In this document: positions 1 through 64,000 of the stretch, piece by piece
Position numbering within the stretch: position 1 is the first letter of the stretch
Layout of the letters: the number at the start of each line of letters is the position of its first letter
DNA from: Clostridia bacterium
GTDB taxonomy: Bacteria; Bacillota; Clostridia; Christensenellales; QALW01
DNA length: 64,000 nucleotides
Assembly: GCA_900769815.1 (NCBI GenBank)
Contig: CAAGID010000011.1
Location: 14,772 to 78,771 of the forward strand
Reading direction: 5' to 3'
The notes under the pieces: generated by a model
Databases searched by the model: none
What the model was told of the DNA's origin: nothing
Seen by the model: the letters and a program-made list of their open reading frames with translations, nothing else
Position numbers and translations under genes: made by a program

Positions 1-876
1 GACAAGTTCTGCCATATCAGGGTTTTTCTTTTGTGGCATTATTGAAGAACCTGTTGTAAAGCTATCTGAAAGCTCTACAAACTTAAATTCCCAACTTGAC
101 CACAAGATAATTTCTTCAGAAAACCTTGATAAGTGCATCATTGTTATTGCTATTGCAGAGAGCATCTCTAAGCAGAAATCTCTATCAGAAACGCCGTCAA
201 TAGAATTAAGACAGATACCGTCAAAGCCTAATTTTTCTGCTTCAAATTCACGGTCAGTATCGTAGGTAGTACCTGCCAACGCACAGGAGCCGATGGGAGA
301 AACGTTCATTCTTCGTCGCACATCCAAGAACCTGTCAACATCTCTTAAAAACATCATTGCATATGCCATTAAGTGATGCCCAAAAGTTATGGGTTGTGCT
401 CGCTGAAGATGCGTATACCCCGGCATAATAGTTTTTTTATATTCATCTGCCTTATCGCTAACCGCTGAAATAAGACTTCTGATATAACCTATTATCGTAT
501 CAGTTTCGTCCCTTAAATACATTCTTATATCAAGGGCGACCTGATCGTTTCGGCTTCGTGCGGTATGGAGTTTTTTACCAACGTCGCCAAGACGCTTTGT
601 TAATTCCTGCTCGACAAACATATGTATGTCTTCACATTCCATATCAAACAAAAGTTTGCCGTTTTCAAGATCAGAAAGTATTTCGCCAAGCCCTGAAATT
701 AAAGCACTTGCTTCTTCGGTAGTTATTATACCCTTCTCGCCAAGCATTGCAGCGTGTGCCATACTACCTTCTATATCTTGCTTATACATTCTCGAATCAA
801 AATGTATTGAGGAATTAAAATCGTCGGCAATTTTTTCTGTCTGACCGGAAGTTCTTCCTGTCCACATTTTTGCCAT
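1..876 (-). CDS. argH: argininosuccinate lyase, N-terminal ~290 codons (3' end runs off the window)
   Basis: My own minus-strand translation from the ATG at 876 reads [51 protein letters not shown]...[16 protein letters not shown]. It is absent from the ORF track because there is no stop inside the window. It lies directly downstream of argG. Confidence 0.9.
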
Positions 877-888
877 AATAATTATCCC

Positions 889-2106
889 CTATTTCTTACC
901 ATTAACGATAGCCTGAACCTTAATGGGAAGACCGTAAAGGTTAATGAAGCCTTGTGAATCCTTCTGATCATAATCACTCTCGCCAAAGGTTGCGATTTCT
1001 TCAGAATAAAGTGAGTAAGGACTCCATACGCCTGCGTTTATCATATTACCCTTATAAAGTTTAAGACGAACTTTACCGGTAACTCTTTCCTGAGTTTTAT
1101 CAACAAAAGCACTTAATGCTTCCCTTAAAGGGGTAAACCACTGACCGTTGTAAACAAGCTCAGCAAAAGTAATTGAAAGTTTCTGCTTTTCGTGCATTGT
1201 CATTTTATCGAGGCAAATAGTTTCAAGAACGTTATGTGCTTTGTAAAGAATTGTTCCGCCGGGAGTTTCATAAACACCGCGACACTTCATACCAACAAGA
1301 CGGTTTTCAACAATATCAATAATACCGATGCCGTTTGCACCGCCGATTTCATTAAGCCTTAAGATGATTTCCTTTGCGGTCATCTTTTTGCCGTCAAGTG
1401 CAACGGGAACGCCTTTTTCAAAATCAAGTTCAATATAAGTAGGCTTATCAGGTGCCATTATAGGAGAAACGCCCATTTCAAGGAATCCGGGCTTTTCATA
1501 CTGAGGTTCATTGCCTGTATCCTCAAGGTCCATACCTTCGTGAGAAAGATGCCAAAGGTTTTTATCCTTTGAATAGTTGGTTTCTCTGTTTATCTTCAAA
1601 GGAATATTATGTGCTTCAGCATATTCGATTTCTTCTTCTCTTGATTTAATATCCCACTCTCTCCAAGGAGCAATGATGGGCATATTAGGTGCAAAGTGTT
1701 TGATTGCAAGTTCAAAACGAACCTGGTCATTGCCTTTACCTGTGCATCCGTGAACGATAGCGTCAGCATTTTCCTTTAATGCGATTTCAACAAGACCTTT
1801 TGCAATGCAGGGACGTGCGTGGCTTGTGCCCAGAAGATAATCTTCATAGACCGCACCTGCCTTCATTGTGGGAATAATATATTCATCAACATATTCCTCA
1901 GTCTGGTCTAAAACGTAAAGCTTTGATGCACCTGTTTTAATAGCCTTCTCTTCAAGACCTTCAAGCTCATCGGCCTGACCTACGTTACCCGAAACAGCAA
2001 TAACTTCACAGTTATTATAGTTCTCCTTAAGCCAAGGGATGATGATAGACGTATCAAGACCTCCGGAATAAGCAAGAACAACTTTTTTAATATTCTCTTT
2101 GTTCAT
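889..2106 (-). CDS. argG: argininosuccinate synthase
   Basis: 405-aa ORF. The N-terminus [12 protein letters not shown] is the PP-loop ATP-binding motif, and the full length resembles ArgG. Confidence 0.95.
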
Positions 2107-2138
2107 ACTAAAACCTCCGAAACAAATTTTATGTGCTT

Positions 2139-2166
2139 ATTATATCAGCATTTATTTTTTTGTCAA
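2139..2166 (-). promoter_or_regulatory. candidate sigma-A promoter of argG-argH
   Basis: On the minus strand, TTGACA (2161-2166) is followed by a 16-nt spacer and TATAAT (2139-2144), ~30 nt upstream of the argG ATG. Confidence 0.5.
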
Positions 2167-2171
2167 CTATT

Positions 2172-2241
2172 TTTGCATAAAAATTCTTAAAAAATTATTG
2201 TTTATGCATAATATTCAGTTTTTTATGCAATTTTATGCATT
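2172..2241. promoter_or_regulatory. three tandem ARG-box-like operators (putative ArgR/AhrC sites)
   Basis: TTTGCATAAAAATTCTTA (2172-2189), TTATGCATAATATTCAGT (2202-2219) and TATGCAATTTTATGCATT (2224-2241). Each fits the TGNAT-wwww-ATNCA palindrome logic of ARG boxes, directly upstream of an arginine biosynthesis operon. Confidence 0.5.
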
Positions 2242-2273
2242 ATTTGTGTATATTTCATCAAAAATGTATAATT

Positions 2274-2306
2274 AAAGAAAAAGGAACAGGCAAAAACGCC
2301 TGCTCC
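2274..2306 (-). terminator. rho-independent terminator after the prsA-like gene
   Basis: Minus strand reads GGAGCAGGCGTTTTTGCCTGTTCC followed by TTTTTCTTT. Confidence 0.7.
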
Positions 2307-2313
2307 CTAAATA

Positions 2314-3705
2314 TTATAAGCGGTCTTTATATTCCTTTACGTCTGCTTCAGAAATCCACGCTTCAAGCATTTTTGCCCATTCTTCCTGTTTCTTGTTTTC
2401 GGTTAAATCTTCTTTAATTTCGTCTTTAACCTTTTCGTATTCTACTTTGCCTTCAGGAAGCTTTTCAATACAACGGATAATGTGATAACCATAATAAGTT
2501 GCTACGGGCTCAGAAATCTGACCTGATTCAAGTGCTCTACCAGCTTCTGAGAATTCGGTAACCATACCGTCTTCAGGACCAACAAGATAACCTCTCTTTG
2601 CATCTTCTTCGGTTGTCATACCTGTATCCTCAGTTTTTTCAATCATAACTTTAATGAAGTTAGCTTCATCACCGTCTTTAACTGAATTATAAACTTCGTC
2701 AGTTTCAGCCTGAATCTTTGCACAAGCAGCTTTTAAAGCAATATCATACTGTCCCTGATAAGAATCTCTTACTTTCTGTGCATCATCAAGTTTCTTCTGA
2801 TAGTCAGCTTTTTTTGTGGCATCTGTTTCAGCTTCAACTAACTTTTTATAACTTTCAATTTCTTCATCAACATCACTTATCTGACCGGTAATAGTTTTAA
2901 GCTTTGTAAGATCTTCTTCTTCAAAGTTTATAAGAATGTGCTGAACAAGTGAATAGCCTTTACGGTTAAATACAATTGTTGAATAAGTTGCTGTTGAACC
3001 TGAATCCAAAGTTATACTCTGACCGTTTCTTGCATCTACATAAAGCTTGTCAGTAGTAAATGCCTGTTCCTGTTCAGTTAAAAGGCTTGAATACTTATCT
3101 GAAACGTTGCCTTCAGTAACCGTTACATCTTTAAGTTTATCGTTCTCAAATCTCTCAAGAGCATCCATAAGAAGCTTTTCTTCAAGCATCATTTCAACAG
3201 AAGAACCGTTTTCCTCAAGATATTCAACATACTTTTCTGCTGCAATACGCTTGAAATAGTCAGTATTGCTTTCTCCATCGTTCTTACCCTTGATTTCCTG
3301 GTCGCCAAGAGCATACTCATACTCCTTTACGAGAGCATCAATATAACTCTGCTTATCCTCATCAACAAATTTCTGAGCAGCCTCACGGTGCTCATCATTA
3401 TAATTAAGATAACCTTCTGCCTCAGCCTTCTGCTTTAAAACCTCATCACTGATAAGCTGTTTAAGGATACTGTCTGCCATATAAGTATTAACGTAATCAA
3501 CTGCCGTTGCCTGATCATATCCGTAATAACTTATAAACATATTAACGTAATAATTAAAAAGACTATCATACTCGCCTTTAAGAATAGATTTACCGTTTAC
3601 CTTTGCAATAATTGCGTTACTGTCGTCATCCTCTACTAAAGCACATCCTGAAAACGCACCCGCCAAGAGAGCCAAACTCAAGAGTACTACAAGAAATTTC
3701 TTCAT
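2314..3705 (-). CDS. PrsA/SurA-like peptidyl-prolyl isomerase lipoprotein (foldase)
   Basis: Signal peptide with lipobox LAGAFSG-C. Long helical SurA_N-like region. C-terminal parvulin-type PPIase segment (GYLVGPEDGMVTEFSEA...GYHIIRCIEK). Confidence 0.8.
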   Translation of the reverse strand: MKKFLVVLLSLALLAGAFSGCALVEDDDSNAIIAKVNGKSILKGEYDSLFNYYVNMFISYYGYDQATAVDYVNTYMADSILKQLISDEVLKQKAEAEGYLNYNDEHREAAQKFVDEDKQSYIDALVKEYEYALGDQEIKGKNDGESNTDYFKRIAAEKYVEYLEENGSSVEMMLEEKLLMDALERFENDKLKDVTVTEGNVSDKYSSLLTEQEQAFTTDKLYVDARNGQSITLDSGSTATYSTIVFNRKGYSLVQHILINFEEEDLTKLKTITGQISDVDEEIESYKKLVEAETDATKKADYQKKLDDAQKVRDSYQGQYDIALKAACAKIQAETDEVYNSVKDGDEANFIKVMIEKTEDTGMTTEEDAKRGYLVGPEDGMVTEFSEAGRALESGQISEPVATYYGYHIIRCIEKLPEGKVEYEKVKDEIKEDLTENKKQEEWAKMLEAWISEADVKEYKDRL

Positions 3706-3795
3706 AAATAAAAACCTCCATTATACAATCGTGTGTATTATACCAAAATTATCCGTTATTATCAAGTAGTTTTTTGGTCTTTTATAAAACTTTCA

Positions 3796-6700
3796 CTATA
3801 TTTTTATTAAACACAGTTTTTCTTGATATTCTAAAAATTCTTTTAAAATACTTACTTTTTCGGCATCAGAGCCATTCTTATTTTTTAATATAACGGAAAA
3901 TCCCCTGTTTGCAGAAATATAACATTGTTGCGAGAATTCACTTACCGTCATTGATACTGCTTCAATATTGGGTTGCGGATAAATAAGTACTATACTACCC
4001 GCTTCTTCTCTTACAATACTTACACCCATTCTGCCAGCAAGAGCACGTATATACGCAACGTTCAAAAGATTTTCAACGCTTTCAGGCAACTGACCAAATC
4101 GGTCAAAAAGTTCATCATGAATGTCAAGCATACTTTCTTTATCATAAATATCTGAAATTTTCCTATAACAAGCAAATTTAACTGCTTCGTTTGGTATATA
4201 CGTATCACTTATGTATGCGTCAAGTTTAATTTCAACCGACGCTTTAGGTTCTTCCTTCTTCTCCTTACCTAAGTTTGTATCTACCGTTTCTTTTATCATT
4301 TTACAATACAAATCGTAACCGATTCTTGACATATGACCGTGTTGCTCCCCGCCTAAAAGATTACCTGCACCTCTTATTTCAAGGTCACGCATAGCGATTT
4401 TAAAGCCTGAGCCCATTTGAGTAAATTCCTCAATTGCACTGAGCCTTTTTACGGCATCCTCTCCTATTGCACGCATAGGCGGTACTGTGAAATACGCATA
4501 CGCCATTCTATTTGACCTTCCCACACGGCCGCGAAGCTGATAAAGCTGTGCAAGACCAAATCTTTGTGCATCCTGAACTATTATTGTATTAGCACCTGGA
4601 ATATCTATACCGTTTTCTATAATAGTAGTGCATAAAAGCACGTCATATTCTCCCGCGTAGAAATCCATTATTATTTTTTCAAGGTGTTTTTCCTCCATCT
4701 GTCCGTGCCCGATTGCTATTCTTGCTTCAGGAACAAGTGCCCGCAATTTATCTGCAAAGCTCTCAATACCGTCAATGCGATTAAATAAGTAATATACCTG
4801 ACCGCCACGCTGAATTTCTCTATAGATTGCATCACGTATGATGGATTCGGAATATTCTACGACATAGGTTTGCACAGGATAACGCTCTAATGGCGGTGTT
4901 TCCAATAAACTCATATCACGAATACCCGAAAGTGCCATATTAAGAGTTCTGGGTATAGGTGTTGCAGAAAGGGTCAATACGTCAATATTATTTTTTAGCT
5001 GCTTTATTTTTTCTTTATGGGCAACGCCAAAGCGTTGTTCTTCATCAACAACAAGCAGTCCTAAATCATTGAACTCTACTTCTTTACCTAAAATCTTATG
5101 AGTTCCAACTATAATATCAACTTTACCAACTTTTAAATCTTCTATAATTTTCTTTTGTTCTTTAGGCGTTTTAAAACGGCTGAGACACTCTACCCTTACT
5201 GCCTGAAAATTAACAAGACGTGTTTTCAGCGTATTGTAATGCTGTTGTGCAAGTATGGTTGTAGGTGCAAGAATCGCTGCCTGTTTACCCGACATTACAG
5301 CCTTGAACACAGCACGTATAGCAACCTCTGTTTTGCCGTAGCCTACATCCCCGCAAAGAAGTCTGTCCATTGCTTTATCAGATTCCATATCAGCCTTGAT
5401 TTCAGCAATAGAACGAAGCTGGTCAGGTGTTTCTTCATACTGAAAGTCCTCTTCAAACTCTCTTTGCCAAGGAGTATCGGGCTCAAAGGCTATTCCCTTA
5501 TTGTTTTCGCGGCTTCTGTAAAGCTCAAGAAGCTTTTCTGTCATATCCTCAATGGATTTTTTAACGCGGGCTTTTGTCTTATTCCATTCCTGCGTGCCTA
5601 ATTTACTGAGCCTTGGTGAAGTATCGTCAGGTGCAATATACTTTTGAACTCTGTTCATCTGTTCAACAGGAACGTAAAGTTTGTCTTCGTCTCTGTATTT
5701 TAAAAACAGATAATCTTTTTTTACTCCGTCTGTTTCTATTTTTATAATACCCTGATAAATACCAATACCGTTTATTTCGTGAACAACTGCATCGCCTATT
5801 TTAAGCTCAACAAAAGTATCCATTGAGTTCTTGGTGCTTTTTTGAGTTGTTTTTTTGTTTTGCTTAATAGATGTAAATATATCGTTTTCTGCAATAAAAA
5901 CAAGTTTGGAATCAGGATATTCAAAGCCTTTATTTATTGAGCCTGTAACTACTGCTATCTGCCCATTTTCTAAAGTAACATCAGGACGTTTTATAGGAAA
6001 TACACTTATGCCTGCTTCAGAAAACTCCTTTTCAATTCTCTCCATTCTCGCTTGTGTACCTGCACAAAGAATAGTGAGATATCCTGCATTTTTATACAAT
6101 TTAACTTCTTGTAATAAAAACTCCGGTTTACCGTGAAATGATTGCATCACTCTGCCGTTAAAGTTAAATACTGCTTTTACGTCTATATCGGGAACACTTC
6201 CCGAAATTGTCTGCATACAAACAATCTGATGCTGCGATGCCCTTTTAAAGAATCTTGAAAATCCCGTAAAAACATTAGCGTGTCTTTGAAGTGCCTTCCC
6301 CTCTGCCATTAAATCAGAAATATTTTTAGCAAATTCCTGTTCAATATTTTCGCTTCGCTCTTTAAGAATTTTTACCTCGTCAAAAATAACAAGTGTGTCT
6401 TGAGGCATATAATCAAGAACACTTGTATACTGGGTATAAATATAAGGCATAAGCTGATCGGTGTTTAGCGAGAAAACACCGTTTTTCATTTTTTCAGCAA
6501 CAGGAATAAAGGTATCCGTCGCAACGTTTACCGCTTCTCTATTTTTACAGGTTCGATTAAATTTTACAGTTTCTTCCGCTAAAAGTTCTGCGGCTTTAAA
6601 TAAAGTTTCTTCGTTGGCACAAGTTTCAGATAACGGTAAAATATCTATTTTACTAATTTTTTCAACAGAACGCTGCGAAACAGGCTCAACTGTACGTATG

Positions 6701-7296
6701 GTTTCAATCTCATCATCAAAAAAATCTATACGTACGGAATGTTCGGAATTTTTGGGGAAAATATCAACAATTCCGCCGTGAATAAAAAATTCTCCGCTTG
6801 CATTAATCTGTGAAACTGAAACGTATCCGCAATTTATAAGTTTTTTTCGTAATTCATCAATATTATAACACTTACCTACTTCAAGAGTTATCTTTAAACT
6901 CATTAAAGCTTCTTTAGGAATTGTATTAAAAACGACTGCCTCAAGAGGTACTATAAGCATCTTTGTGCCATTAATACATTGGTCAAGTGCTTTTATTCTG
7001 TTATACTGAACGTCCCCACTTTGAAACTGTGCACAGAAGACACGCTCTTCTCCGGGAAAAATAGTTGCTGTTTTCCCAGTATAAAATTCAAAATCTCTTT
7101 TTATTTTTTCTGCACTTGAAAGGCCTTGCGTAACAAAAAGAACAGGTCTGTCTCCAGCCAATGCCATCGACAGATGATTCTTTTGCCCGTCTGAAACGCC
7201 AAAAACCGAGATTGGTGTTACCCCCTCCCGGATGTTTTTCTCAAGCCTGCAATAATCAGCACTTTTTTCAAATGCGCATTTATACAGTCTGAACAT
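3796..7296 (-). CDS. mfd: transcription-repair coupling factor
   Basis: 1166 aa. CarD-like region ([18 protein letters not shown]), superfamily-2 helicase motifs ([27 protein letters not shown]) and a TRCF C-terminal domain. Confidence 0.95.
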
Positions 7297-7308
7297 TATT
7301 TACCTCTT

Positions 7309-7926
7309 TTAGTTATATTTTTGCATAGCTTTATCTATGCCGTTTTTAACAAACTCAACTGCAGCCTTTGCCGCAATAACTAAAGCATCTTCCATTGTTT
7401 TTTGGGACTCTTTAGAAAATTTACCTAAAACGTAATCAGCAAGATCCATATCCTTATGGGGAGGTTGACCGATTCCCACACGAATCCTTGGAAAATTTTC
7501 GCCAAGATGCGGTACAATAGATCTCATACCGTTATGTGTGCCAGGACCGCCTTTTGCACGGATACGTACCTTGCCTTCAGGCAAATCAATATCATCATAT
7601 ATGACTATGATATTTTCAGGTTTGATTTTATAAAACTGCATTATTTGCATTAAGCATCTACCACTATCATTCATATACGTTTGCGGTTTTACGATTATGA
7701 CTTTTTTGCCATCAATTTTCGTATTATAAATCAAACCGTCAAACTTTTCTTTGGGCAAAGATGTTTTTAATTCAGCATTAAGAATATCAGTTGCCATAAA
7801 ACCAACATTGTGTCTTGTCAAAGCATATTGCGAGCCGGGATTACCCAGGCCCGCAATTACAATTATTTCATCATTTCCAGTTTTTATAGTTAAGCACCCA
7901 GCCTTTCTTATTTGTCTGCCTTTCAC
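7309..7926 (-). CDS. pth: peptidyl-tRNA hydrolase (start codon uncertain)
   Basis: IIVIAGLGNPGSQYALTRHNVGF is the Pth signature. The tracked start at 7926 is a GTG without a clear SD and overlaps the glmU 3' end. The true start may lie further inside. Confidence 0.85.
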   Translation of the reverse strand: MKGRQIRKAGCLTIKTGNDEIIVIAGLGNPGSQYALTRHNVGFMATDILNAELKTSLPKEKFDGLIYNTKIDGKKVIIVKPQTYMNDSGRCLMQIMQFYKIKPENIIVIYDDIDLPEGKVRIRAKGGPGTHNGMRSIVPHLGENFPRIRVGIGQPPHKDMDLADYVLGKFSKESQKTMEDALVIAAKAAVEFVKNGIDKAMQKYN

Positions 7927-9241
7927 GTGCTATGCATAAATCATTATCTTCAACGTCATTTGTTACGGTGCTTCCTGCAGCGATAAAAGCATTGTTACCG
8001 ATTTTAACAGGTGCAATAAGGTTAGCATTGCAACCAATGAAAACGTGGTCGCCTACTATAGTTTTATGCTTATTTTTACCGTCATAGTTAACAAATACAG
8101 TACCGCAGCCCATATTGCAATTTTTGCCTACTTCAGCATCGCCTACATATGTAAGATGGCTTACCTTAGTGCCATCGCCGATAACAGATTTCTTGATTTC
8201 AACAAAATCACCGATTCTTGCATTTTTGCCAATAACCGTTTCAGGACGGATATAAGCATTGGGACCAACCTTAGTATTTTCATCTATCTTTGATGAGAGA
8301 ATTACAGATGACTCGATTGTGCATCCGTCGGCAATTTTTGCATTATCAATGCGGTTATTGGAATAAAGAACACAATTTGAGCCAATTACAGTATCGCCTG
8401 AAATTACGTTGCCGGGATAAACAACTGAATCGTTACCTATTACAACGCCTGCTTCAATGTAAGTGCTTTCGGGGTCAATAAGAGTAACGCCTTCACGCAT
8501 AATCTTTTCATTGATTCTCTTACGCATCATTTTTTCTGCTTCAGAAAGCTGAACACGGTCATTTATACCCATAGCCTCTGTAACGTCATCAGCTATGCAT
8601 GCACCGACTTTTTTACCTTCAGCCCTGAGAATTCCTAAGGTATCGGTAAGATAAAGCTCTCCCTGAGCGTTGTTTGATTCAACTTTAGTTAATGCGTCCA
8701 GAAGGTCAGTAATTTTAAAACAATAAATCGAAGTATTTATTTCGCAAATCTTTTTCTGCTCTTCAGTTGCATCGCGGTGCTCAACAATACCCTTAACTGA
8801 ACCATCAGTATCCCTAATGATTCTGCCGTAACCGTCGGCATTATCAACAATAGCCGTTAAAACACAGGCTGACATATCTTCTTTTATTGCTGTTTCAAGA
8901 AGTTTCTGGAAGGTTGCACCGGTAATCATAGGCATATCGCCTGCAGTTATTGTAACGTAACCATTTTTACCTTCAAGATAGGTTTGACCGCACATAACCG
9001 CGTGAGCCGTTCCTCTGCGTTCAGTCTGCTCAGCATAGCGTGCATCATCTTTAAATAAATCATGTAATAATTCTCCGCGTCTGCCTGTTATAACTATGGG
9101 CTCGTCATCGGAAACTGTTTTTACTGCATTGAACACGTGTTTTACAAGCTGATATCCACATACCTTGTGCATAACTTTAGGTAAATCGGATTTCATTCTC
9201 TTGCCGTCACCTGCAGCAAGAATAAGTGATGTTTTGTACAT
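7871..9241 (-). CDS. glmU: bifunctional UDP-GlcNAc pyrophosphorylase / GlcN-1-P acetyltransferase
   Basis: LILAAGDGKRMKS nucleotidyltransferase motif plus C-terminal left-handed beta-helix hexapeptide repeats. Start set at the ATG at 9241, which is preceded by GGAGG. Confidence 0.93.
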   Translation of the reverse strand: MYKTSLILAAGDGKRMKSDLPKVMHKVCGYQLVKHVFNAVKTVSDDEPIVITGRRGELLHDLFKDDARYAEQTERRGTAHAVMCGQTYLEGKNGYVTITAGDMPMITGATFQKLLETAIKEDMSACVLTAIVDNADGYGRIIRDTDGSVKGIVEHRDATEEQKKICEINTSIYCFKITDLLDALTKVESNNAQGELYLTDTLGILRAEGKKVGACIADDVTEAMGINDRVQLSEAEKMMRKRINEKIMREGVTLIDPESTYIEAGVVIGNDSVVYPGNVISGDTVIGSNCVLYSNNRIDNAKIADGCTIESSVILSSKIDENTKVGPNAYIRPETVIGKNARIGDFVEIKKSVIGDGTKVSHLTYVGDAEVGKNCNMGCGTVFVNYDGKNKHKTIVGDHVFIGCNANLIAPVKIGNNAFIAAGSTVTNDVEDNDLCIARERQTNKKGWVLNYKNWK

Positions 9242-9260
9242 ATTATACCTCCGTTTTAAC

Positions 9261-9292
9261 AATAACAGAGGCCTTCATTTTTAGAAGGCCCC
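9261..9292 (-). terminator. hairpin after spoVG
   Basis: Minus strand reads GGGGCCTTC-TAAAAAT-GAAGGCCTC followed by TGTTATTGTT, a weak T tract. Confidence 0.45.
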
Positions 9293-9312
9293 ATAATAAA
9301 TAGGTCTTTGCA

Positions 9313-9564
9313 TTATTCTTCAAAATATTTTTCAAGTACAGCCTTTGAGATTCTTTCACGCAGTTCGGTTTTTATAGGATGTGCAACATCTTTATACTGA
9401 CCTGCAGAATTCTTTACGCTTGGCATTGCAACAAATAAACTTGACGTACCTTCAATAACCTTTATGTCATGAACAACAAATTCATCCTCAAAGGTTACAG
9501 ATGCCACAGCCTTAAGTTTACTTGAACTTTCAACCCTGCGTATTCTCACATCTGTAATTTGCAT
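9313..9564 (-). CDS. spoVG: septation/sporulation regulator SpoVG
   Basis: [39 protein letters not shown] is typical of SpoVG. The second ATG was chosen for better spacing from AGGAGG. Confidence 0.93.
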
Positions 9565-9621
9565 AAACATTTCCTCCTATGCAACGATATTATATTATAT
9601 TTAAGCGTTTTTGGCAAACAC

Positions 9622-11661
9622 TTATTCTTCGTTGTCTTTCTGGGCTAATGCTGCTATCTTCTGTGAAATCATCTGAGGAACTTCTTCATAACGGGCAAAT
9701 TCCATTTTGTAAATGCCTCTGCCTTGTGTCATTGCACGAAGGTCCTTTGCATATGTAAACATTTCTGCTAAAGGAACCTCTCCGTCTATACGCTGACCGT
9801 TTGCTTCAGGCGTCATACCTAAAACTCTGCCTCTGCGTTTATTCATATCGCCTATAACGTCACCCATATAATCATCGGGAACTGTTATTTCAACCGAGTA
9901 TACCGGTTCAAGCAATACAGGATTTGCATTTGCACAACCGGTTTTATATGCAATTGAAGCCGCCATCTTAAATGCCATTTCTGAGGAGTCAACATCGTGG
10001 TAAGAACCATCATAAAGCGTGCAGGAAATACCTGTTACAGGATAACCTGCAAGAACCCCCTTCTTCATACACTCAATAAGACCTTTCTCTACTGCAGGAA
10101 TGTATGATCTGGGAACTGCACCGCCTACAACCTTATCAACAAACTCAAAGTCCTTATCACTGGGATTAAATTCAATCCAGCAATCGCCGTACTGACCGTG
10201 ACCGCCTGACTGCTTCTTATGTTTACCTTGTGCTTTAACTGACTTTCTGATAGTTTCCTTATAGGGAACCTGCGGTGTCTTAAGCAATGCTTCGCCGTTA
10301 TACTTGGTTTTGAGCTTTTGTACCGTTATATCAAGATGCATATCGCCTAAACCCATAAGAATCATCTCATTAGTTTCAGTATTCTTTTCAAGGCAAAGAG
10401 TATTATCTTCTTCTATGAGCTTACGAAGACCAGAGAAAACCTTATCTTCATCGCCTTGCTTTTTAGGAACAACCGCCATACGCATACCGGGCCAGGGAGT
10501 TTCAACTGACTCATACTGAATTTTCTTACCTGAATAAAGCGTATGTCCCGTAAGAGTATATTGTAATCTGCCTATTGCACCAATATCGCCTGCATAAAGT
10601 TTTTGAACCTGCGTCTGCGTCTTTCCCTTAAGCACGTAAATATTGCCTGATTTTTCAGCCTTATCTTCATTTGCATTATAAAGTGCAGTATCAGCCGTAA
10701 GCACGCCTGAACGCACCATAAACACAGAAAGTTTACCTGCAAAGGGGTCGGATATAGTTTTGAAAACGTATGCTGAGAAGGATTCATCCTCTGAACAAGC
10801 TCTTATATCGTCAAGACCTTCAAACTCTTTGTTTTCAGAAGAAGGAATAAAACGCATTATTGTGTCCTGAAGCAGTCTTACGCCCTTTAAATCAAGTGCA
10901 CAACCGCAAAGGACAGGAACGGCTGAGGAATCAGCAACACCAATACCAAGACCTTTGATTATTTCATCAGGTGTCAATTCTTCACCCATAATAACCTTTT
11001 CCATAAGCTCTTCATCGTTTTCAGCAGCAGTTTCCATTAACGCTGCGTGCTCAAGCTCAATGGTATCGGTCAATTCTGACGGTATCTCCGCCTTTTCACG
11101 TTTTTCGCCATTAAAGATATATGCCTGCTTTTCAACAAGGTCAACAAAACCCTTCATCACGTTATTTTCAATTATAGGATAAAGGATGGGAACAATATTT
11201 GAACCATACTTTGCCTTTAATTCAGCAACTGTTTTTTCAAAGGAAGTATGTTCTTTGTCAATCTGATTTATAAAAATTATGCGGGGTATTTTTTTCTTTT
11301 TGGTAAGTTCGATAGCTTTTTCTGTGCCAACGTCTATTCCCTGTGCAGAAGCAACAATAACGGCACCGTCGCACACGTTAAGTGCATTAATCACACTGCC
11401 CTCAAAGTCAAAATAACCGGGACAATCAAGAATATTGATTTTTGATTCACCGAATTCAACGGGAGCGATTGAAAGCGAAATAGATATATGTCTCTTTATT
11501 TCTTCAGGATCATAATCGCACACAGTGCTTCCGTCATCAGTTTTACCTAAGCGTTCGATATTACCGTTCAAAAATAACATCGCTTCTGTAAGTGAAGTTT
11601 TACCATTGCCTCCGTGTCCGATAAAGGCAACATTTCTTACATTTGAAGCGTGATAGTCCAT
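9622..11661 (-). CDS. elongation factor G paralogue with divergent GTPase motifs
   Basis: Five-domain EF-G-like layout, but with G1 GHGGNGKT, G3 DCPGYFDF and G4 NQID instead of the canonical AHIDAGKT / DTPGH / NKMD. Start at 11661 follows AAGGGG. Confidence 0.85.
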   Translation of the reverse strand: MDYHASNVRNVAFIGHGGNGKTSLTEAMLFLNGNIERLGKTDDGSTVCDYDPEEIKRHISISLSIAPVEFGESKINILDCPGYFDFEGSVINALNVCDGAVIVASAQGIDVGTEKAIELTKKKKIPRIIFINQIDKEHTSFEKTVAELKAKYGSNIVPILYPIIENNVMKGFVDLVEKQAYIFNGEKREKAEIPSELTDTIELEHAALMETAAENDEELMEKVIMGEELTPDEIIKGLGIGVADSSAVPVLCGCALDLKGVRLLQDTIMRFIPSSENKEFEGLDDIRACSEDESFSAYVFKTISDPFAGKLSVFMVRSGVLTADTALYNANEDKAEKSGNIYVLKGKTQTQVQKLYAGDIGAIGRLQYTLTGHTLYSGKKIQYESVETPWPGMRMAVVPKKQGDEDKVFSGLRKLIEEDNTLCLEKNTETNEMILMGLGDMHLDITVQKLKTKYNGEALLKTPQVPYKETIRKSVKAQGKHKKQSGGHGQYGDCWIEFNPSDKDFEFVDKVVGGAVPRSYIPAVEKGLIECMKKGVLAGYPVTGISCTLYDGSYHDVDSSEMAFKMAASIAYKTGCANANPVLLEPVYSVEITVPDDYMGDVIGDMNKRRGRVLGMTPEANGQRIDGEVPLAEMFTYAKDLRAMTQGRGIYKMEFARYEEVPQMISQKIAALAQKDNEE

Positions 11662-11861
11662 TTTCAAAACCCCTTTCATTTAAGCCAAAATTAAATTGCT
11701 GATTATATTATACAATGTTCTTTAATAGATTTCAAGATAAAATTTAAAAAATCGTTCATAAAATTCAAATTTTTTTGATAATTTTACCCTCAAAACTACA
11801 ATTTATGGTGTTATTTATTGAAAAAGACCTCAATTTATAAATTTTAAAGTGCTTTTTTGCC

Positions 11862-11890
11862 TTGAGTTTTTGGTTAAACTATGTTATAAT
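11862..11890 (+). promoter_or_regulatory. candidate sigma-A promoter of the DtxR-family regulator
   Basis: TTGAGT (11862-11867), 17 nt, TATAAT (11885-11890). The spacer contains an AGTTT-n6-AAACT inverted repeat. Confidence 0.5.
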
Positions 11891-11921
11891 ACATAAAAAT
11901 ATATGCAGGAGGCATTTTTTT

Positions 11922-12284
11922 GTGAGTTTACAGGAATCAGGCGAAATGTATCTTGAAACTATTCTGATACTTTCAAAGAGAGGAACTACGGTTCGCTCCA
12001 TTGATATTTGTGAATATATGGGCTTTTCAAAGCCAAGCGTAAGCCGTGCGGTCGGCTTACTGAAAAACGGCGAATTTATTACGGTTGATAATCTGGGTTA
12101 TATATCACTTACCCCCGCAGGAAAAGAAATTGCACAAAAGATTTATGACAGACATAAGCTTTTGACACAGTTTTTAATCAAATTGGGCGTTGATGAAAAG
12201 ACAGCCTCCGACGATGCGTGCAAAATGGAGCATTGCATAAGTGATGCGACCTTCGAGGCACTGAAAAATCATATAGAAAAATAA
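11922..12284 (+). CDS. DtxR/MntR-family metal-dependent transcriptional regulator
   Basis: SLQESGEMYLETILIL...SKPSVSRAVGLLKNGEFI is the MntR-type wHTH plus dimerisation helix pattern. GTG start at 11922, 9 nt after AGGAGG. Confidence 0.8.
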   Translation: MSLQESGEMYLETILILSKRGTTVRSIDICEYMGFSKPSVSRAVGLLKNGEFITVDNLGYISLTPAGKEIAQKIYDRHKLLTQFLIKLGVDEKTASDDACKMEHCISDATFEALKNHIEK

Positions 12285-12286
12285 GG

Positions 12287-12320
12287 CTACAGCGGTAATT
12301 TCGCTGTAGTTTTCTTTTTT
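12287..12320 (+). terminator. rho-independent terminator
   Basis: CTACAGCG-loop-CGCTGTAG followed by TTTTCTTTTTT. Confidence 0.75.
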
Positions 12321-12398
12321 CGAAAACAGTAACCAAGGCATCCCCTAAGTACATATATTATAGCAGGTGATTCTTTTCACCTGAAGGAGAATTTAATT

Positions 12399-13154
12399 AT
12401 GGCTGAGGTTGTAACGCTTAAAAATTTAAGCAAATTCTACCATACTCCAAGCGGAGAAACCGAAGCCCTTAGGGATATAAATTTTTCTGTTGCCGAAAAA
12501 GAGTTTATTTCAATAATCGGTCCGTCAGGATGCGGAAAGTCTACAGTACTTTCAATTATCGCAGGACTTGAAAAACCATCCGGCGGTCAGGTAACCATTG
12601 CTTCAGGCAACAACAAAACCCATATTGGCTATATGTTGCAACAGGACCATCTTTTTCCTTGGCTGACAGTACGCCAAAATACCCTGTTGGGTCTTGATAT
12701 CCGCAAAGAAAAAACGAAAGATGCCGAAAATAAAGTTGATGAGTTATTAAAGCAATATGGTCTTGAAAGCTTTAAAAACAGTTATCCTTTTGAGCTTTCA
12801 GGAGGAATGCGACAACGTGCCGCACTTATACGTACACTTGCTGTTGATCCATCCGTACTGCTTCTTGACGAGCCCTTCTCCGCTCTCGATTACCAGACAC
12901 GGCTTGCCGTTTCTGACGACATACACAGAATAATCAATAAAGAAGGCAAGACTGCCATTCTTGTAACACACGATATTTCAGAAGCAATAAGTGTAAGTGA
13001 CAGAATTATAGTACTTTCAGAGCGTCCCGCAAAAGTTAAAAGTATTTATAAAATTGAACTTTCTGCCGAAAATTCCCCTATTGCCCGCAGAAAGGCTCCT
13101 GAATTTCCAAAGTATTTTCAGGTGTTATGGGAGGAGTTGAATCATGTTGAATAG
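12399..13154 (+). CDS. ABC transporter ATP-binding protein (NitT/TauT nitrate/sulfonate/bicarbonate-type)
   Basis: Walker A GPSGCGKST, signature LSGGMRQR and Walker B LLLDEPFSALD. Overall it resembles the SsuB/TauB-type family. Confidence 0.85.
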   Translation: MAEVVTLKNLSKFYHTPSGETEALRDINFSVAEKEFISIIGPSGCGKSTVLSIIAGLEKPSGGQVTIASGNNKTHIGYMLQQDHLFPWLTVRQNTLLGLDIRKEKTKDAENKVDELLKQYGLESFKNSYPFELSGGMRQRAALIRTLAVDPSVLLLDEPFSALDYQTRLAVSDDIHRIINKEGKTAILVTHDISEAISVSDRIIVLSERPAKVKSIYKIELSAENSPIARRKAPEFPKYFQVLWEELNHVE

Positions 13155-13947
13155 CTTTTCTTCAGAACATCTTAAATACTTAAAACGTGAAAAGCGAAAA
13201 AAGATTACAAAAATTACGTTGCAGATTTCAATTTTTATTTTGTTTTTTGCTTTTTGGGAAATTCTTTCACTTCTGGATATTATAAATCCCTTTATTTTTT
13301 CTTCGCCCTCCCGTGCATTAAAAATGCTGGGAACATTGTCTAAAACAGGCTTGCTTTCTCATATTGGTATTACTTTATATGAAACCTTACTTGGATTTTT
13401 ACTAGGAAGCGTTCTCGGTTTTTTAATTGCCGTACTATTATGGTGGTCGCCTATGGCAAAAGAAGTTCTCGACCCCTACCTTGTAATATTAAATAGTTTA
13501 CCCAAAATTGCGTTAGGTCCCGTTATTATAGTTTGGGTCGGTGCAGGTATAAGCTCAGTAATAACGGTCACGTTGCTCATTTCAATAGTAGTGGCAATTA
13601 TGGGTGTTCTTAACGGTTTTAATGAAGTCGAAAAGGCAAAGCTAACACTTTTAAAAACTTTCGGTGCAACAAAACTTCAATTATTTACAAAAGTTGTTTT
13701 TCCTTCAAGCATTCCCACAACTGTTTCAGTATTAAAGCTTAATATAGGTATGTCCTGGGTTGGCGTTATTGTCGGTGAATTTTTAAACTCAAAGGCCGGT
13801 CTTGGTTACCTTATAGTCTACGGCGGTCAGGTTTTTAAAATGGATATTGTTATGGCCGCAACGCTTGTGCTTTGTACTCTTTCAGCGTTAATGTATTTTT
13901 CAGTTGTTTTAATTGAAAAAATGATTTTAAAGAAACGGCATCAATAA
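13144..13947 (+). CDS. ABC transporter permease (NitT/TauT type)
   Basis: Polytopic membrane protein overlapping the ATPase gene by 11 nt, with a BPD_transp_1-like core. Confidence 0.8.
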   Translation: MLNSFSSEHLKYLKREKRKKITKITLQISIFILFFAFWEILSLLDIINPFIFSSPSRALKMLGTLSKTGLLSHIGITLYETLLGFLLGSVLGFLIAVLLWWSPMAKEVLDPYLVILNSLPKIALGPVIIVWVGAGISSVITVTLLISIVVAIMGVLNGFNEVEKAKLTLLKTFGATKLQLFTKVVFPSSIPTTVSVLKLNIGMSWVGVIVGEFLNSKAGLGYLIVYGGQVFKMDIVMAATLVLCTLSALMYFSVVLIEKMILKKRHQ

Positions 13948-13949
13948 AA

Positions 13950-13980
13950 AGAGGGGCTTCACTCCCCTCTTAAAATTTTT
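13950..13980 (+). terminator. hairpin terminator
   Basis: AGAGGGG-CTTCACT-CCCCTCT followed by an A/T-rich tract ending in TTTTT. Confidence 0.6.
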
Positions 13981-14002
13981 ATATAATTATGTTAAAAAGT
14001 AC

Positions 14003-14031
14003 TTGCAAAATTTTTAACCTTGTTGTATAAT
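14003..14031 (+). promoter_or_regulatory. candidate promoter of tRNA-Thr
   Basis: TTGCAA, 17 nt, TATAAT, located 20 nt before the tRNA 5' end. Confidence 0.55.
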
Positions 14032-14050
14032 ACACACGTTGTTAAGAAGT

Positions 14051-14127
14051 GCTGATGTAGCTCAGTAGGTAGAGCGCATCCTTGGTAAGGATGAGGTTCA
14101 CGAGTTCGACTCTCGTCATCAGCTCCA
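14051..14127 (+). tRNA. tRNA-Thr (anticodon GGT), CCA encoded
   Basis: I folded the cloverleaf by hand. Acceptor GCTGATG/CATCAGC; D arm GCTC..GAGC; anticodon arm CATCC-TTGGTAA-GGATG; T arm ACGAG-TTCGACT-CTCGT; 3' TCCA. Confidence 0.85.
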
Positions 14128-14130
14128 TAA

Positions 14131-14158
14131 CCCCTGTTTTTTACAGGGGTATTTTTTT
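14131..14158 (+). terminator. terminator after tRNA-Thr
   Basis: CCCCTGT-loop-ACAGGGG followed by TATTTTTTT. Confidence 0.75.
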
Positions 14159-14171
14159 AGGAGTTTTTATT

Positions 14172-15146
14172 ATGATTAAAATATCTACTTTATTTATTTC
14201 GATTTTTACGCTTTTTCTTTTTATGCTTCCGGGTTTTATTGTTAAAAAAGCTAAAGTAGCCGATGGAGAGTTTCCAAAATCTCTTTCTGTTTTAACTTTA
14301 TATATTACTCAGGTTGCACTTATCTTACATAGTTTTATAATTGAATTTAATATGAAGATTTTCGCAAACCTCTGCCAAGTTTTTATCGGTGCTTTGCTTA
14401 TTCACATACTCTTGTATATTATTGCAAAGGAATGTTTTAAAAAGGCTCCTGATAAAACACGCACAGTACTTCAATTTGGTCTGATTTTTTCTAATGCAGG
14501 ATATATGGGAATTCCCGTTATAAGCGACGTTTTCGGCGCTGACCACGCTATATATGCAACTTTTTACGTTGTATGGTTTAACGTATTTTGTTATTCCGTA
14601 GGAAGACTTATTTATACCAACGATAAAAAATACATTTCATTTAAGAAAGCTATTTTCAACCCTGCCGTAGTATCTGTAATAATAGGTCTTACTATATTTT
14701 TAACAGGTGCAGGTGCGTGGATTAAAAACGTTATAAACGAGCCTACGTTTATCGGTAACTTTTTTAACATAATATATAAGGTTCTTGAAGCTCTGAAAAA
14801 TATGGTTGCACCCGTATCTATGATGATAATCGGTGCACGCCTTGCTGATATCAATTTTAAAGGTATTTTTAAGGACAAATATATGTATCCATTTGTTCTT
14901 TTACGCTTACTTGTTTTGCCTGCCATTATTTGGTGTATGTTAAAGCTCTTTTCACTGGCAGGTTTATTGAGCGATATTTCTTTGGCAGTATTGCTTATAC
15001 TTTCCTCTACCCCCGCCGCCACTGCCACAACTATGTTCGCAGAACTCTATAATGGAGATTCTCCCTATGCAGGAAAGCTTGTTGCGCTTACTACAATTCT
15101 TTCAGTTGCAACAATGCCCATCGTTGCTTTGCTTTTATATATTTAG
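14172..15146 (+). CDS. AEC-family (auxin efflux carrier / malate permease-like) transporter
   Basis: ~10-TM protein with AEC-like N- and C-terminal repeats. The tracked ORF start (14082) lies inside the tRNA, so I moved the start to the ATG at 14172, which follows GGAG. Confidence 0.75.
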   Translation: MIKISTLFISIFTLFLFMLPGFIVKKAKVADGEFPKSLSVLTLYITQVALILHSFIIEFNMKIFANLCQVFIGALLIHILLYIIAKECFKKAPDKTRTVLQFGLIFSNAGYMGIPVISDVFGADHAIYATFYVVWFNVFCYSVGRLIYTNDKKYISFKKAIFNPAVVSVIIGLTIFLTGAGAWIKNVINEPTFIGNFFNIIYKVLEALKNMVAPVSMMIIGARLADINFKGIFKDKYMYPFVLLRLLVLPAIIWCMLKLFSLAGLLSDISLAVLLILSSTPAATATTMFAELYNGDSPYAGKLVALTTILSVATMPIVALLLYI

Positions 15147-15175
15147 TTGACAAAATCCAATTTGTAACTTAAAAT
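15147..15175 (+). promoter_or_regulatory. candidate promoter of tRNA-Arg
   Basis: TTGACA, 17 nt, TAAAAT, located 11 nt before the tRNA. Confidence 0.55.
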
Positions 15176-15186
15176 TATATAGCAAT

Positions 15187-15263
15187 GTTTCCGTAGCTCA
15201 GCAGGATAGAGCGACCGCCTCCTAAGCGGTAGGTCGGGTGTTCGAATCACCTCGGGAACGCCA
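15187..15263 (+). tRNA. tRNA-Arg (anticodon CCT), CCA encoded
   Basis: Hand-folded. Acceptor GTTTCCG/CGGGAAC; D arm GCTC..GAGC; anticodon arm ACCGC-CTCCTAA-GCGGT; T arm GGGTG-TTCGAAT-CACCT; 3' GCCA. Confidence 0.88.
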
Positions 15264-15300
15264 AAGGCACTGAAAAAATTTTTCAGTGCCTTTAATTTTA
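15264..15300. terminator. bidirectional hairpin terminator
   Basis: AAGGCACTGAAAAA / TTTTTCAGTGCCTT perfect palindrome, with T tracts on both strands. Confidence 0.75.
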
Positions 15301-15402
15301 AGTTTTTTTAACTGCTTTGTTAATCTGAACAAGGCACATTGCAAAGATGCCTGCAACTCCGCCTATCATGATACCTAATATAAATAAAAAAATACCAAGC
15401 AT
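15298..15402 (-). CDS. unannotated 34-aa hydrophobic small protein
   Basis: My own translation reads MLGIFLFILGIMIGGVAGIFAMCLVQINKAVKKT. AAGGAGA sits 7 nt upstream of the ATG, and a terminator follows directly. It is below the ORF-track size cutoff. Confidence 0.55.
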   Translation of the reverse strand: MLGIFLFILGIMIGGVAGIFAMCLVQINKAVKKT

Positions 15403-15448
15403 AGGAAAATCTCCTTTCTTGGTATTATTTTTTGTCTTATTTTAGTTT

Positions 15449-16393
15449 TTATTCAAAATAACTCATATCGCCAGAAAGAACGGCTCTTTTAAAATCATTG
15501 ACCTCTTTTTTATAGCCTTCCTCATCAATAAGAAAGCTAAGCCCGTGCCCTGCATCCTTTACGGTAAATATGCGTTTTTTACTTGTACACGCTTCAAATA
15601 TGGGCTTACACATATAAAATGGAACAAAGTGGTCATCCTCGCCGTGAATAATAAGCACCGGAACTTTTGCATTTTTCACTGCCTGTTCAGGGCTTGTTTC
15701 CGTCCAATTAAAGCCTGCAAAAAGTTTTGCACTTAAACTAATAAAAGGCTCGGCAAGTTTTTGTGGAAAACCCATTTTCTTACTTTCAAGCAAAATAATT
15801 TCCTTAGGCGAAGAATATGCACAGTCAGCAATAATCCCCTTAACATTTTCCGGTAAATCAAGGTCGCTTGCCATAAGCACCGTTGCAGCACCCATAGAAA
15901 CGCCTGAAATTATAATTTTAACGCCTGAAAATCGTTCTATGATATATTTTATCCACTCTAAGCAATCATACCTTTCCTTAACACCAAAGGTAATTACGTT
16001 CCCCTTACTGTCACCGTGAGCACGGTGGTCAGGTAAAAGCACGTTATGACCAAAATCTCTTGCAAGGACAAAACCGCCTCCGCAATCGTTTTCGGCTTTT
16101 GAGCGATACCCGTGAAAAATAATATCAACCGGTGCACCGTCTTTAAAATGATAGTATTTTCCCTTTAGAAGTGTGCCGTCAAATGAGATTATTTCAACAC
16201 TTTCAAAATCGGTATTCTTTACCTGTCGGTAAGGCTCGTTAAGTCTATCTCCTAAAGCACGGTATTGCTCGCCTAAATCTACCCTTTTCCCTCTTTTGCG
16301 AGGCGGATTATAAAAGGCAGTATCAAAAACATACAAAAGAAAACCCAATAAAACAGTCAATAATATTGCGACTGTTATATAAACGTATATCAT
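15449..16393 (-). CDS. membrane-anchored alpha/beta hydrolase
   Basis: N-terminal TM helix, nucleophile elbow GVSMGA, then a downstream D and a GHG-containing segment (KDAGHGLSF). Confidence 0.75.
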   Translation of the reverse strand: MIYVYITVAILLTVLLGFLLYVFDTAFYNPPRKRGKRVDLGEQYRALGDRLNEPYRQVKNTDFESVEIISFDGTLLKGKYYHFKDGAPVDIIFHGYRSKAENDCGGGFVLARDFGHNVLLPDHRAHGDSKGNVITFGVKERYDCLEWIKYIIERFSGVKIIISGVSMGAATVLMASDLDLPENVKGIIADCAYSSPKEIILLESKKMGFPQKLAEPFISLSAKLFAGFNWTETSPEQAVKNAKVPVLIIHGEDDHFVPFYMCKPIFEACTSKKRIFTVKDAGHGLSFLIDEEGYKKEVNDFKRAVLSGDMSYFE

Positions 16394-16403
16394 ATTTTCT
16401 CCG

Positions 16404-16435
16404 ATAAAAACAGGATGCCGACATTGCCGACATCC
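16404..16435 (-). terminator. terminator after yebC-family gene
   Basis: Minus strand reads GGATGTCGGC-AAT-GTCGGCATCC (10-bp stem with two G-U pairs) followed by TGTTTTTAT. Confidence 0.6.
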
Positions 16436-16440
16436 ATATA

Positions 16441-17187
16441 TTATTCTTCTTCCTCATCCTCAGGAAGCTCAGCATTATGGTAAACGTTCTGAACATCATC
16501 GTGATCATCAAACTGATCAAGCATCCAATAAATCTTTTTAAGAACGTCATCACCTGAAACAGCAACGGTATTCTGGGGAACCATATCATTTGTTGCTTCC
16601 ATAAAGGTATAACCTTCATCTTCAAGTGCCTGACGAACTGCTGAAAAATCATCGGGTGAAGTATAGATTTCAAAGGTGTCTTCAACGGGTGTAAAATCTT
16701 CAGCACCTGCATCAAGTGCGCTCATCATAAGTGCTTCTTCATCGATTTTACCGTCGTTTTCAATAATTATAACACCTTTTTTATCAAACATCCAGGAAAC
16801 GCAACCTGTTGCACCCATACTTCCGCCTGCTTTATCAAAAATATGTCTGATTTCGCCTGCGGTACGGTTACGGTTATCGGTAAGAATTTCTACGATAACT
16901 GCAACACCTGCGGGACCGTAACCTTCATAAACCAGTTCTTCATAGTTAGCACCGTCGCCTTCGCCTGCGGCTTTCTTAATTGAACGGGTAATTGTATCGT
17001 TAGGCATATTATTTGCCTTTGCCTTTGCAATAACGTCGGCAAGTTTTGAGTTTACTGAGGGGTCGGGTCCGCCTGATTTAACTGCAACCGCTAATTCTCT
17101 GCCGATTTTAGTAAAAATCTTACCTTTTGCGGCGTCTGTTTTTGCTTTTTTATTCTTTATATTTGCCCATTTGGAATGTCCTGACAT
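16441..17187 (-). CDS. YebC/PmpR-family DNA-binding regulator
   Basis: [32 protein letters not shown] is the hallmark N-terminus of the family. Confidence 0.93.
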
Positions 17188-17199
17188 AATATATCCTCC

Positions 17200-17961
17200 T
17201 TATTTACGGAAAGTAAAGCCGTATATCAATATCCCTGCGGCAATAGCGGCATTTAAGGACTCCGCGCCGCCACGCATTGGAAGTGTTATTATTTTATCGG
17301 AAAAAGATAAGATTTCATCACAAATTCCGTTACCTTCGTTTCCGATTATTATACAGCTTTTTTCACTGTCAATATCTTTTACAGAATTAAAATCTTCGCC
17401 GTCAAGTGCCGCTGAATAAACAGTATAACCACTATCTTTAATTTTTTGAAGCGCATCTATACTGTCAGAGGCAAGCATAATAGAAATATTAAAAATAGAA
17501 CTCATCGTTGCACGGACAGTTTTGGGGTTAAAAAGTTCAACACAGTCCTTTGAAAGCACAACTGCCCCTGCGCCTAAAGCATCAGCGGTACGGATAATCG
17601 TGCCTAAGTTACCTGCATCCTGAAGTCTGTCAAGAAACACAACGAGACCTCTAATTTTGTTTATATCAAAAGTAAGGTCAGGTATGTATGCTTCAGCAAT
17701 AATTCCTTCGGGGCTTGAAGTATCAGATAACACCTCAATAACTCTGCGTGAAACCTCAATTATTTCACACTGACAGGAAAAATCAAAAGTAATGCCTTCT
17801 TCAATAAGAACGCTTTTAAACTTTACCCCGTGCTCAATGGCGTCAAGAACTGCTCGCTTTCCCTCAATAAGGTATAAGCCCTTTTCCGTTCTGCCCTTTT
17901 TGCTTTTAAGAGTTTTTAAAAATTTAATTCTGTCATTTGACGTACTCGTTATTTTCATCAT
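17200..17961 (-). CDS. TrmH/SpoU-family RNA 2'-O-methyltransferase
   Basis: SPOUT motifs DRLQDAGNLGTIIRTADALG, IIGNEGNGI and LPMRGGAESLNAAIAAGI. Confidence 0.88.
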   Translation of the reverse strand: MMKITSTSNDRIKFLKTLKSKKGRTEKGLYLIEGKRAVLDAIEHGVKFKSVLIEEGITFDFSCQCEIIEVSRRVIEVLSDTSSPEGIIAEAYIPDLTFDINKIRGLVVFLDRLQDAGNLGTIIRTADALGAGAVVLSKDCVELFNPKTVRATMSSIFNISIMLASDSIDALQKIKDSGYTVYSAALDGEDFNSVKDIDSEKSCIIIGNEGNGICDEILSFSDKIITLPMRGGAESLNAAIAAGILIYGFTFRK

Positions 17962-17965
17962 AATT

Positions 17966-18001
17966 ATAAAAAAGTGTGCAATGAAATATTACATTGCACA
18001 C
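17966..18001 (-). terminator. terminator after rplT
   Basis: Minus strand reads GTGTGCAATG-loop-CATTGCACAC followed by TTTTTTAT. Confidence 0.8.
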
Positions 18002-18009
18002 AACTTTTA

Positions 18010-18360
18010 TTAAATGTTCTTCTTAGCAATTTCTGCAAGCTGTGCAAATGCTTCTGCATTATATACTGCAAGCTCTGCAAGCATCTTACGGTTGATTTCG
18101 ATTTCAGCCTTCTTAAGACCGCAGATAAGCTTGCTGTAGTTAAGACCGTTAAGTCTTGCAGCTGCATTGATACGGGTAATCCAAAGTGCACGGAAATCTC
18201 TTTTTCTAAGCTTACGGCCAACGTATGCGTAAGCCTGTGATTTCATAACAGCCTGGTTAGCAACACGGAACTGTCTTGATTTTGCACCAAAATAGCCCTT
18301 TGCAAGCTTTAAGACCTTTTTATGATTTTTCTTTGTATTTACTGCTCTTTTAATTCTCAT
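18010..18360 (-). CDS. rplT: 50S ribosomal protein L20
   Basis: [41 protein letters not shown]. Confidence 0.97.
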
Positions 18361-18379
18361 TTTTCTATCCTCCTAAAGC

Positions 18380-18577
18380 TTACTTATAAGGTATAAGAGT
18401 ACGAATATTTGCTGCTTCGCACTGGGCAATATAGCCACCCTTACGTAAATTTCTCTTTCTCTTGGTTGATTTCTTTGTTAAGATATGGCTTCTGTAAGCC
18501 TTGCCTCTCTTAACTTTTCCGGTAGCGGTAAGTGAAAATCTTTTAGCCGCACCTCTGTGAGTCTTCATTTTTGGCAT
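18380..18577 (-). CDS. rpmI: 50S ribosomal protein L35
   Basis: [33 protein letters not shown]. Confidence 0.97.
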
Positions 18578-18601
18578 AGTAAATTACCTCCTATTAAAAG
18601 T

Positions 18602-19105
18602 TTAAATTTGTGATAATATCATTATGAGATTTCTACCTTCAAGGAGAGGCTTCTTCTCAATTTTGGCATCATCTTTCAACATCTCAGCAAAAAGCTGCAT
18701 AATCTGATGACCAATCTCGGGGTGAGTTATCTGACGGGCACGGAAACGAATTGAAACTTTTACCTTGTCGCCTGCAGTTAAAAACTCTTTTGCTTTTTTT
18801 GCTTTTACTTCCATATCGTGTTTTTCAATAGTAGCTGAAAGCTGGATTTCATGAAGTGCAATAACCTTCTGATTCTTGCGTGCTTCCTTCTCCCTCTTCT
18901 GTGCCTCAAAACGATATTTGCCGTAATCCATTATTTTGCATACCGGTGGAACTGCTTTAGGTGATATAAGACAAAGATCCATATCCTCCTCAACAGCCAT
19001 ACGCATTGCCTGTTCAAGAGGCATAATGCCGTGCTGTGTACCGTCCGAACCGATAAGTCTGACTTCTTTTTCCCTGATTTCATCATTGATAGCTAATTCT
19101 GTAAT
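18602..19105 (-). CDS. infC: translation initiation factor IF-3, ATT start
   Basis: The IF-3 sequence begins (M)TELAINDEIREKEVRLIGSDG. GGAGGTG sits 6 nt before the ATT at 19103-19105. The tracked start at 19156 would add an unrelated hydrophobic N-terminus and would cover the attenuator hairpin. Confidence 0.85.
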   Translation of the reverse strand: MTELAINDEIREKEVRLIGSDGTQHGIMPLEQAMRMAVEEDMDLCLISPKAVPPVCKIMDYGKYRFEAQKREKEARKNQKVIALHEIQLSATIEKHDMEVKAKKAKEFLTAGDKVKVSIRFRARQITHPEIGHQIMQLFAEMLKDDAKIEKKPLLEGRNLIMILSQI

Positions 19106-19243
19106 GTTGAACACCTCCAAATAAAATAAAAGCGGGCAGCATAAAACTACCCGCATAAAATAAGCTTATATTAGCCAATCGTTAACCGTGTGCAGCGCAA
19201 TTACTGACAGGTGAGAAGCGGGCAGCTCCTACTTTGCTTGGTT
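19106..19243 (-). ncRNA. L20-leader-like 5' UTR with intrinsic attenuator upstream of infC
   Basis: Minus strand reads GCGGGTAG-TTTTAT-GCTGCCCGC followed by TTTTATTTTATTT, just upstream of the infC SD. The position and context match the Firmicutes infC-rpmI-rplT leader. Confidence 0.5.
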
Positions 19244-19272
19244 ATGATACTACCTTTTTTTCCTTTTGTCAA
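19244..19272 (-). promoter_or_regulatory. candidate promoter of infC-rpmI-rplT
   Basis: On the minus strand, TTGACA (19267-19272), 17 nt, TATCAT (19244-19249). Confidence 0.55.
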
Positions 19273-19296
19273 CTGTTTTTTTCTTTTTTTGCAAAT

Positions 19297-21201
19297 TTAT
19301 TGCATATTATATTTTTCAGCCTGAGCGGAGAACATTTTTTCATACTCGCCCTTTTGCTTCATAAGCTCTTTGTGATTGCCTTCTTCAAGGATTTTTCCTT
19401 CTTTAACAACCACTATCCTGTCGGCATCAACGGCACTTGAAAGCCTATGTGAAACGAATAACGTTGTTTTCCCTTTACGAAGCTTATCAAACTGCCTGAA
19501 AATCTCCTGTTCAGCAAGGGCATCAAGAGATGCGGTAGGCTCATCAAGAATAAGTATATCTGCATCAGAATAAAAGGCTCTTGCAACGGCAAGTTTCTGC
19601 CACTGTCCTACTGAAAGTTCAATACCTTCTTCCTCAAAAATACGCATAAGGGGTGTACTGAATTCTTCGGGAAGTTTATCTATATATTCAATAGCGTTAC
19701 TCTGAACGGCAGCATTTACTATATCTTCTTCATTTTCTTCTTTATGAAGATTACCGAACTTAATATTTTCTTTTACGCTTACCGCATACCTGCCAAAATC
19801 CTGAAAAACTATGCCGAACAAGCTATAAAGACTTTCAACGTCATAATTTTTAATATCTTTTCCATCAAGAAGTATTACACCATCGGTTGGGTCATAAAGA
19901 CGGGTAAGCAACTTTATTATAGTTGTTTTACCTGCACCGTTCAGTCCTACAAGGGCAACGGTCTCCCCTGCTTTTAACGTAAAATCAAAATTTTCAAGAA
20001 CCAATTTATCTGTTCCCGGATATTTAAAACTTACGTTACAAAATTCAATCGTATGGCTTGTTCCTTTTTCAGGTATAATTGCATCAGGTACGGAAACAAT
20101 TTTACTTTTGTGATTCATAAACGAAATCAGATTATCAATAAAAAGCGTTCCTTCATAGACAGTTGCAGTACCCGATATGAAGGTTGTTACTCCCACGCCT
20201 ATAGAACTTATTGCACCTGTATAGAAGGAGTAATCACCTATTAAAATAGACTCATCCATAACAAGCATTGCTACAAAATAGAGCAGCGCACAGTTTGCAA
20301 TAATCCTTAATAAACCAAAGGAGAAGTTCCAGATACCTTCTTCAAAAATAAGTTTTTTGAGACCCTTAAAGTAACCTTTAAAAGCTTCGTCATAGCGTTC
20401 CTCAAAATCATCAGCAATACCCAAAAGTCGCATTTCTTTGACCATATCTTTATTTACAACAGCCGAAGAATAATAATTCATCTGCCTTCTTGCTTTTGAC
20501 CTTCTGAACATATATCTTACCGTCTTTTTACGATAGATATAATTTACAACTGCATACGGTAAAGCAAGAATACCTACTATCAGAGGTGCAACGATACTTA
20601 TTTTAACCAACACAACAATATACATCGAAATACTAATTACCGTACTTATGATATTAAGCGTTGAATTAAGTATCTGTACGGGACGCATACCTGCTTCACG
20701 ATTGGCATTTTCAAGCTTTTCGTAAAAATCAGGTAAGTCGAAACAAGCAACGTCCACACTTTTGGCTTTACTCATTATTTTACGCCTGATATGATTTGTA
20801 ACAAGCTCGCCTGAAAGCCTCATAACGATCTGATTTGCATCAGTCGTAATTCTGTTCAAAAACTGATGGATGAACTGGAATACAAAAAGAACGCCTATTG
20901 CAACAGTCATCTGAGTTGCCTTATCTGTTGCAAGTGCATTTATTATCTGTGCAGTAATATACGTACCTACAACCGGTAAAATACCATTTATAAGTGCAAC
21001 CAGTATCATTATAATAAGTATCCAAGGATTAGCTTCCCATACAAGTTTAAAAATATAAAAGAGTCTTGAGAAAAAAGAACATATTACATTTTTCAAATAC
21101 CGCGGAACTTCTTTTATATTTTGGGGTTTCGGTTCCCTGTTTTTATCTTCAGCGTGATTGGGGGGCGGTCCCATATGGACGCCGGGGCCGTTTCCTGCCA
21201 T
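19297..21201 (-). CDS. ABC exporter, fused permease/ATPase half-transporter
   Basis: Six-TM ABC_membrane region followed by an NBD (GLNGAGKTT, LSVGQWQK, ILILDEPTASLD). Gly/Pro-rich N-terminal tail. Confidence 0.88.
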   Translation of the reverse strand: MAGNGPGVHMGPPPNHAEDKNREPKPQNIKEVPRYLKNVICSFFSRLFYIFKLVWEANPWILIIMILVALINGILPVVGTYITAQIINALATDKATQMTVAIGVLFVFQFIHQFLNRITTDANQIVMRLSGELVTNHIRRKIMSKAKSVDVACFDLPDFYEKLENANREAGMRPVQILNSTLNIISTVISISMYIVVLVKISIVAPLIVGILALPYAVVNYIYRKKTVRYMFRRSKARRQMNYYSSAVVNKDMVKEMRLLGIADDFEERYDEAFKGYFKGLKKLIFEEGIWNFSFGLLRIIANCALLYFVAMLVMDESILIGDYSFYTGAISSIGVGVTTFISGTATVYEGTLFIDNLISFMNHKSKIVSVPDAIIPEKGTSHTIEFCNVSFKYPGTDKLVLENFDFTLKAGETVALVGLNGAGKTTIIKLLTRLYDPTDGVILLDGKDIKNYDVESLYSLFGIVFQDFGRYAVSVKENIKFGNLHKEENEEDIVNAAVQSNAIEYIDKLPEEFSTPLMRIFEEEGIELSVGQWQKLAVARAFYSDADILILDEPTASLDALAEQEIFRQFDKLRKGKTTLFVSHRLSSAVDADRIVVVKEGKILEEGNHKELMKQKGEYEKMFSAQAEKYNMQ

Positions 21202-21216
21202 AAGATTTTTCTCCTA

Positions 21217-21762
21217 TCAATTATATTTTGCTCTTTCGCCGCCAATATATTTAGGTCTTGTTTTTGCACACAAAAGAAGTGCATCGCCAATTTTGTTCAT
21301 TGATAATCTTACCGGTACTGCAACAGCCTTTAAGTGCATACCGATAAGCGTACCACCGATATCAAGACCTGCTTTTGCCTTGATATTTTCGACAGCAACA
21401 GGCTCATTGAAATTCTTATAAGCACAAGTTGCAAAAGAGCCTCCCGCTTTAGGCTGAGGAACTACGGAAACAATCTCATATCCGAATTTTTCAGCAACTT
21501 CTCTTTCAATTATAAGTGCTCTGTTAAGATGTTCACAGCACTGTGCGGCAAGATATATCCCTTTCTCTTTAAGATAAGGATAAATACCGTTAAAAACGTA
21601 TTCTGCCGTTTCAAAGCTTGAGTTTTTACCTATTTTACCGCCTACGATTTCGCTTGAGGAACAACCGATAACCATTAAATCACCCTTTTTAAGTTCAGCA
21701 ACTTCAACGAACTCTTTTATCATTTGTTCTGCCTGTTTCTTTAAATTTTCCATATAATCCAC
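21217..21762 (-). CDS. UPF0340/YwlG-type conserved protein (TIGR01440-like)
   Basis: VIGCSSSEIVGGKIGKNSS...AAQCCEHLNRALIIERE...GGTLIGMHLK resembles the YwlG family as I recall it. Confidence 0.7.
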   Translation of the reverse strand: MDYMENLKKQAEQMIKEFVEVAELKKGDLMVIGCSSSEIVGGKIGKNSSFETAEYVFNGIYPYLKEKGIYLAAQCCEHLNRALIIEREVAEKFGYEIVSVVPQPKAGGSFATCAYKNFNEPVAVENIKAKAGLDIGGTLIGMHLKAVAVPVRLSMNKIGDALLLCAKTRPKYIGGERAKYN

Positions 21763-22362
21763 CTATTTTAAATTTTCAAGAAAGTCCTTGAATTTTTGCA
21801 CATTACCATCAAATAAATATCCCATAATACCAACGCTTTCGGCACCACTTATATTATCGGCTCTGTCATCTACAAACAATGTCTCCGACGCTTTAAAATC
21901 ATATTTTTTCAAAACGTACTCAAAAATATCTTGATTGGGTTTTGTCATTCCGCACGCTGAAGAAAACACTATCTTATTAAAACGCATTATCATTGGATTT
22001 TCCCGATAATGTTTAACAAACAAAGTTGCAATATTTGAAAGAATACAAAGGTTAATTCCTTCTTTTTTTAAATTTTCAACAACTTCTGCCATACCTTCTA
22101 TTTCAGGAATATTATAAATCCAGTTATAGTACACCTTTTCAGCACTGTGCCATAATCTTTCAGGTAGGCGTTTTTTACATTCTTCAATAACTTCTTCATC
22201 GGTAATAGTTCCTGCATCAAGTTTATCCCAATAGGTTCTGTCAAAGACAACTTCCGCAACTAATTTTATATCATTTTCATCACTGATATAAGCTTTTGTC
22301 ATATCGTAAGGAATGAACTTAACAAGCACCTGTCCGAAATCAAAAATAATATTCTTTATCAT
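21763..22362 (-). CDS. HAD-superfamily hydrolase
   Basis: Motif I IIFDFGQVL, a cap region, and motif IV FVDDRADNI. Confidence 0.8.
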   Translation of the reverse strand: MIKNIIFDFGQVLVKFIPYDMTKAYISDENDIKLVAEVVFDRTYWDKLDAGTITDEEVIEECKKRLPERLWHSAEKVYYNWIYNIPEIEGMAEVVENLKKEGINLCILSNIATLFVKHYRENPMIMRFNKIVFSSACGMTKPNQDIFEYVLKKYDFKASETLFVDDRADNISGAESVGIMGYLFDGNVQKFKDFLENLK

Positions 22363-23396
22363 AAGTCAAGTTTCATATGGCCGTATTTAATCCAGCCTAA
22401 TTTACGCATACACTCGGAAATAGCAAGTGATAATAGCAACGGAAGAACAAAACACATAAGTATTATTTTAACAAATGCAAACCATTCAAAACCGTTATCC
22501 ATCATAGCTGTCCACACACCTGCAGGGCCTACAAGACCGCAAGTACCCATACCTGCAAATACGCCCGGACTATTTTTAACAATAAGTAATGTTGTTGCAA
22601 TAGGACCTAAAATTGCGGATGCAATCGTTGGGGGCAACAATATAAGAGGATGCTTTATTATGTTAGGCACTTGAAGCATTGAAGTTCCCAAACCCTGAGC
22701 AAGAAAGCCCGAAAAACCATTTTCACGCCAGGAAGATACTGCAAAGCCAACCATTTGACAGCAGCAGCCTACTGTAGCAGCTCCTGCAGCAAGTACAATA
22801 CCCGAACCACCGTTATTAAAAGCATCGGCAGTAAATACAACAACTGATATTGCAGCACTTGAAATAGGTGCAGTCAAAGCAAGCCCCATAATAACGGACA
22901 CGATAATCCCCATAAGCACAGGCTGAAGAGTTGTTGCGTTACCTATCTGAACGCCTAGCCAATCACAGAACTTATCAATATAAGGTCCTGTAAAAATGCC
23001 TACCGCACCGCCTGAAAGGATACTTACGCTTGGCACAAGGAGAATGTCAAAACGCGTTTTGCCTGCAATGAGATTTGCAAGCTCACTGCCTATAAGTGCA
23101 GCAATATATGCGCCCAAAGGTCCTCCACCTTCATTATAAGCAATGGCACCACAAACTGCCGCAGAAAGTATAACGAGAGGCTTTACCTTTAAGCCGTTAG
23201 CAACAGCGACACCGATAGCTGCACCCACAACCATACCGTTTTTAGCATAGGTGCCTAACGTTACTAAAAATTGCCAGTCTGTCCATACACCTATCTGCCC
23301 TATGATTGTTCCAATAAGCAACGTAGCAAATACGCCCATTGCCATAGCACTGAAAGCATCAAGGAACCATCTTTGCAATAAACTTTTTTTTGCCAT
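22359..23396 (-). CDS. PTS EIIC-like / PfoR-type polytopic membrane protein
   Basis: Gly/Ala-rich ~10-TM protein. The N-terminus MAKKSLLQRWFLDAFSAMAMGVF resembles the PfoR (COG3641-type) family as I recall it. Confidence 0.6.
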   Translation of the reverse strand: MAKKSLLQRWFLDAFSAMAMGVFATLLIGTIIGQIGVWTDWQFLVTLGTYAKNGMVVGAAIGVAVANGLKVKPLVILSAAVCGAIAYNEGGGPLGAYIAALIGSELANLIAGKTRFDILLVPSVSILSGGAVGIFTGPYIDKFCDWLGVQIGNATTLQPVLMGIIVSVIMGLALTAPISSAAISVVVFTADAFNNGGSGIVLAAGAATVGCCCQMVGFAVSSWRENGFSGFLAQGLGTSMLQVPNIIKHPLILLPPTIASAILGPIATTLLIVKNSPGVFAGMGTCGLVGPAGVWTAMMDNGFEWFAFVKIILMCFVLPLLLSLAISECMRKLGWIKYGHMKLDL

Positions 23397-23412
23397 TTTA
23401 ATTCCTCACTGT

Positions 23413-25506
23413 TTATTCATATTTTAATTGGCTGAAAATATAGTTAACGCAGGCAAATTTCATATCGCCTTCGTCAGCACTTACAAGAACCGCAACGTTT
23501 TTGCCACCTTCGATAACAAGACCTGCATACCAACCTACAATACCCGTTTCGGTAGTGCCTGTCTGCGCAGTACCTGTTTTGGCAGCAATACGCATAGTAT
23601 CAGTATGTCCTTTGACACCGCTTTTACCTGTACCCTGAGTAGCCGTTTTTTCAAGTATTGAGCGTACCTGCGATATTACACCCTTGCCGAAAGGTTCTTT
23701 AAAAACTGTAGGCTCGATTATTTTTACCGATTCAAGTTCACCAAACTCATTTGTCTGACAAATTTCCGAAACAATATACGGTTGCATTATGGTACCGTTA
23801 TTTCCAAACATTGAAAAAGTACAGCAAAGCTGAAGAGGTGTAAAGAGCACCTGTGCCTGTCCAAAGCCGGTATCAGCAAGAAGTTTTTGGTTATCAAGTA
23901 TTGAAAAATCAGTAGCCATCTGTGATTTTCTTACTGAAAGATCAAAGGGTAACGTTTCTCCAATACCTAACTTTTGAGCATATGATATCATTTTTTCTTT
24001 GCCCACTTTCATAGAAAGCCAGCCAAAATAAATGTTATCAGACCAAATTAGCCCTCTGTTCATATCAAGTCTGCCTTTATTTAACGCATTGGGGAAAGAT
24101 TCTCTTACAATATAATGGGACCAATTGCTTCCCTTAGGACGCCACCTGTCTTTTTCATAAGAATAATACTGAATTTCATTTTCATAAGGGAAAACAGTAT
24201 TTGTGGTTACAGTTCCTGTATCAAGACCAATGGCTGCCATAATTGATTTAAAAATTGAGCCTGGAGGATACGTTCCCTGAATATTTCTGTTAAGAAGGGG
24301 TGTATATTTATCATCAAATAAATTACCATAATTGGTTGCTTTATCGTAGGCATACACGTTGGCATCATATGAAGGATAACTTACCATTGAAACAACTGCA
24401 CCTGTAGTAGGCTCAACAATAGTTGCAGTACCCGAAGTAAGATTTTTAAAGTTTTCATTCATATAGTCGGTAATACTTTTCTGCAAATGAATATCTACGG
24501 TAAGCTTAAGGTCAAAGCCGTCACGGGCAGGTTCTTCATAAAGAACAGTCTTTCTCTTACTGTCATCAGACAAAAGATAAATCTGCACGCCTTGTTTGGG
24601 CTGGAGATATTCATCATATGCAGCCTCAAGACCGCTTCTTCCTACACGCGTACCTTCAGGAAAATTTTTATAAAATTCATTTTCTCTGTCTTCAGGCGTT
24701 ATAGGTGTTGAATAGCCTAAGGTTTGTGCAAGGGCATCTCCATAAGGATAATATCTTATGGGCGTAATAGAATCTCTGTTAATTTTTACGTTTTCAATTT
24801 CATTAAGTTTATTTTCTTGTTCAAGAGATAACTGCCCCTTAAACATTGTTGCAAAAATGCCTGTCTGTCCAGTTGATTTTTTGAAGTTTTCAGATACAGA
24901 GTTGCTTTCAATATTAAGAATTTCTGCAATTTTATCAGAAACGTCAGATAAATTGTTTTCAAACTTTTCTTTTTCTCCGCATACTGTTATGGCATAATCA
25001 TTCTGTACCACAACGCGGCCTTCGCTATCAAAAATCTCTCCTCTTTTACCATTTAAGGTGGAGGCATAAATTCTGTCGTAACGCATCATATCAGGCACAA
25101 CATTGGCAGGTGACCAGGCAACGAGATAAAATTTTGTTTTTTTATACACTTCAAAGTGCATATCGTATATAAACTCACCATACTCAGAAGACTTAAAGGT
25201 TGCAGTATAGTTATATGACTTTGAATCTCCGTTATCAACAGTTTCGCCCATTGTAACGGAAACGGTTTGTATTTTTAAAATATCATAGACCTTTTTGTGG
25301 TATTCTACAAAATCCTCATAATCATAAATACTTTGTGAACCAGGAGTAAGAAGGTCATACATTGTCTTATAGTCAAACTTCTGAAAAGCATTAAGATAAG
25401 CAGTTGCTACGCCGTCGTAAGAATGACCTGCACAAGACGTGCCTATGCCAAGAAAAACAGCAACGCTAAATATTAAAATAATCAACTTCAAAAAAATTCT
25501 TTTCAT
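23413..25506 (-). CDS. class B penicillin-binding protein (transpeptidase) with NTF2-like N-terminal domain
   Basis: SxxK (GSIFKS), SxN (WSDN) and KTG (KTGTAQ) motifs. The N-terminal lipoprotein-like signal ends in TSC. Confidence 0.88.
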   Translation of the reverse strand: MKRIFLKLIILIFSVAVFLGIGTSCAGHSYDGVATAYLNAFQKFDYKTMYDLLTPGSQSIYDYEDFVEYHKKVYDILKIQTVSVTMGETVDNGDSKSYNYTATFKSSEYGEFIYDMHFEVYKKTKFYLVAWSPANVVPDMMRYDRIYASTLNGKRGEIFDSEGRVVVQNDYAITVCGEKEKFENNLSDVSDKIAEILNIESNSVSENFKKSTGQTGIFATMFKGQLSLEQENKLNEIENVKINRDSITPIRYYPYGDALAQTLGYSTPITPEDRENEFYKNFPEGTRVGRSGLEAAYDEYLQPKQGVQIYLLSDDSKRKTVLYEEPARDGFDLKLTVDIHLQKSITDYMNENFKNLTSGTATIVEPTTGAVVSMVSYPSYDANVYAYDKATNYGNLFDDKYTPLLNRNIQGTYPPGSIFKSIMAAIGLDTGTVTTNTVFPYENEIQYYSYEKDRWRPKGSNWSHYIVRESFPNALNKGRLDMNRGLIWSDNIYFGWLSMKVGKEKMISYAQKLGIGETLPFDLSVRKSQMATDFSILDNQKLLADTGFGQAQVLFTPLQLCCTFSMFGNNGTIMQPYIVSEICQTNEFGELESVKIIEPTVFKEPFGKGVISQVRSILEKTATQGTGKSGVKGHTDTMRIAAKTGTAQTGTTETGIVGWYAGLVIEGGKNVAVLVSADEGDMKFACVNYIFSQLKYE

Positions 25507-25508
25507 CT

Positions 25509-26141
25509 TTACTCCTGATTTGCGAGAATATTCTTTATTTCCTCTACCGTATAATTATTTCCTTTTATATCGGTATACGTATTGTCTGAATTTCTTTTAA
25601 TCGCACCACACCGACCGTTCAAAACGATGCCGTTTGAAAGAAAAATCAAATAGGTTTCGCCTTTTTCATATTGTGCGGAATTTTTATAAACAAAGTTATA
25701 TTTTTTCTTTCTTCCACCAAGATTCAAAAGTGCGTTACCGCCTAACTCTGTAACAGTAATTGTGTTATCGGCATTACCTTTTAAAACGTCTTCAACTTCT
25801 AAAGCAACTGTTTTGGCAATTATGGATTCGCCATTATTGTTGATGCGGGACTGTGCATTTTTTTCTTTATCTTTAACTGTAGCAATAATTACGGTATCAG
25901 AATAAGTCATTTCAGTAATTGCTACCTGAGTGTATCTTGTTTCAACGTTCATTTTTTCGCCCGGTATAGGCAGAAGCATTGATAATTGTGGGTACAGAAG
26001 ATAACCTACAAGAAATATCATTACGAAAACAAGAATAGAAAAAATGGAGCCAGGTCTGTTATCTACGCGACGAACATTACTTTCTTCAGTATTTTTCATA
26101 TCCTCTTTTGTTAAAATTTCTTCGTCAATATTTTTCTTCAA
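25509..26141 (-). CDS. hypothetical single-pass membrane protein, co-transcribed with the PBP
   Basis: 210-aa ORF with one TM (IFSILVFVMIFLVGYLLY). It sits 2 nt upstream of the PBP gene. I recognise no motif. Confidence 0.5.
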   Translation of the reverse strand: MKKNIDEEILTKEDMKNTEESNVRRVDNRPGSIFSILVFVMIFLVGYLLYPQLSMLLPIPGEKMNVETRYTQVAITEMTYSDTVIIATVKDKEKNAQSRINNNGESIIAKTVALEVEDVLKGNADNTITVTELGGNALLNLGGRKKKYNFVYKNSAQYEKGETYLIFLSNGIVLNGRCGAIKRNSDNTYTDIKGNNYTVEEIKNILANQE

Positions 26142-26206
26142 AAAAACACTTCCCCAATGTTAAAATCATTACGTTAATTATATCACTATACTCCCACATA
26201 TGTCAA

Positions 26207-26233
26207 AGAAAAAAAGGCTGAAAATTCAGCCCT
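26207..26233 (-). terminator. terminator after ECF S-component gene
   Basis: Minus strand reads GGCTG-AATTTT-CAGCC followed by TTTTTTTCTT. Confidence 0.7.
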
Positions 26234-26782
26234 TTAAATTTTTGCCTGTTTTTTAAATTGTGATAAAACTTTTTTTAAGGGGACTATCATCATTCCGCCT
26301 GCAAGATTTCCTATTGCATGAAGAATATCAAAGGAAAATCCCGCTATAATCCAGGATACCATTCCTTTAAAATCAAGCCCCATTATAAGTGCATGTGCAG
26401 GTGCATACAGAGTTCCGAAAAAAATTCCGTGAAGGGCACAAACAACGGGATAAACTATCCATTGAAGCCACAACGGCATATTTTTTGGCAGGAGCATAAC
26501 GGTCCCCCAAAGAATCGTCCAGATATAAAGATACGGCAAAGACCACAAGCCAAAGCCATTGGTCACAAGCGTTAAAAAAACGTAAATATAAATAGGAATT
26601 AACGCTTTTTTTCTAAAAACAAGAGTATAAATAACTGTAAGCACGCCAACAAGATGTATATTGGGCAACGCCTCCATTAAAATATCGCCCATATACATAA
26701 GAGTACCTAACAATGCAAATACAGTTATTTCCTTAACGGAAAATTTAACCCTTGGTGTAAATAAGTTCATACTGATCGCCAT
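26234..26782 (-). CDS. ECF-transporter S-component-like membrane protein (possible cobalamin-specific CbrT type)
   Basis: ~180 aa with six hydrophobic helices. It lies downstream of a DUF4430 gene and a B12-riboswitch-like leader. The start is uncertain (26782 or 26770) and overlaps the upstream gene. Confidence 0.6.
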   Translation of the reverse strand: MAISMNLFTPRVKFSVKEITVFALLGTLMYMGDILMEALPNIHLVGVLTVIYTLVFRKKALIPIYIYVFLTLVTNGFGLWSLPYLYIWTILWGTVMLLPKNMPLWLQWIVYPVVCALHGIFFGTLYAPAHALIMGLDFKGMVSWIIAGFSFDILHAIGNLAGGMMIVPLKKVLSQFKKQAKI

Positions 26783-27161
26783 CTATAAAATCAGTTGTAT
26801 CAACACCCGACATCATATACTCGCCGTTTTTATTAAAAGACCAATATGCTTTATCAGTGTCGTAATCTGCTTTGATCCCGTTAACAGATTTTATATACAT
26901 ACCGTATTGCTGAATTTCGCCCTCAATAAGAGAATGTTCTGCAAGTGCTTCGCCTACAGTTTTCTTATCTGTTTTAATGGTAAACGTTACTTTTTTATCT
27001 TCCGCTTGAACAAGAATAATAAGCGTTCTCGCACCGTTACCAAAAACGGTATCTTCGGTATATTTGGCATTATCCCAAAGAGATTCCTGTTTTTTCTGGC
27101 AAGCTGTAAACAACAGTAACATAACAAGTAACAGAGTAACAATTTTTTTGAGATCTTTCAT
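26745..27161 (-). CDS. DUF4430-like lipoprotein (transcobalamin beta-domain-like)
   Basis: Start reset to MKDLKKIVTLLLVMLLLFTAC (lipobox), preceded by GGAGG. C-terminal pattern YWSFNKNGEYMMSGVDTTDFIDGDQYELIY. Confidence 0.7.
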   Translation of the reverse strand: MKDLKKIVTLLLVMLLLFTACQKKQESLWDNAKYTEDTVFGNGARTLIILVQAEDKKVTFTIKTDKKTVGEALAEHSLIEGEIQQYGMYIKSVNGIKADYDTDKAYWSFNKNGEYMMSGVDTTDFIDGDQYELIYTKG

Positions 27162-27199
27162 AATTTTTCCTCCAATTCCTTTTTCACGAAAAGAAGAAA

Positions 27200-27400
27200 G
27201 CAAAAAAGCACGCCTTCTATAGAAAGACGTGCCGATAAAAAGTACCCTGCAATACCCTCGCAACGTCCTTCAATTGCCCAAGGATGTTATTTGCAAAAAT
27301 CACAAGCCGATAAGCATTCCGACTTTTACGGTAATGGCTGTTGTCACGGAATTACACCGCAGTTCCCTTAACATCTTGCAGAAAAAATCTGTTCAATAGC
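27200..27400 (-). ncRNA. cobalamin-riboswitch-like leader with terminator expression platform
   Basis: Minus strand contains TTAAGGGAA..GGTGTAATTCCG..CAACAGCC..ACCGTAA..AGTCGGAATGC, resembling the conserved core and B12 box. It is followed by hairpin GCACGTCTTTCTATAGAAGGCGTGC and then TTTTTTG. Confidence 0.6.
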
Positions 27401-27492
27401 ATAAAAAATGCTGACTCGCGTTTATTCTTTTTGTGTAAATAAATTTTATTACAAAGAAAAAATTATGTCAACGAATTTTTTTACAAAACTGC

Positions 27493-27521
27493 TTTACAAA
27501 ATGTTGATTTATATATATAAT
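27493..27521 (+). promoter_or_regulatory. candidate promoter of the ileS leader
   Basis: TTTACA, 17 nt, TATAAT. Confidence 0.5.
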
Positions 27522-27527
27522 AAGTGT

Positions 27528-27783
27528 GTTAATCAAATATGATAACCCGTTTACGAGGACACGTTTTTAAGTTTCAGGTTTTTTAGATAGTGTATGGTTG
27601 GTGGAAATACATAAGCCTTTCTTGAAAATATCACCTATCAGGGGCAAAGGCGAAAAAACAAAGTAGCTTTTGATGTGAATCGCACATTACGCGGTAACGT
27701 ATGTTCGTACGGTATTTGGTGGTTTTTTGCTTTGTGCTTTTTCCAAATGCACAGAGCTTTAATTTTTATTTGGAGGTTTTCTA
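27528..27783 (+). ncRNA. T-box-like leader (Ile specifier ATC) with terminator
   Basis: AGATAG..TTGGTGGAAA resembles the stem I AG bulge and distal loop. GAAAATATCA is a candidate specifier (ATC followed by a purine). TTTGGTGGT is a degenerate T-box (UGGU can pair with ACCA). The terminator is GCTTTGTGC-loop-GCACAGAGC followed by TTTAATTTTTATTT. Confidence 0.5.
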
Positions 27784-30700
27784 ATGTACAAAAAAGTTGA
27801 TACCGGTCTTAATTTTGTAGACAGGGAAAAAGAGATTCTTTCATATTGGAAAGAAAACGAGATTTTTGAACGCAGCACAAAAAAGAATGAAGGCAACAAG
27901 GAATTTACTTTTTATGACGGTCCGCCTACAGCAAACGGCAAGCCTCATATTGGTCATATTCTTACTCGTGTTATTAAGGATATTATTCCCCGTTACCGCA
28001 CAATGAAGGGCTATCACGTTCTTCGTAAAGCAGGTTGGGATACTCACGGTCTTCCCGTTGAGCTTGAGGTTGAAAAACAGCTTGGTATTTCAGGCAAGCC
28101 TCAAATTGAAGATTACGGCATTGAGCCCTTTATTGAAAAATGCAAGGAAAGTGTTTGGAAATATCAAGGCGAATGGGAGAAAATGAGTGACCGTGTAGGT
28201 TACTGGGTTGATATGGAGCATCCTTACGTTACATATCACGATGATTACATCGAAAGTGAATGGTGGGCACTTAAAACCATTTCCGAAAAAGACCTTTTAT
28301 ACAAAGGTCATAAGGTTGTGCCCTACTGTCCTCGTTGCGGTACTGCGCTTTCTTCACACGAAGTTGCACAGGGCTATAAAGACGTTAAGGAAACAAGCGT
28401 TTTCGTTTCATTCAAGGTTAAAAATGAAGAAAATACTTATCTTCTCGCCTGGACAACTACACCTTGGACTCTTCCTTCAAACGTTGCACTTTGCGTAAAC
28501 GCAAAAGAAGATTACGTATACGTTGATTTTGAAGGTAAAACATATATTTGTGCAAAAGCTCTTATTGAAAGTGCTTTAGGCGAAGGCGGAGTAATTTTAA
28601 AAGAGCTTAAGGGTGCAGACCTTTGCGGTATGGACTATGAGCCTTTATTTGATTTTGCAAAGACCAATAAGCGTGCCTGGTACGTTGTATCTGACGACTA
28701 CGTTACACTTGATGCAGGTTCAGGTATTGTACACATTGCCCCTGCTTTTGGTGAAGATGATGCCCGCGTAGGCAGAGAAAATGACCTTCCCTTCGTTCAG
28801 CTTATCAATGCACAGGGTTGCTTTGTTGAAGAAGCAACACCTTATGCGGGTATGTTTATTAAAGACGCTGACAAGGTTATTATCAAAGACCTTGATGAAG
28901 CAGGCAAGCTTGTCCGTGCAGTTGAATTTACACACAGCTATCCCTTCTGCTGGAGATGCGATACTCCACTTATTTACTATGCAAGAAGCACTTGGTTTAT
29001 CAAGATGACTGCAGTTAAGGACCAGCTTATCAAAAACAACCGTTCCGTTAACTGGATTCCCGAAAGCATCAAAGACGGCAGAATGGGTAACTTCCTTGAA
29101 AACGTTATTGACTGGGGTCTTTCACGTGAGCGTTATTGGGGTACTCCCCTTCCTGTTTGGGAATGCGAATGCGGTCATTTCCATACAGTAGGTTCAAGAA
29201 AAGAACTCGTTGAGCTTACAGGTTGTGATGAGAACATTGAGCTTCATAAGCCTTTCCTTGACCCCCTTACAATTAAGTGTCCTAAGTGCGGCAAGGATAT
29301 GCACCGTGCACCTGAAGTTATTGACTGTTGGTTTGACTCAGGTTCAATGCCTTTTGCACAGTTACACTACCCCTTTGAAAACAAGGAGCTTTTTGAAAAG
29401 TTGTTCCCTGCTGATTTCATCAGTGAGGCTATTGACCAGACAAGAGGTTGGTTCTATACTCTTCTTGCCATTTCAACTCTTCTTTTTGATAAAGCCCCCT
29501 TTAAGAACTGTATCGTTTTAGGTCACGTAAACGATAAAGATGGTATCAAGATGAGTAAACACAAGGGCAACGTTGTTGACCCTTGGAGTATTCTTGATAA
29601 ACAGGGTTCCGATGCTGTGCGTTGGTACTTCTATACAGGTTCATCCCCCTGGTTGCCTTCACGTTTCTACGGTGAAGCAGTTTCCGAGGCACAGCGTAAA
29701 TATATGGGTACCTTGTGGAATACTTATGCTTTCTATGTAATGTACGCTAATATTGATAAATTTAATCCCACTGAATACAAGCTTGAATACGACAAGCTTT
29801 CAGTGATGGATAAGTGGATTCTTTCAAGATTACAAAGTCTTGTTAAATTCGTTGACGAGGGTCTTGAAAACTACCGCATTACCGAAACAGCACGTGCAAT
29901 GAACGATTTCGTTGACGAGCTTTCAAACTGGTATATCCGTCGCGGCAGAGAGCGTTATTGGGGCAAGGATATGACTCAGGATAAGATTAATGCTTATATG
30001 ACTCTCTATACCGTTCTTGAAACTCTTACAAAGCTTACTGCACCCTATACTCCCTTTGTTGCAGAAGAAATTTACCGCAACATCGTAGTTTCAGTTGATG
30101 CTTCAGCTCCTGAAAGTGTGCATCTTTGTGACTTCCCCGTTGCAAATGAAAATTGGATTGATACTGAGCTTGAAGACAATATGGCTTGGCTTTTAAAAGC
30201 TGTTGCTTTAGGCCGTGCTTGTAGAAATGATGCAAATATCAAAAACCGTCAGCCCTTACAGACACTTTTCATAAGCGGTGCAAAGTTGCTTCCCGAAATG
30301 TTCTGCAAGGAAATTGAGGATGAGCTTAACGTTAAGGAAGTTAAGTTTACCGACGACTCTTCTGACTTTATTACTTACACCTTTAAGCCTCAGCTTCGTA
30401 CAGTCGGTCCTAAATACGGAAAGTTAGTAGGTCTTATCGGCAAGGAGCTTGCAAATGCAGACGGTTCAGCACTTTACAAAGAACTTAACACCAACGCTTC
30501 AATCAAATTTGATATAAACGGTACTGAGGTTATTCTTACTGCTGACGACCTTCTTATTACACCTGCAAACAAGTCGGGCTTCACTGCACAGAGCGATTCA
30601 GAAATTACAGTCGTTCTTGATAATAACCTTACTGACGAGCTTATCCGCGAAGGTTATATGCGTGAGCTTGTTTCAAAGATTCAGACAATGCGTAAGGAAA

Positions 30701-30897
30701 CAGGTTTTGAGGTTACTGACCATATTAAGCTTGTTATTACTTGCGACGGCGTAATTGCTGAAATTGTAAATGAATATGCAACCGATATTTCAAGTGATTG
30801 TCTTGCAGACATAGTTGAAATCGGCGAGCCTTTAGAAAACAATAAGGAATGGGATATTAACGATAAAAAGTGCGTTATCTCAATGGAAAAAATCTGA
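27784..30897 (+). CDS. ileS: isoleucyl-tRNA synthetase (long, type 2-like form)
   Basis: HIGH motif PTANGKPHIGH, KMSKS motif KMSKHKGN, and an editing CP1 domain. 1037 aa. Confidence 0.96.
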   Translation: MYKKVDTGLNFVDREKEILSYWKENEIFERSTKKNEGNKEFTFYDGPPTANGKPHIGHILTRVIKDIIPRYRTMKGYHVLRKAGWDTHGLPVELEVEKQLGISGKPQIEDYGIEPFIEKCKESVWKYQGEWEKMSDRVGYWVDMEHPYVTYHDDYIESEWWALKTISEKDLLYKGHKVVPYCPRCGTALSSHEVAQGYKDVKETSVFVSFKVKNEENTYLLAWTTTPWTLPSNVALCVNAKEDYVYVDFEGKTYICAKALIESALGEGGVILKELKGADLCGMDYEPLFDFAKTNKRAWYVVSDDYVTLDAGSGIVHIAPAFGEDDARVGRENDLPFVQLINAQGCFVEEATPYAGMFIKDADKVIIKDLDEAGKLVRAVEFTHSYPFCWRCDTPLIYYARSTWFIKMTAVKDQLIKNNRSVNWIPESIKDGRMGNFLENVIDWGLSRERYWGTPLPVWECECGHFHTVGSRKELVELTGCDENIELHKPFLDPLTIKCPKCGKDMHRAPEVIDCWFDSGSMPFAQLHYPFENKELFEKLFPADFISEAIDQTRGWFYTLLAISTLLFDKAPFKNCIVLGHVNDKDGIKMSKHKGNVVDPWSILDKQGSDAVRWYFYTGSSPWLPSRFYGEAVSEAQRKYMGTLWNTYAFYVMYANIDKFNPTEYKLEYDKLSVMDKWILSRLQSLVKFVDEGLENYRITETARAMNDFVDELSNWYIRRGRERYWGKDMTQDKINAYMTLYTVLETLTKLTAPYTPFVAEEIYRNIVVSVDASAPESVHLCDFPVANENWIDTELEDNMAWLLKAVALGRACRNDANIKNRQPLQTLFISGAKLLPEMFCKEIEDELNVKEVKFTDDSSDFITYTFKPQLRTVGPKYGKLVGLIGKELANADGSALYKELNTNASIKFDINGTEVILTADDLLITPANKSGFTAQSDSEITVVLDNNLTDELIREGYMRELVSKIQTMRKETGFEVTDHIKLVITCDGVIAEIVNEYATDISSDCLADIVEIGEPLENNKEWDINDKKCVISMEKI

Positions 30898-31757
30898 TGT
30901 TCGTTACAGACAGTTGGAAAGATTATGAACTTATAGATACCGGTAACGGTATGAAATTGGAGCGATGGAAGGATATTATCCTTCATCGCCCCGACCCTCA
31001 GGTTATATGGCCTTATTCAAAAGAACCTAATAAAAAGAATATTCACGCCGTATATAAACGCTCTTCTTCCGGTGGCGGAAACTGGGATTTTTATAAAAAA
31101 GTTCCTGATAAATGGAATATTCAGTGGCGTGACCTTACCTTCACGGTAAGACCTATGGGATTTAAACACACAGGCCTTTTTCCTGAACAAGCAGTTAACT
31201 GGGATTGGATGCGTGACCTCATAAAAAAAGAGGACAAGCAAGTTAACGTGCTCAATTTATTCGGTTACACCGGCGGTGCAACAGTTGCTTGTGCCTCTGC
31301 AGGTGCAAAAGTATGCCACGTAGATGCCGCAAAGAATATGGTTCAGATAGGAAAGGAAAATCTTAAGGCAAGCGGACTTGAAAATGCTCCTGTAAGATGG
31401 ATAGTTGATGACTGCCTTAAGTTTGTTCAGCGTGAAATACGCAGAGGTAACAAATACGACGGTATTATTCTTGACCCGCCCAGCTACGGCAGAGGTCCCG
31501 GAGGCGAATTATGGCATCTTGAAGAAATGTTATATCCATTTATGGAAAGCCTTGTTAAAATTCTTTCGGATGAGCCATTATTCCTTTTATTAAATAGCTA
31601 TACGACAGGCTTACAACCTTTGGTTCTTAAAAACGTTATCCAAAAGACCGTATGCAAAAAATTTGGAGGAAAAGTTACCGCTGAAGAAGTTGGCTTAAAA
31701 GCAACTATGGGCGATATTATTCTTCCCTGCGGTGCATCAGGCAGATGGGAAAGGTAA
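30897..31757 (+). CDS. class I SAM-dependent (RlmI/RlmK-like) RNA methyltransferase
   Basis: Start at the TGATG overlap with ileS. SAM motif VLNLFGYTGGATVA and a DPPSYGRG motif. Confidence 0.8.
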   Translation: MFVTDSWKDYELIDTGNGMKLERWKDIILHRPDPQVIWPYSKEPNKKNIHAVYKRSSSGGGNWDFYKKVPDKWNIQWRDLTFTVRPMGFKHTGLFPEQAVNWDWMRDLIKKEDKQVNVLNLFGYTGGATVACASAGAKVCHVDAAKNMVQIGKENLKASGLENAPVRWIVDDCLKFVQREIRRGNKYDGIILDPPSYGRGPGGELWHLEEMLYPFMESLVKILSDEPLFLLLNSYTTGLQPLVLKNVIQKTVCKKFGGKVTAEEVGLKATMGDIILPCGASGRWER

Positions 31758-31763
31758 AAACAG

Positions 31764-32456
31764 ATGTTTGAAATTTTATACGAAGATAATCATATAATTG
31801 TTGCTGAAAAGCCGCAAAATACCATTATTGCCGGCGATATTACAGGTGATAAATCAATGCTTGATTCCTTAAAAGAATACGTTAAGGAAAAGTACAACAA
31901 GCCCGGCGAAGCCTATTTAGGTCTTGTGCACAGACTTGACCGTCCTGCAGGCGGATTAGCCGTTTTTGCACGTACCTCAAAGGCTGCATCAAGACTTGCA
32001 GACCAATTAAAAGAAAACGAGCTTAAACGCACTTATTATTGCGTTGTCCGCGGTGTTCCCAGAAATTCATCTGACAGACTTGTTGATTATTTAAGAAAAA
32101 ATGAGTCAACAAATACTGTTGACGTTGTACCCCAGGCTGTTGAAGGTGCAAAGAAAGCTGTTCTTAATTATAAATTATTGCAGAAAGTGGAGACTAAAGA
32201 AGGTACTTTATCTCTTTTGCAGGTTCAGCTTGAAACAGGACGTTCACACCAAATTCGTGTTCAGATGGCTAATATGGGTTGCCCTCTCTGGGGCGATCAG
32301 CGTTACGGCTTTAAGGTAAATAAAAAGGGTCAGCAATTAGCTCTTTATGCTATTAAATTGCGTCTTATCCATCCTACAAAAAAGGATTCAATGCAATTTA
32401 TCTGTTATCCCCCTGAAATTATGCCCTGGACATATTTTAAACTTAATATTGAATAG
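31764..32456 (+). CDS. RluA-family pseudouridine synthase (no S4 domain)
   Basis: Catalytic motif HRLDRPAGG, plus GRSHQIRVQ. Confidence 0.9.
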   Translation: MFEILYEDNHIIVAEKPQNTIIAGDITGDKSMLDSLKEYVKEKYNKPGEAYLGLVHRLDRPAGGLAVFARTSKAASRLADQLKENELKRTYYCVVRGVPRNSSDRLVDYLRKNESTNTVDVVPQAVEGAKKAVLNYKLLQKVETKEGTLSLLQVQLETGRSHQIRVQMANMGCPLWGDQRYGFKVNKKGQQLALYAIKLRLIHPTKKDSMQFICYPPEIMPWTYFKLNIE

Positions 32457-32466
32457 TTCTTCTATA

Positions 32467-32496
32467 TTGACATTTATGTATGTAATAGGATATAAT
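32467..32496 (+). promoter_or_regulatory. candidate sigma-A promoter of the pqqD-like operon
   Basis: TTGACA (32467-32472), 18 nt, TATAAT (32491-32496). Confidence 0.6.
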
Positions 32497-32527
32497 AAAA
32501 ATATATTATATTTTTAAGGAGTATTTT

Positions 32528-32788
32528 GTGAAAATAAAAGACAGTTTTATTTTACGAAGCATCGCAGGAATAAATACAGTTATTTCCACCGCCCCATCAT
32601 CAGGTTTTGACGGTATGATAACCCTTAACGAAACAGGCGTTTTTATGTGGAACGTGCTTAAAAACGGTGCAACTGTAGATGAACTTATAAATGCGGTAAT
32701 TGCAGAATATGATATCGACAAAGAAATCGCTTCTGCTGACTGCAATGAGTTTATTGAAAAATTACAGTCAATTAACGTGTTTGAGTAA
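32528..32788 (+). CDS. PqqD-family protein (RiPP recognition element-like)
   Basis: 86 aa. [47 protein letters not shown] is the typical PqqD/RRE winged-helix pattern. GTG start, 6 nt after AGGAG. Confidence 0.8.
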
Positions 32789-32804
32789 TAGCAAGGAGAA
32801 AATT

Positions 32805-33695
32805 ATGAGTAAAAAAACAAAAGGTATAATTTTAGCAGGCGGAAAAGGTACTCGTCTTTACCCAATGACAAAAGTAATTTCAAAGCAGTTGTTGCCTATT
32901 TACGACAAGCCGCTTATTTACTATCCCCTCTCAATTCTTTTACTTGCAGGAATTGATGAAGTTCTTATTATTTCAACTCCCGACGACACTCCCCTTTATA
33001 AGCGCCTTTTAGGCGATGGCTCACGTTTAGGTATTTCCATATCATACGCCGTACAAGACCAACCTAGGGGTCTTGCAGATGCTTTTATAATCGGCGAAAA
33101 ATTCATTGATAAAGATAACGTTTGCCTTGTTTTAGGCGATAACGTTTTCTATGGTCAAAATTTTTCACAGCTTCTTTATAAGGCAAAAGAGCTTGAAGAG
33201 GGTGCAACAATTTTTGGTTATCCTGTTTCAGACCCAAGAGCATTTGGTGTTGTTGAATTTGATGAAAATAACAAGGTTATTTCAATTGAAGAAAAACCAC
33301 AGAATCCCAAGAGCAATTATGCTGTTCCCGGTTTATATTTCTACGACAACAGGGTTGTTGAAATTGCAAAGAACGTGAAGCCTTCGGCTCGTGGTGAAAT
33401 TGAAATTACATCAATTAACAATGCTTACCGTGAAAAAAGCGAACTTAACGTTATTCTTATGGGTCGCGGTATGGCTTGGCTCGATACAGGTACGCCTGAA
33501 GGTATGCTTACTGCTTCAAACTATGTGCACGCTATACAATCACTTCAAGGCTTTTATATTTCTTGCATTGAAGAAATTGCTTGGCGTAGAGGTTTTATTA
33601 CCGCAGAACAGCTTTATGAATTAGGTAAGGAAACTCAGACTACTGACTACGGCAAATATATTATGGACCTTGCAGAGAGGAATATTAAAGCTTAA
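32805..33695 (+). CDS. rfbA: glucose-1-phosphate thymidylyltransferase
   Basis: [37 protein letters not shown] and the rest of the length are strongly RmlA-like. Start reset to the ATG at 32805, which follows AAGGAG. Confidence 0.92.
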
Positions 33696-34394
33696 ATGAG
33701 TACATATTCTATTGCAGAATTAACAGTTAATATGGAGCCATTTGGTAAAACCGTTGTTCAGGCGGAAAAATATCTTATCGCTCCTAAAGAATCTGCAGAT
33801 ATTACACTTACGTATAGTATAGATAATATGAAACACTATCTTGCACATCATCCTGAAATTTCTGAAGAAAGTTACGTTTATATGCTTTTAGGAAAGAAAT
33901 TTGCAGAATGTTTGTTAGATTATGACGGTCTTGTACTTCATTCTTCTGCCATAGCATATGAAAATAAGGCATATTTGTTTTCTGCTGATTCAGGCACCGG
34001 TAAATCAACGCATACTAGCTTTTGGACAAAGTGTTTTGACGGTGCAGAGGTAATAAACGACGATAAGCCTGCCTTAAGACTGATGGACGGTATTTTCTAT
34101 GCATACGGTACTCCTTGGAGCGGTTCAACACCAATAAATCTTAACGTAAAAGTTCCCTTGCAGGCAATATGCTTTATTGAGCGTGCCGACAAAAATTCTA
34201 TTGAACGAATTACCGATAATGCTGAAATTATAAAGCTTTTTATGCCGCAAACGTTAAGACATGTTGGTAACGACAAAGCCGAAAAACTTATGCTTAATCT
34301 GGAAAAACTTATAAGCAATATTCCGTTCTATAAATTACGTTGTCTTCCCAACGAAGATGCCGCAAAATTAGCATATGAAATTATGTCAAAATAA
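33696..34394 (+). CDS. HPr-kinase-like P-loop protein (HprK-related kinase family)
   Basis: LVLHSSAIAYENKAYLFSADSGTGKSTHTS..NDDKPALR resembles the HprK C-terminal domain P-loop region. Its start abuts the rfbA stop (TAAATG). Confidence 0.6.
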   Translation: MSTYSIAELTVNMEPFGKTVVQAEKYLIAPKESADITLTYSIDNMKHYLAHHPEISEESYVYMLLGKKFAECLLDYDGLVLHSSAIAYENKAYLFSADSGTGKSTHTSFWTKCFDGAEVINDDKPALRLMDGIFYAYGTPWSGSTPINLNVKVPLQAICFIERADKNSIERITDNAEIIKLFMPQTLRHVGNDKAEKLMLNLEKLISNIPFYKLRCLPNEDAAKLAYEIMSK

Positions 34395-34396
34395 GT

Positions 34397-34421
34397 GATA
34401 CCCGAAAGGGTATCTTTTTTT
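34397..34421 (+). terminator. rho-independent terminator
   Basis: GATACCC-GAAA-GGGTATC followed by TTTTTTT. Confidence 0.85.
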
Positions 34422-34487
34422 CACACATTTTGACGATTCGGAATAATATATATAGAGAAAGTCAAGAATTGTTTTGAGGTGATATTT

Positions 34488-34649
34488 ATGATTAAATGCT
34501 GTATTTGTGATAAAGAAAAAAAGGAGCATATAACCGTTTTAGGAAAGGCCATATGCTCAGACTGTGAATGGAAAATATTAACCGAAAAAACACATTCTGT
34601 CGGTTATAATAAGTGTATTTCAAAATTAAAAAATATTTTCTCAACATAA
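34488..34649 (+). CDS. unannotated 53-aa Cys-rich protein, Gin/CsfB-like (anti-sigma-G)
   Basis: My own translation reads MIKCCICDKEKKEHITVLGKAICSDCEWKILTEKTHSVGYNKCISKLKNIFST. The CxxC..n..CxxC layout and the Y..n..LK.I tail resemble B. subtilis CsfB. GAGGTG sits 7 nt upstream. Confidence 0.65.
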   Translation: MIKCCICDKEKKEHITVLGKAICSDCEWKILTEKTHSVGYNKCISKLKNIFST

Positions 34650-34685
34650 AAAGCCGAGCAAATCGCTCGGCTTTTCATTTTTTTA
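34647..34685. terminator. bidirectional terminator
   Basis: AAGCCGAGC-AAATC-GCTCGGCTT with T tracts on both strands. It closes both the gin-like ORF and the large minus-strand operon. Confidence 0.85.
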
Positions 34686-35726
34686 CTAGCCAACCATACC
34701 TGAACGTTCAATACTCTGAACAAAGAACTTCTGACAAAAGCAGTAAAGAATAATGATAGGCGTTATATGCATTACCGTACACGCTGACTGATATAATGAG
34801 TTAAGAACTACGTCTCCGGGTTTATCAAGAACACTGACTACATACTTTGAACCCATGTCTACAATCTGTGTCGCCATAACTTTGGCGCTGGGGTTAAGCA
34901 TTGAGATATAGTTTCTGTCATTATACTGCCATACGAATGCAAACAAGAAAACTGTCACAAGCATAGGCAACGCGCTGGGGAGCATAACCTGAACGAAGGT
35001 TCTGAAAGGTCCTGCACCGTCAATATATGCAGCCTCTTCAAGCTCTTTGGGCTGGTTAACGAAATACTGACGGAGAAGGAATACGAATAAACCATTACGA
35101 TACATTGTTGCCGTTGCAGACAAAAGACCGATAGCAGTCCAACCACGTGTAAGATCAATATTGGGGATTGTTTTAAGTTGATCACCAAAAGAGAACATAT
35201 ACAAGGGGTTAAATGCCTGATATCTGAATCTCATAGCTTCAGTAAGCATCTGAATGGGCACCATCAAAGTAAAGATACACATAAGGAAGATGAAGTTGTT
35301 GCCCTTAAACTTAAATCTTGCAAGACCATAAGCAACTACCATACATGAGCACATCTGGAAAAGTGCAAACACAAATGAAGTTGTAAAAGAACTGAGATAA
35401 AGCTGTGGAATTTTTGCAAACTGCCACATAGCAATATAGTTGTTAACGTTTATAGCCGTGGGCACAAGAATAACTGTAGGATCGTAAACGTCCTGTTGTG
35501 ACATAAATGACGTAATAATCGTCAACAAAATAGGATAAACAACAAGATAACAAATACCAACAAGCAGCACTGTTCTCATTATTGCCCAAATAAAATTGAA
35601 TGTACGTTTACCAAATAAGGCACGCTTGAACTTCTGCCAAGGCGTAAGTGTAGGGATGACAAAGCTATCAACTTCTTCAGCGCCTACTTCGTTTGTAAGC
35701 TTAATTTTATCAAGTTTTTCCATCAT
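34686..35726 (-). CDS. carbohydrate ABC permease (MalG-like) of second pair, with extended N-terminus
   Basis: EAA loop LEEAAYIDGAGPFRTFVQVMLP. Start set at MMEKL, which follows GGGGGTGGAG. Confidence 0.8.
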   Translation of the reverse strand: MMEKLDKIKLTNEVGAEEVDSFVIPTLTPWQKFKRALFGKRTFNFIWAIMRTVLLVGICYLVVYPILLTIITSFMSQQDVYDPTVILVPTAINVNNYIAMWQFAKIPQLYLSSFTTSFVFALFQMCSCMVVAYGLARFKFKGNNFIFLMCIFTLMVPIQMLTEAMRFRYQAFNPLYMFSFGDQLKTIPNIDLTRGWTAIGLLSATATMYRNGLFVFLLRQYFVNQPKELEEAAYIDGAGPFRTFVQVMLPSALPMLVTVFLFAFVWQYNDRNYISMLNPSAKVMATQIVDMGSKYVVSVLDKPGDVVLNSLYQSACTVMHITPIIILYCFCQKFFVQSIERSGMVG

Positions 35727-35736
35727 CTCCACCCCC

Positions 35737-36627
35737 TTAGTTCTCATAGTAAACAAGCTTTGATATAATTCCTGCAACGGCAGCAATTACCACTGTTGTC
35801 ATCAGGAAATACATCCAGCCCATTGCCATACGGTCATAAGTTTCAACAACTGCAGGAGAGTTAATATACTCTAAAACCGGGTTTGTTGTTGAGCAAAGGT
35901 TTTCAATCATAATATAAACTGTGTTAACAAGAATCATTGGGCTTATCATCGGGAAGGTTATCTTCCAGAAGTTTTCCCAACCTGTAGCACCTTCAACCTT
36001 TGATGATTCAAAGATTGAGGGTGAAATAGTCTGAAGTCCCGCAAGGAAGATAAGCGTAGGAACACCTGCACCATTTATGATTCCGCTAAGTTTATCAAAT
36101 GCCGTACCGATAAATTGGCCAAAGGTACCGCCGATAGACTCTTGAATATTTCCTGCAAGGTTCATTGCCTGAGAACCAACTGATTCCATCTGACCTGCAT
36201 CAACACCAGTTTCGCCTGCAAGTAATAATGCTGCAACACCGGCAGAAGTAATAACAGGCATAAATAATACTGCACGGACAAATGTTCTTCCACGGAAGTT
36301 TTGGTTAAGAACGTTAGCCATTAGGAAACTGAATATCAATATGCAGGGAACAGTAATTATCATATCTGAACCTGCAGCAATAAGTGCATTGATATAGTCT
36401 GCCTGATTTTTATAAGCATCTACATATGCCTTAAAGCCATAAGGCTCAATATTGATAACATTTGTAACACTATTGAAAACCTGATCGTTAAAAGACAGAA
36501 CAAGTGCCGTGTAAAGAGGTGATATAACAAAGAATATAAAACCTAAAATGAAAGGAAGCACAAAAAGCCATCCTGACAAAGAACGTCTTGTCATCAAACC
36601 TAATTTATAACTTCTTGGTTTTTTCAT
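35737..36627 (-). CDS. carbohydrate ABC permease (MalF-like) of second pair
   Basis: N-terminus RRSLSGWLFVLPFILGFIFFVISP. EAA-type loop ESSKVEGATGWENFWKITFP. Confidence 0.8.
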   Translation of the reverse strand: MKKPRSYKLGLMTRRSLSGWLFVLPFILGFIFFVISPLYTALVLSFNDQVFNSVTNVINIEPYGFKAYVDAYKNQADYINALIAAGSDMIITVPCILIFSFLMANVLNQNFRGRTFVRAVLFMPVITSAGVAALLLAGETGVDAGQMESVGSQAMNLAGNIQESIGGTFGQFIGTAFDKLSGIINGAGVPTLIFLAGLQTISPSIFESSKVEGATGWENFWKITFPMISPMILVNTVYIMIENLCSTTNPVLEYINSPAVVETYDRMAMGWMYFLMTTVVIAAVAGIISKLVYYEN

Positions 36628-39488
36628 TAGTTATTTCCCCCTTTCGAAAAAGATTCTGCTTTTACAACTGTACCGTCTTCAGCAGTATAGTCAACTGAAT
36701 TGTAGTTTACATAAACAACTGTACCGTTTTCATATGTTACTTTATTTACATTTTCAGCTACATTTTCATGTTCAATAATAAATGAGCCTGCAGTTGATGA
36801 AAGAAGATCATTATATTCCTTATACATCTTAACTGCCTCATCGAACCAAGAACCGTAATGTAATGAGTACATACCTTCAAACCAAAGGTCCTGAACCGCA
36901 TCGTTAGTTTCATAGCACCAACGATAGTAAATGCCCGAACCTGCTTCAACTGCCTGAAGGAATGACTGACGGGTATCACCGTAAAGGTTGATGGGATCGC
37001 CTGAGTATTCAACACAGCCGTGAATTACCATCTGATAGAAGGGAACTGATAAATCGGCTAAGTTAAACTTACTACTCGTATTGCTGATTTCAAAAATTTC
37101 ATCAACGTAAGGAAGCATATAGGCGTTTGTTCCTTTTGCCATTACGTTAAGATTTTGGCCATAAATCTCTGCAACCTTTGCGTAAGTAACAGCAACCTCT
37201 CCCCTGTCTCTTAAATCTTTAACCTTATAGTTTCCGGGAAGATTATAGCCCAGGCTTCCAAGGCTTATGCCTTTAATATTAAGCTCGTTAATGTCTTCAA
37301 GAAGCTTTAATGAGAAGCACTTTGAATTATCATCACTGTAAATATCATAAATCTTTGTAGGTGAAACAATAGATGCTCTATTTTGCTCTGCTGCTGTGTT
37401 CCAGTCATCCCAATACTGATAGTGATATGCAACCTCACGGGTTACAAGACGGGATGCATCTGTAAACTCACTATATCCATCAAACATAGCCGAATTATAA
37501 ACGAAAGCAAGCTCTGTTTCAAAATAAAGATTCATTCCTAAAGATTCGGCCTTTGAAAGTAAGTTATTAAGTCCATCCTTACCGCCAAGCTCTTTTAACA
37601 CCTTAGCTCTATTAAATGCAGTGTTTCTTAAACCGTTATTTGCCCAGCCTTTGTAGTTAACTGAAACATTTTTGATTCCATTTTCGTTAAGCTTATCTAA
37701 AAGTTCTCCGCACTGTTCAAATGTTGTAATAGCCTTTGTTTCAGTATAAGGAATTCCTAAGAAAGCCGTTTTATGGTCATATGCACCAACAAGCTCGATA
37801 TTAAATGGAATTTCTGTATAATTCTTTTTAGTAAGAACGTTCTTTGAAATAAGATAGTCTCTGTAATACTGAGCCATTCCGCTATAATTTGCTTTATTGC
37901 CTTCAAGTAATGCAAATGTAACTGAGATATCATCAGTATTCATTTCTTTCTGATAAATACGTGCTGTTTTACCTGCATTCTTAAATTGAACTTCCTCGTA
38001 TTCAGTCATCCTAAATCTTGAATAACATCTGTTACGATCAACAATGTTCTTATTCTTTCCTGCAATATCAGCAATAATTGTTGCGTTTGTGTCTCCTGAT
38101 TCGATTATAGCAAACATAGCACTTTCGGCACGCTTGATGCCAAATACGGGAAGATATGCACCTTCATTAGCAAAAGGCTTCTGCAACGTCTCGCGTCCGT
38201 CATCAAGACCATAAAGTTGAACACGAACGTCACTTGTTATATTTGTTTTACCATTGTTAAAGTTAACGATAGCACCTGAACCATCAGGAACAAACATATA
38301 GCCTTCTTCTTTTTCAGAAGCAGATCCAAAGTACTTAAGAAGATCAATGGTTGCTATTGCAAGATTTTCTTTATCGTACTGAATTTCATTGCTGGAAATC
38401 GAAACGTTTAAACCATTTTCAGTAAGCTGATAGTCAACGGGAATCCAGAATGTTTTTGCAGCTTCACTAACAAAACCAAACTGCTCGTTGATTTCATCAC
38501 GCTGCTCAAGCGTCATTCCTGCAATGTTAATGAATGCATCTTCAATAACTCGCATAAAACGTGAGTTATTCCACTTTGTCTGGTCCTTGATAACATAAAC
38601 TGTCTTACCGTCGTTCAAAAGCTCTTCCATTTTGGGAGCAACTGCAAGATATTCGTTTTTCTTATCAGGCGTCCAACTCTTCCAGCTTGAAGGAGTAACC
38701 TTTGCATAAAGAGTACCCTTTGTAATATAGCCTGATGAAATAATATCGCCTGCATCTTTGAACTTCTGAGCAATCTCTTCAGCCATTTCACCTTCCATAC
38801 AAGTAGGAACAACGTAGTCAGGTTTAATGAGACCTAAAATGTAAATTACACGAAGATGTCCTTCATGATTAACCACATAGAACTGTTCTTTACCGTTTTC
38901 GGGATCCGAAATAAGAACACAGTCTGTATAGCTTTCAAGAGTTTTCTGACTTCCGTCAGCCTTGTTAAGATAGAAGATTGAAAGCTGACTTGCCATTTCG
39001 CCGGGAAGACCGGCGGATTTTTCAGCGGGAGCAGGGTTTGAGTACCAAACCTGACCGCTGGATTTGCTCTTTAATGCAAACTCAAGGTATTCCTCATTGA
39101 AATAAAATTCATAGTTTTCATTTTCTTCAACGAACTTGTAAACAGTTTCTTTAAGAGCAACCTGATCTGTAGATTCAGTATTTTCCTCTTTAGTATCAGT
39201 TGTTACCTCTGTATTTTCAAGTGTTTCAACTGTTGCATCTGCATTTTCAGGTGCTTCAGTAACAGTTTCGTCTGTTACAGTATCATTTTTCTCATTAAAA
39301 ACGTCACGTTTTTCAGTATAAACATCCTGACGAATATGAGGGGGCTTTTCATCAGAAAACTGGAAAAGCGGCTCTTTATTTGTAGGAGTAATATAACTGC
39401 TTGTAGTTTTATCTGCACATCCGGTAAATGCTATCGTCGGAAGGATAATCATTATAACGAGTAAGGCAGAAAGTATTTTCTTTTTCAT
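36627..39488 (-). CDS. ~950-aa surface lipoprotein, putative glycoside-hydrolase-like (possibly DUF5696 family)
   Basis: Lipobox IAFTG-C follows MKKKILSALLVIMIILPT. There is an acidic linker. The C-terminal half has TIM-barrel-like alternation (NVSVNYKGWANNGL..., VPFYQMVIHG). The family name is from memory only. Confidence 0.55.
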   Translation of the reverse strand: MKKKILSALLVIMIILPTIAFTGCADKTTSSYITPTNKEPLFQFSDEKPPHIRQDVYTEKRDVFNEKNDTVTDETVTEAPENADATVETLENTEVTTDTKEENTESTDQVALKETVYKFVEENENYEFYFNEEYLEFALKSKSSGQVWYSNPAPAEKSAGLPGEMASQLSIFYLNKADGSQKTLESYTDCVLISDPENGKEQFYVVNHEGHLRVIYILGLIKPDYVVPTCMEGEMAEEIAQKFKDAGDIISSGYITKGTLYAKVTPSSWKSWTPDKKNEYLAVAPKMEELLNDGKTVYVIKDQTKWNNSRFMRVIEDAFINIAGMTLEQRDEINEQFGFVSEAAKTFWIPVDYQLTENGLNVSISSNEIQYDKENLAIATIDLLKYFGSASEKEEGYMFVPDGSGAIVNFNNGKTNITSDVRVQLYGLDDGRETLQKPFANEGAYLPVFGIKRAESAMFAIIESGDTNATIIADIAGKNKNIVDRNRCYSRFRMTEYEEVQFKNAGKTARIYQKEMNTDDISVTFALLEGNKANYSGMAQYYRDYLISKNVLTKKNYTEIPFNIELVGAYDHKTAFLGIPYTETKAITTFEQCGELLDKLNENGIKNVSVNYKGWANNGLRNTAFNRAKVLKELGGKDGLNNLLSKAESLGMNLYFETELAFVYNSAMFDGYSEFTDASRLVTREVAYHYQYWDDWNTAAEQNRASIVSPTKIYDIYSDDNSKCFSLKLLEDINELNIKGISLGSLGYNLPGNYKVKDLRDRGEVAVTYAKVAEIYGQNLNVMAKGTNAYMLPYVDEIFEISNTSSKFNLADLSVPFYQMVIHGCVEYSGDPINLYGDTRQSFLQAVEAGSGIYYRWCYETNDAVQDLWFEGMYSLHYGSWFDEAVKMYKEYNDLLSSTAGSFIIEHENVAENVNKVTYENGTVVYVNYNSVDYTAEDGTVVKAESFSKGGNN

Positions 39489-39502
39489 ATTTTCCACCTC
39501 CA

Positions 39503-40144
39503 TTACCTTCTGAGCTCAAGTTCAAGATATATTGTATAGATAAAGTTCCATATTTCCTGAACAAGGAAGAAAAACAACATACCTAAGAACACGATAATAA
39601 CCATACCTAAAAGTATAGCAAGTAATATAAGGAACGTTTTACCGCCGCTATACTGGTGAGTCGTCATAGTACCTGTATAAAGCAGTATACCGGTCCAGCC
39701 ATATCCAACAACCGTAACAAGAGTTACAATAGTAGCCTCGTTAACAGTAAGAACATTGGTAAGCGGAAGAAGTATAATTTGTGAAAGGACAAGAGGTAAC
39801 ATTGAATATCCCGTATAAAGGAATACGTCCTTCATACTTCCTTCGCCATCAAAAAGTGTTGTAAGACCCCAGTTTGCTGCAACCCAAATAACTACAACAA
39901 GTGCTGTTGTTACAAAGCTTCCTACAATATTGATACGTTCCGGAAATACCTTTAACTCGTTAAAAGTGTAGTTGTTAAACTGACTATTAAGAATTCCCGT
40001 TAAAACGTATAATATAAGGAATATTACGGCTATATAGCCTCTGCCACGCTTTTCATGCTTTAAATCCCAGAAACCATCAAGAGGATGAGTTATAACATGG
40101 AAAGCATATTTTAGGTCTGCTCCGAATTTTTTAAGCAATTCCAT
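39503..40144 (-). CDS. Yip1-domain polytopic membrane protein
   Basis: N-terminus LKYAFHVITHPLDGFWDLKHEKRG followed by five hydrophobic helices, matching the bacterial YIP1-family layout. Confidence 0.65.
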   Translation of the reverse strand: MELLKKFGADLKYAFHVITHPLDGFWDLKHEKRGRGYIAVIFLILYVLTGILNSQFNNYTFNELKVFPERINIVGSFVTTALVVVIWVAANWGLTTLFDGEGSMKDVFLYTGYSMLPLVLSQIILLPLTNVLTVNEATIVTLVTVVGYGWTGILLYTGTMTTHQYSGGKTFLILLAILLGMVIIVFLGMLFFFLVQEIWNFIYTIYLELELRR

Positions 40145-41916
40145 TATAATTTTCTTCCTCCTGTTTCAATAAATTTCTTAAACTTTTTATACCAACCGGT
40201 TACAAGAATTGCAACTGTTGCAATAATAATTCCCCACATAATAAAAGGCATTGCTTTTTCAAGGATAAGGTCTCTGTATTTATAGAAAGCCTTTCCGTAA
40301 TCTTCCTGTGAATAACCCTTCATAAAATAGTCAGCAGCTTTAAGGAAGTTTTCTCTCTGTTCAGTTGTATCATTGTTCAATACTTCTGTTTCTGCTGCCC
40401 AAAGGTAATATATTCTACCAATACCCTTATAGGCAAGTGCTGAGTTTGAAGACATACCAAGGATCTTATTCCAAGCCTTTTCAGCATCTTCATAGCGTCT
40501 TTCCTCGTGGCTGTTAACTGCTTCTCGAAGAATAAGTCCATATTCAGTAGGTTTATAGGTCGTTATCTGTGCACCCATTGAGTCAAGAACTACGATAGTC
40601 TCATCATCAGTAAGAAGCTCTATTGCAACGGGATCAAGGTTTGTACCTTCAGTAAAACCTACCTGTTCCTGACGACCCGAAGAATTATTCTCTCCTACTG
40701 AAGTTTCCTTTTGTCCTAACGCACCAAAAACATATAATAATTCACCGGTGTTAGTGTAGGTAAAGATACGTCCTTTCTGTGAGTCAAGAATACTCGTGAG
40801 ACCGTTTTCAGAAACTGTAACATCACAAATGTATGAATATGAAGATCTATTTACACCGTCACCCAAATCGCCTGAAGGAGGTGTGATGCCTGTTCTTTTA
40901 AGAACGTCAGCACCTGCCGCATTAAGCTTTCTCAGAGCCGCACCGACTTCAGATGTTGCACCAGCAGTAAAATGTCCTACAAGGTCTTCAAGTTTAAGTT
41001 GTGAGACAGTACCATAAATAAAGCCTTGTTCATCAATTGTTATATTACTGTACTCAGTAGAAATATTCTGCTGCAGTTTATCTTTTGCTTCTGACGAGAA
41101 CAAACGATTAAGAAGTGATGAAAGCGTCTGCTTTGTTTTTGTAGCACCAAAGAACTTTGTAAATTCGCCGTTATTGTTAAGTTCAACTATACCCTGATAG
41201 CAGTCTCTTGAAACGACAAACATACGCATTGCATTATCAACAACAACCTTTAAAGGTTTATATTGAATGTTCGTTTTTGATGAAGAAGATGTTCCCTGCG
41301 AATTATTGTCAAGTTCAATTTCATCCTCGGCAATACCACTATCATCGCCTTCTTGTACATTTGTTGAAGGTGTTACCTCTTCAACAACTTCTTCGCCATC
41401 CTGCGTGAAATACTTTGAAAGATCAGGGTCATCATAAGTACGCTCAAAAACAAATGAGTCTGTTGTTTCATCATATTTGAAACTTACGATGCGTTTATTT
41501 TCCGTATCACAAACAAAGAGCAAATCAGTTGCTTCATGAACGAACAAACCGTTAGGTGAGTTAAAGGTCTCAACCTTTCCATCCTTTTCAAAGGAAGAAA
41601 TAATTTGTTTTACGGTACGCATATCTGTATCAAGCACAACAACACGGTTGTTTCCTGTATCTGATACAAGGATATAACCTTTACCGTCAAACTGTGTAAG
41701 ATCCTGAGGCTCTTTAAACGCTTTGCCTTCAAGATTTTCAAGACCGATTACAATACTATTTATAATCTGGTCGGGTGTATATGCCTGGGGGTCAGGATAT
41801 ACACCGCTTTGTGTAATTGTATAGTTCTGATACGGAGCTGCAAAAGCCGTAACCGTAAACATCAATGAAAGAATAACGGCAAGTACCAGAGATGCTGATT
41901 TTCTAAATTTCATCAT
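40144..41916 (-). CDS. secreted NHL-repeat beta-propeller protein with TPR-like region and C-terminal TM anchor
   Basis: Signal peptide ending in TAFA-AP. NHL-like blades (ILVSDTGNNRVVVLD, LLFVCDTENKRIVSF, IVVLDSMGAQITTY). Helical repeats. A terminal TM (MPFIMWGIIIATVAILVTGWY) followed by a basic tail. Confidence 0.65.
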   Translation of the reverse strand: MMKFRKSASLVLAVILSLMFTVTAFAAPYQNYTITQSGVYPDPQAYTPDQIINSIVIGLENLEGKAFKEPQDLTQFDGKGYILVSDTGNNRVVVLDTDMRTVKQIISSFEKDGKVETFNSPNGLFVHEATDLLFVCDTENKRIVSFKYDETTDSFVFERTYDDPDLSKYFTQDGEEVVEEVTPSTNVQEGDDSGIAEDEIELDNNSQGTSSSSKTNIQYKPLKVVVDNAMRMFVVSRDCYQGIVELNNNGEFTKFFGATKTKQTLSSLLNRLFSSEAKDKLQQNISTEYSNITIDEQGFIYGTVSQLKLEDLVGHFTAGATSEVGAALRKLNAAGADVLKRTGITPPSGDLGDGVNRSSYSYICDVTVSENGLTSILDSQKGRIFTYTNTGELLYVFGALGQKETSVGENNSSGRQEQVGFTEGTNLDPVAIELLTDDETIVVLDSMGAQITTYKPTEYGLILREAVNSHEERRYEDAEKAWNKILGMSSNSALAYKGIGRIYYLWAAETEVLNNDTTEQRENFLKAADYFMKGYSQEDYGKAFYKYRDLILEKAMPFIMWGIIIATVAILVTGWYKKFKKFIETGGRKL

Positions 41917-41930
41917 TTTGGGTTACCTCC

Positions 41931-42776
41931 TTAATCTTTCATACCTGACGTTGCCATTGTCTCGATGATGTTACTCTGCGAAATAATGAACGCTGTGATG
42001 GGAACCGCCATCATAATAACTGTAACTGCGTTGGCAACACCTTGACGTGCAATACCTGTTGAAACAATTTGTTGAAGTGCATAAGGAAGAGTTTTTAAAG
42101 ATTCACTCTGAATAAACACTGATGCACCTAAGTTCCAAAGCCCCTGAACTGAGAATATCATAAGTGTAAGCCAAGCTGACTTAACCTGAGGCATAACGAT
42201 TGACCAGAATATCTTAAAACTTCCTGCGCCGTCAATACGGGCTGCTTCAACAAGTGACCTGGGAATCTGCGACATAAACTGTTGCATAAGATACATGCCC
42301 ATAGGAGAAGCAAATGTGGGAATGATAATTGCCCAATATGTATCGATCATACCAAGTCCTGCCTTGATGATAAAAAGAGGAAGCCAAAGAACTGTTCCGT
42401 TAAACATAAGTGCCAATCTAATGATATTTGAGATAGACTTACTTCCAGGGAAAGTGTACATAGCAAGAGGATATGCACATAAAGAACACAAAACAATCTG
42501 ACCAAAGGTACCAACTGTGGTAATAAACACGGTATTAAATAAATATCTTGAGAAGGGTACCCAGGAATTTCCCATTAAAACAAACAAATCGGTATAGTTT
42601 GTTGTTATCCATCTTTTAGGTAATAACGTAGGCGGGAATTTAAATAATTCGTCCATAGGCTTAAAGGAGTTACCTACTGCATAAACCATAGGAAGAACCA
42701 TGAAGCAAGCAACTATGCAAAGGAATAAAATTCCTAAAATGTTACCTGCATTTGAACGGTTAACTTTCTTTGCCAT
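41931..42776 (-). CDS. carbohydrate ABC permease (MalG-like) of first pair
   Basis: EAA loop LVEAARIDGAGSFKIFWSIVMP. Confidence 0.88.
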   Translation of the reverse strand: MAKKVNRSNAGNILGILFLCIVACFMVLPMVYAVGNSFKPMDELFKFPPTLLPKRWITTNYTDLFVLMGNSWVPFSRYLFNTVFITTVGTFGQIVLCSLCAYPLAMYTFPGSKSISNIIRLALMFNGTVLWLPLFIIKAGLGMIDTYWAIIIPTFASPMGMYLMQQFMSQIPRSLVEAARIDGAGSFKIFWSIVMPQVKSAWLTLMIFSVQGLWNLGASVFIQSESLKTLPYALQQIVSTGIARQGVANAVTVIMMAVPITAFIISQSNIIETMATSGMKD

Positions 42777-42779
42777 AAA

Positions 42780-43721
42780 TTACTCACCCACCTTTGAAAG
42801 CATTTTTGCAATTAACTTATTAGCAACAATTTGTAACAAGAACAAAAGAACTGCTATTGCACAAGCATAACCAAGTTCCATTCTCTGGTTTGCATAGTCC
42901 TCAAGGTGATGCATAAGTGTATGAGCAACATAGTCCTGTGAAGGATAACCTACAAGCGCAGTAATTGCAGCGCCAACTGAGAATGCGCCAGAAATACTCA
43001 TAACAGCACCGAATAAAAGCTGAGGCTTCATATAAGGTAAGGTAATATACCAAAGTTCCTGCCATCTGTTCTTAACACCGTCAATAGCACCTGCTTCATA
43101 TAACGTGCGGTCAACGTTCTGAAGACCTGCAACGAAGGTAAGGAAACTAGTACCCAATGACGACCATAGAATAACTATCAAGCAACACGGCACAATATAG
43201 TCAACATTTTCAAGCCATTTAATGTTAGACATCGTAATACCTGTATTCATAAGGAAACCATTAAGAAGACCATATTGGTCAGATGAGAAGATAATCTTCC
43301 AAACAGGATAAACGCTGGCAAGTGAAGGTGCGTAATAGAAAAGAGTCATAACTGCTCTTGTTCTTCTGCCGAGCTCATTGATAAGCCAAGCAAAGAACAA
43401 TGACATTATGTAACCGCCGGGGCCGATAATAACTGCAAAGAATAAGGTATTCTTAAATGCGGTCATAAACAAATCATCGGCAGTAAAAAGACGGATATAG
43501 TTATTGAAACCAGTCCACTGGGGAGGCTCAAGTACGTTAAAGTACGTAAATGAGAAATACATTGCAACTATAACGGGAAGAATTGTAAAGGTTGCAAATA
43601 TTATAAGATAAGGAAGCATGAATAAATATAAACTGCCATTTTTACGCATTTCTTTAAACTGATATTTGAGCCAATCCTTAAAGAATGCTTTGTTTTTGGC
43701 TTTAGTCTCACTTTTAGCCAT
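42780..43721 (-). CDS. carbohydrate ABC permease (MalF-like) of first pair
   Basis: EAA loop LYEAGAIDGVKNRWQELWYITLP. Six TM segments. Confidence 0.88.
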   Translation of the reverse strand: MAKSETKAKNKAFFKDWLKYQFKEMRKNGSLYLFMLPYLIIFATFTILPVIVAMYFSFTYFNVLEPPQWTGFNNYIRLFTADDLFMTAFKNTLFFAVIIGPGGYIMSLFFAWLINELGRRTRAVMTLFYYAPSLASVYPVWKIIFSSDQYGLLNGFLMNTGITMSNIKWLENVDYIVPCCLIVILWSSLGTSFLTFVAGLQNVDRTLYEAGAIDGVKNRWQELWYITLPYMKPQLLFGAVMSISGAFSVGAAITALVGYPSQDYVAHTLMHHLEDYANQRMELGYACAIAVLLFLLQIVANKLIAKMLSKVGE

Positions 43722-46700
43722 TATTCTACCGCCTTTCCTGTCATTTGCTCGATCTTCTTCTTGAATTCTTCACGTTTACGATCGATTTCTCTGTCAATTT
43801 TGCTTACATATTCAATAAACGTTGTATTGGGGTCTGTACCGGGATTATTAATAACTTCTTTCCAAGCAAACTCAATGTTACGTGCAGTATAATAACCGCC
43901 GGGAACCTGAGGAATAGCTTTGCAATGCTTCCACTGCTCCTGAATCATTACCATTGACTGCTTATCCCAAGGAAGCTTTGCCATTGCCTTAAGGTTTGCG
44001 GTCTGATAACGAGCTGCAGGACCAAGCAAGCTTTCGATTTCAGTACCGAAACGATACTGTGCATCTTCGCCAGTCCACCACTTTATAAACTCCCAAGCAC
44101 GCTTAATTCTGTTTCTTCCCTCTTCTGTTGAAGAATCTATAGAAAGCATTACACAAGCTGAAGTTGTGCTTGCACATGAGTGATCAACAACAACTTTACC
44201 GTTTTCATCATAAATAACATTGCCATCAGCATCCTTCTGAACTGTACCGGGAACAAGGGAGAACTCCCAAAGGCCCTGAATTTCAGGAGCAAATACTGCA
44301 AGCTGTGAATACTGACTGTAACTTGCAATACCTATCGGAACTTCACCTGTACGGAAACGGTTAGCAAAATCATATGTATTGGGTAAGTTATATAATGTAT
44401 AGAATTCTGTCCATTCCTTAAATGCATCAAGAGCTGCATCCGAATTAAGGTCTGTTGAATCTCTGTCCTCAGTATAATACTGACCGCCCTTCTGATAAAG
44501 AAGTGTAGCAAAAGTGTTATTACCTGAACCAACTGCACCTACAACAGGAACAGGCATCGCAAAGGTCATCTGCTGATTCTGAAGGTGCCCAATTATATTA
44601 TATACTTCATCCCAAGTCTGAGGAGCTTCAAGTCCAAGTTCTTCAAGAATATCTGTACGGTAGAAGGTCATAAAGAAATCCTGTGTCTCAGGAACACCAT
44701 AGATACCATTACCAAAGGTAAAGGGATCAACAGCACTGTGAGCAAAACGTTCAGAATTGAGAAGAAATTCCTCGTAATCAGGGAAAAGTTCTTTATCTGC
44801 AAGATTCATAACTGCACCGCGGAACGCATAGTTAATAGCATCAACTGCACCGCGTGACAAGCATATTTCTGGTCCGATTCCTGACAAAACAGACGGCAAT
44901 AGTGAGCCGCTGGCAACAAGACGGGTACTTACTACAATTCCTGTTTCTTTAGTAAACATATCATCAATAAGCTGTTTAAGAATTGTCGCATTATCTCGTG
45001 AGCCTGTAAGACCCGCGCCTGTTTCAAGCCATACCACAACGGGTTCCTGACCATCTTCGGCAACCGTACCGCCGATGTTATCGTAGTCTTCTGTAAATGA
45101 AGCTATAAATGCACGGATTTCATGAAGCATCTTTGCAAAGAAGCTTGCATCAGGGTTAGGCATACCGTTACCGTTAACTGTATCTTCCGTGGTAACTACG
45201 AAGTAGTCAAGTTCCAAAGGATTCTGGCTCATATCGTTAATCCATGTACCCATAGAAGCGATAGAGTCTTTAAGGTTTGAGAACAATGAAGGTACAACGT
45301 TATGGTCAATCTGAAGAATCTTTATAAAATTCTCTCTTTCTTTTTCGGTCAATTCATTTGCAGCGAACTTCTTCTCGATAAAAGCTACCATTGTCTCGAT
45401 ATTCTCAAGTTCGTCATCAGTAACATCACCAAAACGAAGTTTAATAGCATTTTCAAACTCGGCAACAGAATCTTTTTTAATCATTCTTTGAAGAAGAAGC
45501 AATGTGCTGTCAAGACTTGTAAGCTGTGCGCTGATTTCTTTACCATACTCTTCCATCATTTTGTTTTTTAGATTCAAAAGATTGTAATATTCTTTTTCAA
45601 GAAGATCAAGTGCGTCAGGAACCATAGCATCAAGCATATAGCTCTTGTTTACGTCAGGCGAGGCGCTTGTAATCATAAGAATTCTTCTGTAAGCGTAATT
45701 AAGCTGAGTGAGGCTGTTTTCCGCATCTGCAAGGAAATCACCCATCTTGCCTAAAGTTGATTCAAGACGAATTGTATTTTTTCCTTCGTTAAGATAGAAA
45801 AGAATTGTTTCGCCGTCTTCAGTTTTAGGCGTATACATCTTAAAGCTGTTTCCATATTCAAAAACAAGATTATTAACTTCAGCACAAGGAACAACACCGT
45901 TAACGGTAAGCTTACGTGTTGTACTTAAACCGCTTAAAGTATTCTGACGTGCCTTAAAGCTGATAGCATAAAGACCAGCTTTCTCAACGGTAAAAGACCA
46001 CTCAATCCAATCATTAGGAGCCTGCCATTTATCAGCACCGATTGTGTTATAACGAATCTTTGCATGATGATAAGGAACCGTTGAAGGAGATGACCTATCA
46101 GTAATAGCGTACAATGTAGGTGATGATTTAAGAGTATTAAATGTAGGATCCTTAGTTGCATCATATGCAGTTTGATCCATAGGACTTATATAATTATTGT
46201 ATGCATTAACATCGGCAAAGAAAGCCTGCTTATCTAAGAAAGCCTCAGGTGCATGTAAACCTTCAGCCTGAATGATAATCTCACATTCGCCTGTAACCTT
46301 CTCATAACCATTTGCCTCATATTCCTTTTTTAACTCAGAATAAGGCATCGCTGATTTGATCTGATGAAGCATGGCATACTCAACAATCATACCTTCTTTT
46401 ATTGCTTCGAAAGCAAGAACATGTTTACCTGCTTCAAGGTAGAATTTGAAAGGTTCACTTTCATATCCCATATAATCACGAGCCGAAACAGTCTGCCACT
46501 GACCTGTTCCACTCTGATACGGACGCTTTTCATTGCCGGTCTGAGGATCAATTATAAGAAGACCAGAATCCTTCCATACACGCTCAAGGTTTATCTGACG
46601 TGCTTCATAAAAGGGAACTTTGTAATCAATATAAACTCTACGTTGTACTGCCGAACTGTTACAATTAACAGTAATCTGTTCACCGTCTTTTTCATAAGTT

Positions 46701-47182
46701 AAATTTTCATAAGCATAGTATGAGAAGGTAAGATTATACCAACCGGATGTTTCAACGTCAACTACCCAGCCGCAGATTCCTTCATCATAAAATAAAGCAC
46801 CATCTCTCGCATCAGATAAATGTTCTGATGATACGTTTACCATAGGAAGGCTTCCTATGATTTCGCCTGTTTTAGGATCAAACTGAACGGCATCTTTACC
46901 CTCCAATTTAATTTCAACGTCAGGCATAGCAGTATCAATTACGGAAGATTGATACGTTTTATAGTCAAACGTATTGCTGATTGCCTCATCAAAAGCAGTT
47001 GCCTCAGGCAATCCCTTCTTTTCACCGCTCTCATCTTGTGTTGTGCTTTCTTCTGTTACATCTGTAGCAACTTCCTGATTAAGAGTATCTTCGGGAGCAG
47101 CATAAGCTACGCATGAAAATACCGAAATTGCCATTGATGCCACAAGAACAAAAATAAGCACCTTGTTTCGCAAAGACTTCAT
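43721..47182 (-). CDS. 1153-aa secreted protein: two CBM-like modules + helical region + CUT1-type solute-binding domain
   Basis: Signal peptide. Two modules share the pattern G(W/L)YN/A(L/I)(T/S)F ... YL(E/N)(A/E)GK(H/N)..(L/I), typical of beta-sandwich CBMs. The C-terminal ~460 aa are SBP-like ([33 protein letters not shown]). Confidence 0.75.
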   Translation of the reverse strand: [1153 protein letters not shown]

Positions 47183-47284
47183 GTTATTCCTCCTGAATGC
47201 TAAATTAAATCTGTAAAACTTGGAAACAGCCCCTTATATAATAATGAGTATGTTTTTTACAGACTGATACATATTATCTACCCT

Positions 47285-47313
47285 ATCATACCACTATCTT
47301 GCGTGAAAGTCAA
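47285..47313 (-). promoter_or_regulatory. candidate promoter of the eight-gene operon
   Basis: On the minus strand, TTGACT (47308-47313), 17 nt, TATGAT (47285-47290), with a TG at the extended -10 position. This leaves a ~95-nt 5' UTR. Confidence 0.55.
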
Positions 47314-47342
47314 TATGCAACAAAAAAATTTTTTTCTTTTTT

Positions 47343-47362
47343 TTGAGTTAATTCGAACTCAA
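47343..47362. repeat. perfect 7-bp inverted repeat TTGAGTT-n6-AACTCAA
   Basis: Read directly from the sequence. It is flanked by a T tract on one side and an A tract on the other, and lies in the divergent intergenic region ~30 bp upstream of the -35 of the big operon. Confidence 0.6.
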
Positions 47363-47498
47363 AAACGCCCTATTTATGGGGAATTTTATATTTATTTAGC
47401 GCTTGTTTATAATTTTTTTACATTTTCCCGTCATCTTTTTCACTTATTTTTTTCGAAAAATATTTGATAAAAAATTTTTTGATTTTTGCAATTTACTA

Positions 47499-47527
47499 TT
47501 GACTTCTATTCAGCTTTAATGTATATT
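47499..47527 (+). promoter_or_regulatory. candidate promoter of the ABC exporter pair
   Basis: TTGACT, 17 nt, TATATT. Confidence 0.5.
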
Positions 47528-47580
47528 TATATCGAGCAAAGAAACTTTGCTTGAAAAAACCCCTTATGTGAGGTGTTTTT

Positions 47581-49368
47581 ATGAAGACACTTAAGCGACT
47601 TTTTTCATACTATGTTCCTTACCTGGGTATCATGATTCTTTATCTGTTTATGGGCGCTTTGATGGTTTCCCTGGCAATGCTATTGCCTCAGATCACAAAG
47701 CACATAACAGGTTCAGTTATTCTTGATGCCCCTTTTTCGTTTTTTGGTTGGTCGCCCTCAAAGGAACAGCTTTTTCTTGCACTTGCTTCATTGTGGATGT
47801 TTATCGTTATAATAAGACAAGGTATTGCATATCTGCGTTCTTATCTTATGACCAGAGCTTCCATAAAAGCCGTTTGCAAAATGCGTGAAGATATTTTTGA
47901 CAGGCTCTTATGGCAGTCGGTTTCCTTTATTCAAAAGGAAAATACGGGAAATATTCTGACCATTCTCAGTGGCGACGTTGAAATGATAAAGCTCTTTTTC
48001 ACAAGTACTTTGCCAGCAATAATTGAAGCTGTTTTTGGTTTTATTTTTGCAAGTGTAATGATTTGGCAAATGAGTCCTTTAATGGTTATTACCGCCTACG
48101 TATTTACTGTTCCTTTGTTTATCATATCAAAGCGAATGAGCAAGATATTCTCAAAGTGGTATCATTTCGTACGTGAAACAAGTGCCGATTTAAGTATGGT
48201 AACTCAAGAAAATATCAATGGTATAAGAATTGTTAAAGCCTACGCACAAGAAGAACAAGAAAAGAAAAAATTTGCAGAGAAAAACGCGAATTACAGATAT
48301 CACGCAATAAATTATATGGTATATTGGTGTCGCGAATATCTGCCATTTGGTATTGTGAGCCATCTTCCCAATATTACTCTCACTCTTATCGCCGCTTTAT
48401 TGGTTGTTAACAGTAATAACGGTGCTGTAGGCAGTTTTACTATGACTCTTCCTGAATTTATAGCTGTAACAGGTTATATCAGTTATATTCTTGTCCCCTT
48501 TACACAGGCAAACAACTGGATAAACAACGCTCAACAAGCTGTAACAAGTGCTGAAAAAGTTTTTAAAGTGCTTAATATTGGTTCAGATATAGCTTCAAAA
48601 CCCAATGCAATAAAACCTGATATAACTAAAGTAGACCTTAAATTAACCAACGTATCATTTTCACTTGAAGGCAAGAAAATTCTCAATAACATAAACATTG
48701 ATTTGCCACAGGGAAAGACTCTGGGTATAATAGGTACCACCGGCAGCGGTAAGACAATTCTTACAAATATTATGGCACGCTTTTTTGACGTTTCATCAGG
48801 TAAAGTTACTATAAACGGCGTAAACGTTAAAGATATGGATTTAACCACCCTTCGCTCGTGTTTTTCTCCTGTTTTACAAGACGTCTTCTTATTCTCCGAT
48901 ACCATTGCAAAAAATATTGCTTTCGGTCGTCCCAACGCAACATATGAAGATGTGATGAAGTGTGCAGAAGTTGCTCAAGCACACGATTTTATAAGTAAAA
49001 TGCCTGATGAATACAATACCATTGTCGGCGAACGCGGAATGGGTCTTTCCGGTGGACAAAAGCAAAGAATTTCCATTGCTCGTGCACTTTTATACAACTC
49101 CCCTATTCTTGTTTTTGACGATGCAACAAGTGCTCTTGATATGGAGACGGAACAGCTTCTTTATAAACGTCTTAAAGAAGAATATTCAAAGCAGAGCCGT
49201 ATAATTATTGCCCACAGAATTTCATCAGTAAAGGACTGTGATGAAATCATTGTTATTGAAAAAGGCAGTATTATTGAACGAGGCACACACCAGGAGCTTG
49301 TTGATAAAAAAGGTCGCTATTATGAGACTTACAAAGAACAGTATTCAACTGTCCTTAACTCATTGTAA
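47581..49368 (+). CDS. ABC exporter half-transporter (heterodimer subunit 1)
   Basis: Six-TM domain followed by an NBD (GTTGSGKT, LSGGQKQR, ILVFDDATSALD). Confidence 0.9.
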   Translation: MKTLKRLFSYYVPYLGIMILYLFMGALMVSLAMLLPQITKHITGSVILDAPFSFFGWSPSKEQLFLALASLWMFIVIIRQGIAYLRSYLMTRASIKAVCKMREDIFDRLLWQSVSFIQKENTGNILTILSGDVEMIKLFFTSTLPAIIEAVFGFIFASVMIWQMSPLMVITAYVFTVPLFIISKRMSKIFSKWYHFVRETSADLSMVTQENINGIRIVKAYAQEEQEKKKFAEKNANYRYHAINYMVYWCREYLPFGIVSHLPNITLTLIAALLVVNSNNGAVGSFTMTLPEFIAVTGYISYILVPFTQANNWINNAQQAVTSAEKVFKVLNIGSDIASKPNAIKPDITKVDLKLTNVSFSLEGKKILNNINIDLPQGKTLGIIGTTGSGKTILTNIMARFFDVSSGKVTINGVNVKDMDLTTLRSCFSPVLQDVFLFSDTIAKNIAFGRPNATYEDVMKCAEVAQAHDFISKMPDEYNTIVGERGMGLSGGQKQRISIARALLYNSPILVFDDATSALDMETEQLLYKRLKEEYSKQSRIIIAHRISSVKDCDEIIVIEKGSIIERGTHQELVDKKGRYYETYKEQYSTVLNSL

Positions 49369-49383
49369 AGGAGGTGGCAATAT

Positions 49384-51186
49384 ATGGCACGTAACAGGTA
49401 TATGGACGACGAAAAAGAGACTAAAAAATTTACCATAGTCTTATTAAAACGCCTACTAAAATATATGTTTCCTTTCAAAAAGAAATTTATTTTAGGCTTA
49501 TCTCTTCTTGTTGTAAACGTACTTATTTCACTTATATGGCCAATGCTTGTTCAGTGGCTTATTGATAACGTACTTAATATTGAAGGACATTTTGCAAACA
49601 GCGTAGCCGCAATTCTTTCTTCAATTGGTATAGTTTCGCTTATCCTTTTTATAGACGTATTTATTGCCTCCAAAAGAGTTCTTATTATAACCGAGCTTGG
49701 ACATTTCACAATTCACGATATACGAAAAGATATCTTCGACCACGTACAGAGCCTCGATTTCAAGTATTTTGACGACAGACCTGCCGGTAAAATTCTTGTT
49801 AGAATAACGTCCTACGTTGACGGACTTTCGCACTTGTTATCAAGTTCCCTTTTACAACTTATAGTCGACGTTTTTACATTGCTTTGCATCATAATAATAT
49901 TGTTTTCAATGAACGTAAGGCTTACACTTTTAAGTCTCTTAATACTTATTCCCCTTTGTGTTTTCATATCTGTAATGAGAAAAGTAATCGCACAAGGTTC
50001 ACGCCGTGTAAGAACAAAAGTAAGTAACCGTACTGCCTATATACACGAAAACCTTATGGGAATTAACGTGACACAAGCCTTCAACCGCCAAGATGTTAAC
50101 AGTAAAGAACTTGTAAGACTTGATGATGACGTTAATAAAGTATATACCAAATTTATTCTTGCCGTTTCTTCTATGGGCCCTGCCGTTGATATTTTTTCAA
50201 CTTTAGGAACTATTCTTGTATACTTCTTTGCAATTAAATTCATTTCAAACGGCGAAATGACTTTGGGGGCACTTACAGCATTTACTTCATATATGTCACG
50301 TTTCTGGCAGCCTATTTCATCATTTACAAATATTTTTAATCAGTTCAGCGAAGCAGCCGGAAATATTGAACGCATTTTTGAAACCATAGATACCCCTGCT
50401 GAAATTTCTGATGCCGAAAATGCCTACGATCTCCCCGACATTAAGGGCAGTGTCGAATATAAAAACGTTTCCTTCTCTTATGATAACGAAACAAACGTTC
50501 TTGAAAACGTTTCCTTTAAAGTAAAGCCCGGCGAAATGATAGCACTCGTCGGTCCTACCGGTGCGGGAAAAACCACCATAGTCAGCCTGCTTTCACGTTT
50601 TTACGATGCAAATGATGGCACTGTTGAAATCGACGGACACAACGTAAAAGACGTTACCCTTAATTCATTAAGGACTCAGGTTGGCGTTATGATGCAGGAT
50701 TCATTTATTTTCTCGGGCACCGTTATTGATAATATCCGTTATGGCCGTCCTGATGCAACGGACGAAGAATGTATTGCCGCTGCTGAAAAGATATATGCCT
50801 CTGAATTTATTGAATCCTTGCCAAAGGGCTATTATACTAAACTTGAAGAACGAGGTGCAGGACTTTCAGCAGGACAAAGACAACTTATATCCTTTGCCCG
50901 TGCTATTCTTGCCGATCCGAAAATTCTTGTACTTGACGAAGCTACTTCGTCAATTGATACAAAAACAGAAATGCTTATTCAACAAGCTTTGCAAAAGCTT
51001 TTAGAGAACAGAACAAGTTTTGTTATCGCACACAGACTTTCTACCATCAAGCGTGCAGACCAAATAATGTGTATTGCCAATAAAGGCATTGCCGAAAAGG
51101 GTACTCATCAGGAGCTTATGGATATGAAAGGCATATATTACGAACTAAATATGAGCCAATATAAAGCATTGGTTAATAAGGAGTAA
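49384..51186 (+). CDS. ABC exporter half-transporter (heterodimer subunit 2)
   Basis: Six-TM domain followed by an NBD (GPTGAGKTT, LSAGQRQL, ILVLDEATSSID). Confidence 0.9.
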   Translation: MARNRYMDDEKETKKFTIVLLKRLLKYMFPFKKKFILGLSLLVVNVLISLIWPMLVQWLIDNVLNIEGHFANSVAAILSSIGIVSLILFIDVFIASKRVLIITELGHFTIHDIRKDIFDHVQSLDFKYFDDRPAGKILVRITSYVDGLSHLLSSSLLQLIVDVFTLLCIIIILFSMNVRLTLLSLLILIPLCVFISVMRKVIAQGSRRVRTKVSNRTAYIHENLMGINVTQAFNRQDVNSKELVRLDDDVNKVYTKFILAVSSMGPAVDIFSTLGTILVYFFAIKFISNGEMTLGALTAFTSYMSRFWQPISSFTNIFNQFSEAAGNIERIFETIDTPAEISDAENAYDLPDIKGSVEYKNVSFSYDNETNVLENVSFKVKPGEMIALVGPTGAGKTTIVSLLSRFYDANDGTVEIDGHNVKDVTLNSLRTQVGVMMQDSFIFSGTVIDNIRYGRPDATDEECIAAAEKIYASEFIESLPKGYYTKLEERGAGLSAGQRQLISFARAILADPKILVLDEATSSIDTKTEMLIQQALQKLLENRTSFVIAHRLSTIKRADQIMCIANKGIAEKGTHQELMDMKGIYYELNMSQYKALVNKE

Positions 51187-51188
51187 TT

Positions 51189-52439
51189 ATGGAATACGTA
51201 CTTTTAGTTCTGCTTTTGATAATCGCAGTTTTTTTGCTTATCATCTTAAAAAGACTGTATTCAAAAGAAAGAGACGAATCCCTAAAAAAAGAAAACGAAA
51301 CCTTAAAAAATATGATTCTGCAACAAAACGGCGAATTAAGAAGAGAATTAAACTCTACCTTATCAAACTATAATACTGCTGTTAATAATACTGTTAATCA
51401 GCAGATTACCCTATTACAGAATCAGATGAAGGAGTTTTCACAGGCTCAGCGTGATGCTTCGGAGCATGAAAGACGCCAACTTGAAGAAATGCGAAGAACA
51501 ATGGAAAATAACCTTCGCTCTATTCAGTCAGACAACGCTGAAAAGCTTGAAAAAATGCGTGAAACCGTTGACGAAAAACTTTCATCAACCCTTGAAAAAC
51601 GCTTAAGTGAGAGCTTTAAGACAGTTGGACAGCAGCTGGAAAACGTATATAAAGGTCTTGGCGAAATGCAGACCCTTGCCTCAAGCGTCGGTGACCTTAA
51701 ATCTGCCCTTACAAACGTGAAAATACGAGGTACCTGGGGCGAAGTTTCCCTTGACAACTTACTTTCACAGCTTCTCTCTCCTGAACAATACAAGCATAAC
51801 GTTAAGCCTAATCCCAGAAAAAGTAACATCGTTGAATTCTGTATTTGCCTGCCTAATAACGAAAACAACGATATCGTTTACTTACCCATTGACTGCAAAT
51901 TTCCCATTGAAGATTATCTTCGCCTTTGCGAAGCCTCGGAGGCAGGCGATACTGCCGGTATTGAAAGTGCCTCAAAGAGTCTTGAAAATTCAATAAAAGC
52001 CTCTGCAAGAACTATTCGCGATAAATACATTGACCCGCCCTTTACAACAGATTTTGCAATTATGTATCTGCCTATTGAAGGACTTTATGCAGAAGTTGCA
52101 AAAAAGGTTGGGCTTTGCGAGCTTTTACAGCGTGAATACCGTGTTACCGTTGCAGGACCTACCACAATAGGTGCTTTTCTTAACAGTCTTCAGCTTGGCT
52201 TTAAGACACTTGCAATACAAAAGCGTACAAGCCAGATTACCAAGCTTCTTACAGATATTAAAAAGAATTTCGGTGTGTTTGCTAACTTGCTTGAGGTAAC
52301 ACGTAAAAAGCTTGATGAAGCAAGCGGAAAAATTGCAGATGCCACTTCCAGATACCAGAAAATTGATAATTTATTAGGTAAGGCTGACACTTACGTTATT
52401 GAAGAAACGCCCGCGTTACCCGACGAAACTGAAAATTAA
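51189..52439 (+). CDS. rmuC: DNA recombination protein RmuC
   Basis: N-terminal TM, long coiled coil, and a C-terminal RmuC nuclease-like core (RGTWGEVSLDNLL..YLPIDCKFP..MYLPIEGLY). Confidence 0.88.
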   Translation: MEYVLLVLLLIIAVFLLIILKRLYSKERDESLKKENETLKNMILQQNGELRRELNSTLSNYNTAVNNTVNQQITLLQNQMKEFSQAQRDASEHERRQLEEMRRTMENNLRSIQSDNAEKLEKMRETVDEKLSSTLEKRLSESFKTVGQQLENVYKGLGEMQTLASSVGDLKSALTNVKIRGTWGEVSLDNLLSQLLSPEQYKHNVKPNPRKSNIVEFCICLPNNENNDIVYLPIDCKFPIEDYLRLCEASEAGDTAGIESASKSLENSIKASARTIRDKYIDPPFTTDFAIMYLPIEGLYAEVAKKVGLCELLQREYRVTVAGPTTIGAFLNSLQLGFKTLAIQKRTSQITKLLTDIKKNFGVFANLLEVTRKKLDEASGKIADATSRYQKIDNLLGKADTYVIEETPALPDETEN

Positions 52440-52492
52440 CTTTTTTCATCAAAATTTTTATATACATAAATCAGATATTATAGTATAATTAT

Positions 52493-52527
52493 ATTCGGTG
52501 TAAAATATTTGCACCGAATAATTTTTT
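52493..52527 (+). terminator. terminator after rmuC
   Basis: ATTCGGTG-loop-CACCGAAT followed by AATTTTTT. Confidence 0.65.
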
Positions 52528-52538
52528 GAGCGTGAGAA

Positions 52539-53207
52539 ATGGATACGAAGAGAAAATCAAAAATAACATCAATGATCATCAGTATTGTTCTGATAATAGT
52601 TTTGTCTGTTGTATTTTTCAACATTCGGAAAAACTATCTTTATACTAACCGTGACAGGCTTATTATATTCTGCTATGAAACCAATATTTCAGGTTCTGAC
52701 GGCGAAAAATGGGCAGAGCATTTAAAAAATCAATTTCCTGAAATTTCTGATTTTGAAGTAAGCGTATATGAAACAAAATCTGCGGGAAATGACTCTATTA
52801 CCATCACTACAGAAAACGGATGGTCACAGATTGTTACCCGTTTAGGTGCAGGCGAAGGCGATATTTTGCTTGTGGATAATGAAATCTTTTATTCCGTTCT
52901 TCTTGAAAATGAAATGCTTGTTCCCCTCGAAGGAAATTTTGATACTCCCGTTACCGATAAAAACGGTGTTATTTTCGGCATCGACGTTACAAAAAAAACT
53001 GTTGAGGGACTTTTAAACTATGATACAAGTCAGTATGTTGGAAAAGGTCAAAAACTTCCTATAAGGCCTGTTGAAAATACTTCTTTTGAATTTAACGAAT
53101 TTAACTATTCCCCGAGAATTATTGCCGTGATATATAAAGGCTCTGAAAGAATTGAGCAGTCGCAGGAAATTCTTAACAGTCTTTTTGGGGAGGATACAAA
53201 TGAATAA
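52539..53207 (+). CDS. hypothetical N-terminally anchored protein (paralogue A)
   Basis: 222 aa with one TM (ITSMIISIVLIIVLSVVFF). No motif recognised. Confidence 0.5.
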   Translation: MDTKRKSKITSMIISIVLIIVLSVVFFNIRKNYLYTNRDRLIIFCYETNISGSDGEKWAEHLKNQFPEISDFEVSVYETKSAGNDSITITTENGWSQIVTRLGAGEGDILLVDNEIFYSVLLENEMLVPLEGNFDTPVTDKNGVIFGIDVTKKTVEGLLNYDTSQYVGKGQKLPIRPVENTSFEFNEFNYSPRIIAVIYKGSERIEQSQEILNSLFGEDTNE

Positions 53208-53787
53208 ACTGAAATACGCCTTAAGCCACGGAAAGCTGATTATTTTTATCCTTATAATCTCAGTATGCCTCATAACTTCGGGAGTTTTTGACGTAATTTC
53301 TCAAATCAATTCGGCTGAAAACGGAATAGAAATACTGCTTATTGACGTTTATCTTTCAAAAGGCGACAGCAACAGCCTTGCAAAAAGCGTAAAAAAAGCA
53401 ACCAACATACAATACGTTGGCGTTGCAACCATAGATGAAAAGGATACCCGTGATTATATAAAGACCGTAAGCAACTATACTTTTACCGATTATCTAAATG
53501 ATACAGCAGAGTCAAAAGACACGGAAATAATTTTTGTTACCGAAAAGCTTTTGCCCGAAGTATATTTAATGAAAAACATCGTTCCCTTAGCTATTGACGG
53601 TAAATTTAGTGAAACTTGTTATTATAGCGGTATTTTATACGCTTTTCCGTTAAAAAACGTTTACGTAACTGATTATAATGCAGAGATAATTTCTTTACAA
53701 GAAAATACTTATGCCATTTTATTAGAAGGCGATCATACAGAGGATGCTCGTAATTATTTAATGAATTTATCAGCGGAGGCAAAATAA
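53200..53787 (+). CDS. hypothetical N-terminally anchored protein (paralogue B)
   Basis: Start reset to MNKLKYALSHGKLIIF (ATGA overlap with the upstream gene). One TM. Distant similarity to the upstream protein. Confidence 0.5.
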   Translation: MNKLKYALSHGKLIIFILIISVCLITSGVFDVISQINSAENGIEILLIDVYLSKGDSNSLAKSVKKATNIQYVGVATIDEKDTRDYIKTVSNYTFTDYLNDTAESKDTEIIFVTEKLLPEVYLMKNIVPLAIDGKFSETCYYSGILYAFPLKNVYVTDYNAEIISLQENTYAILLEGDHTEDARNYLMNLSAEAK

Positions 53788-55613
53788 TGTATTCACAAAC
53801 TTGCACACAAAAAAAGCCAAGTACTTTAAAAACAGTTATAACCGTAATATTGCTGATACTTTTTGTATTGGCTCTTTATGTTGCTTTTTCATTTATTTCC
53901 CCTGAAAACGCAACCTCTGCAGCCGGTGCCGCTTTGCTTGTTTCATTACTTATAGCATATTACGTTTTAAAGCCTTCATCAAGCAGTTACACCTATGAAA
54001 TTGATAATAATGTGCTTAACATTAAACAGATTTCAGGTAAAAGAATCGTTAAAGATTTAAAAATTAACAAATCAGATATTACTGACCTAAAAAAAGGTAA
54101 AGGCGGTATAAGATTATATTCTCAGGGAAATATCCCCTACACCTTTAGTGCGAATGGTAAATCATACACTTTTGCTCCTGATGAAAATATGCTTAATTAT
54201 CTTGAAAATACATCTTTTACTGATGCTTACATTGATACTAACTTTGATAATCTTATTGAAGAATTAAAAAAGGTTATTGCTATCCCTTCAGTAAAAGAAC
54301 CTGCTTTAGAAAATATGCCCTTTGGCAAACCCTGTGCAGACGTTCTTGCATATACCCTTAATCTTTGTGAAAGCTTTGGTATGAGAACGAAGAATCTTGA
54401 TAACTACTGCGGTTGGGCAGAAATCGGAGAAGGCGAAAAGCTTATTGCAATTCTTTGCCACTTAGACGTTGTTCCGGCAGGCGACGGTTGGAACACTGAC
54501 CCCTTTAAGGGAATTATAAAAGACGGCGAGCTTTTAGGCAGAGGTGCTATGGATGATAAAGGTCCTGCCATTGCCGCTATTTACAGTGTTGCCGCCATCA
54601 AGGAGAAGTTTAAAAATATTCCCGCAAGAGTAAGGGTCATTTTCGGTTGCGACGAAGAAAGCGGTTGGGGTTGTATGGAAAGATATGCAAAAACCGAGGA
54701 AATGCCCCATATGGCTTTTACTCCCGATGCTGAATATCCCGTCATCATTACTGAAAAAGGTATTGCACACTTCAGTATAAGCACAAGTCTTGAAGAAGGT
54801 GAATATCAGCTTTATTTAAATGGTGGGCTTAGAGCAAATATGGTACCTGACAAGGCTCAGGCAACAATTATCGGTAATATTGATAAGCTTTTTAGCGTTC
54901 TTAATAATTATGACGTGCATTCAAGAGGCTTAAGCTTTTCAACAAAAGGTAACGTTCTTGAAATTGAAGCGGTTGGCACAAGTGCACACGGTTCTACCCC
55001 CGAAAAAGGCAAAAATGCCTTCTTTGAACTCTTTAAATTCATTAAGGTTCTTGACCTTAAAGGCAGTCAAGGCGAATTTATTGATAATATGCTTTCCATA
55101 TTTACCGACAAATGTGACGGAAGCGGTGCAAACTTAAATATCAGCGACGAAATTTCAGGTAGTCTTTCATTAAATTTAGGTATGTGTTTTATAGGAAAAA
55201 ATGAATTTTATCCCGAAATGAATGATGATTCCTGTAAAATCGTTATTGATATCCGCTACCCCGTTTCATACGGTATTGAAGATATTTCTGCAAGACTTCA
55301 AGGGTCATTACCTTCCTCTTGGGAATGTGAAATCGAGCATCATCAGAATCCCCATCACGTAAATAAAGACTCTCTTCTTGTTAAAACATTACTTGAGGTT
55401 TACAAAAATTATACAGGCAGAGACGAAGCTCCCCTTGCTATAGGCGGCGGCACATATGCAAGAACTCTGCCCGGAAAAGCAGTTGCTTTCGGTGTTCAAT
55501 TTCTTGACAGACCTGACCGTTTGCATCAGCCTAACGAAGGTATCAATCTTGATGATTTAAAGATAAGTGCAAAAATGTTTGCAAGTGCTTTGGAAAAACT
55601 TATTTTCAGTTAA
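53787..55613 (+). CDS. membrane-anchored M20-family dipeptidase (PepV/Sapep-like) with ~150-aa 2-TM N-terminal module
   Basis: C-terminal 455 aa carry M20 motifs (LCHLDVVPAGDGW, GRGAMDDKGP, GCDEESG). The N-terminus has two TM helices plus a small beta-rich domain, in the same frame with no stop between them. Confidence 0.75.
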   Translation: MYSQTCTQKKPSTLKTVITVILLILFVLALYVAFSFISPENATSAAGAALLVSLLIAYYVLKPSSSSYTYEIDNNVLNIKQISGKRIVKDLKINKSDITDLKKGKGGIRLYSQGNIPYTFSANGKSYTFAPDENMLNYLENTSFTDAYIDTNFDNLIEELKKVIAIPSVKEPALENMPFGKPCADVLAYTLNLCESFGMRTKNLDNYCGWAEIGEGEKLIAILCHLDVVPAGDGWNTDPFKGIIKDGELLGRGAMDDKGPAIAAIYSVAAIKEKFKNIPARVRVIFGCDEESGWGCMERYAKTEEMPHMAFTPDAEYPVIITEKGIAHFSISTSLEEGEYQLYLNGGLRANMVPDKAQATIIGNIDKLFSVLNNYDVHSRGLSFSTKGNVLEIEAVGTSAHGSTPEKGKNAFFELFKFIKVLDLKGSQGEFIDNMLSIFTDKCDGSGANLNISDEISGSLSLNLGMCFIGKNEFYPEMNDDSCKIVIDIRYPVSYGIEDISARLQGSLPSSWECEIEHHQNPHHVNKDSLLVKTLLEVYKNYTGRDEAPLAIGGGTYARTLPGKAVAFGVQFLDRPDRLHQPNEGINLDDLKISAKMFASALEKLIFS

Positions 55614-55680
55614 AAAATTGTTGAAGAATATCGTTTTTTTTGTTATAATAATTAAATAACATATATTTTCGGAGTATAAG

Positions 55681-55866
55681 ATGTTTGATGTTGCTTTAGG
55701 AGATACCGTAATAACAAAAAAGAACCACCCTTGCGGAAGCAATAGTTGGGAATGTGTTAGGTGTGGTGCAGATATTAAACTTAAATGTCTTACTTGCGGA
55801 AGAATAATTATGCTGGACCGCGAAGAATGTATGAAACGCACAAAAAAAATTATTAAGGCGGAATAA
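55681..55866 (+). CDS. DUF951-family small protein (YyzM-like)
   Basis: GDTVITKKNHPCGSNSWECVRCGADIKLKCLTCGR is the DUF951 four-Cys pattern. Confidence 0.8.
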   Translation: MFDVALGDTVITKKNHPCGSNSWECVRCGADIKLKCLTCGRIIMLDREECMKRTKKIIKAE

Positions 55867-55868
55867 AA

Positions 55869-57041
55869 ATGTCAAGAAAGCGAAAAGAAAGCGAAGACTT
55901 TTTTAATTTATTTAATGTAGAAAACTTATTAAGTGACGAAAACTCAGACACTCAAGAAAATACTGAACAGGAATCTTCTGAAAATTTTATTTCCATTGCG
56001 TTTATGAAGGGTGAGTCTGTTGATGATTCCCCCAAAAAGGAGAAACTCAGCCCTGCCCAAACTACAATGTTTGAGTATGAGAATTTCTTTGAGCCTGAAA
56101 AAGATCTTAAAGAATATACTTTAGAGGGAGAAGAAGTTTCTCAGCAAGAAGCAAAATCCCCCATTGCGGAAGAAAGTTACGATGAAACTGAATCTCTTGT
56201 AAGTGAGGAAAATAAAGAATATACTGAGCCAATGCAAGAGTTTTTTATTGAAGAATTTTCTCAAAGCAATACCTTTGAAGAATCAGAAATAGTTTCAATG
56301 CTCGAAAATAATCCTCTTGATGCTGAGCAAACACCCCCTGATATTTATATTGAAGCCGATGATTCGAATATTTTTGACAATATTTTTTCTTTTGACGAAA
56401 TAAAAAAACTTACCCCCGAAAAATTTGAAACCCCTTACATTCACAAGGGTTCAAAAGGAGACCGCATTCGTTACAGACTTTTCTTACCTTCAAAAAGAAA
56501 CGCAAAATTAAACAGGTTAAAAAAGAATATGTTTAGTTGGATAATTACTATAATATCAGCTATCTTGATTGCTATAATCTTACGTTCCTATGTTTTTGTT
56601 ATAGCAACCGTAGACGGTCCCAGTATGTTGCCTACTTTAAGCAATAAAGAAAAATTATTTGTAACAAAATACACCTATAAATTCTCAGACTTTCAGCGTG
56701 GAGATATTGTAATCTGCAAATATGATTCCCCTGCATACCCCGACGTTTACGTTAAGAGAATTGTAGCTTTAAGCGGCGATATAGTAAGCATAGTTAATGG
56801 TAAGCTGATTGTTAACGACGAAATAATTGAGGAAGATTATATCCTTGAGCCAATGGTCTATGATATGGATCCGGTATACGTACACGAGGGCTACGTTTTT
56901 GTTATGGGTGATAATAGAAATAATTCAGCTGACAGCCGTAAGCCTTCCATTGGTGCTATAGAAGAAGACCTTATTATCGGCAAAGTACAATTCAGGATTT
57001 CTCCATTAAATAAAATGGGCTCGTTGGAGGAGAAAAAGTGA
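55869..57041 (+). CDS. lepB: signal peptidase I with ~220-aa acidic N-terminal extension
   Basis: S26 motifs: VDGPSMLPTL (catalytic Ser), VKRIVALSGD (Lys) and GDNRNNSADSR. They are preceded by one TM and a long Glu/Asp/Ser-rich region. Confidence 0.88.
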   Translation: MSRKRKESEDFFNLFNVENLLSDENSDTQENTEQESSENFISIAFMKGESVDDSPKKEKLSPAQTTMFEYENFFEPEKDLKEYTLEGEEVSQQEAKSPIAEESYDETESLVSEENKEYTEPMQEFFIEEFSQSNTFEESEIVSMLENNPLDAEQTPPDIYIEADDSNIFDNIFSFDEIKKLTPEKFETPYIHKGSKGDRIRYRLFLPSKRNAKLNRLKKNMFSWIITIISAILIAIILRSYVFVIATVDGPSMLPTLSNKEKLFVTKYTYKFSDFQRGDIVICKYDSPAYPDVYVKRIVALSGDIVSIVNGKLIVNDEIIEEDYILEPMVYDMDPVYVHEGYVFVMGDNRNNSADSRKPSIGAIEEDLIIGKVQFRISPLNKMGSLEEKK

Positions 57042-57886
57042 AATACCTTGTTCTTTCCGACATTCACGGTAACAACGTAGCTTTGGATGCCGTGCTTGAA
57101 AAAGTACCGAAAAACAGATATGATAAAATCCTCGTTCTCGGCGATAACGTAGGTGACGGTCCTTGTCCTGACAAGGTATTAAAGAGACTTACTGACCTTG
57201 ATGCAATTATGATCGCAGGAAACCGTGAAGATCTTGCAACACAGCATTTTAACGGTTTTCCCGAAACACAAGAGGCTCTTCAATGGAAGTTTATGCGTGA
57301 TTCTGTAGACTTTCTTGATTTAAGGCAACGTGATTTTATTGCAAAATTAAATAATCAACATACCGTTAAGGATGGAGATATTTCAATTAAAATGGTTCAC
57401 GGTTCGCCTTTTTCTGTAAGAGAACTGCTCTATTTAAACCAACCTAACCGACTTAATGAATGTCTTGATTCTATAAGCGAGAGCATCCTTTTATGCGGAC
57501 ATAATCATTTTCAGTTTGCTTACGTTGATCCTAATGATAAACTTGTCCTTAACCCGGGTTCTGTAGGTTTAAGTCAGAAAGGCGAAGCTTTCCGAGCTGA
57601 TTATGCTATTTTAAATATTCATCATAATCAGTATTCATTTGAGCTCAATCACACCTATTACGACGGCGAAAAAATCAGACAGGAATACATAGCCCGCAAT
57701 TTATGGGACAGCACCATATGGGGTCAGCTTGCTTTTAGAGAAATGAGTGAAGGAAAGACTTATATTGTCGGCTTTGCAAGATTCGTTTATAACCTGGCAA
57801 AATCAAAAAATGCTTCAACGCACCCTCTTGATGATTCGATATGGCTTGAAGCCTCTGCAAAATGGGATTGGAGTTGTGTAAAATAA
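57038..57886 (+). CDS. metallophosphoesterase family protein
   Basis: LVLSDIHGN, LGDNVGDG, GNRE and CGHNH motifs. Confidence 0.85.
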   Translation: MKYLVLSDIHGNNVALDAVLEKVPKNRYDKILVLGDNVGDGPCPDKVLKRLTDLDAIMIAGNREDLATQHFNGFPETQEALQWKFMRDSVDFLDLRQRDFIAKLNNQHTVKDGDISIKMVHGSPFSVRELLYLNQPNRLNECLDSISESILLCGHNHFQFAYVDPNDKLVLNPGSVGLSQKGEAFRADYAILNIHHNQYSFELNHTYYDGEKIRQEYIARNLWDSTIWGQLAFREMSEGKTYIVGFARFVYNLAKSKNASTHPLDDSIWLEASAKWDWSCVK

Positions 57887-57888
57887 TA

Positions 57889-57917
57889 GGTTCAGCACTT
57901 AGCTGAACCGTTTTTTT
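57889..57917 (+). terminator. rho-independent terminator
   Basis: GGTTCAGC-ACTTA-GCTGAACC followed by GTTTTTTT. Confidence 0.85.
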
Positions 57918-57921
57918 AGAT

Positions 57922-58872
57922 ATGAAAATAGGAAATATAAAATTAAAAAACAAGTTAATACTTGCCCCTATGGCAGGAGTTACCGACAGTATTTACAGAA
58001 AACTCTGTTATGACTTCGGTGCTGCACTTACCGTAACTGAAATGGTAAGTGCAAAGGGTCTTTTTTATTCCAGCGAAGCAACAGGTGATTTACTTGAACC
58101 ATCGGGTACTTATCCTGAAGCGGCACAGATATTTGGAAACGACCCTGAAATAATGGCTAAAGAGCTTTCTCATCCTTTTTTTAAACCTTTTGATATTATC
58201 GATATAAATATGGGTTGCCCTGCAAGAAAGATAGTTACAAACTTTGAAGGTAGTGCTTTAATGAAGGATATTCCCCTTGCAAAGGAAATCGTTGCAGCTT
58301 GTGTAAAGTCAGCGGATAAACCCGTAACTGTTAAATTCCGTGCAGGGTGGGATTACTTTTGTGCAGATAAAATGGCAAAGGCCTGTGAAGAAGCAGGAGC
58401 AAGTGCCGTTACTATACACGCAAGAACTACTATGCAGGCTTATAGCGGAAAAGCTGACCTTGACGCCATAAAACGGGTTAAAGAGAGCGTTAGTATTCCC
58501 GTTATCGGTAACGGCGATGTTACAGGCGGTGTATCTGCAAAAAAGATGCTCGAATATACCCGTTGTGATGCTATAATGATTGGAAGAGCCGCTCAGGGCA
58601 GACCTTGGATTTTTAGCGAAATAAACGCTTTTCTTAATAACGAGTCCTTTTCTCTTTCACATAGAAAAAAACTTGATATTGCTCTTGAACACGGACTTAA
58701 TCTTATAAAATTAAAGGGCGAGCATACCGCGATGCTTCAGATGCGAAAGCATATGGCCTGGTATACTCACGGTATGCGTAATGCCTCTAAAATCAGAAGC
58801 AGTATAACAAATTTAAAAACGGTCAAAGATCTTATTAATCTTATTGATGAATTGAAAACTATGGATTCTTAA
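57922..58872 (+). CDS. dusB: tRNA-dihydrouridine synthase
   Basis: LAPMAGVTDSIYR..., DINMGCPARK..., HARTTMQAYSGKAD. Confidence 0.92.
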   Translation: MKIGNIKLKNKLILAPMAGVTDSIYRKLCYDFGAALTVTEMVSAKGLFYSSEATGDLLEPSGTYPEAAQIFGNDPEIMAKELSHPFFKPFDIIDINMGCPARKIVTNFEGSALMKDIPLAKEIVAACVKSADKPVTVKFRAGWDYFCADKMAKACEEAGASAVTIHARTTMQAYSGKADLDAIKRVKESVSIPVIGNGDVTGGVSAKKMLEYTRCDAIMIGRAAQGRPWIFSEINAFLNNESFSLSHRKKLDIALEHGLNLIKLKGEHTAMLQMRKHMAWYTHGMRNASKIRSSITNLKTVKDLINLIDELKTMDS

Positions 58873-59692
58873 TTAAGTCCTTTAATGTGATGCAATTATT
58901 TTTCAAAACACCGTCAAATAGCTGTTTTTCGGTAAAAAACCCGCAAAAGTTTTCCTTTTCATCAACTGTCAATACGCAAAAGAAATTACTGCCGTTAAAT
59001 TTTTTTAGAACATCTGTTGCTTTTTCGTTTTTATACACCTTGATTATTTTAACGTTTTCATTTTTCCAATATTTTTCCCTGAAGATTTCTCTTCGGGGTT
59101 TTTTTATTGTTTTAATTGACGCCGTAAGCATAAATAAAGCCATAACAATGCCACTACTGTGTTTTACAAAAATTATGTCAAAAACACATTTAAGAAAATA
59201 TAACGTTGAAAAGCTGATACCTACCCACACTGCACCCTTTCTTCCTTTTTCTTCGCCCCATATACCTTTAAAAACAGCCATAAGTATTCTACCACCATCA
59301 AGTGGATATATGGGAAGCAAGTTTATAAGTGCGATATTATAGGAAAATGACGTAAATTCTCCCCACGACGGAAAAATCCCTGCATTGTGCCCTTTTTCCC
59401 ATAAAAAGGCACTTATTAGGCTTATAAAGGGTCCTGCCGAGGCAACAATAGCCTCAAGAACATAATTATCCTCTATACCCCTTATTTTTGCTTCTCCGCC
59501 AAAGGGAAATAATTCAATACTCTCGGTATGAAAACCAAACAAAAATGCGACGAATGCGTGAAAAAACTCGTGAAGCAAAATTGCAAAGGATATCGTTATA
59601 AATTCAAATAACTGTCCGCCGTAAAGCCACAGAATGCACAAAAGAATATAATAAAAATTTATTTTTATCTTTACGTTATTTATTCTCAGCAA
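58859..59692 (-). CDS. spoIVFB: M50 site-2 metalloprotease, SpoIVFB-like, with C-terminal CBS-like domain
   Basis: HEFFHAF (HExxH) and NLLPIYPLDGGRIL motifs in a polytopic membrane protein. It lies downstream of a SpoIVFA-like gene. Confidence 0.8.
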   Translation of the reverse strand: MLRINNVKIKINFYYILLCILWLYGGQLFEFITISFAILLHEFFHAFVAFLFGFHTESIELFPFGGEAKIRGIEDNYVLEAIVASAGPFISLISAFLWEKGHNAGIFPSWGEFTSFSYNIALINLLPIYPLDGGRILMAVFKGIWGEEKGRKGAVWVGISFSTLYFLKCVFDIIFVKHSSGIVMALFMLTASIKTIKKPRREIFREKYWKNENVKIIKVYKNEKATDVLKKFNGSNFFCVLTVDEKENFCGFFTEKQLFDGVLKNNCITLKDLIKNP

Positions 59693-60221
59693 AATTCAGA
59701 TACTCCAATGGGTCAAGTGCCACACAATTTTCATAAAGCTTATAAGTCATTTCGCCTTTAGCATAACCTACTGTATCGCCCTTTTTAACGGGTTCACCGC
59801 ATTTTAATAAACAGGTTACGCCATAGTAACTGCTTAATTTACCGTCAGGATGCCTTATTGTTATTTTACCATTTTCATTACTTTCAATTTTGCCGTCGGC
59901 AGTTGCACAGACACTTTCAAATGCATTGCAATAAATAACAATACATTTTTCGCCCAGAATTTCTTTTAATGAAAATTCTCCACTGCAAGGCATTGTCATT
60001 GAAGTTATATTTACCGATGACGATACTGTTGTATCCTTATCTTCTTCATCTAAAAAGAATACCTGTCCCAGGGTTTCTTTAATTTTAAAATCTTCCTGCA
60101 GGCTGATTTCTATACCTTTTTTAAGCGTTTCGCCCTTTTTATTGAATAATATAAATGTAGAAAAGCCCAATATAATCAATAAAAATACTATAAAAAATGA
60201 TTTGTTTTTAAAAAATTTCAT
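59676..60221 (-). CDS. membrane-anchored degenerate M23/LytM-domain protein (SpoIVFA-like)
   Basis: N-terminal TM. C-terminal segment GKITIRHPDGKLSSYYGVTCLLKCGEPVKKGDTVGYA is LytM-like but lacks the HxxxD/HxH metal ligands. It overlaps spoIVFB by 17 nt. Confidence 0.6.
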   Translation of the reverse strand: MKFFKNKSFFIVFLLIILGFSTFILFNKKGETLKKGIEISLQEDFKIKETLGQVFFLDEEDKDTTVSSSVNITSMTMPCSGEFSLKEILGEKCIVIYCNAFESVCATADGKIESNENGKITIRHPDGKLSSYYGVTCLLKCGEPVKKGDTVGYAKGEMTYKLYENCVALDPLEYLNFAENK

Positions 60222-60271
60222 AAAAAAATACCCCCAAGCAATATATATGCCTGAGGGTATACAAATAATAC

Positions 60272-61417
60272 TTAATCAGATGTAAAAGGCTGAATAGGTC
60301 TGTTCATACAAACACTTTCAACTAAGCCTATGGCTATCATATTAGCAAGCATACTTGAACCGCCATAAGAAATAAAGGGAAGCGGTATTCCCGTAATGGG
60401 CATTATGCCTATTACCATACCGATATTTTCAAATATATGGAACATAAACATTGCCATAACGCCTACGATTATCATTTTGCCGTAACGGTCGCTTGCCTTA
60501 TACTGCAAAAGATGCCACATTCTTACTTCCATTGCAACATAGAGACCAATAAGTACAAGTGCTCCTAAAAACCCCATCGACTCGCCTATTGCGGCAAAAA
60601 TAAAGTCCGTATGTATAGCAAATATTCCGCCTGACTGGCTTATGGAATCTGCACCTAAAATACCCTTACCAAAAAACTTACCTGAGCTTATTGCAATTTT
60701 TGCATATTTAAGCTGGGCAACTTCCTCTCCGCCGATAAAGTTAAGTATTCGGCTTTGCTGTTTCTCTCCTAAAATAAACCACACGGCAACGCACGCCGCC
60801 GCACCTACGCCAAGAACTATTAAAATGTGCTTCCATCTCATTCCGCCGGTAAAAAGCATTACGATAAAAATAAAAACGTAAACAAGGGATGTACCAACGT
60901 CCATCTGCGTCATCAATGCAGCAAGAAAAATAAACATTGCACCGAAGGTTAATAGCAAATCTTTAAAATGCTCAAGAGATTCTTTTTGGGCAATAGTTTT
61001 TGCCAAAATAAGAATAAGCCCCAATTTACCGATTTCCGTAGGCTGAAAATAAAAGCCTTCGCTTATTTTTATCCAACCTCTCGTACCGCCCTGCTCAACA
61101 CCGAAAAAGCCGGTAAACACGATAAGACCTACACATACGCCAAGTACTATATACCATATTTTTGAATAAATATGATAGTCGAGCATAGCAACGCACACAA
61201 GTGCTGCAAAACCTACGCCTATCCACATTGCGTGCTTTTTTACCGTTGCAAAGTTAAGACGGGACAAAGTATCCAACAGATCTGCTTCCTCACTGCCCGT
61301 TGTTGCATCCGCAAGTGCCGCAAGGATGGAAACAAGACCAAAGACACATATTGCACCCACTATAATAAGCAGAACGTACTCGATATTATGCAGTTTTCGT
61401 TTATCAAAAAGCCACAT
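60272..61417 (-). CDS. rodA: FtsW/RodA/SpoVE-family SEDS glycosyltransferase
   Basis: 10-TM SEDS pattern with the C-terminal GIPLPFISYGGSSMLANMIAIGL. Confidence 0.88.
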   Translation of the reverse strand: MWLFDKRKLHNIEYVLLIIVGAICVFGLVSILAALADATTGSEEADLLDTLSRLNFATVKKHAMWIGVGFAALVCVAMLDYHIYSKIWYIVLGVCVGLIVFTGFFGVEQGGTRGWIKISEGFYFQPTEIGKLGLILILAKTIAQKESLEHFKDLLLTFGAMFIFLAALMTQMDVGTSLVYVFIFIVMLFTGGMRWKHILIVLGVGAAACVAVWFILGEKQQSRILNFIGGEEVAQLKYAKIAISSGKFFGKGILGADSISQSGGIFAIHTDFIFAAIGESMGFLGALVLIGLYVAMEVRMWHLLQYKASDRYGKMIIVGVMAMFMFHIFENIGMVIGIMPITGIPLPFISYGGSSMLANMIAIGLVESVCMNRPIQPFTSD

Positions 61418-61479
61418 ATAAACTCCAAATAAAAATTTATTTAGTTTATTATATCACACTTTAAAAAAACTTTCAACAA

Positions 61480-61725
61480 TTATATGGCTCTAAAGGTTTT
61501 AACCGGCATTCTTGCGCAAAGACACGCTCCGTTATCAATCCTTTCTATTTTTACTGAGATATTTTCATAATCAGGTTCAATATATTTTATTGCCGCAGAA
61601 ATAATATCGGCAGTCATTTTTAATAAAAACTCTGCAGACACGTTTGCCCTGTCCCTTGATATTACCGCCTGCAATCTTTGCTTTGCCGCTTTCCTGCTGT
61701 TACTCCTTTTAAAAAATCCAAACAT
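61480..61725 (-). CDS. minE: cell division topological specificity factor MinE
   Basis: MFGFFKRSNSRKAAKQRLQAVISRDR. Start at the ATG following GAGGAGGA. Confidence 0.88.
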   Translation of the reverse strand: MFGFFKRSNSRKAAKQRLQAVISRDRANVSAEFLLKMTADIISAAIKYIEPDYENISVKIERIDNGACLCARMPVKTFRAI

Positions 61726-61739
61726 ACCCGTTTTCCTCC

Positions 61740-62534
61740 TCACACAGCCGTCTTTTTAAAAAATAACTTATCTATAATAGCACTTAACGGTCGATTTTCG
61801 GATATAGGTATTTTTTCTCCTATTATACGTTTTGCAATATTTTCATATTCTTTACCTGCTTTGCTTGTAGGAATATTTACTACCGCTTCGCCAAGATTTG
61901 TTCCCCGCACGATACTTGCATCATCTCTTACCGCACCTATGGCTTTCTGCCCTAAAATATCCTCAACGTCTTCTAAGGTTAGCATATCACCGCTTCTGAT
62001 AAGCTCAGGCTTAATTCTGTTTACAATAAGATTGACTTTACTTATTCCATTTGCCGCCATAAGCCCTATTACCCTATCGGCATCACGTACGGATGAAACT
62101 TCGGGCGTACATACAACCAGAGCCTCATCAGCTCCTGCGATGGCATTTTTAAAGCCTTGTTCAATTCCTGCAGGGCAATCAAGTAAAATAAAATCATACT
62201 GATTTTTTAATTCGGATAACAACCATTTCATTTGCTCTTCCGTTATTGCTTCCTTGGCTTTTGTCTGGCTTGCAGGCATCAGCGAGAGATGTTCGTTACG
62301 CTTGTCCCTTATAATTGCCTGTTTTATGCGACACTTATTTTCAATTACGTCAACAATATCAAAAACTATTCTGTTTTCAAGCCCCAATACCGTATCGAGA
62401 TTTCTTAAGCCTAAATCAGTATCAATTAAGAGGACTTCTTTATTGAGCTTTGCAAGAGCACAGCCTATATTTGCACAAGCGGTTGTTTTTCCTACACCTC
62501 CTTTACCTGACGTTACAACAATAATCCTTCCCAT
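61740..62534 (-). CDS. minD: septum site-determining ATPase MinD
   Basis: Deviant Walker A TSGKGGVGKTT and a C-terminal amphipathic helix (IIDKLFFKK). Start at the ATG following GAGGTGGG. Confidence 0.93.
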   Translation of the reverse strand: MGRIIVVTSGKGGVGKTTACANIGCALAKLNKEVLLIDTDLGLRNLDTVLGLENRIVFDIVDVIENKCRIKQAIIRDKRNEHLSLMPASQTKAKEAITEEQMKWLLSELKNQYDFILLDCPAGIEQGFKNAIAGADEALVVCTPEVSSVRDADRVIGLMAANGISKVNLIVNRIKPELIRSGDMLTLEDVEDILGQKAIGAVRDDASIVRGTNLGEAVVNIPTSKAGKEYENIAKRIIGEKIPISENRPLSAIIDKLFFKKTAV

Positions 62535-62663
62535 AATACCCACCTCAATTTTTATTTTCATCCTCTATAATACAGCATTTAAAAAAATAATAAAGAAATG
62601 TTTTTGTCGAAAAGACTAATATGACAAACTTAGTAAAAAGAATACAAAAAACACATTGTAAAA

Positions 62664-62692
62664 TTGACAAAAAGAACAAATACTTGTATAAT
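62664..62692 (+). promoter_or_regulatory. candidate promoter of DUF1858-rpiB-yhcH operon
   Basis: TTGACA, 17 nt, TATAAT. Confidence 0.6.
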
Positions 62693-62726
62693 AACTTTAT
62701 AACAAAACAACAGAAGGAGAATTTTT

Positions 62727-62945
62727 ATGAAACAGGCAACAAAGCAGAATACCATTGGCGAAATTCTTGAAATGAATGATGAAATTGTGGCTCTTTTTTT
62801 AGGTCACGGTATGTTCTGTGTACACTGTCCCAGTGCTCAGCACGAGACCTTGGAGGAAGCGTGTATGGTGCACAATATTGATTGTGATGCTCTTTTAGAG
62901 CTTATAAATAAATTTCTTGCAGCAGACGAGGAGGAAACAAAATGA
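62727..62945 (+). CDS. DUF1858-domain small protein
   Basis: TIGEILEMNDEIVALFLGHGMFCVHCPSAQHETLEEAC is the DUF1858/ScdA_N-like pattern. Confidence 0.75.
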   Translation: MKQATKQNTIGEILEMNDEIVALFLGHGMFCVHCPSAQHETLEEACMVHNIDCDALLELINKFLAADEEETK

Positions 62946-63379
62946 TAGCTATCGGTTGCGACCACGGCGGATATGAATTAAAGCTTGCCGTTATTGAACA
63001 CCTTAAATCAAAGGGTTACGAAGTAAAGGATTTCGGCTGTTCTTCTTCAGACAGCGTAGATTATCCTGATTATGCTTATCCCGTTGCAAAATCCGTTGCA
63101 AATGGCGAGTCAGAAAAAGGAGTTCTCATTTGCGGAACAGGCATTGGTATGAGCATTGCCGCTAATAAAGTAAAGGGCATTCGTTGTGCGCTTTGTTCAG
63201 ATACTTTTTCCGCACACGCAACAAGAGAACATAATGATTCAAACATTCTTGCTTTGGGTGCCCGTGTTGTTGGCTTAAACCTTGCTCTTGATATTATTGA
63301 TACATGGCTCGCTGCTGAATTTACAGGTGGCAGACACGCAAACCGTATTGAAAAAATTACTAGAATTGAGAACGAGTAA
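62942..63379 (+). CDS. rpiB: ribose-5-phosphate isomerase B
   Basis: MIAIGCDHGGYELK...GVLICGTGIGMSIAANK...HNDSNILALGARV. Confidence 0.93.
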   Translation: MIAIGCDHGGYELKLAVIEHLKSKGYEVKDFGCSSSDSVDYPDYAYPVAKSVANGESEKGVLICGTGIGMSIAANKVKGIRCALCSDTFSAHATREHNDSNILALGARVVGLNLALDIIDTWLAAEFTGGRHANRIEKITRIENE

Positions 63380-63382
63380 AAA

Positions 63383-63841
63383 ATGATTTTTGATAATATA
63401 AAAAACAGTAAAACGTATTACGGGCTAAATCCTAAATTTGAAATAGCTTTTGATTTTATTAAGAAAGCATTAAAAGAAAACCTTGACGTTGGAAAATATG
63501 AAATTGACGGCAAAGATATTTACGCATCTGTCGAAGGCTATAATTCAAAATTAAAGGAAAACAGCGTTTTTGAAGGACACGAAAATTACATTGATATTCA
63601 TTTTATTATGGAAGGCTGCGAAATGATAGGCTCTATGGAAATCGCAAATGCCATTATCAAAAATGAATATGACCCCGAAAAAGATATTGCATTTTATGAA
63701 AAAAGTGATATTGCCTCTTACTGTGTGGCAAGGCAAGACGATTTTTGTATTTTTTATCCTCACGATATACATAGTCCCGGTGTGGCTTTTAATAACCTTC
63801 CCTTAAAGGTTAAGAAAATAGTCGTTAAAATACACATATAA
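63383..63841 (+). CDS. YhcH/YjgK/YiaL-family (DUF386) cupin-like protein
   Basis: N-terminal MIFDNIKNSKTYYGLNPKF and the HENYIDIHFIMEGCE segment resemble the family. Confidence 0.75.
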   Translation: MIFDNIKNSKTYYGLNPKFEIAFDFIKKALKENLDVGKYEIDGKDIYASVEGYNSKLKENSVFEGHENYIDIHFIMEGCEMIGSMEIANAIIKNEYDPEKDIAFYEKSDIASYCVARQDDFCIFYPHDIHSPGVAFNNLPLKVKKIVVKIHI

Positions 63842-63844
63842 AAA

Positions 63845-63880
63845 AGGCTTGAAAACTCCAAAAAGTTTTCAAGCCTTTTT
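63845..63880. terminator. bidirectional terminator
   Basis: AAAAAGGCTTGAAAACT-CCAAA-AAGTTTTCAAGCCTTTTT. Confidence 0.85.
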
Positions 63881-64000
63881 TTAATTTATATCAAATTGAC
63901 TGTGATAAAGTTCTGAATAAAAGCCTTTTTGCTTAAGAAGTTCTTTATGGTTTCCCTTTTCAATAACGTTGCCATCCCTCATTACCAATATTATATCGGC
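63881..64000 (-). CDS. C-terminal end of an ABC transporter ATP-binding protein (5' part outside window)
   Basis: My own minus-strand translation reads [39 protein letters not shown]-stop, the typical exporter NBD C-terminus. Confidence 0.75.

Follow-up and report, generated by a model that had tools for sequence, protein, structure and literature searches.

A three-gene rfbA operon in Clostridia as a probable reduced derivative of LPP-type gene clusters

The operon described here, which encodes a PqqD-like RiPP recognition element (RRE), an RfbA and an HprK-family kinase homologue, is in our judgment probably a lineage-specific, reduced derivative of the LPP-type gene clusters, one that would have retained the RRE and the kinase, carries an embedded rfbA, and would act on a peptide encoded elsewhere; we hold this view with some reserve. 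LPPs, or linear polyphosphorylated peptides, are RiPPs whose gene clusters were described in Bacilli, including Paenibacillus alginolyticus (Popov et al., Nat Commun 2026; PMC13381572), and experiments have established that clusters ordered lppA-K-B-S-D-N produce such peptides (PMC13381572). A sequence-only reading that preceded this work had already suggested a peptide encoded elsewhere as the substrate, and for this genome that is the most economical reading.

Layout of the operon

The operon lies on the plus strand of the window, by which we mean the whole 64-kb stretch of DNA analysed. Its sigma-70-type promoter, TTGACA-18-TATAAT (32467..32496), matches the consensus at 12 of 12 positions, against a chance expectation, estimated from base composition, of approximately 0.007 perfect promoters per 3.5 kb, and a TTGACA ... 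TATAAT pair is found at the equivalent position in a related locus, L088. An AAGGAG ribosome-binding site follows, upstream of the GTG start at 32528 of the first gene, which encodes a discrete, lppB-like PqqD-family RRE of 86 residues (32528..32788). Next come rfbA (also called rmlA), encoding a glucose-1-phosphate thymidylyltransferase of 296 residues (32805..33695), and the gene for an lppK-like HprK-family P-loop kinase homologue of 232 residues (33696..34394), whose ATG is immediately 3' of the rfbA TAA. An intrinsic terminator (34397..34421), composed of a 7-bp GC-rich stem, a 4-nt loop and a T-run, with the hairpin at 34397-34414, ends the operon. Between the RRE gene and the rluA-type gene upstream is an intergenic region of 71 bp (32457..32527) containing no precursor gene. 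The self-contained operon of promoter, three genes and terminator first read from the sequence is thus present in all its elements.

The three proteins

The 86-residue protein matches the Pfam PqqD family well above the cutoff (2.7e-15; 56.9 bits, cutoff 23.4) and two NCBIfam models for lasso PqqD chaperones at 6e-9 and 2e-7, both under their cutoffs. Against the PDB it finds TbiB1 (5v1u) at 5.6e-5 and LppB (9x8z) at 0.19, the latter a weak pairwise similarity, and in that weak alignment (E 0.19) its residues N34, Y61, D71 and F75 fall opposite the leader-contacting N33, Y60, D70 and F74 of LppB. The protein follows the consensus, and the LppB aspartate that hydrogen-bonds the leader tyrosine (PMC13381572) has its equivalent here. 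A PqqD match above cutoff and the retained contact residues are what is expected of the RREs of LPP clusters, which have a Tyr-type leader, and the evidence from profiles and alignment supports classing the protein as an RRE of the lasso-B1/LppB type, in keeping with its earlier identification as PqqD-like.

The 232-residue protein has as its top NCBIfam matches TIGR04249, TIGR04352 and TIGR04355 (7e-6, 0.0025 and 0.054, respectively), the same three models that make up the "HprK kinase" class of the LPP study (Supplementary Data 2; PMC13381572). Pfam Hpr_kinase_C gave no match at E <= 1, and a profile built from the kinase-family alignment matched no PDB sequence at E <= 1, solved HprK chains included, so the link of this family to HprK and PEPCK is drawn solely from comparison of folds. 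The AF2 model of the protein has a pLDDT of 93.7, and Foldseek returned the HprK/P structures 1kkm, 1kkl and 1jb1 as best matches (E 2.5e-5 to 3e-5, prob 1.0), with PEPCK next, although the TM-scores are modest (0.3-0.5); it is this comparison that identifies the P-loop kinase fold common to HprK/P and PEPCK. In the alignment of the family, H82, S84, G100, G102, K103, S104, T105 and N121-D122-D123 are invariant, several of them within the P-loop SADSGTGKST (residues 96-105; 33981..34010, plus strand), while N-D-D (residues 121-123) is encoded at 34056..34064, also on the plus strand. Judging by the position of the motif, we infer that its Asp pair may correspond to the predicted metal-binding D158/D159 of PsmK, and a PsmK D158A/D159A mutant is inactive (PMC6993621). 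Three shared TIGR models, an HprK/PEPCK fold and an invariant P-loop and N-D-D place the protein with the LppK class of LPP clusters. HprK-type homology is therefore detectable, as the earlier reading had supposed from the P-loop, by the top Foldseek matches and the weak sequence matches to TIGR04249 and TIGR04352, and sequence and model together support assignment of the protein as an HprK-family P-loop kinase homologue. We also considered a role for the operon in defence and rejected it, as PADLOC gave no match for any of the three proteins.

The best profile match of the kinase homologue is to ScmC, its homologues carry the Pfam name ScmC (PF27840, taken from their precomputed annotations), and it has a PqqD-like partner, all of which recall the ScmC/ScmD pair of SynChlorMet (TIGR04249/TIGR04248). 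The scores, however, are far under the equivalog cutoffs (25.5 versus 125 and 24.5 versus 100 bits). Radical SAM/SPASM partners belong to the SynChlorMet cassette, and none was seen near the operon. Literature searches on ScmC and SynChlorMet returned unrelated acronyms only.

RfbA had been described as full-length and highly canonical, and so it is: it scores 462.6 bits against TIGR01207 rmlA (cutoff 360.65), which is equivalog level, and aligns over its full length (residues 5-294) with the RmlA crystal structure 1lvw (E 1.4e-129). As nothing about this glucose-1-phosphate thymidylyltransferase departs from the canonical form, the further suggestion that it transfers a nucleotidyl group directly to a peptide is unsupported. 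It resembles the RmlA/RfbA of the rmlABCD dTDP-L-rhamnose pathway as a full-length, high-scoring member of the family; its surroundings differ, since the gene stands alone between RiPP-type genes, with the kinase gene directly after it, and neither the window and its flanks nor the Pfam-annotated syntenic loci showed an rmlB, rmlC or rmlD.

LPP-like clusters among Clostridial relatives

The 232-residue protein has more than 7,800 homologues. We counted neighbours within 6 kb in 74 non-redundant loci outside the RfbA clade discussed below, and found PqqD genes in 56 of the 74, a SipW-like S24/TIGR02228 peptidase in 48, an ABC exporter in 21, NTP_transf_5 in 16, a precursor-like ORF in 15 and Wzz/CpsC-type genes in 12. 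The fullest clusters, of a layout found in many Clostridia, contain an acidic precursor with a YxxPE[IV] leader, a ScmC/HprK-like kinase, PqqD, a SipW-like peptidase, an ABC exporter and NTP_transf_5, in an order which is that of lppA-K-B-S-D-N. Their precursors form a conserved, unannotated family (MKK.Y..PEIEI..F.VEDII...S) with 204 database proteins at E <= 0.01.

The system closest to the operon is therefore the LPP family, by genes and gene order shared among its relatives, rather than lasso peptide tailoring or the uncharacterised TIGRFAM system previously put forward. Besides a discrete PqqD-type RRE with conserved leader-contacting residues and an HprK-like kinase matching the same three TIGR models, the likeness extends through the relatives of the window, which share the gene set and order, with SipW-like (TIGR02228) peptidase, exporter and NTP_transf_5, and whose precursors have a YxxP leader followed by a conserved downstream Ser. 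Both groups are also associated with polysaccharide genes; LPP clusters usually sit within loci for capsular polysaccharide (PMC13381572). The differences are that the window has no lppA, lppS, lppD or lppN, that rfbA lies inside its operon, that its host belongs to a Clostridia MAG lineage and not to the Bacilli, that the Clostridial leader is spaced Px6F...S as against Px9Fx[T/A] in the Bacilli, and that its RRE has low similarity to LppB; PMC13381572 mentions neither rfbA nor Clostridia. LppK phosphorylates Ser3 of its core peptide (PMC13381572), and PsmK and PadeK a C-terminal Ser (PMC6993621).

The paeninodin/pseudomycoidin systems (PadeK/PsmK, PsmN; PMC6993621) are more distant. There too, an HprK-family kinase guided by an RRE places one or more phosphates on a Ser in a ribosomal peptide, an activity that is predicted for the window; the paired Asp motif is of the kind essential in PsmK (D158/D159); and a nucleotidyltransferase-type enzyme is present, which in those systems is connected with adding hexose to the phosphate. 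PsmN, however, belongs to PF14907, whereas the enzyme of the window is a classical sugar-1-phosphate thymidylyltransferase (PF00483), and neither a lasso cyclase (C) nor a B2 protease was identified in the window ORF list or in the recurrent neighbour clusters of related loci.

The RfbA clade and the loss of the precursor

The window and 12 other loci (L005 to L012, L014 and L088 to L090) form a monophyletic clade in which all 13 have the order PqqD-(S24)-RfbA-ScmC, the rfbA stop abutting or overlapping the kinase start wherever gene coordinates were read. Upstream contexts are of four different kinds, and the neighbor-joining trees for ScmC and RfbA are broadly congruent. The conserved order in 13 of 13 loci bears out the earlier view that the three genes belong together and are not a chance juxtaposition. 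Of the three proteins, RfbA varies least (80-98% identity in compared pairs), the RfbA proteins from nine other clade loci being 80-94% identical to that of the window.

Five deeper-branching members (L012, L014, L088, L089 and L090) have a divergently transcribed precursor ORF just upstream of the operon. Where the window has 71 bp, L012 has 410 bp, with a minus-strand ORF that resembles a precursor, MKKIYSKPEVEVVELLNGAVFTDFEDGGDFDGPDVVESGA, and L088 has approximately 510 bp at the same intergenic position, with a precursor-like ORF of 38 residues. The crown group of seven loci, formed by the window with L005 to L009 and L011, has no precursor in cis. The claim that the operon lacks a precursor was correct for the window and its flanks, where none was found, but needs refining: sequence comparison indicates that the absence is a secondary loss, as sister lineages with the same operon keep a gene for a YxxPE[IV] precursor, and a single loss in the common ancestor of the crown group would account for the distribution.

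In L014, the precursor strand continues downstream with genes for an APH-family kinase (perhaps acting on sugars), NTP_transferase, NTP_transf_5 and PGM/PMM, while the opposite strand carries PqqD-S24-RfbA-ScmC, with the peptidase kept; PGM followed by RfbA would make a coherent route to dTDP-glucose. We considered that RfbA might replace NTP_transf_5, and rejected this, as the two are not mutually exclusive (NTP_transf_5 in 1 of 10 loci with RfbA versus 16 of 74; Fisher p = 0.68) and L014 has both.

All three genes look to be under purifying selection at the sequence level. Estimates of dN/dS by NG86 were 0.04 for PqqD, 0.04 for RfbA and 0.13 for ScmC between the window and L006, and 0.04, 0.006 and 0.07, respectively, between L006 and L007, all of them rough values because dS is saturated (above 1) in every comparison. 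The RRE and kinase ORFs are intact in 7 of 7 crown-group loci (dN/dS about 0.04-0.25, equally rough), with every kinase catalytic residue and RRE leader-contact residue kept, although kinase identity within the group has fallen to 55-60% since the presumed single loss of the precursor.

Genes missing from the window

No precursor-like ORF was found in the 64-kb window by tblastn, motif scan or leader HMM, nor in about 20 kb of flanking sequence beyond it. NTP_transf_5 gave no tblastn match in the window, so that LppN is absent, and there is no convincing homologue there of the S24-like peptidase or SipW-like LppS (TIGR02228). The best tblastn match for the peptidase (47162-47275; 41 residues, E 0.003) was rejected as a separate gene because it is inside the span of a minus-strand ORF of 1153 residues (43721-47182). 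The only ABC exporters of the window, at 47581-51186, are a generic pair 13 kb away and unlinked to the operon. Genes for rfbB/C/D, a lasso cyclase or a radical SAM enzyme were not seen by eye in the window ORF list, and in L005 and L088, which are syntenic, the precomputed Pfam annotation shows none closer than approximately 8 kb to the trio; no RiPP- or rml-pathway genes occur in the 10-kb flanks on each side beyond the window. A generic DUF512/Radical_SAM_2 gene lies approximately 5 kb beyond its right end. The window contains no glycosyltransferase that could put dTDP-glucose to use on a peptide. The original remark that no rfbB/C/D, glycosyltransferase, radical SAM, lasso cyclase or protease gene is nearby thus stands for the window, on inspection of the ORF list and, for the peptidase, on tblastn.

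Two kinds of neighbour were considered as substrates of the kinase and rejected. Gin (34479-34649) has no YxxP motif and an unconserved C-terminus, and it also adjoins the operon in relatives that have true precursors. The large proteins encoded upstream of kinase homologues (Flg_new, FIVAR; 866-2548 residues) have no YxxP at the N-terminus.

Possible function and alternative explanations

If the operon is a reduced LPP-type derivative, a small acidic peptide, its gene lying at another place in the genome, would be bound by the RRE through a YxxP-type leader, and the kinase would add phosphate, probably more than once, to a Ser that follows the leader after a few residues. RfbA would raise the local supply of dTDP-glucose, which an enzyme from outside the operon may use on the phosphopeptide or on an associated cell-envelope glycan. 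As the operon has no peptidase or exporter of its own, the product is perhaps processed and exported by general machinery, or else stays associated with the cell. From its embedding in the operon, the start/stop coupling and the co-inheritance, and from these only, we infer that RfbA may have a part in peptide modification. The LPP authors proposed a non-core partner that would either provide a rare substrate or make a modification needed beforehand (PMC13381572). A stronger version, in which RfbA is an integral step of the phosphopeptide pathway, its dTDP-glucose serving as donor for LppN/PsmN-type decoration such that a derived sugar or sugar-phosphate extends the Ser-phosphate, and the crown-group trio, no longer tied to a precursor of its own, modifies a peptide encoded in trans or a protein of the cell envelope, seems to us unlikely.

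It may instead be that only RfbA matters, providing dTDP-glucose for a rhamnose-type wall polysaccharide, with the RRE and kinase as substrate-less remnants of an LPP cluster that formerly sat in a polysaccharide locus and has since eroded. The precursor, peptidase, exporter and NTP_transf_5 are indeed missing from the surroundings of the operon in the window, RfbA is canonical and the most conserved of the three, and LPP clusters are typically in capsular loci, some with rml genes; in the Bacilli, rmlA is found in only 5 of 126 LPP neighbourhoods, apparently with rfbB/C/D as part of polysaccharide loci (PMC13381572), so the rfbA of the window could be a hitch-hiker. Relics, however, would not be expected to survive intact, with their key residues and such low dN/dS, in all seven crown-group loci across the divergence seen in the kinase, and we regard this explanation as improbable. 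The same long retention after a single loss of the precursor in cis would also fit exaptation, in which the RRE-kinase pair no longer has a dedicated precursor peptide and acts on a non-RiPP protein or controls the synthesis of dTDP-sugars or envelope glycans, for instance by phosphorylating an enzyme or carrier. The tight coupling of rfbA and the kinase gene, the Wzz/CpsC-type genes beside 12 of the 74 loci of the wider family, and the co-regulation of Bacilli LPP clusters with exopolysaccharide genes (PMC13381572) point in this direction. Yet the YxxP-binding residues of the RRE, including the Tyr-bonding Asp, are kept, which speaks for a ligand of the same kind as before, and none of the kinase homologues has as its neighbour a candidate protein with YxxP at the N-terminus; we consider exaptation a doubtful explanation.

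Least probable by a wide margin, to our minds, is the possibility, raised by the sequence-only reading, that the trio tailors in trans a lasso peptide (paeninodin/pseudomycoidin type) with a core cluster at another site. In Firmicutes, lasso peptides are indeed decorated by HprK-like kinases and NTP transferases (PMC6993621), and the best PDB and NCBIfam matches of the RRE are lasso B1 proteins, but the recurrent neighbour clusters of the kinase in 84 related loci include no lasso cyclase or B2 protease, the nearest precursor-bearing relatives are LPP-like, with a SipW-like peptidase, and LPP and paeninodin RREs form distinct groups that discriminate between their cognate leaders (PMC13381572).

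Implications

In Clostridia MAGs, many of which come from animal gut or rumen samples, LPP-like clusters and precursors are widespread and carry no annotation; the published, Bacilli-centred definition of LPP clusters is too narrow. An RRE-kinase pair can outlast its precursor in cis, apparently under purifying selection, which matters for genome-mining rules that demand a nearby precursor. The Clostridial lineage with rfbA in the operon offers a testable candidate for a missing piece of LPP chemistry, dTDP-hexose-dependent decoration of the phosphate; in L014, the PGM, the APH-family kinase and an extra nucleotidyltransferase adjoin the precursor and LppN.

The operon and its surroundings

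The promoter, three packed genes and terminator described in a sequence-only reading are all present where it placed them. After the promoter (TTGACA-18-TATAAT, a perfect match; 32467-32496, plus strand) come the ribosome-binding site AAGGAG and, at 32528, a GTG start codon. The genes for an 86-aa PqqD-family protein (32528-32788), a 296-aa RfbA (32805-33695) and a 232-aa kinase homologue (33696-34394), all on the plus strand, are separated by almost nothing, the last ATG coming directly after the rfbA TAA, and a GC-rich hairpin with a T-run (34397-34421, plus strand) ends the unit. On the 5' side are ileS and the genes for a SAM methyltransferase and an rluA-type pseudouridine synthase, and on the 3' side a gin/csfB homologue with a separate terminator and then sugar ABC permeases on the opposite strand. 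The window (37.5% G+C) resembles the core chromosome of a spore-forming Clostridia MAG; a homologue of the sigma-G inhibitor Gin/CsfB (34479-34649, plus strand, Pfam 1.7e-8; own terminator 34649-34675) identifies the host as an endospore former.

Elsewhere in the window, an AdoCbl-II (cobalamin) riboswitch (27304-27384, minus strand; 42.5 bits, gathering score 36.5) sits 5' of minus-strand genes at 26745-27263 and 26234-26782, and the syntenic locus L005 has a DUF4430 gene upstream of ileS at the matching position. Two large secreted proteins are encoded on the minus strand (36627-39503, 958 aa, whose syntenic counterpart carries DUF5696; and 43721-47182, 1153 aa), each paired with permease genes of the sugar-ABC type (34686-36627 and 41931-43721), and this pairing suggests that glycan-uptake loci adjoin the operon.

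Identities of the three proteins

The 86-aa protein belongs to the PqqD family (Pfam 2.7e-15, over the cutoff), the next-best profiles being lasso-peptide PqqD chaperones; in the PDB it matches the lasso RiPP recognition element (RRE) TbiB1 (5.6e-5) and, more weakly, LppB (9x8z) and PbaB1 (9x90). It keeps the family consensus and equivalents of LppB N33, Y60, D70 and F74; D70 of LppB forms a hydrogen bond to the leader Tyr (PMC13381572). The 296-aa protein is an entirely typical RmlA/RfbA, scoring 462.6 bits with TIGR01207 (cutoff 360.65) and matching 1lvw over its full length (E 1e-129). The 232-aa protein has no match in our local Pfam copy, and matches TIGR04249 (ScmC, 7e-6), TIGR04352 (HprK-related kinase A, 0.0025) and TIGR04355 (0.054); its homologues carry the precomputed annotation PF27840 'ScmC'. 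The best folds for its AF2 model (pLDDT 93.7) are HprK/P (1kkm, 1kkl, 1jb1; E ~3e-5, prob 1.0) and PEPCK. The PqqD and HprK/P matches bear out the earlier description of the module as an RRE with an HprK-like kinase. Motifs LHSSA, SGxGKSTH and NDD are invariant across 20 homologues, every invariant residue is kept in the window's copy, and a paired Asp motif of the same kind as NDD is required for PsmK activity (PMC6993621).

The kinase family in Clostridia and its relation to LPP clusters

More than 7,800 relatives of the 232-aa protein are in the database. We scanned 84 non-redundant loci, mostly from species-representative Clostridia genomes, with HMMs in six frames, and, at the 74 loci outside the window's clade, counted the genes found up to 6 kb from the kinase homologue. 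A PqqD protein is found at 56 of the 74, a ~155-aa S24-like peptidase (best match archaeal-type/SipW signal peptidase I, TIGR02228) at 48, an ABC exporter at 21, an NTP_transf_5 protein at 16, a Wzz/CpsC-like gene at 12 and rfbA at none. Upstream of the kinase gene, many loci encode a short peptide with the pattern MKK.Y..PEIEI..F.VEDII.[TA].S and an acidic tail, most such precursor-like ORFs lying ~150-450 bp 5' of the kinase gene; a profile of them retrieves 204 database proteins, whose names, if any, are 'hypothetical' only.

These loci resemble the clusters for linear polyphosphorylated peptides (LPP) described in Bacilli by Popov et al. (Nat Commun, May 2026; PMC13381572), which encode a precursor with a YxxP leader (lppA), an HprK-like kinase (lppK), a discrete RRE (lppB), a SipW-like leader peptidase (lppS), an MsbA-like exporter (lppD) and an NTP_transf_5 protein (lppN), often inside capsular polysaccharide loci. 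LppK places several phosphates onto Ser3 of the core peptide and LppS removes the leader, while LppN was inactive in a heterologous host, for which the authors proposed an external partner, the source of a rare substrate or of a modification that has to come first (PMC13381572). In Supplementary Data 2 of that paper the kinase class is set by TIGR04249/TIGR04352/TIGR04355, with TIGR02228 for the peptidase and NTP_transf_5 for the NTP transferase. Exactly these models are matched here, and gene order is the same in the fullest Clostridial clusters. The Clostridial clusters are nonetheless a distinct subfamily, because leader spacing differs (Px6F...S, against Px9Fx[T/A] in Bacilli) and sequence similarity between the two sets is low. 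The published survey is Bacilli-centred and mentions neither Clostridia nor RfbA (PMC13381572). The operon is better filed with the LPP family than with lasso-peptide tailoring, and the comparison shows it to be homologous to, and derived from, an LPP-type cluster.

Complete LPP-like clusters, with precursor, kinase, RRE, SipW-like peptidase, ABC exporter and NTP_transf_5 gene, are widespread in Clostridia (L001:7707-12310 in Acetivibrio cellulolyticus, L017, L026, L042, L051 and many others), and their small precursors (consensus MKK.Y..PEIEI..F.VEDII...S; the 204 proteins retrieved here) are without functional annotation. Wzz/CpsC-like chain-length-determinant genes lie a few kb from the kinase, RRE and peptidase genes at L019, L025, L026, L037, L044, L049, L050, L066, L077, L083 and L084, the HMM matching two neighbouring genes in most of them, an echo of the capsular-polysaccharide embedding of the Bacilli clusters.

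The RfbA clade

Thirteen loci (the window's, L005-L012, L014, L088, L089 and L090) are monophyletic in neighbor-joining trees, in that of the kinase as in that of RfbA, with kinase identity to the window's copy ranging from 77% down to 47%. The order PqqD-(S24)-RfbA-kinase holds in 13 of 13, so the trio order, whose conservation the sequence-only reading proposed to test, is indeed conserved. Wherever the coordinates of the genes were inspected, the end of rfbA touches or overlaps the beginning of the kinase gene. At least four different settings lie upstream of the unit (ileS-MTase-rluA; tgt-yajC; an SNF transporter; rhaA/TspO), and the Pfam-annotated neighbourhoods of the clade contain no rfbB, rfbC or rfbD. 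In Bacilli, by contrast, rmlA occurs in 5 of 126 neighbourhoods, apparently with rfbB/C/D, whereas here it is embedded in the operon. Across the clade rfbA is stably inherited together with its neighbours, as an internal gene of the operon. The gin/csfB gene adjoins the trio, outside the operon, in most members whose downstream region was read.

Five deeper-branching members have a divergent precursor ORF directly 5' of the RRE gene: L012 (MKKIYSKPEVEV...), L014 (MKGYVKPEVKV..., 6082-6192, on the strand opposite the kinase), L088 (MKKQYTSPEVEV...), L089 (MRKDYSKPELEK...) and L090 (MKKKYLNPEIDI...). The fullest cluster is L014:976-8690, in which one strand carries PqqD, S24-like peptidase, RfbA and kinase genes and the opposite strand encodes the precursor, an APH-family kinase, NTP_transferase, NTP_transf_5 and PGM/PMM. 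Between them, PGM and RfbA cover every step from glucose-6-phosphate to dTDP-glucose; L014 thereby has an entire set for sugar activation inside an LPP-like cluster.

Loss of the precursor and possible functions

The window's locus forms a monophyletic crown group with L005, L006, L007, L008, L009 and L011, and the clade members without a cis precursor are exactly this group and L010, which lacks one separately. The gap between rluA and the RRE gene is 71 bp in the window, against 410 bp in L012 and ~510 bp in L088, both of which have a precursor-like ORF there. Neither the 64-kb window nor ~20 kb of flanking sequence in all contains a precursor-like ORF, an S24-like peptidase or an NTP_transf_5 gene. 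The earlier suggestion that the substrate is encoded elsewhere is probably right, but the 'orphan' state arose secondarily, by loss. Approximate dN/dS values, with dS saturated, are 0.04 for PqqD, 0.04 for RfbA and 0.13 for the kinase between the window and L006, and 0.04, 0.006 and 0.07 between L006 and L007. The three genes are free of decay: the window's sublineage lost its cis precursor while the RRE and kinase stayed under constraint.

In the kinase alignment, most homologues have WSGK after an invariant GTP (residue 144 of the 232-aa protein; 34125-34127 in the window). The window, most of the crown group, L010, L012 and L090 have WSGS and L005 has WSGT, while the K is retained in L014, L088 and L089; the difference does not cleanly track precursor or peptidase loss.

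We suggest that the RRE still binds a peptide whose gene lies elsewhere, by its YxxP leader, that the kinase homologue would still phosphorylate a Ser, and that RfbA may supply dTDP-glucose for further decoration by an enzyme outside the operon. That rfbA might be the sole functioning gene, with the RRE and kinase genes as relics, seems unlikely and is opposed by the selection signal in the dN/dS values. It is about equally unlikely that the RRE-kinase pair has been exapted, either to a protein substrate or to the regulation of envelope-glycan synthesis. Tailoring of a lasso peptide in trans by the pair is very improbable, as no cyclase or B2 gene was identified among the recurrent neighbours of the kinase gene in any related locus.

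Any chemical role of RfbA in the peptide modification is conjectural. The main value of the operon is as a lead to LPP sugar chemistry, and as a case in which an RRE-enzyme pair has outlasted its cis precursor.

What the first reader, a model, noticed from the sequence alone, without database searches (positions are those of the whole stretch)
34647..47313. Eight-gene, ~12.6-kb tightly coupled operon: one giant binding protein, two full MalF/MalG permease pairs, three embedded surface/membrane proteins, no ATPase, no regulator
Seen in sequence: eight minus-strand ORFs run from 47182 down to 34686. Junctions range from a 1-nt overlap to a 14-nt gap, with TAATG-type overlaps at 43721, 40144 and 36627. 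There is one sigma-A-like promoter (47285..47313) and one strong terminator (34647..34685). This argues for a single transcription unit.

Gene order is as follows:
- a 1153-aa secreted binding protein
- a MalF-like and a MalG-like permease
- a secreted NHL-repeat protein with a C-terminal anchor
- a Yip1-type membrane protein
- a ~950-aa lipoprotein
- a second MalF-like and MalG-like pair

All four permeases keep their own EAA loops (YEAGAIDGV, VEAARIDGAG, ESSKVEGATG, EEAAYIDGAG), so none looks like a decayed duplicate.

Established knowledge: CUT1 sugar importers are normally one SBP plus one F/G pair. In Firmicutes the ATPase is often a shared MsmK/MsmX-type protein encoded elsewhere.

Inference: this is a composite glycan capture, processing and import machine. 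Either two translocons share one binding protein, or the embedded surface proteins serve the second translocon. I do not know of a characterised example of this gene set, and it is my best candidate for an undescribed system in this window.
Basis: partly seen in the sequence, partly recalled or inferred. Interest (0 to 1): 0.75.

Follow-up and report, generated by a model that had tools for sequence, protein, structure and literature searches.

The report
Conserved twin-translocon sugar-import operon in Firmicutes
This is a real eight-gene operon, kept in the same gene order in hundreds of Firmicutes, that joins two sugar ABC importers to three conserved surface or membrane helper proteins whose roles nobody has tested.

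Summary
Eight tightly coupled minus-strand genes (47182..34686) lie between a clade-conserved promoter and a canonical terminator.

Gene content:
- a 1153-aa binding protein with CBM35-like N-terminal domains
- two ancient MalF/MalG-type permease pairs
- a six-bladed NHL propeller with TPR and a membrane anchor
- a 5-TM Yip1 protein
- a DUF5696 lipoprotein

The gene order is not a local accident. All 68 related loci that a contig end did not cut, from Paenibacillus to Clostridia, keep the same order at about 30% identity. NHL and Yip1 are fused in several lineages. DUF5696 folds like GH129/GH101/GH31 glycosidases, but its candidate catalytic acids are not conserved in this clade.

Most relatives carry a ninth gene, a ~472-aa lipoprotein binding protein. 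It co-varies with the second permease pair and is missing here. So "one binding protein for two translocons" is a clade peculiarity, not the design.

By annotation, the same architecture sits in the xylan degradation locus of Caldicellulosiruptor bescii (xloEFG-NHL-GH129-axoFGE). There it is xylan-induced and powered by the distant MsmK ATPase.

Verdict: a widespread glycan-import module that has been named but not studied mechanistically. Substrate here is unknown. Interest is moderate to high.

The parts
47285..47313 (-). Promoter: -35 TTGACT, 17-nt spacer, TG-extended -10 TATGAT
   Evidence: Both hexamers are invariant in 7 clade members.
47260..47284 (-). Conserved ~25-nt block directly after the -10 box (GGGTAGATAATATGTATCAGTCTG). 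Candidate operator or 5' leader.
   Evidence: nearly invariant while the neighbouring intergenic sequence diverges. Function is inferred.
43721..47182 (-). Giant binding protein (1153 aa). Order of parts: signal or anchor helix, disordered linker, two CBM35-like beta-sandwiches (aa ~91-273 and 392-476), helical bundle (480-652), CUT1 oligosaccharide-binding domain (715-1153).
   Evidence: Pfam SBP_bac_1. AF2 model pLDDT 81. Foldseek matches sophoro-, cello- and cyclo-oligosaccharide binding proteins. CBM_35 and Golvesin_C hit homologs.
42780..43721 (-). F1, MalF/UgpA-type permease, EAA loop YEAGAIDGV
   Evidence: Co-varies with the giant binding protein.
41931..42776 (-). G1, MalG/UgpE-type permease, EAA loop VEAARIDGAG
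40144..41916 (-). Secreted six-bladed NHL beta-propeller, then a TPR-like helical region, then a C-terminal membrane helix (aa ~555-582). This clade has an acidic low-complexity insert.
39503..40144 (-). Yip1-family membrane protein, 5 predicted TM helices. Fused to the NHL protein in several lineages.
   Evidence: Pfam Yip1 75.7 bits. TM prediction. Fusions.
36627..39503 (-). DUF5696 lipoprotein (lipobox AFTGC; likely start at 39488). Three-domain GH129/GH101/GH31-like fold.
   Evidence: Pfam E = 9e-179. AF2 model pLDDT 82. Foldseek 5opq E = 1.5e-32. Family profile hits NagBb at E = 5e-6.
35737..36627 (-). F2, divergent MalF-type permease (22.5% identical to F1), EAA loop ESSKVEGATG
34686..35726 (-). 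G2, MalG-type permease with an N-terminal extension (25% identical to G1), EAA loop EEAAYIDGAG
34647..34685 (-). Intrinsic terminator: 7-bp GC stem extended by A/T pairs, followed by a T-run

Best explanation
The operon encodes one copy of a conserved Bacillota glycan-uptake module built from two type-I (CUT1) ABC importers and three accessory proteins.

**Sub-module A.** This is the giant binding protein plus F1/G1. Its CBM35-like domains hold a polysaccharide or large oligosaccharide at the cell surface. Its C-terminal binding domain hands oligosaccharides to F1/G1.

**Sub-module B.** This is F2/G2. In most species it has its own ~472-aa lipoprotein binding protein. It works together with three helpers:
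- the DUF5696 lipoprotein, which has a glycosidase-like fold;
- an extracellular NHL propeller;
- a Yip1 membrane protein that holds the propeller in the membrane.

I infer that NHL-Yip1 is a scaffold or assembly factor. It would position DUF5696, which either trims or merely binds the glycan, next to the second translocon.

**Energy.** Both translocons are driven by a MsmK/MsmX-type ATPase encoded elsewhere.

**This clade.** The second binding protein has been lost from the locus, so F2/G2 must be served either by the giant binding protein or by the accessory proteins.

**What is shown:** the gene content, the folds, the conservation, the fusions and the co-variation.

**What is inferred:** physical assembly, direction of transport, the substrate (unknown for this copy, xylan-derived in Caldicellulosiruptor) and the ATPase.
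For: **Conservation of the unit**
- At least 586 species-level genomes hold a DUF5696 relative.
- Of 83 loci examined, 59 have the eight genes in the same order and 9 have the NHL-Yip1 fusion. Of the other 15, 12 are cut by a contig end; the remaining three are L047, L071 and L076 (see evidence against).
- This order persists down to 30-40% protein identity.
- The DUF5696 family has 3999 50%-identity clusters at E <= 1e-30.
- All eight genes are intact and 61-96% identical across the nearest clade members.

**The two permease pairs are ancient paralogs**
- F1/F2 are 22.5% identical and G1/G2 are 25% identical.
- Orthologs sort cleanly into the right class.

**NHL-Yip1 fusions**
- They occur in at least 5 separate DUF5696 lineages.
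- At least 120 database clusters of ~685 aa carry the fusion.

**Co-variation (partial Mantel test on 56 loci)**
- Giant binding protein with F1/G1: 0.41 and 0.39.
- The 472-aa binding protein with F2/G2: 0.25 and 0.35. With F1/G1: about 0.
- NHL with DUF5696: 0.59.
- DUF5696 with F2/G2: 0.34 and 0.26. With F1: -0.30.

**A half-module exists on its own.** L076 has NHL/Yip1-DUF5696-F2-G2-SBP next to a GH130 gene, without sub-module A.

**Carbohydrate context in relatives.** Flanks hold LacI and AraC-type regulators and GH10, GH43, GH26, GH38, GH2, GH53 and GH30 genes.

**Literature**
- C. bescii Athe_0174-0181 has the same annotated order. It is induced on xylan and Avicel, and MsmK is encoded distantly (PMC8579813).
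- XynR binds the operon's operator (PMC12285236).
- A Yip1 protein, YknW, is an assembly factor of another Bacillus ABC transporter (PMC4887032).
Against: - No experiment bears on this copy.
- The window has no CAZyme, regulator or ATPase nearby, so nothing points to a substrate.
- The orthology to the C. bescii cluster rests on matching annotation, not on sequence. My two attempts to fetch that sequence failed.
- The acidic residues at the end of predicted strand beta-4 of DUF5696, where clan-related enzymes place the nucleophile, are D/D in 119 of 203 family members. They are S/N in all 43 members of this clade. Hydrolysis by this protein is therefore doubtful.
- Mirror-tree correlations can reflect shared evolutionary rate classes rather than contact.
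- F2 scores below the Pfam cut-off.
- Besides L076, two uncut loci depart from the order without explanation. L047 lacks detectable upstream genes in a draft region of overlapping ORFs. In L071 F2 is split into two ORFs.
Confidence: 0.62

Rival explanations
1. These are two ordinary, independent CUT1 sugar importers that happen to sit side by side. The three genes between them do unrelated jobs, and there is no functional coupling.
For: Each half looks like a standard importer. In most genomes each has its own binding protein. The literature annotates them as two separate transporters, XloEFG and AxoFGE.
Against: The order is identical in all 68 complete loci across Bacilli and Clostridia at ~30% identity. 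Stop and start codons overlap across every boundary of the middle genes. NHL and DUF5696 co-vary with each other and with F2/G2. The L076 half-module keeps the accessory trio with F2/G2.
Confidence: 0.1
2. DUF5696 is not an enzyme, at least in this clade. It is a glycosidase-derived binding or docking protein that replaces the lost 472-aa binding protein and feeds the F2/G2 translocon.
For: Both candidate acidic positions are S/N in all 43 clade members, and these are the same members that lack the second binding protein. The position is variable family-wide (D 121, S 55, T 15). DUF5696 co-varies with F2/G2. It is a lipoprotein like a Gram-positive binding protein.
Against: The two losses coincide in a single clade, so they count as one event and not as a correlation. 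Other invariant polar residues (D407, D434, R767, N793, D817, E853) could form an active site. I assigned catalytic positions from secondary-structure register only, without a 3D superposition. No type-I importer is known, to my knowledge, to accept a non-SBP-fold receptor.
Confidence: 0.18
3. The module recycles or remodels the cell's own surface glycans, such as secondary wall polymers or exopolysaccharide, rather than foraging for external plant glycans.
For: In this clade the operon sits among housekeeping and envelope genes (PBP, RodA, a nucleotidyl-transferase) with no hemicellulases or sugar regulator.
Against: In other lineages the module is flanked by hemicellulases and sugar-responsive regulators. 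The C. bescii version is induced by xylan. The synteny in this clade is explained by close relatedness.
Confidence: 0.07

Closest known systems
Caldicellulosiruptor (Anaerocellum) bescii xylan degradation locus, xloEFG-X(NHL)-GH129-axoFGE, Athe_0174-0181 (PMC8579813, PMC12285236)
   Same: The annotated order is the same: binding protein, two permeases, NHL-repeat protein, GH129-like protein, two permeases. It is one operon with no ATPase in cis, and MsmK is encoded elsewhere.
   Different: That locus ends with a second binding protein (AxoE). It is followed by xylanases, is under XynR/AraR control and shows one gene where this window has NHL plus Yip1. Its substrates are predicted from expression only. 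I could not verify sequence orthology to the window.
Canonical CUT1 ABC sugar importers (MalEFGK2; Firmicutes systems using MsmX/MsmK)
   Same: It has an SBP_bac_1 binding domain, MalF/MalG-type permeases with EAA loops, and an ATPase shared in trans.
   Different: It has two permease pairs in one operon. Its binding protein is about three times normal size, with CBM-like domains and a helical stalk. Three obligatory accessory genes sit between the pairs.
GH129 / GH101 glycosidases (NagBb 5wzn, ZgGH129 5opq, EngBF 2zxq)
   Same: DUF5696 shares the overall three-domain fold (Foldseek E = 1e-32 to 1e-15). A ~130-aa stretch around barrel strands 2-3 is detectable by profile (E = 5e-6).
   Different: It belongs to a separate Pfam family, DUF5696. 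There is no sequence match over the catalytic half of the barrel. The candidate nucleophile position is not conserved. It carries an extra N-terminal region and a lipoprotein anchor.
YknW of the Bacillus YknWXYZ transporter (PMC4887032)
   Same: It is a bacterial Yip1-family membrane protein encoded with an ABC transporter, and it acts as an assembly modulator of that transporter.
   Different: YknYZ is a MacB-type exporter, not a type-I importer. YknW has no NHL partner.
Bacteroidota Sus-like 'utilisomes' (SusCD plus surface glycan-binding proteins and glycosidases)
   Same: The logic is the same: surface glycan capture, an enzyme-like lipoprotein and a transporter encoded together. The locus is paralogously expanded, and different copies sit beside different glycosidase families.
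   Different: The proteins and the membrane architecture are entirely different. The comparison is an analogy only.

Membership tests
CUT1 type-I ABC importer | Extracellular binding protein of the SBP_bac_1 (cluster B/D) fold | tested here: met
   Pfam SBP_bac_1 at 64.5 bits against a 26-bit cut-off. Foldseek TM 0.7-0.8 to oligosaccharide binding proteins.
CUT1 type-I ABC importer | Two membrane subunits of the BPD_transp_1 fold, each with an EAA coupling loop | tested here: met
   F1, G1 and G2 score above the Pfam cut-off. F2 scores 22.4 bits against 26.4 but matches UgpA/MalF models and keeps E-S-S-x-x-E-G-A. Both pairs are present.
CUT1 type-I ABC importer | MalK/MsmX-type ATPase | tested here: not met
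   None lies in the 64-kb window or within 10 kb of the module in 83 related loci. Only exporter-type ABC proteins were found there. An ATPase in trans cannot be tested here.
CUT1 type-I ABC importer | Demonstrated sugar uptake | not testable with these tools
   Needs a transport assay.
GH129 (CAZy) | N-terminal beta-sandwich, (beta/alpha)8 barrel and C-terminal beta-sandwich fold | tested here: met
   The AF2 model has pLDDT 82. Top Foldseek hits are 5opq (E = 1.5e-32) and 5wzq (E = 1.3e-24).
GH129 (CAZy) | Family-level sequence similarity across the catalytic domain | tested here: not met
   The only match is a 67-130-aa stretch at E = 5e-6 to 4e-5. Pfam assigns DUF5696 alone.
GH129 (CAZy) | Conserved Asp nucleophile and acid/base residue | tested here: inconclusive
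   There was no residue-level alignment to a solved enzyme. By strand register the candidates are positions 750/758, which are S/N here and D/D in 59% of the family, together with invariant N793 and D817.
Yip1 family (PF04893) | Profile match above the curated cut-off, and a multi-pass membrane protein | tested here: met
   75.7 bits against 28.6. Five hydrophobic segments.
NHL-repeat beta-propeller | Six NHL blades | tested here: met
   Pfam NHL scores 32.7 bits against a 20-bit cut-off. The ortholog profile hits six-bladed Pizza/PknD propellers with 5-6 matched stretches, E down to 1.9e-69, and also hits TPR proteins.
C. bescii XDL xlo-NHL-GH129-axo module | Gene order: binding protein, 2 permeases, NHL, GH129-like, 2 permeases | tested here: met
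   The window order was compared with the annotation of Athe_0174-0180.
C. bescii XDL xlo-NHL-GH129-axo module | Second binding protein closing the cluster | tested here: not met
   No homolog is in the window or within 10 kb in the clade. It is present in 65-68 other loci.
C. bescii XDL xlo-NHL-GH129-axo module | Sequence orthology and xylan induction | not tested
   C. bescii sequences could not be retrieved. Expression cannot be tested here.
Gram-positive polysaccharide utilisation locus (enzyme + transporter + regulator) | Local transcriptional regulator | tested here: not met
   None is in the window. LacI or AraC-type regulators flank 27 and 23 related loci respectively.

The most novel reading that the evidence does not exclude
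The eight or nine proteins assemble into one membrane supercomplex, a Gram-positive counterpart of the Bacteroidota utilisome. A Yip1-anchored NHL propeller docks a GH129-derived lipoprotein onto the second of two ABC translocons, and a CBM-bearing giant binding protein feeds the first. Paenibacillus and Clostridia have duplicated and re-tuned this platform for different hemicelluloses. This would give a first function to DUF5696 and to a large group of bacterial Yip1 proteins. In this clade it would also show a type-I importer working without a classical binding protein of its own.
Probability: 0.3. Interest if true: 0.8.

Novelty: new variant of a known kind. Interest (0 to 1): 0.6.

Why it matters
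ABC sugar importers of Gram-positive bacteria are usually treated as one binding protein, two permeases and a shared ATPase. Here a fixed larger unit recurs in at least 586 species-level genomes, often in several copies per genome. It combines twin translocons, a Yip1 protein, an NHL propeller and a glycosidase-like DUF.

A recent broad review of bacterial glycoside transporters does not mention Yip1 proteins or accessory proteins of ABC transporters, and no paper in the searched library mentions DUF5696.

Working out the accessory trio would do three things:
- assign a function to a large DUF family (3999 50%-identity clusters at E <= 1e-30);
- assign a function to many bacterial Yip1 proteins;
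- explain how major plant-fibre degraders of soil, rumen and gut capture hemicellulose fragments.

It would also give an engineering handle in Caldicellulosiruptor, where the module heads the xylan degradation operon.

Tried and rejected
**Searches that found nothing**
- Literature searches for DUF5696 and PF18952 returned zero papers. Combinations of Yip1, NHL and solute-binding terms found nothing relevant.
- An Rfam scan of the operon and its leader gave only sub-threshold chance hits at the terminator.
- A search for a second binding protein or a MsmX-type ATPase in the window found none.

**Failed attempts to confirm the C. bescii link by sequence**
- A metagenome scan for the published XynR operator plus flank gave 0 hits.
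- A homolog search with an NHL-Yip1 fusion protein listed only Paenibacillus/Cohnella-type proteins among the best 120.
- The Crosby et al. 2022 paper (PMC9642015) is not held.

**Failed attempt to align the catalytic half of DUF5696 to a solved GH129**
- Searches with the full-length profile and with a barrel-only profile aligned only strands 2-3.
- Pfam at E <= 5 gave no glycosidase family.

**Ideas considered and rejected**
- A decayed duplicate permease pair. F2/G2 are intact, conserved and ancient.
- A recent tandem duplication. F1/F2 are only 22.5% identical.
- A mobile or defence island. The flanks are housekeeping genes and are syntenic within the clade.
Full report
**1. The observation**

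The junctions are as tight as described:
- TAATG one-base overlaps occur at 43721, 40144 and 36627.
- A fourth occurs at 39503, unless DUF5696 starts at the ATG at 39488. That start has a GGAGG box in front and matches the 953-aa database protein P0001.
- The other junctions are gaps of 3, 14 and 10 nt, taking ATG 35726 as the G2 start.

The promoter-like site at 47313..47285 would mean little on its own, because the scan finds as many sites as shuffled sequence does. However, an alignment of the upstream regions of seven clade members shows the -35 box and the TG-extended -10 box to be invariant while the rest of the spacer has drifted. A further ~25-nt block immediately downstream is almost invariant too.

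The terminator is canonical. No strong minus-strand terminator lies inside the operon. A single transcription unit is therefore well supported by sequence, though it is not proven.

**2. What the eight proteins are**

*Giant binding protein.* Pfam recognises only residues 732-1042 as SBP_bac_1. The AlphaFold model (pLDDT 81) shows two beta-sandwiches, a long helical bundle and then the binding-protein fold. That fold superposes on binding proteins for sophoro-, cello- and cyclo-oligosaccharides. In homologs the sandwiches score as CBM_35 or Golvesin_C. The extra ~150 residues of this clade are a disordered linker and an extra helical hairpin, not a new domain.

*Permeases.* The four permeases are MalF/UgpA-like and MalG/UgpE-like with intact EAA loops. 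F1/F2 are 22.5% identical and G1/G2 are 25% identical, so the pairs are ancient paralogs.

*NHL protein.* It is weak in Pfam. A profile of its orthologs hits six-bladed NHL propellers (PknD sensor, Pizza designs) at E down to 1.9e-69, and also hits TPR proteins. It ends in one membrane helix.

*Yip1.* It is a clear PF04893 member with five hydrophobic segments.

*DUF5696.* The ~950-aa lipoprotein is DUF5696 (E = 9e-179).

**3. DUF5696**

Its model (pLDDT 82) matches GH129 enzymes best: 5opq at 1.5e-32 and NagBb at 1e-24. GH101, GH31 and GH36 follow. A family profile also finds NagBb by sequence (E = 5e-6), but only over barrel strands 2-3.

In 203 family members the residues D407, D434, W620, R767, N793, D817 and E853 are essentially invariant.

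The two acidic positions after predicted strand beta-4 are where related clans carry the nucleophile. They are D/D in 119 members but S/N in all 43 members of the window's clade.

I placed these positions by secondary-structure register and not by superposition. The catalytic status is therefore open, and for this clade doubtful.

**4. Conservation**

A pattern scan of one genome per species found at least 586 relatives. The 80 best were fetched, and all are Bacillota. They include Paenibacillus, Cohnella, Bacillus-like genera, Lachnospiraceae, Oscillospiraceae, Hungateiclostridiaceae and Defluviitaleaceae.

I classified the ORFs of 83 loci against the eight window proteins:
- 59 loci have the identical eight-gene order.
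- 9 loci have the same order with NHL and Yip1 in one reading frame.
- Of the other 15, 12 are cut by a contig end. The remaining three are L047 (a draft region of overlapping ORFs in which no upstream genes were detected), L071 (F2 split into two ORFs) and L076 (described under point 6).

Protein identity to the window falls to 31-57% across these loci, yet the order holds.

The fusions fall in at least five separate DUF5696 lineages and are very common in databases. This is Rosetta-stone evidence that the propeller is held in the membrane by Yip1. In the fusions the Yip1 N-terminus follows the NHL membrane helix directly, which fixes the topology: propeller outside, Yip1 N-terminus inside.

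Several genomes carry two or three copies.

**5. The ninth gene**

Clustering the flanking ORFs showed a ~472-aa SBP_bac_1 lipoprotein on the same strand, directly upstream or downstream of the module. It was found in 63 loci by clustering and in 68 by profile. It is absent from the window, from all clade members L004-L014 and from L017.

The ancestral design is therefore two complete importers.

**6. Who works with whom**

I ran a mirror-tree analysis on the 56 loci that have all nine proteins. The shared phylogenetic signal was regressed out, and significance came from taxon permutation.

| Pair | Residual correlation |
|---|---|
| Giant binding protein with F1 / G1 | 0.41 / 0.39 |
| 472-aa binding protein with F2 / G2 | 0.25 / 0.35 |
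| 472-aa binding protein with F1 / G1 | -0.01 / 0.09 |
| NHL with DUF5696 | 0.59 |
| DUF5696 with F2 / G2 | 0.34 / 0.26 |
| DUF5696 with F1 | -0.30 |
| F1 with G1 (internal control) | 0.50 |
| F2 with G2 (internal control) | 0.43 |

This is a hint, not proof, because rate classes can mimic it.

It agrees with one natural experiment. L076 carries GH130, NHL/Yip1, DUF5696, F2, G2 and the small binding protein, but no giant binding protein, F1 or G1. The accessory trio thus seems tied to the second translocon.

**7. Context**

In the window the operon lies among housekeeping genes:
- Ile-tRNA synthetase, a pseudouridine synthase and a nucleotidyl-transferase;
- a divergent ABC exporter pair and RmuC;
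- a PBP, RodA, Dus and a signal peptidase.

There is no CAZyme, regulator or MalK-type ATPase.

In other lineages the flanks hold LacI regulators (27 loci) and AraC-type response regulators (23 loci). They also hold GH43, GH10, GH26, GH38, GH2, GH53 and GH30 enzymes and an esterase. The module thus sits in loci for different hemicelluloses.

This argues that the platform is generic and that its binding proteins set the specificity. No importer-type ATPase lies within 10 kb in any locus.

**8. Literature**

Nothing in the searched library mentions DUF5696.

A search on GH129 led to the C. bescii regulon reconstruction (PMC8579813). Its xylan degradation locus begins xloEFG-X-GH129-axoFGE. The supplement lists the genes as follows:
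- Athe_0174: binding protein
- Athe_0175 and 0176: permeases
- Athe_0178: putative GH129
- Athe_0179 and 0180: permeases
- Athe_0181: binding protein

All are induced on xylan and Avicel and are assigned to the XynR/AraR regulons. C. saccharolyticus orthologs are Csac_2419-2412.

MsmK (Athe_1803) is the proposed shared ATPase. XynR binding to the operator was later measured, and the 14-gene operon exists in 11 genomes of the order (PMC12285236). Xylan-linked induction of the C. saccharolyticus genes is also reported (PMC5658599).

This matches the nine-gene form of the module with a single NHL gene. I could not confirm it by sequence. The transporter names there are predictions, and the NHL and GH129-like proteins are not discussed further.

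A 2026 review of glycoside transporters mentions neither Yip1 nor accessory proteins of ABC transporters.

A useful precedent is YknW, a Yip1 protein that modulates assembly of the Bacillus YknXYZ ABC exporter (PMC4887032).

**9. Verdict**

It is best filed as a new variant of the CUT1 importer theme: a twin-translocon module with an obligatory NHL-Yip1-DUF5696 accessory set. The module is widespread, multi-copy and already glimpsed in Caldicellulosiruptor, but its mechanism is unexplored.

The window copy is an unusual member:
- it has no second binding protein;
- it has no local regulator or glycosidase neighbours;
- the candidate catalytic acids of DUF5696 are replaced.

Its substrate is unknown.

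Noticed in passing
window 47260-47284 (-): A ~25-nt block directly after the -10 box (GGGTAGATAATATGTATCAGTCTG) is nearly invariant in seven clade members although the proteins are only 60-80% identical. It contains a GATA-N5-TATC imperfect palindrome. It may be an operator for a regulator encoded elsewhere, or a conserved 5' leader.
   Followed up: partly
window ~47360-47425 (-), intergenic region: A small hairpin (CCCCATAAATAGGGC plus a T-run) and an invariant AAATGTAAA motif are also conserved across the clade, between the operon and the divergent ABC exporter genes. They remain unexplained.
   Followed up: no
L076 1179-14920 (uncultured Clostridia, FIZI01000044): A half-module: a LamG-like 996-aa protein, GH130, an NHL/Yip1 fusion, DUF5696, F2, G2 and two copies of the small binding protein (one of them split). 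There is no giant binding protein and no F1/G1.
   Followed up: partly
L046 and L023 (Cohnella yongneupensis); L061 and L063 (Paenibacillus baekrokdamisoli); L019 and L075 (Anaerotaenia torta): These genomes carry two full copies of the module. Name lists suggest up to three copies in some Paenibacillus species. The module is paralogously expanded.
   Followed up: partly
window 33696-34394 (+): A 232-aa protein with no Pfam family is conserved just downstream of the operon on the opposite strand in the clade. The L004 homolog has a GTGKST P-loop-like motif.
   Followed up: no
window 47581-51186 (+): A divergently transcribed heterodimeric ABC exporter pair (ABC_membrane + ABC_tran, 595 and 600 aa) keeps its position next to the operon throughout the clade. 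It is probably unrelated to sugar import.
   Followed up: partly
L071 (Paenibacillus rhizoplanae), F2 gene: F2 is split into two ORFs of 129 and 192 aa. This is either a frameshift, a pseudogene or an assembly error, in an otherwise complete module.
   Followed up: no
window 40144-41916 (-), aa ~170-215 of the NHL protein: An acidic, Ser/Thr-rich low-complexity insert lies between propeller blades 2 and 3. It is found only in the window's clade (and partly in L014) and is absent from Paenibacillus-type orthologs.
   Followed up: no
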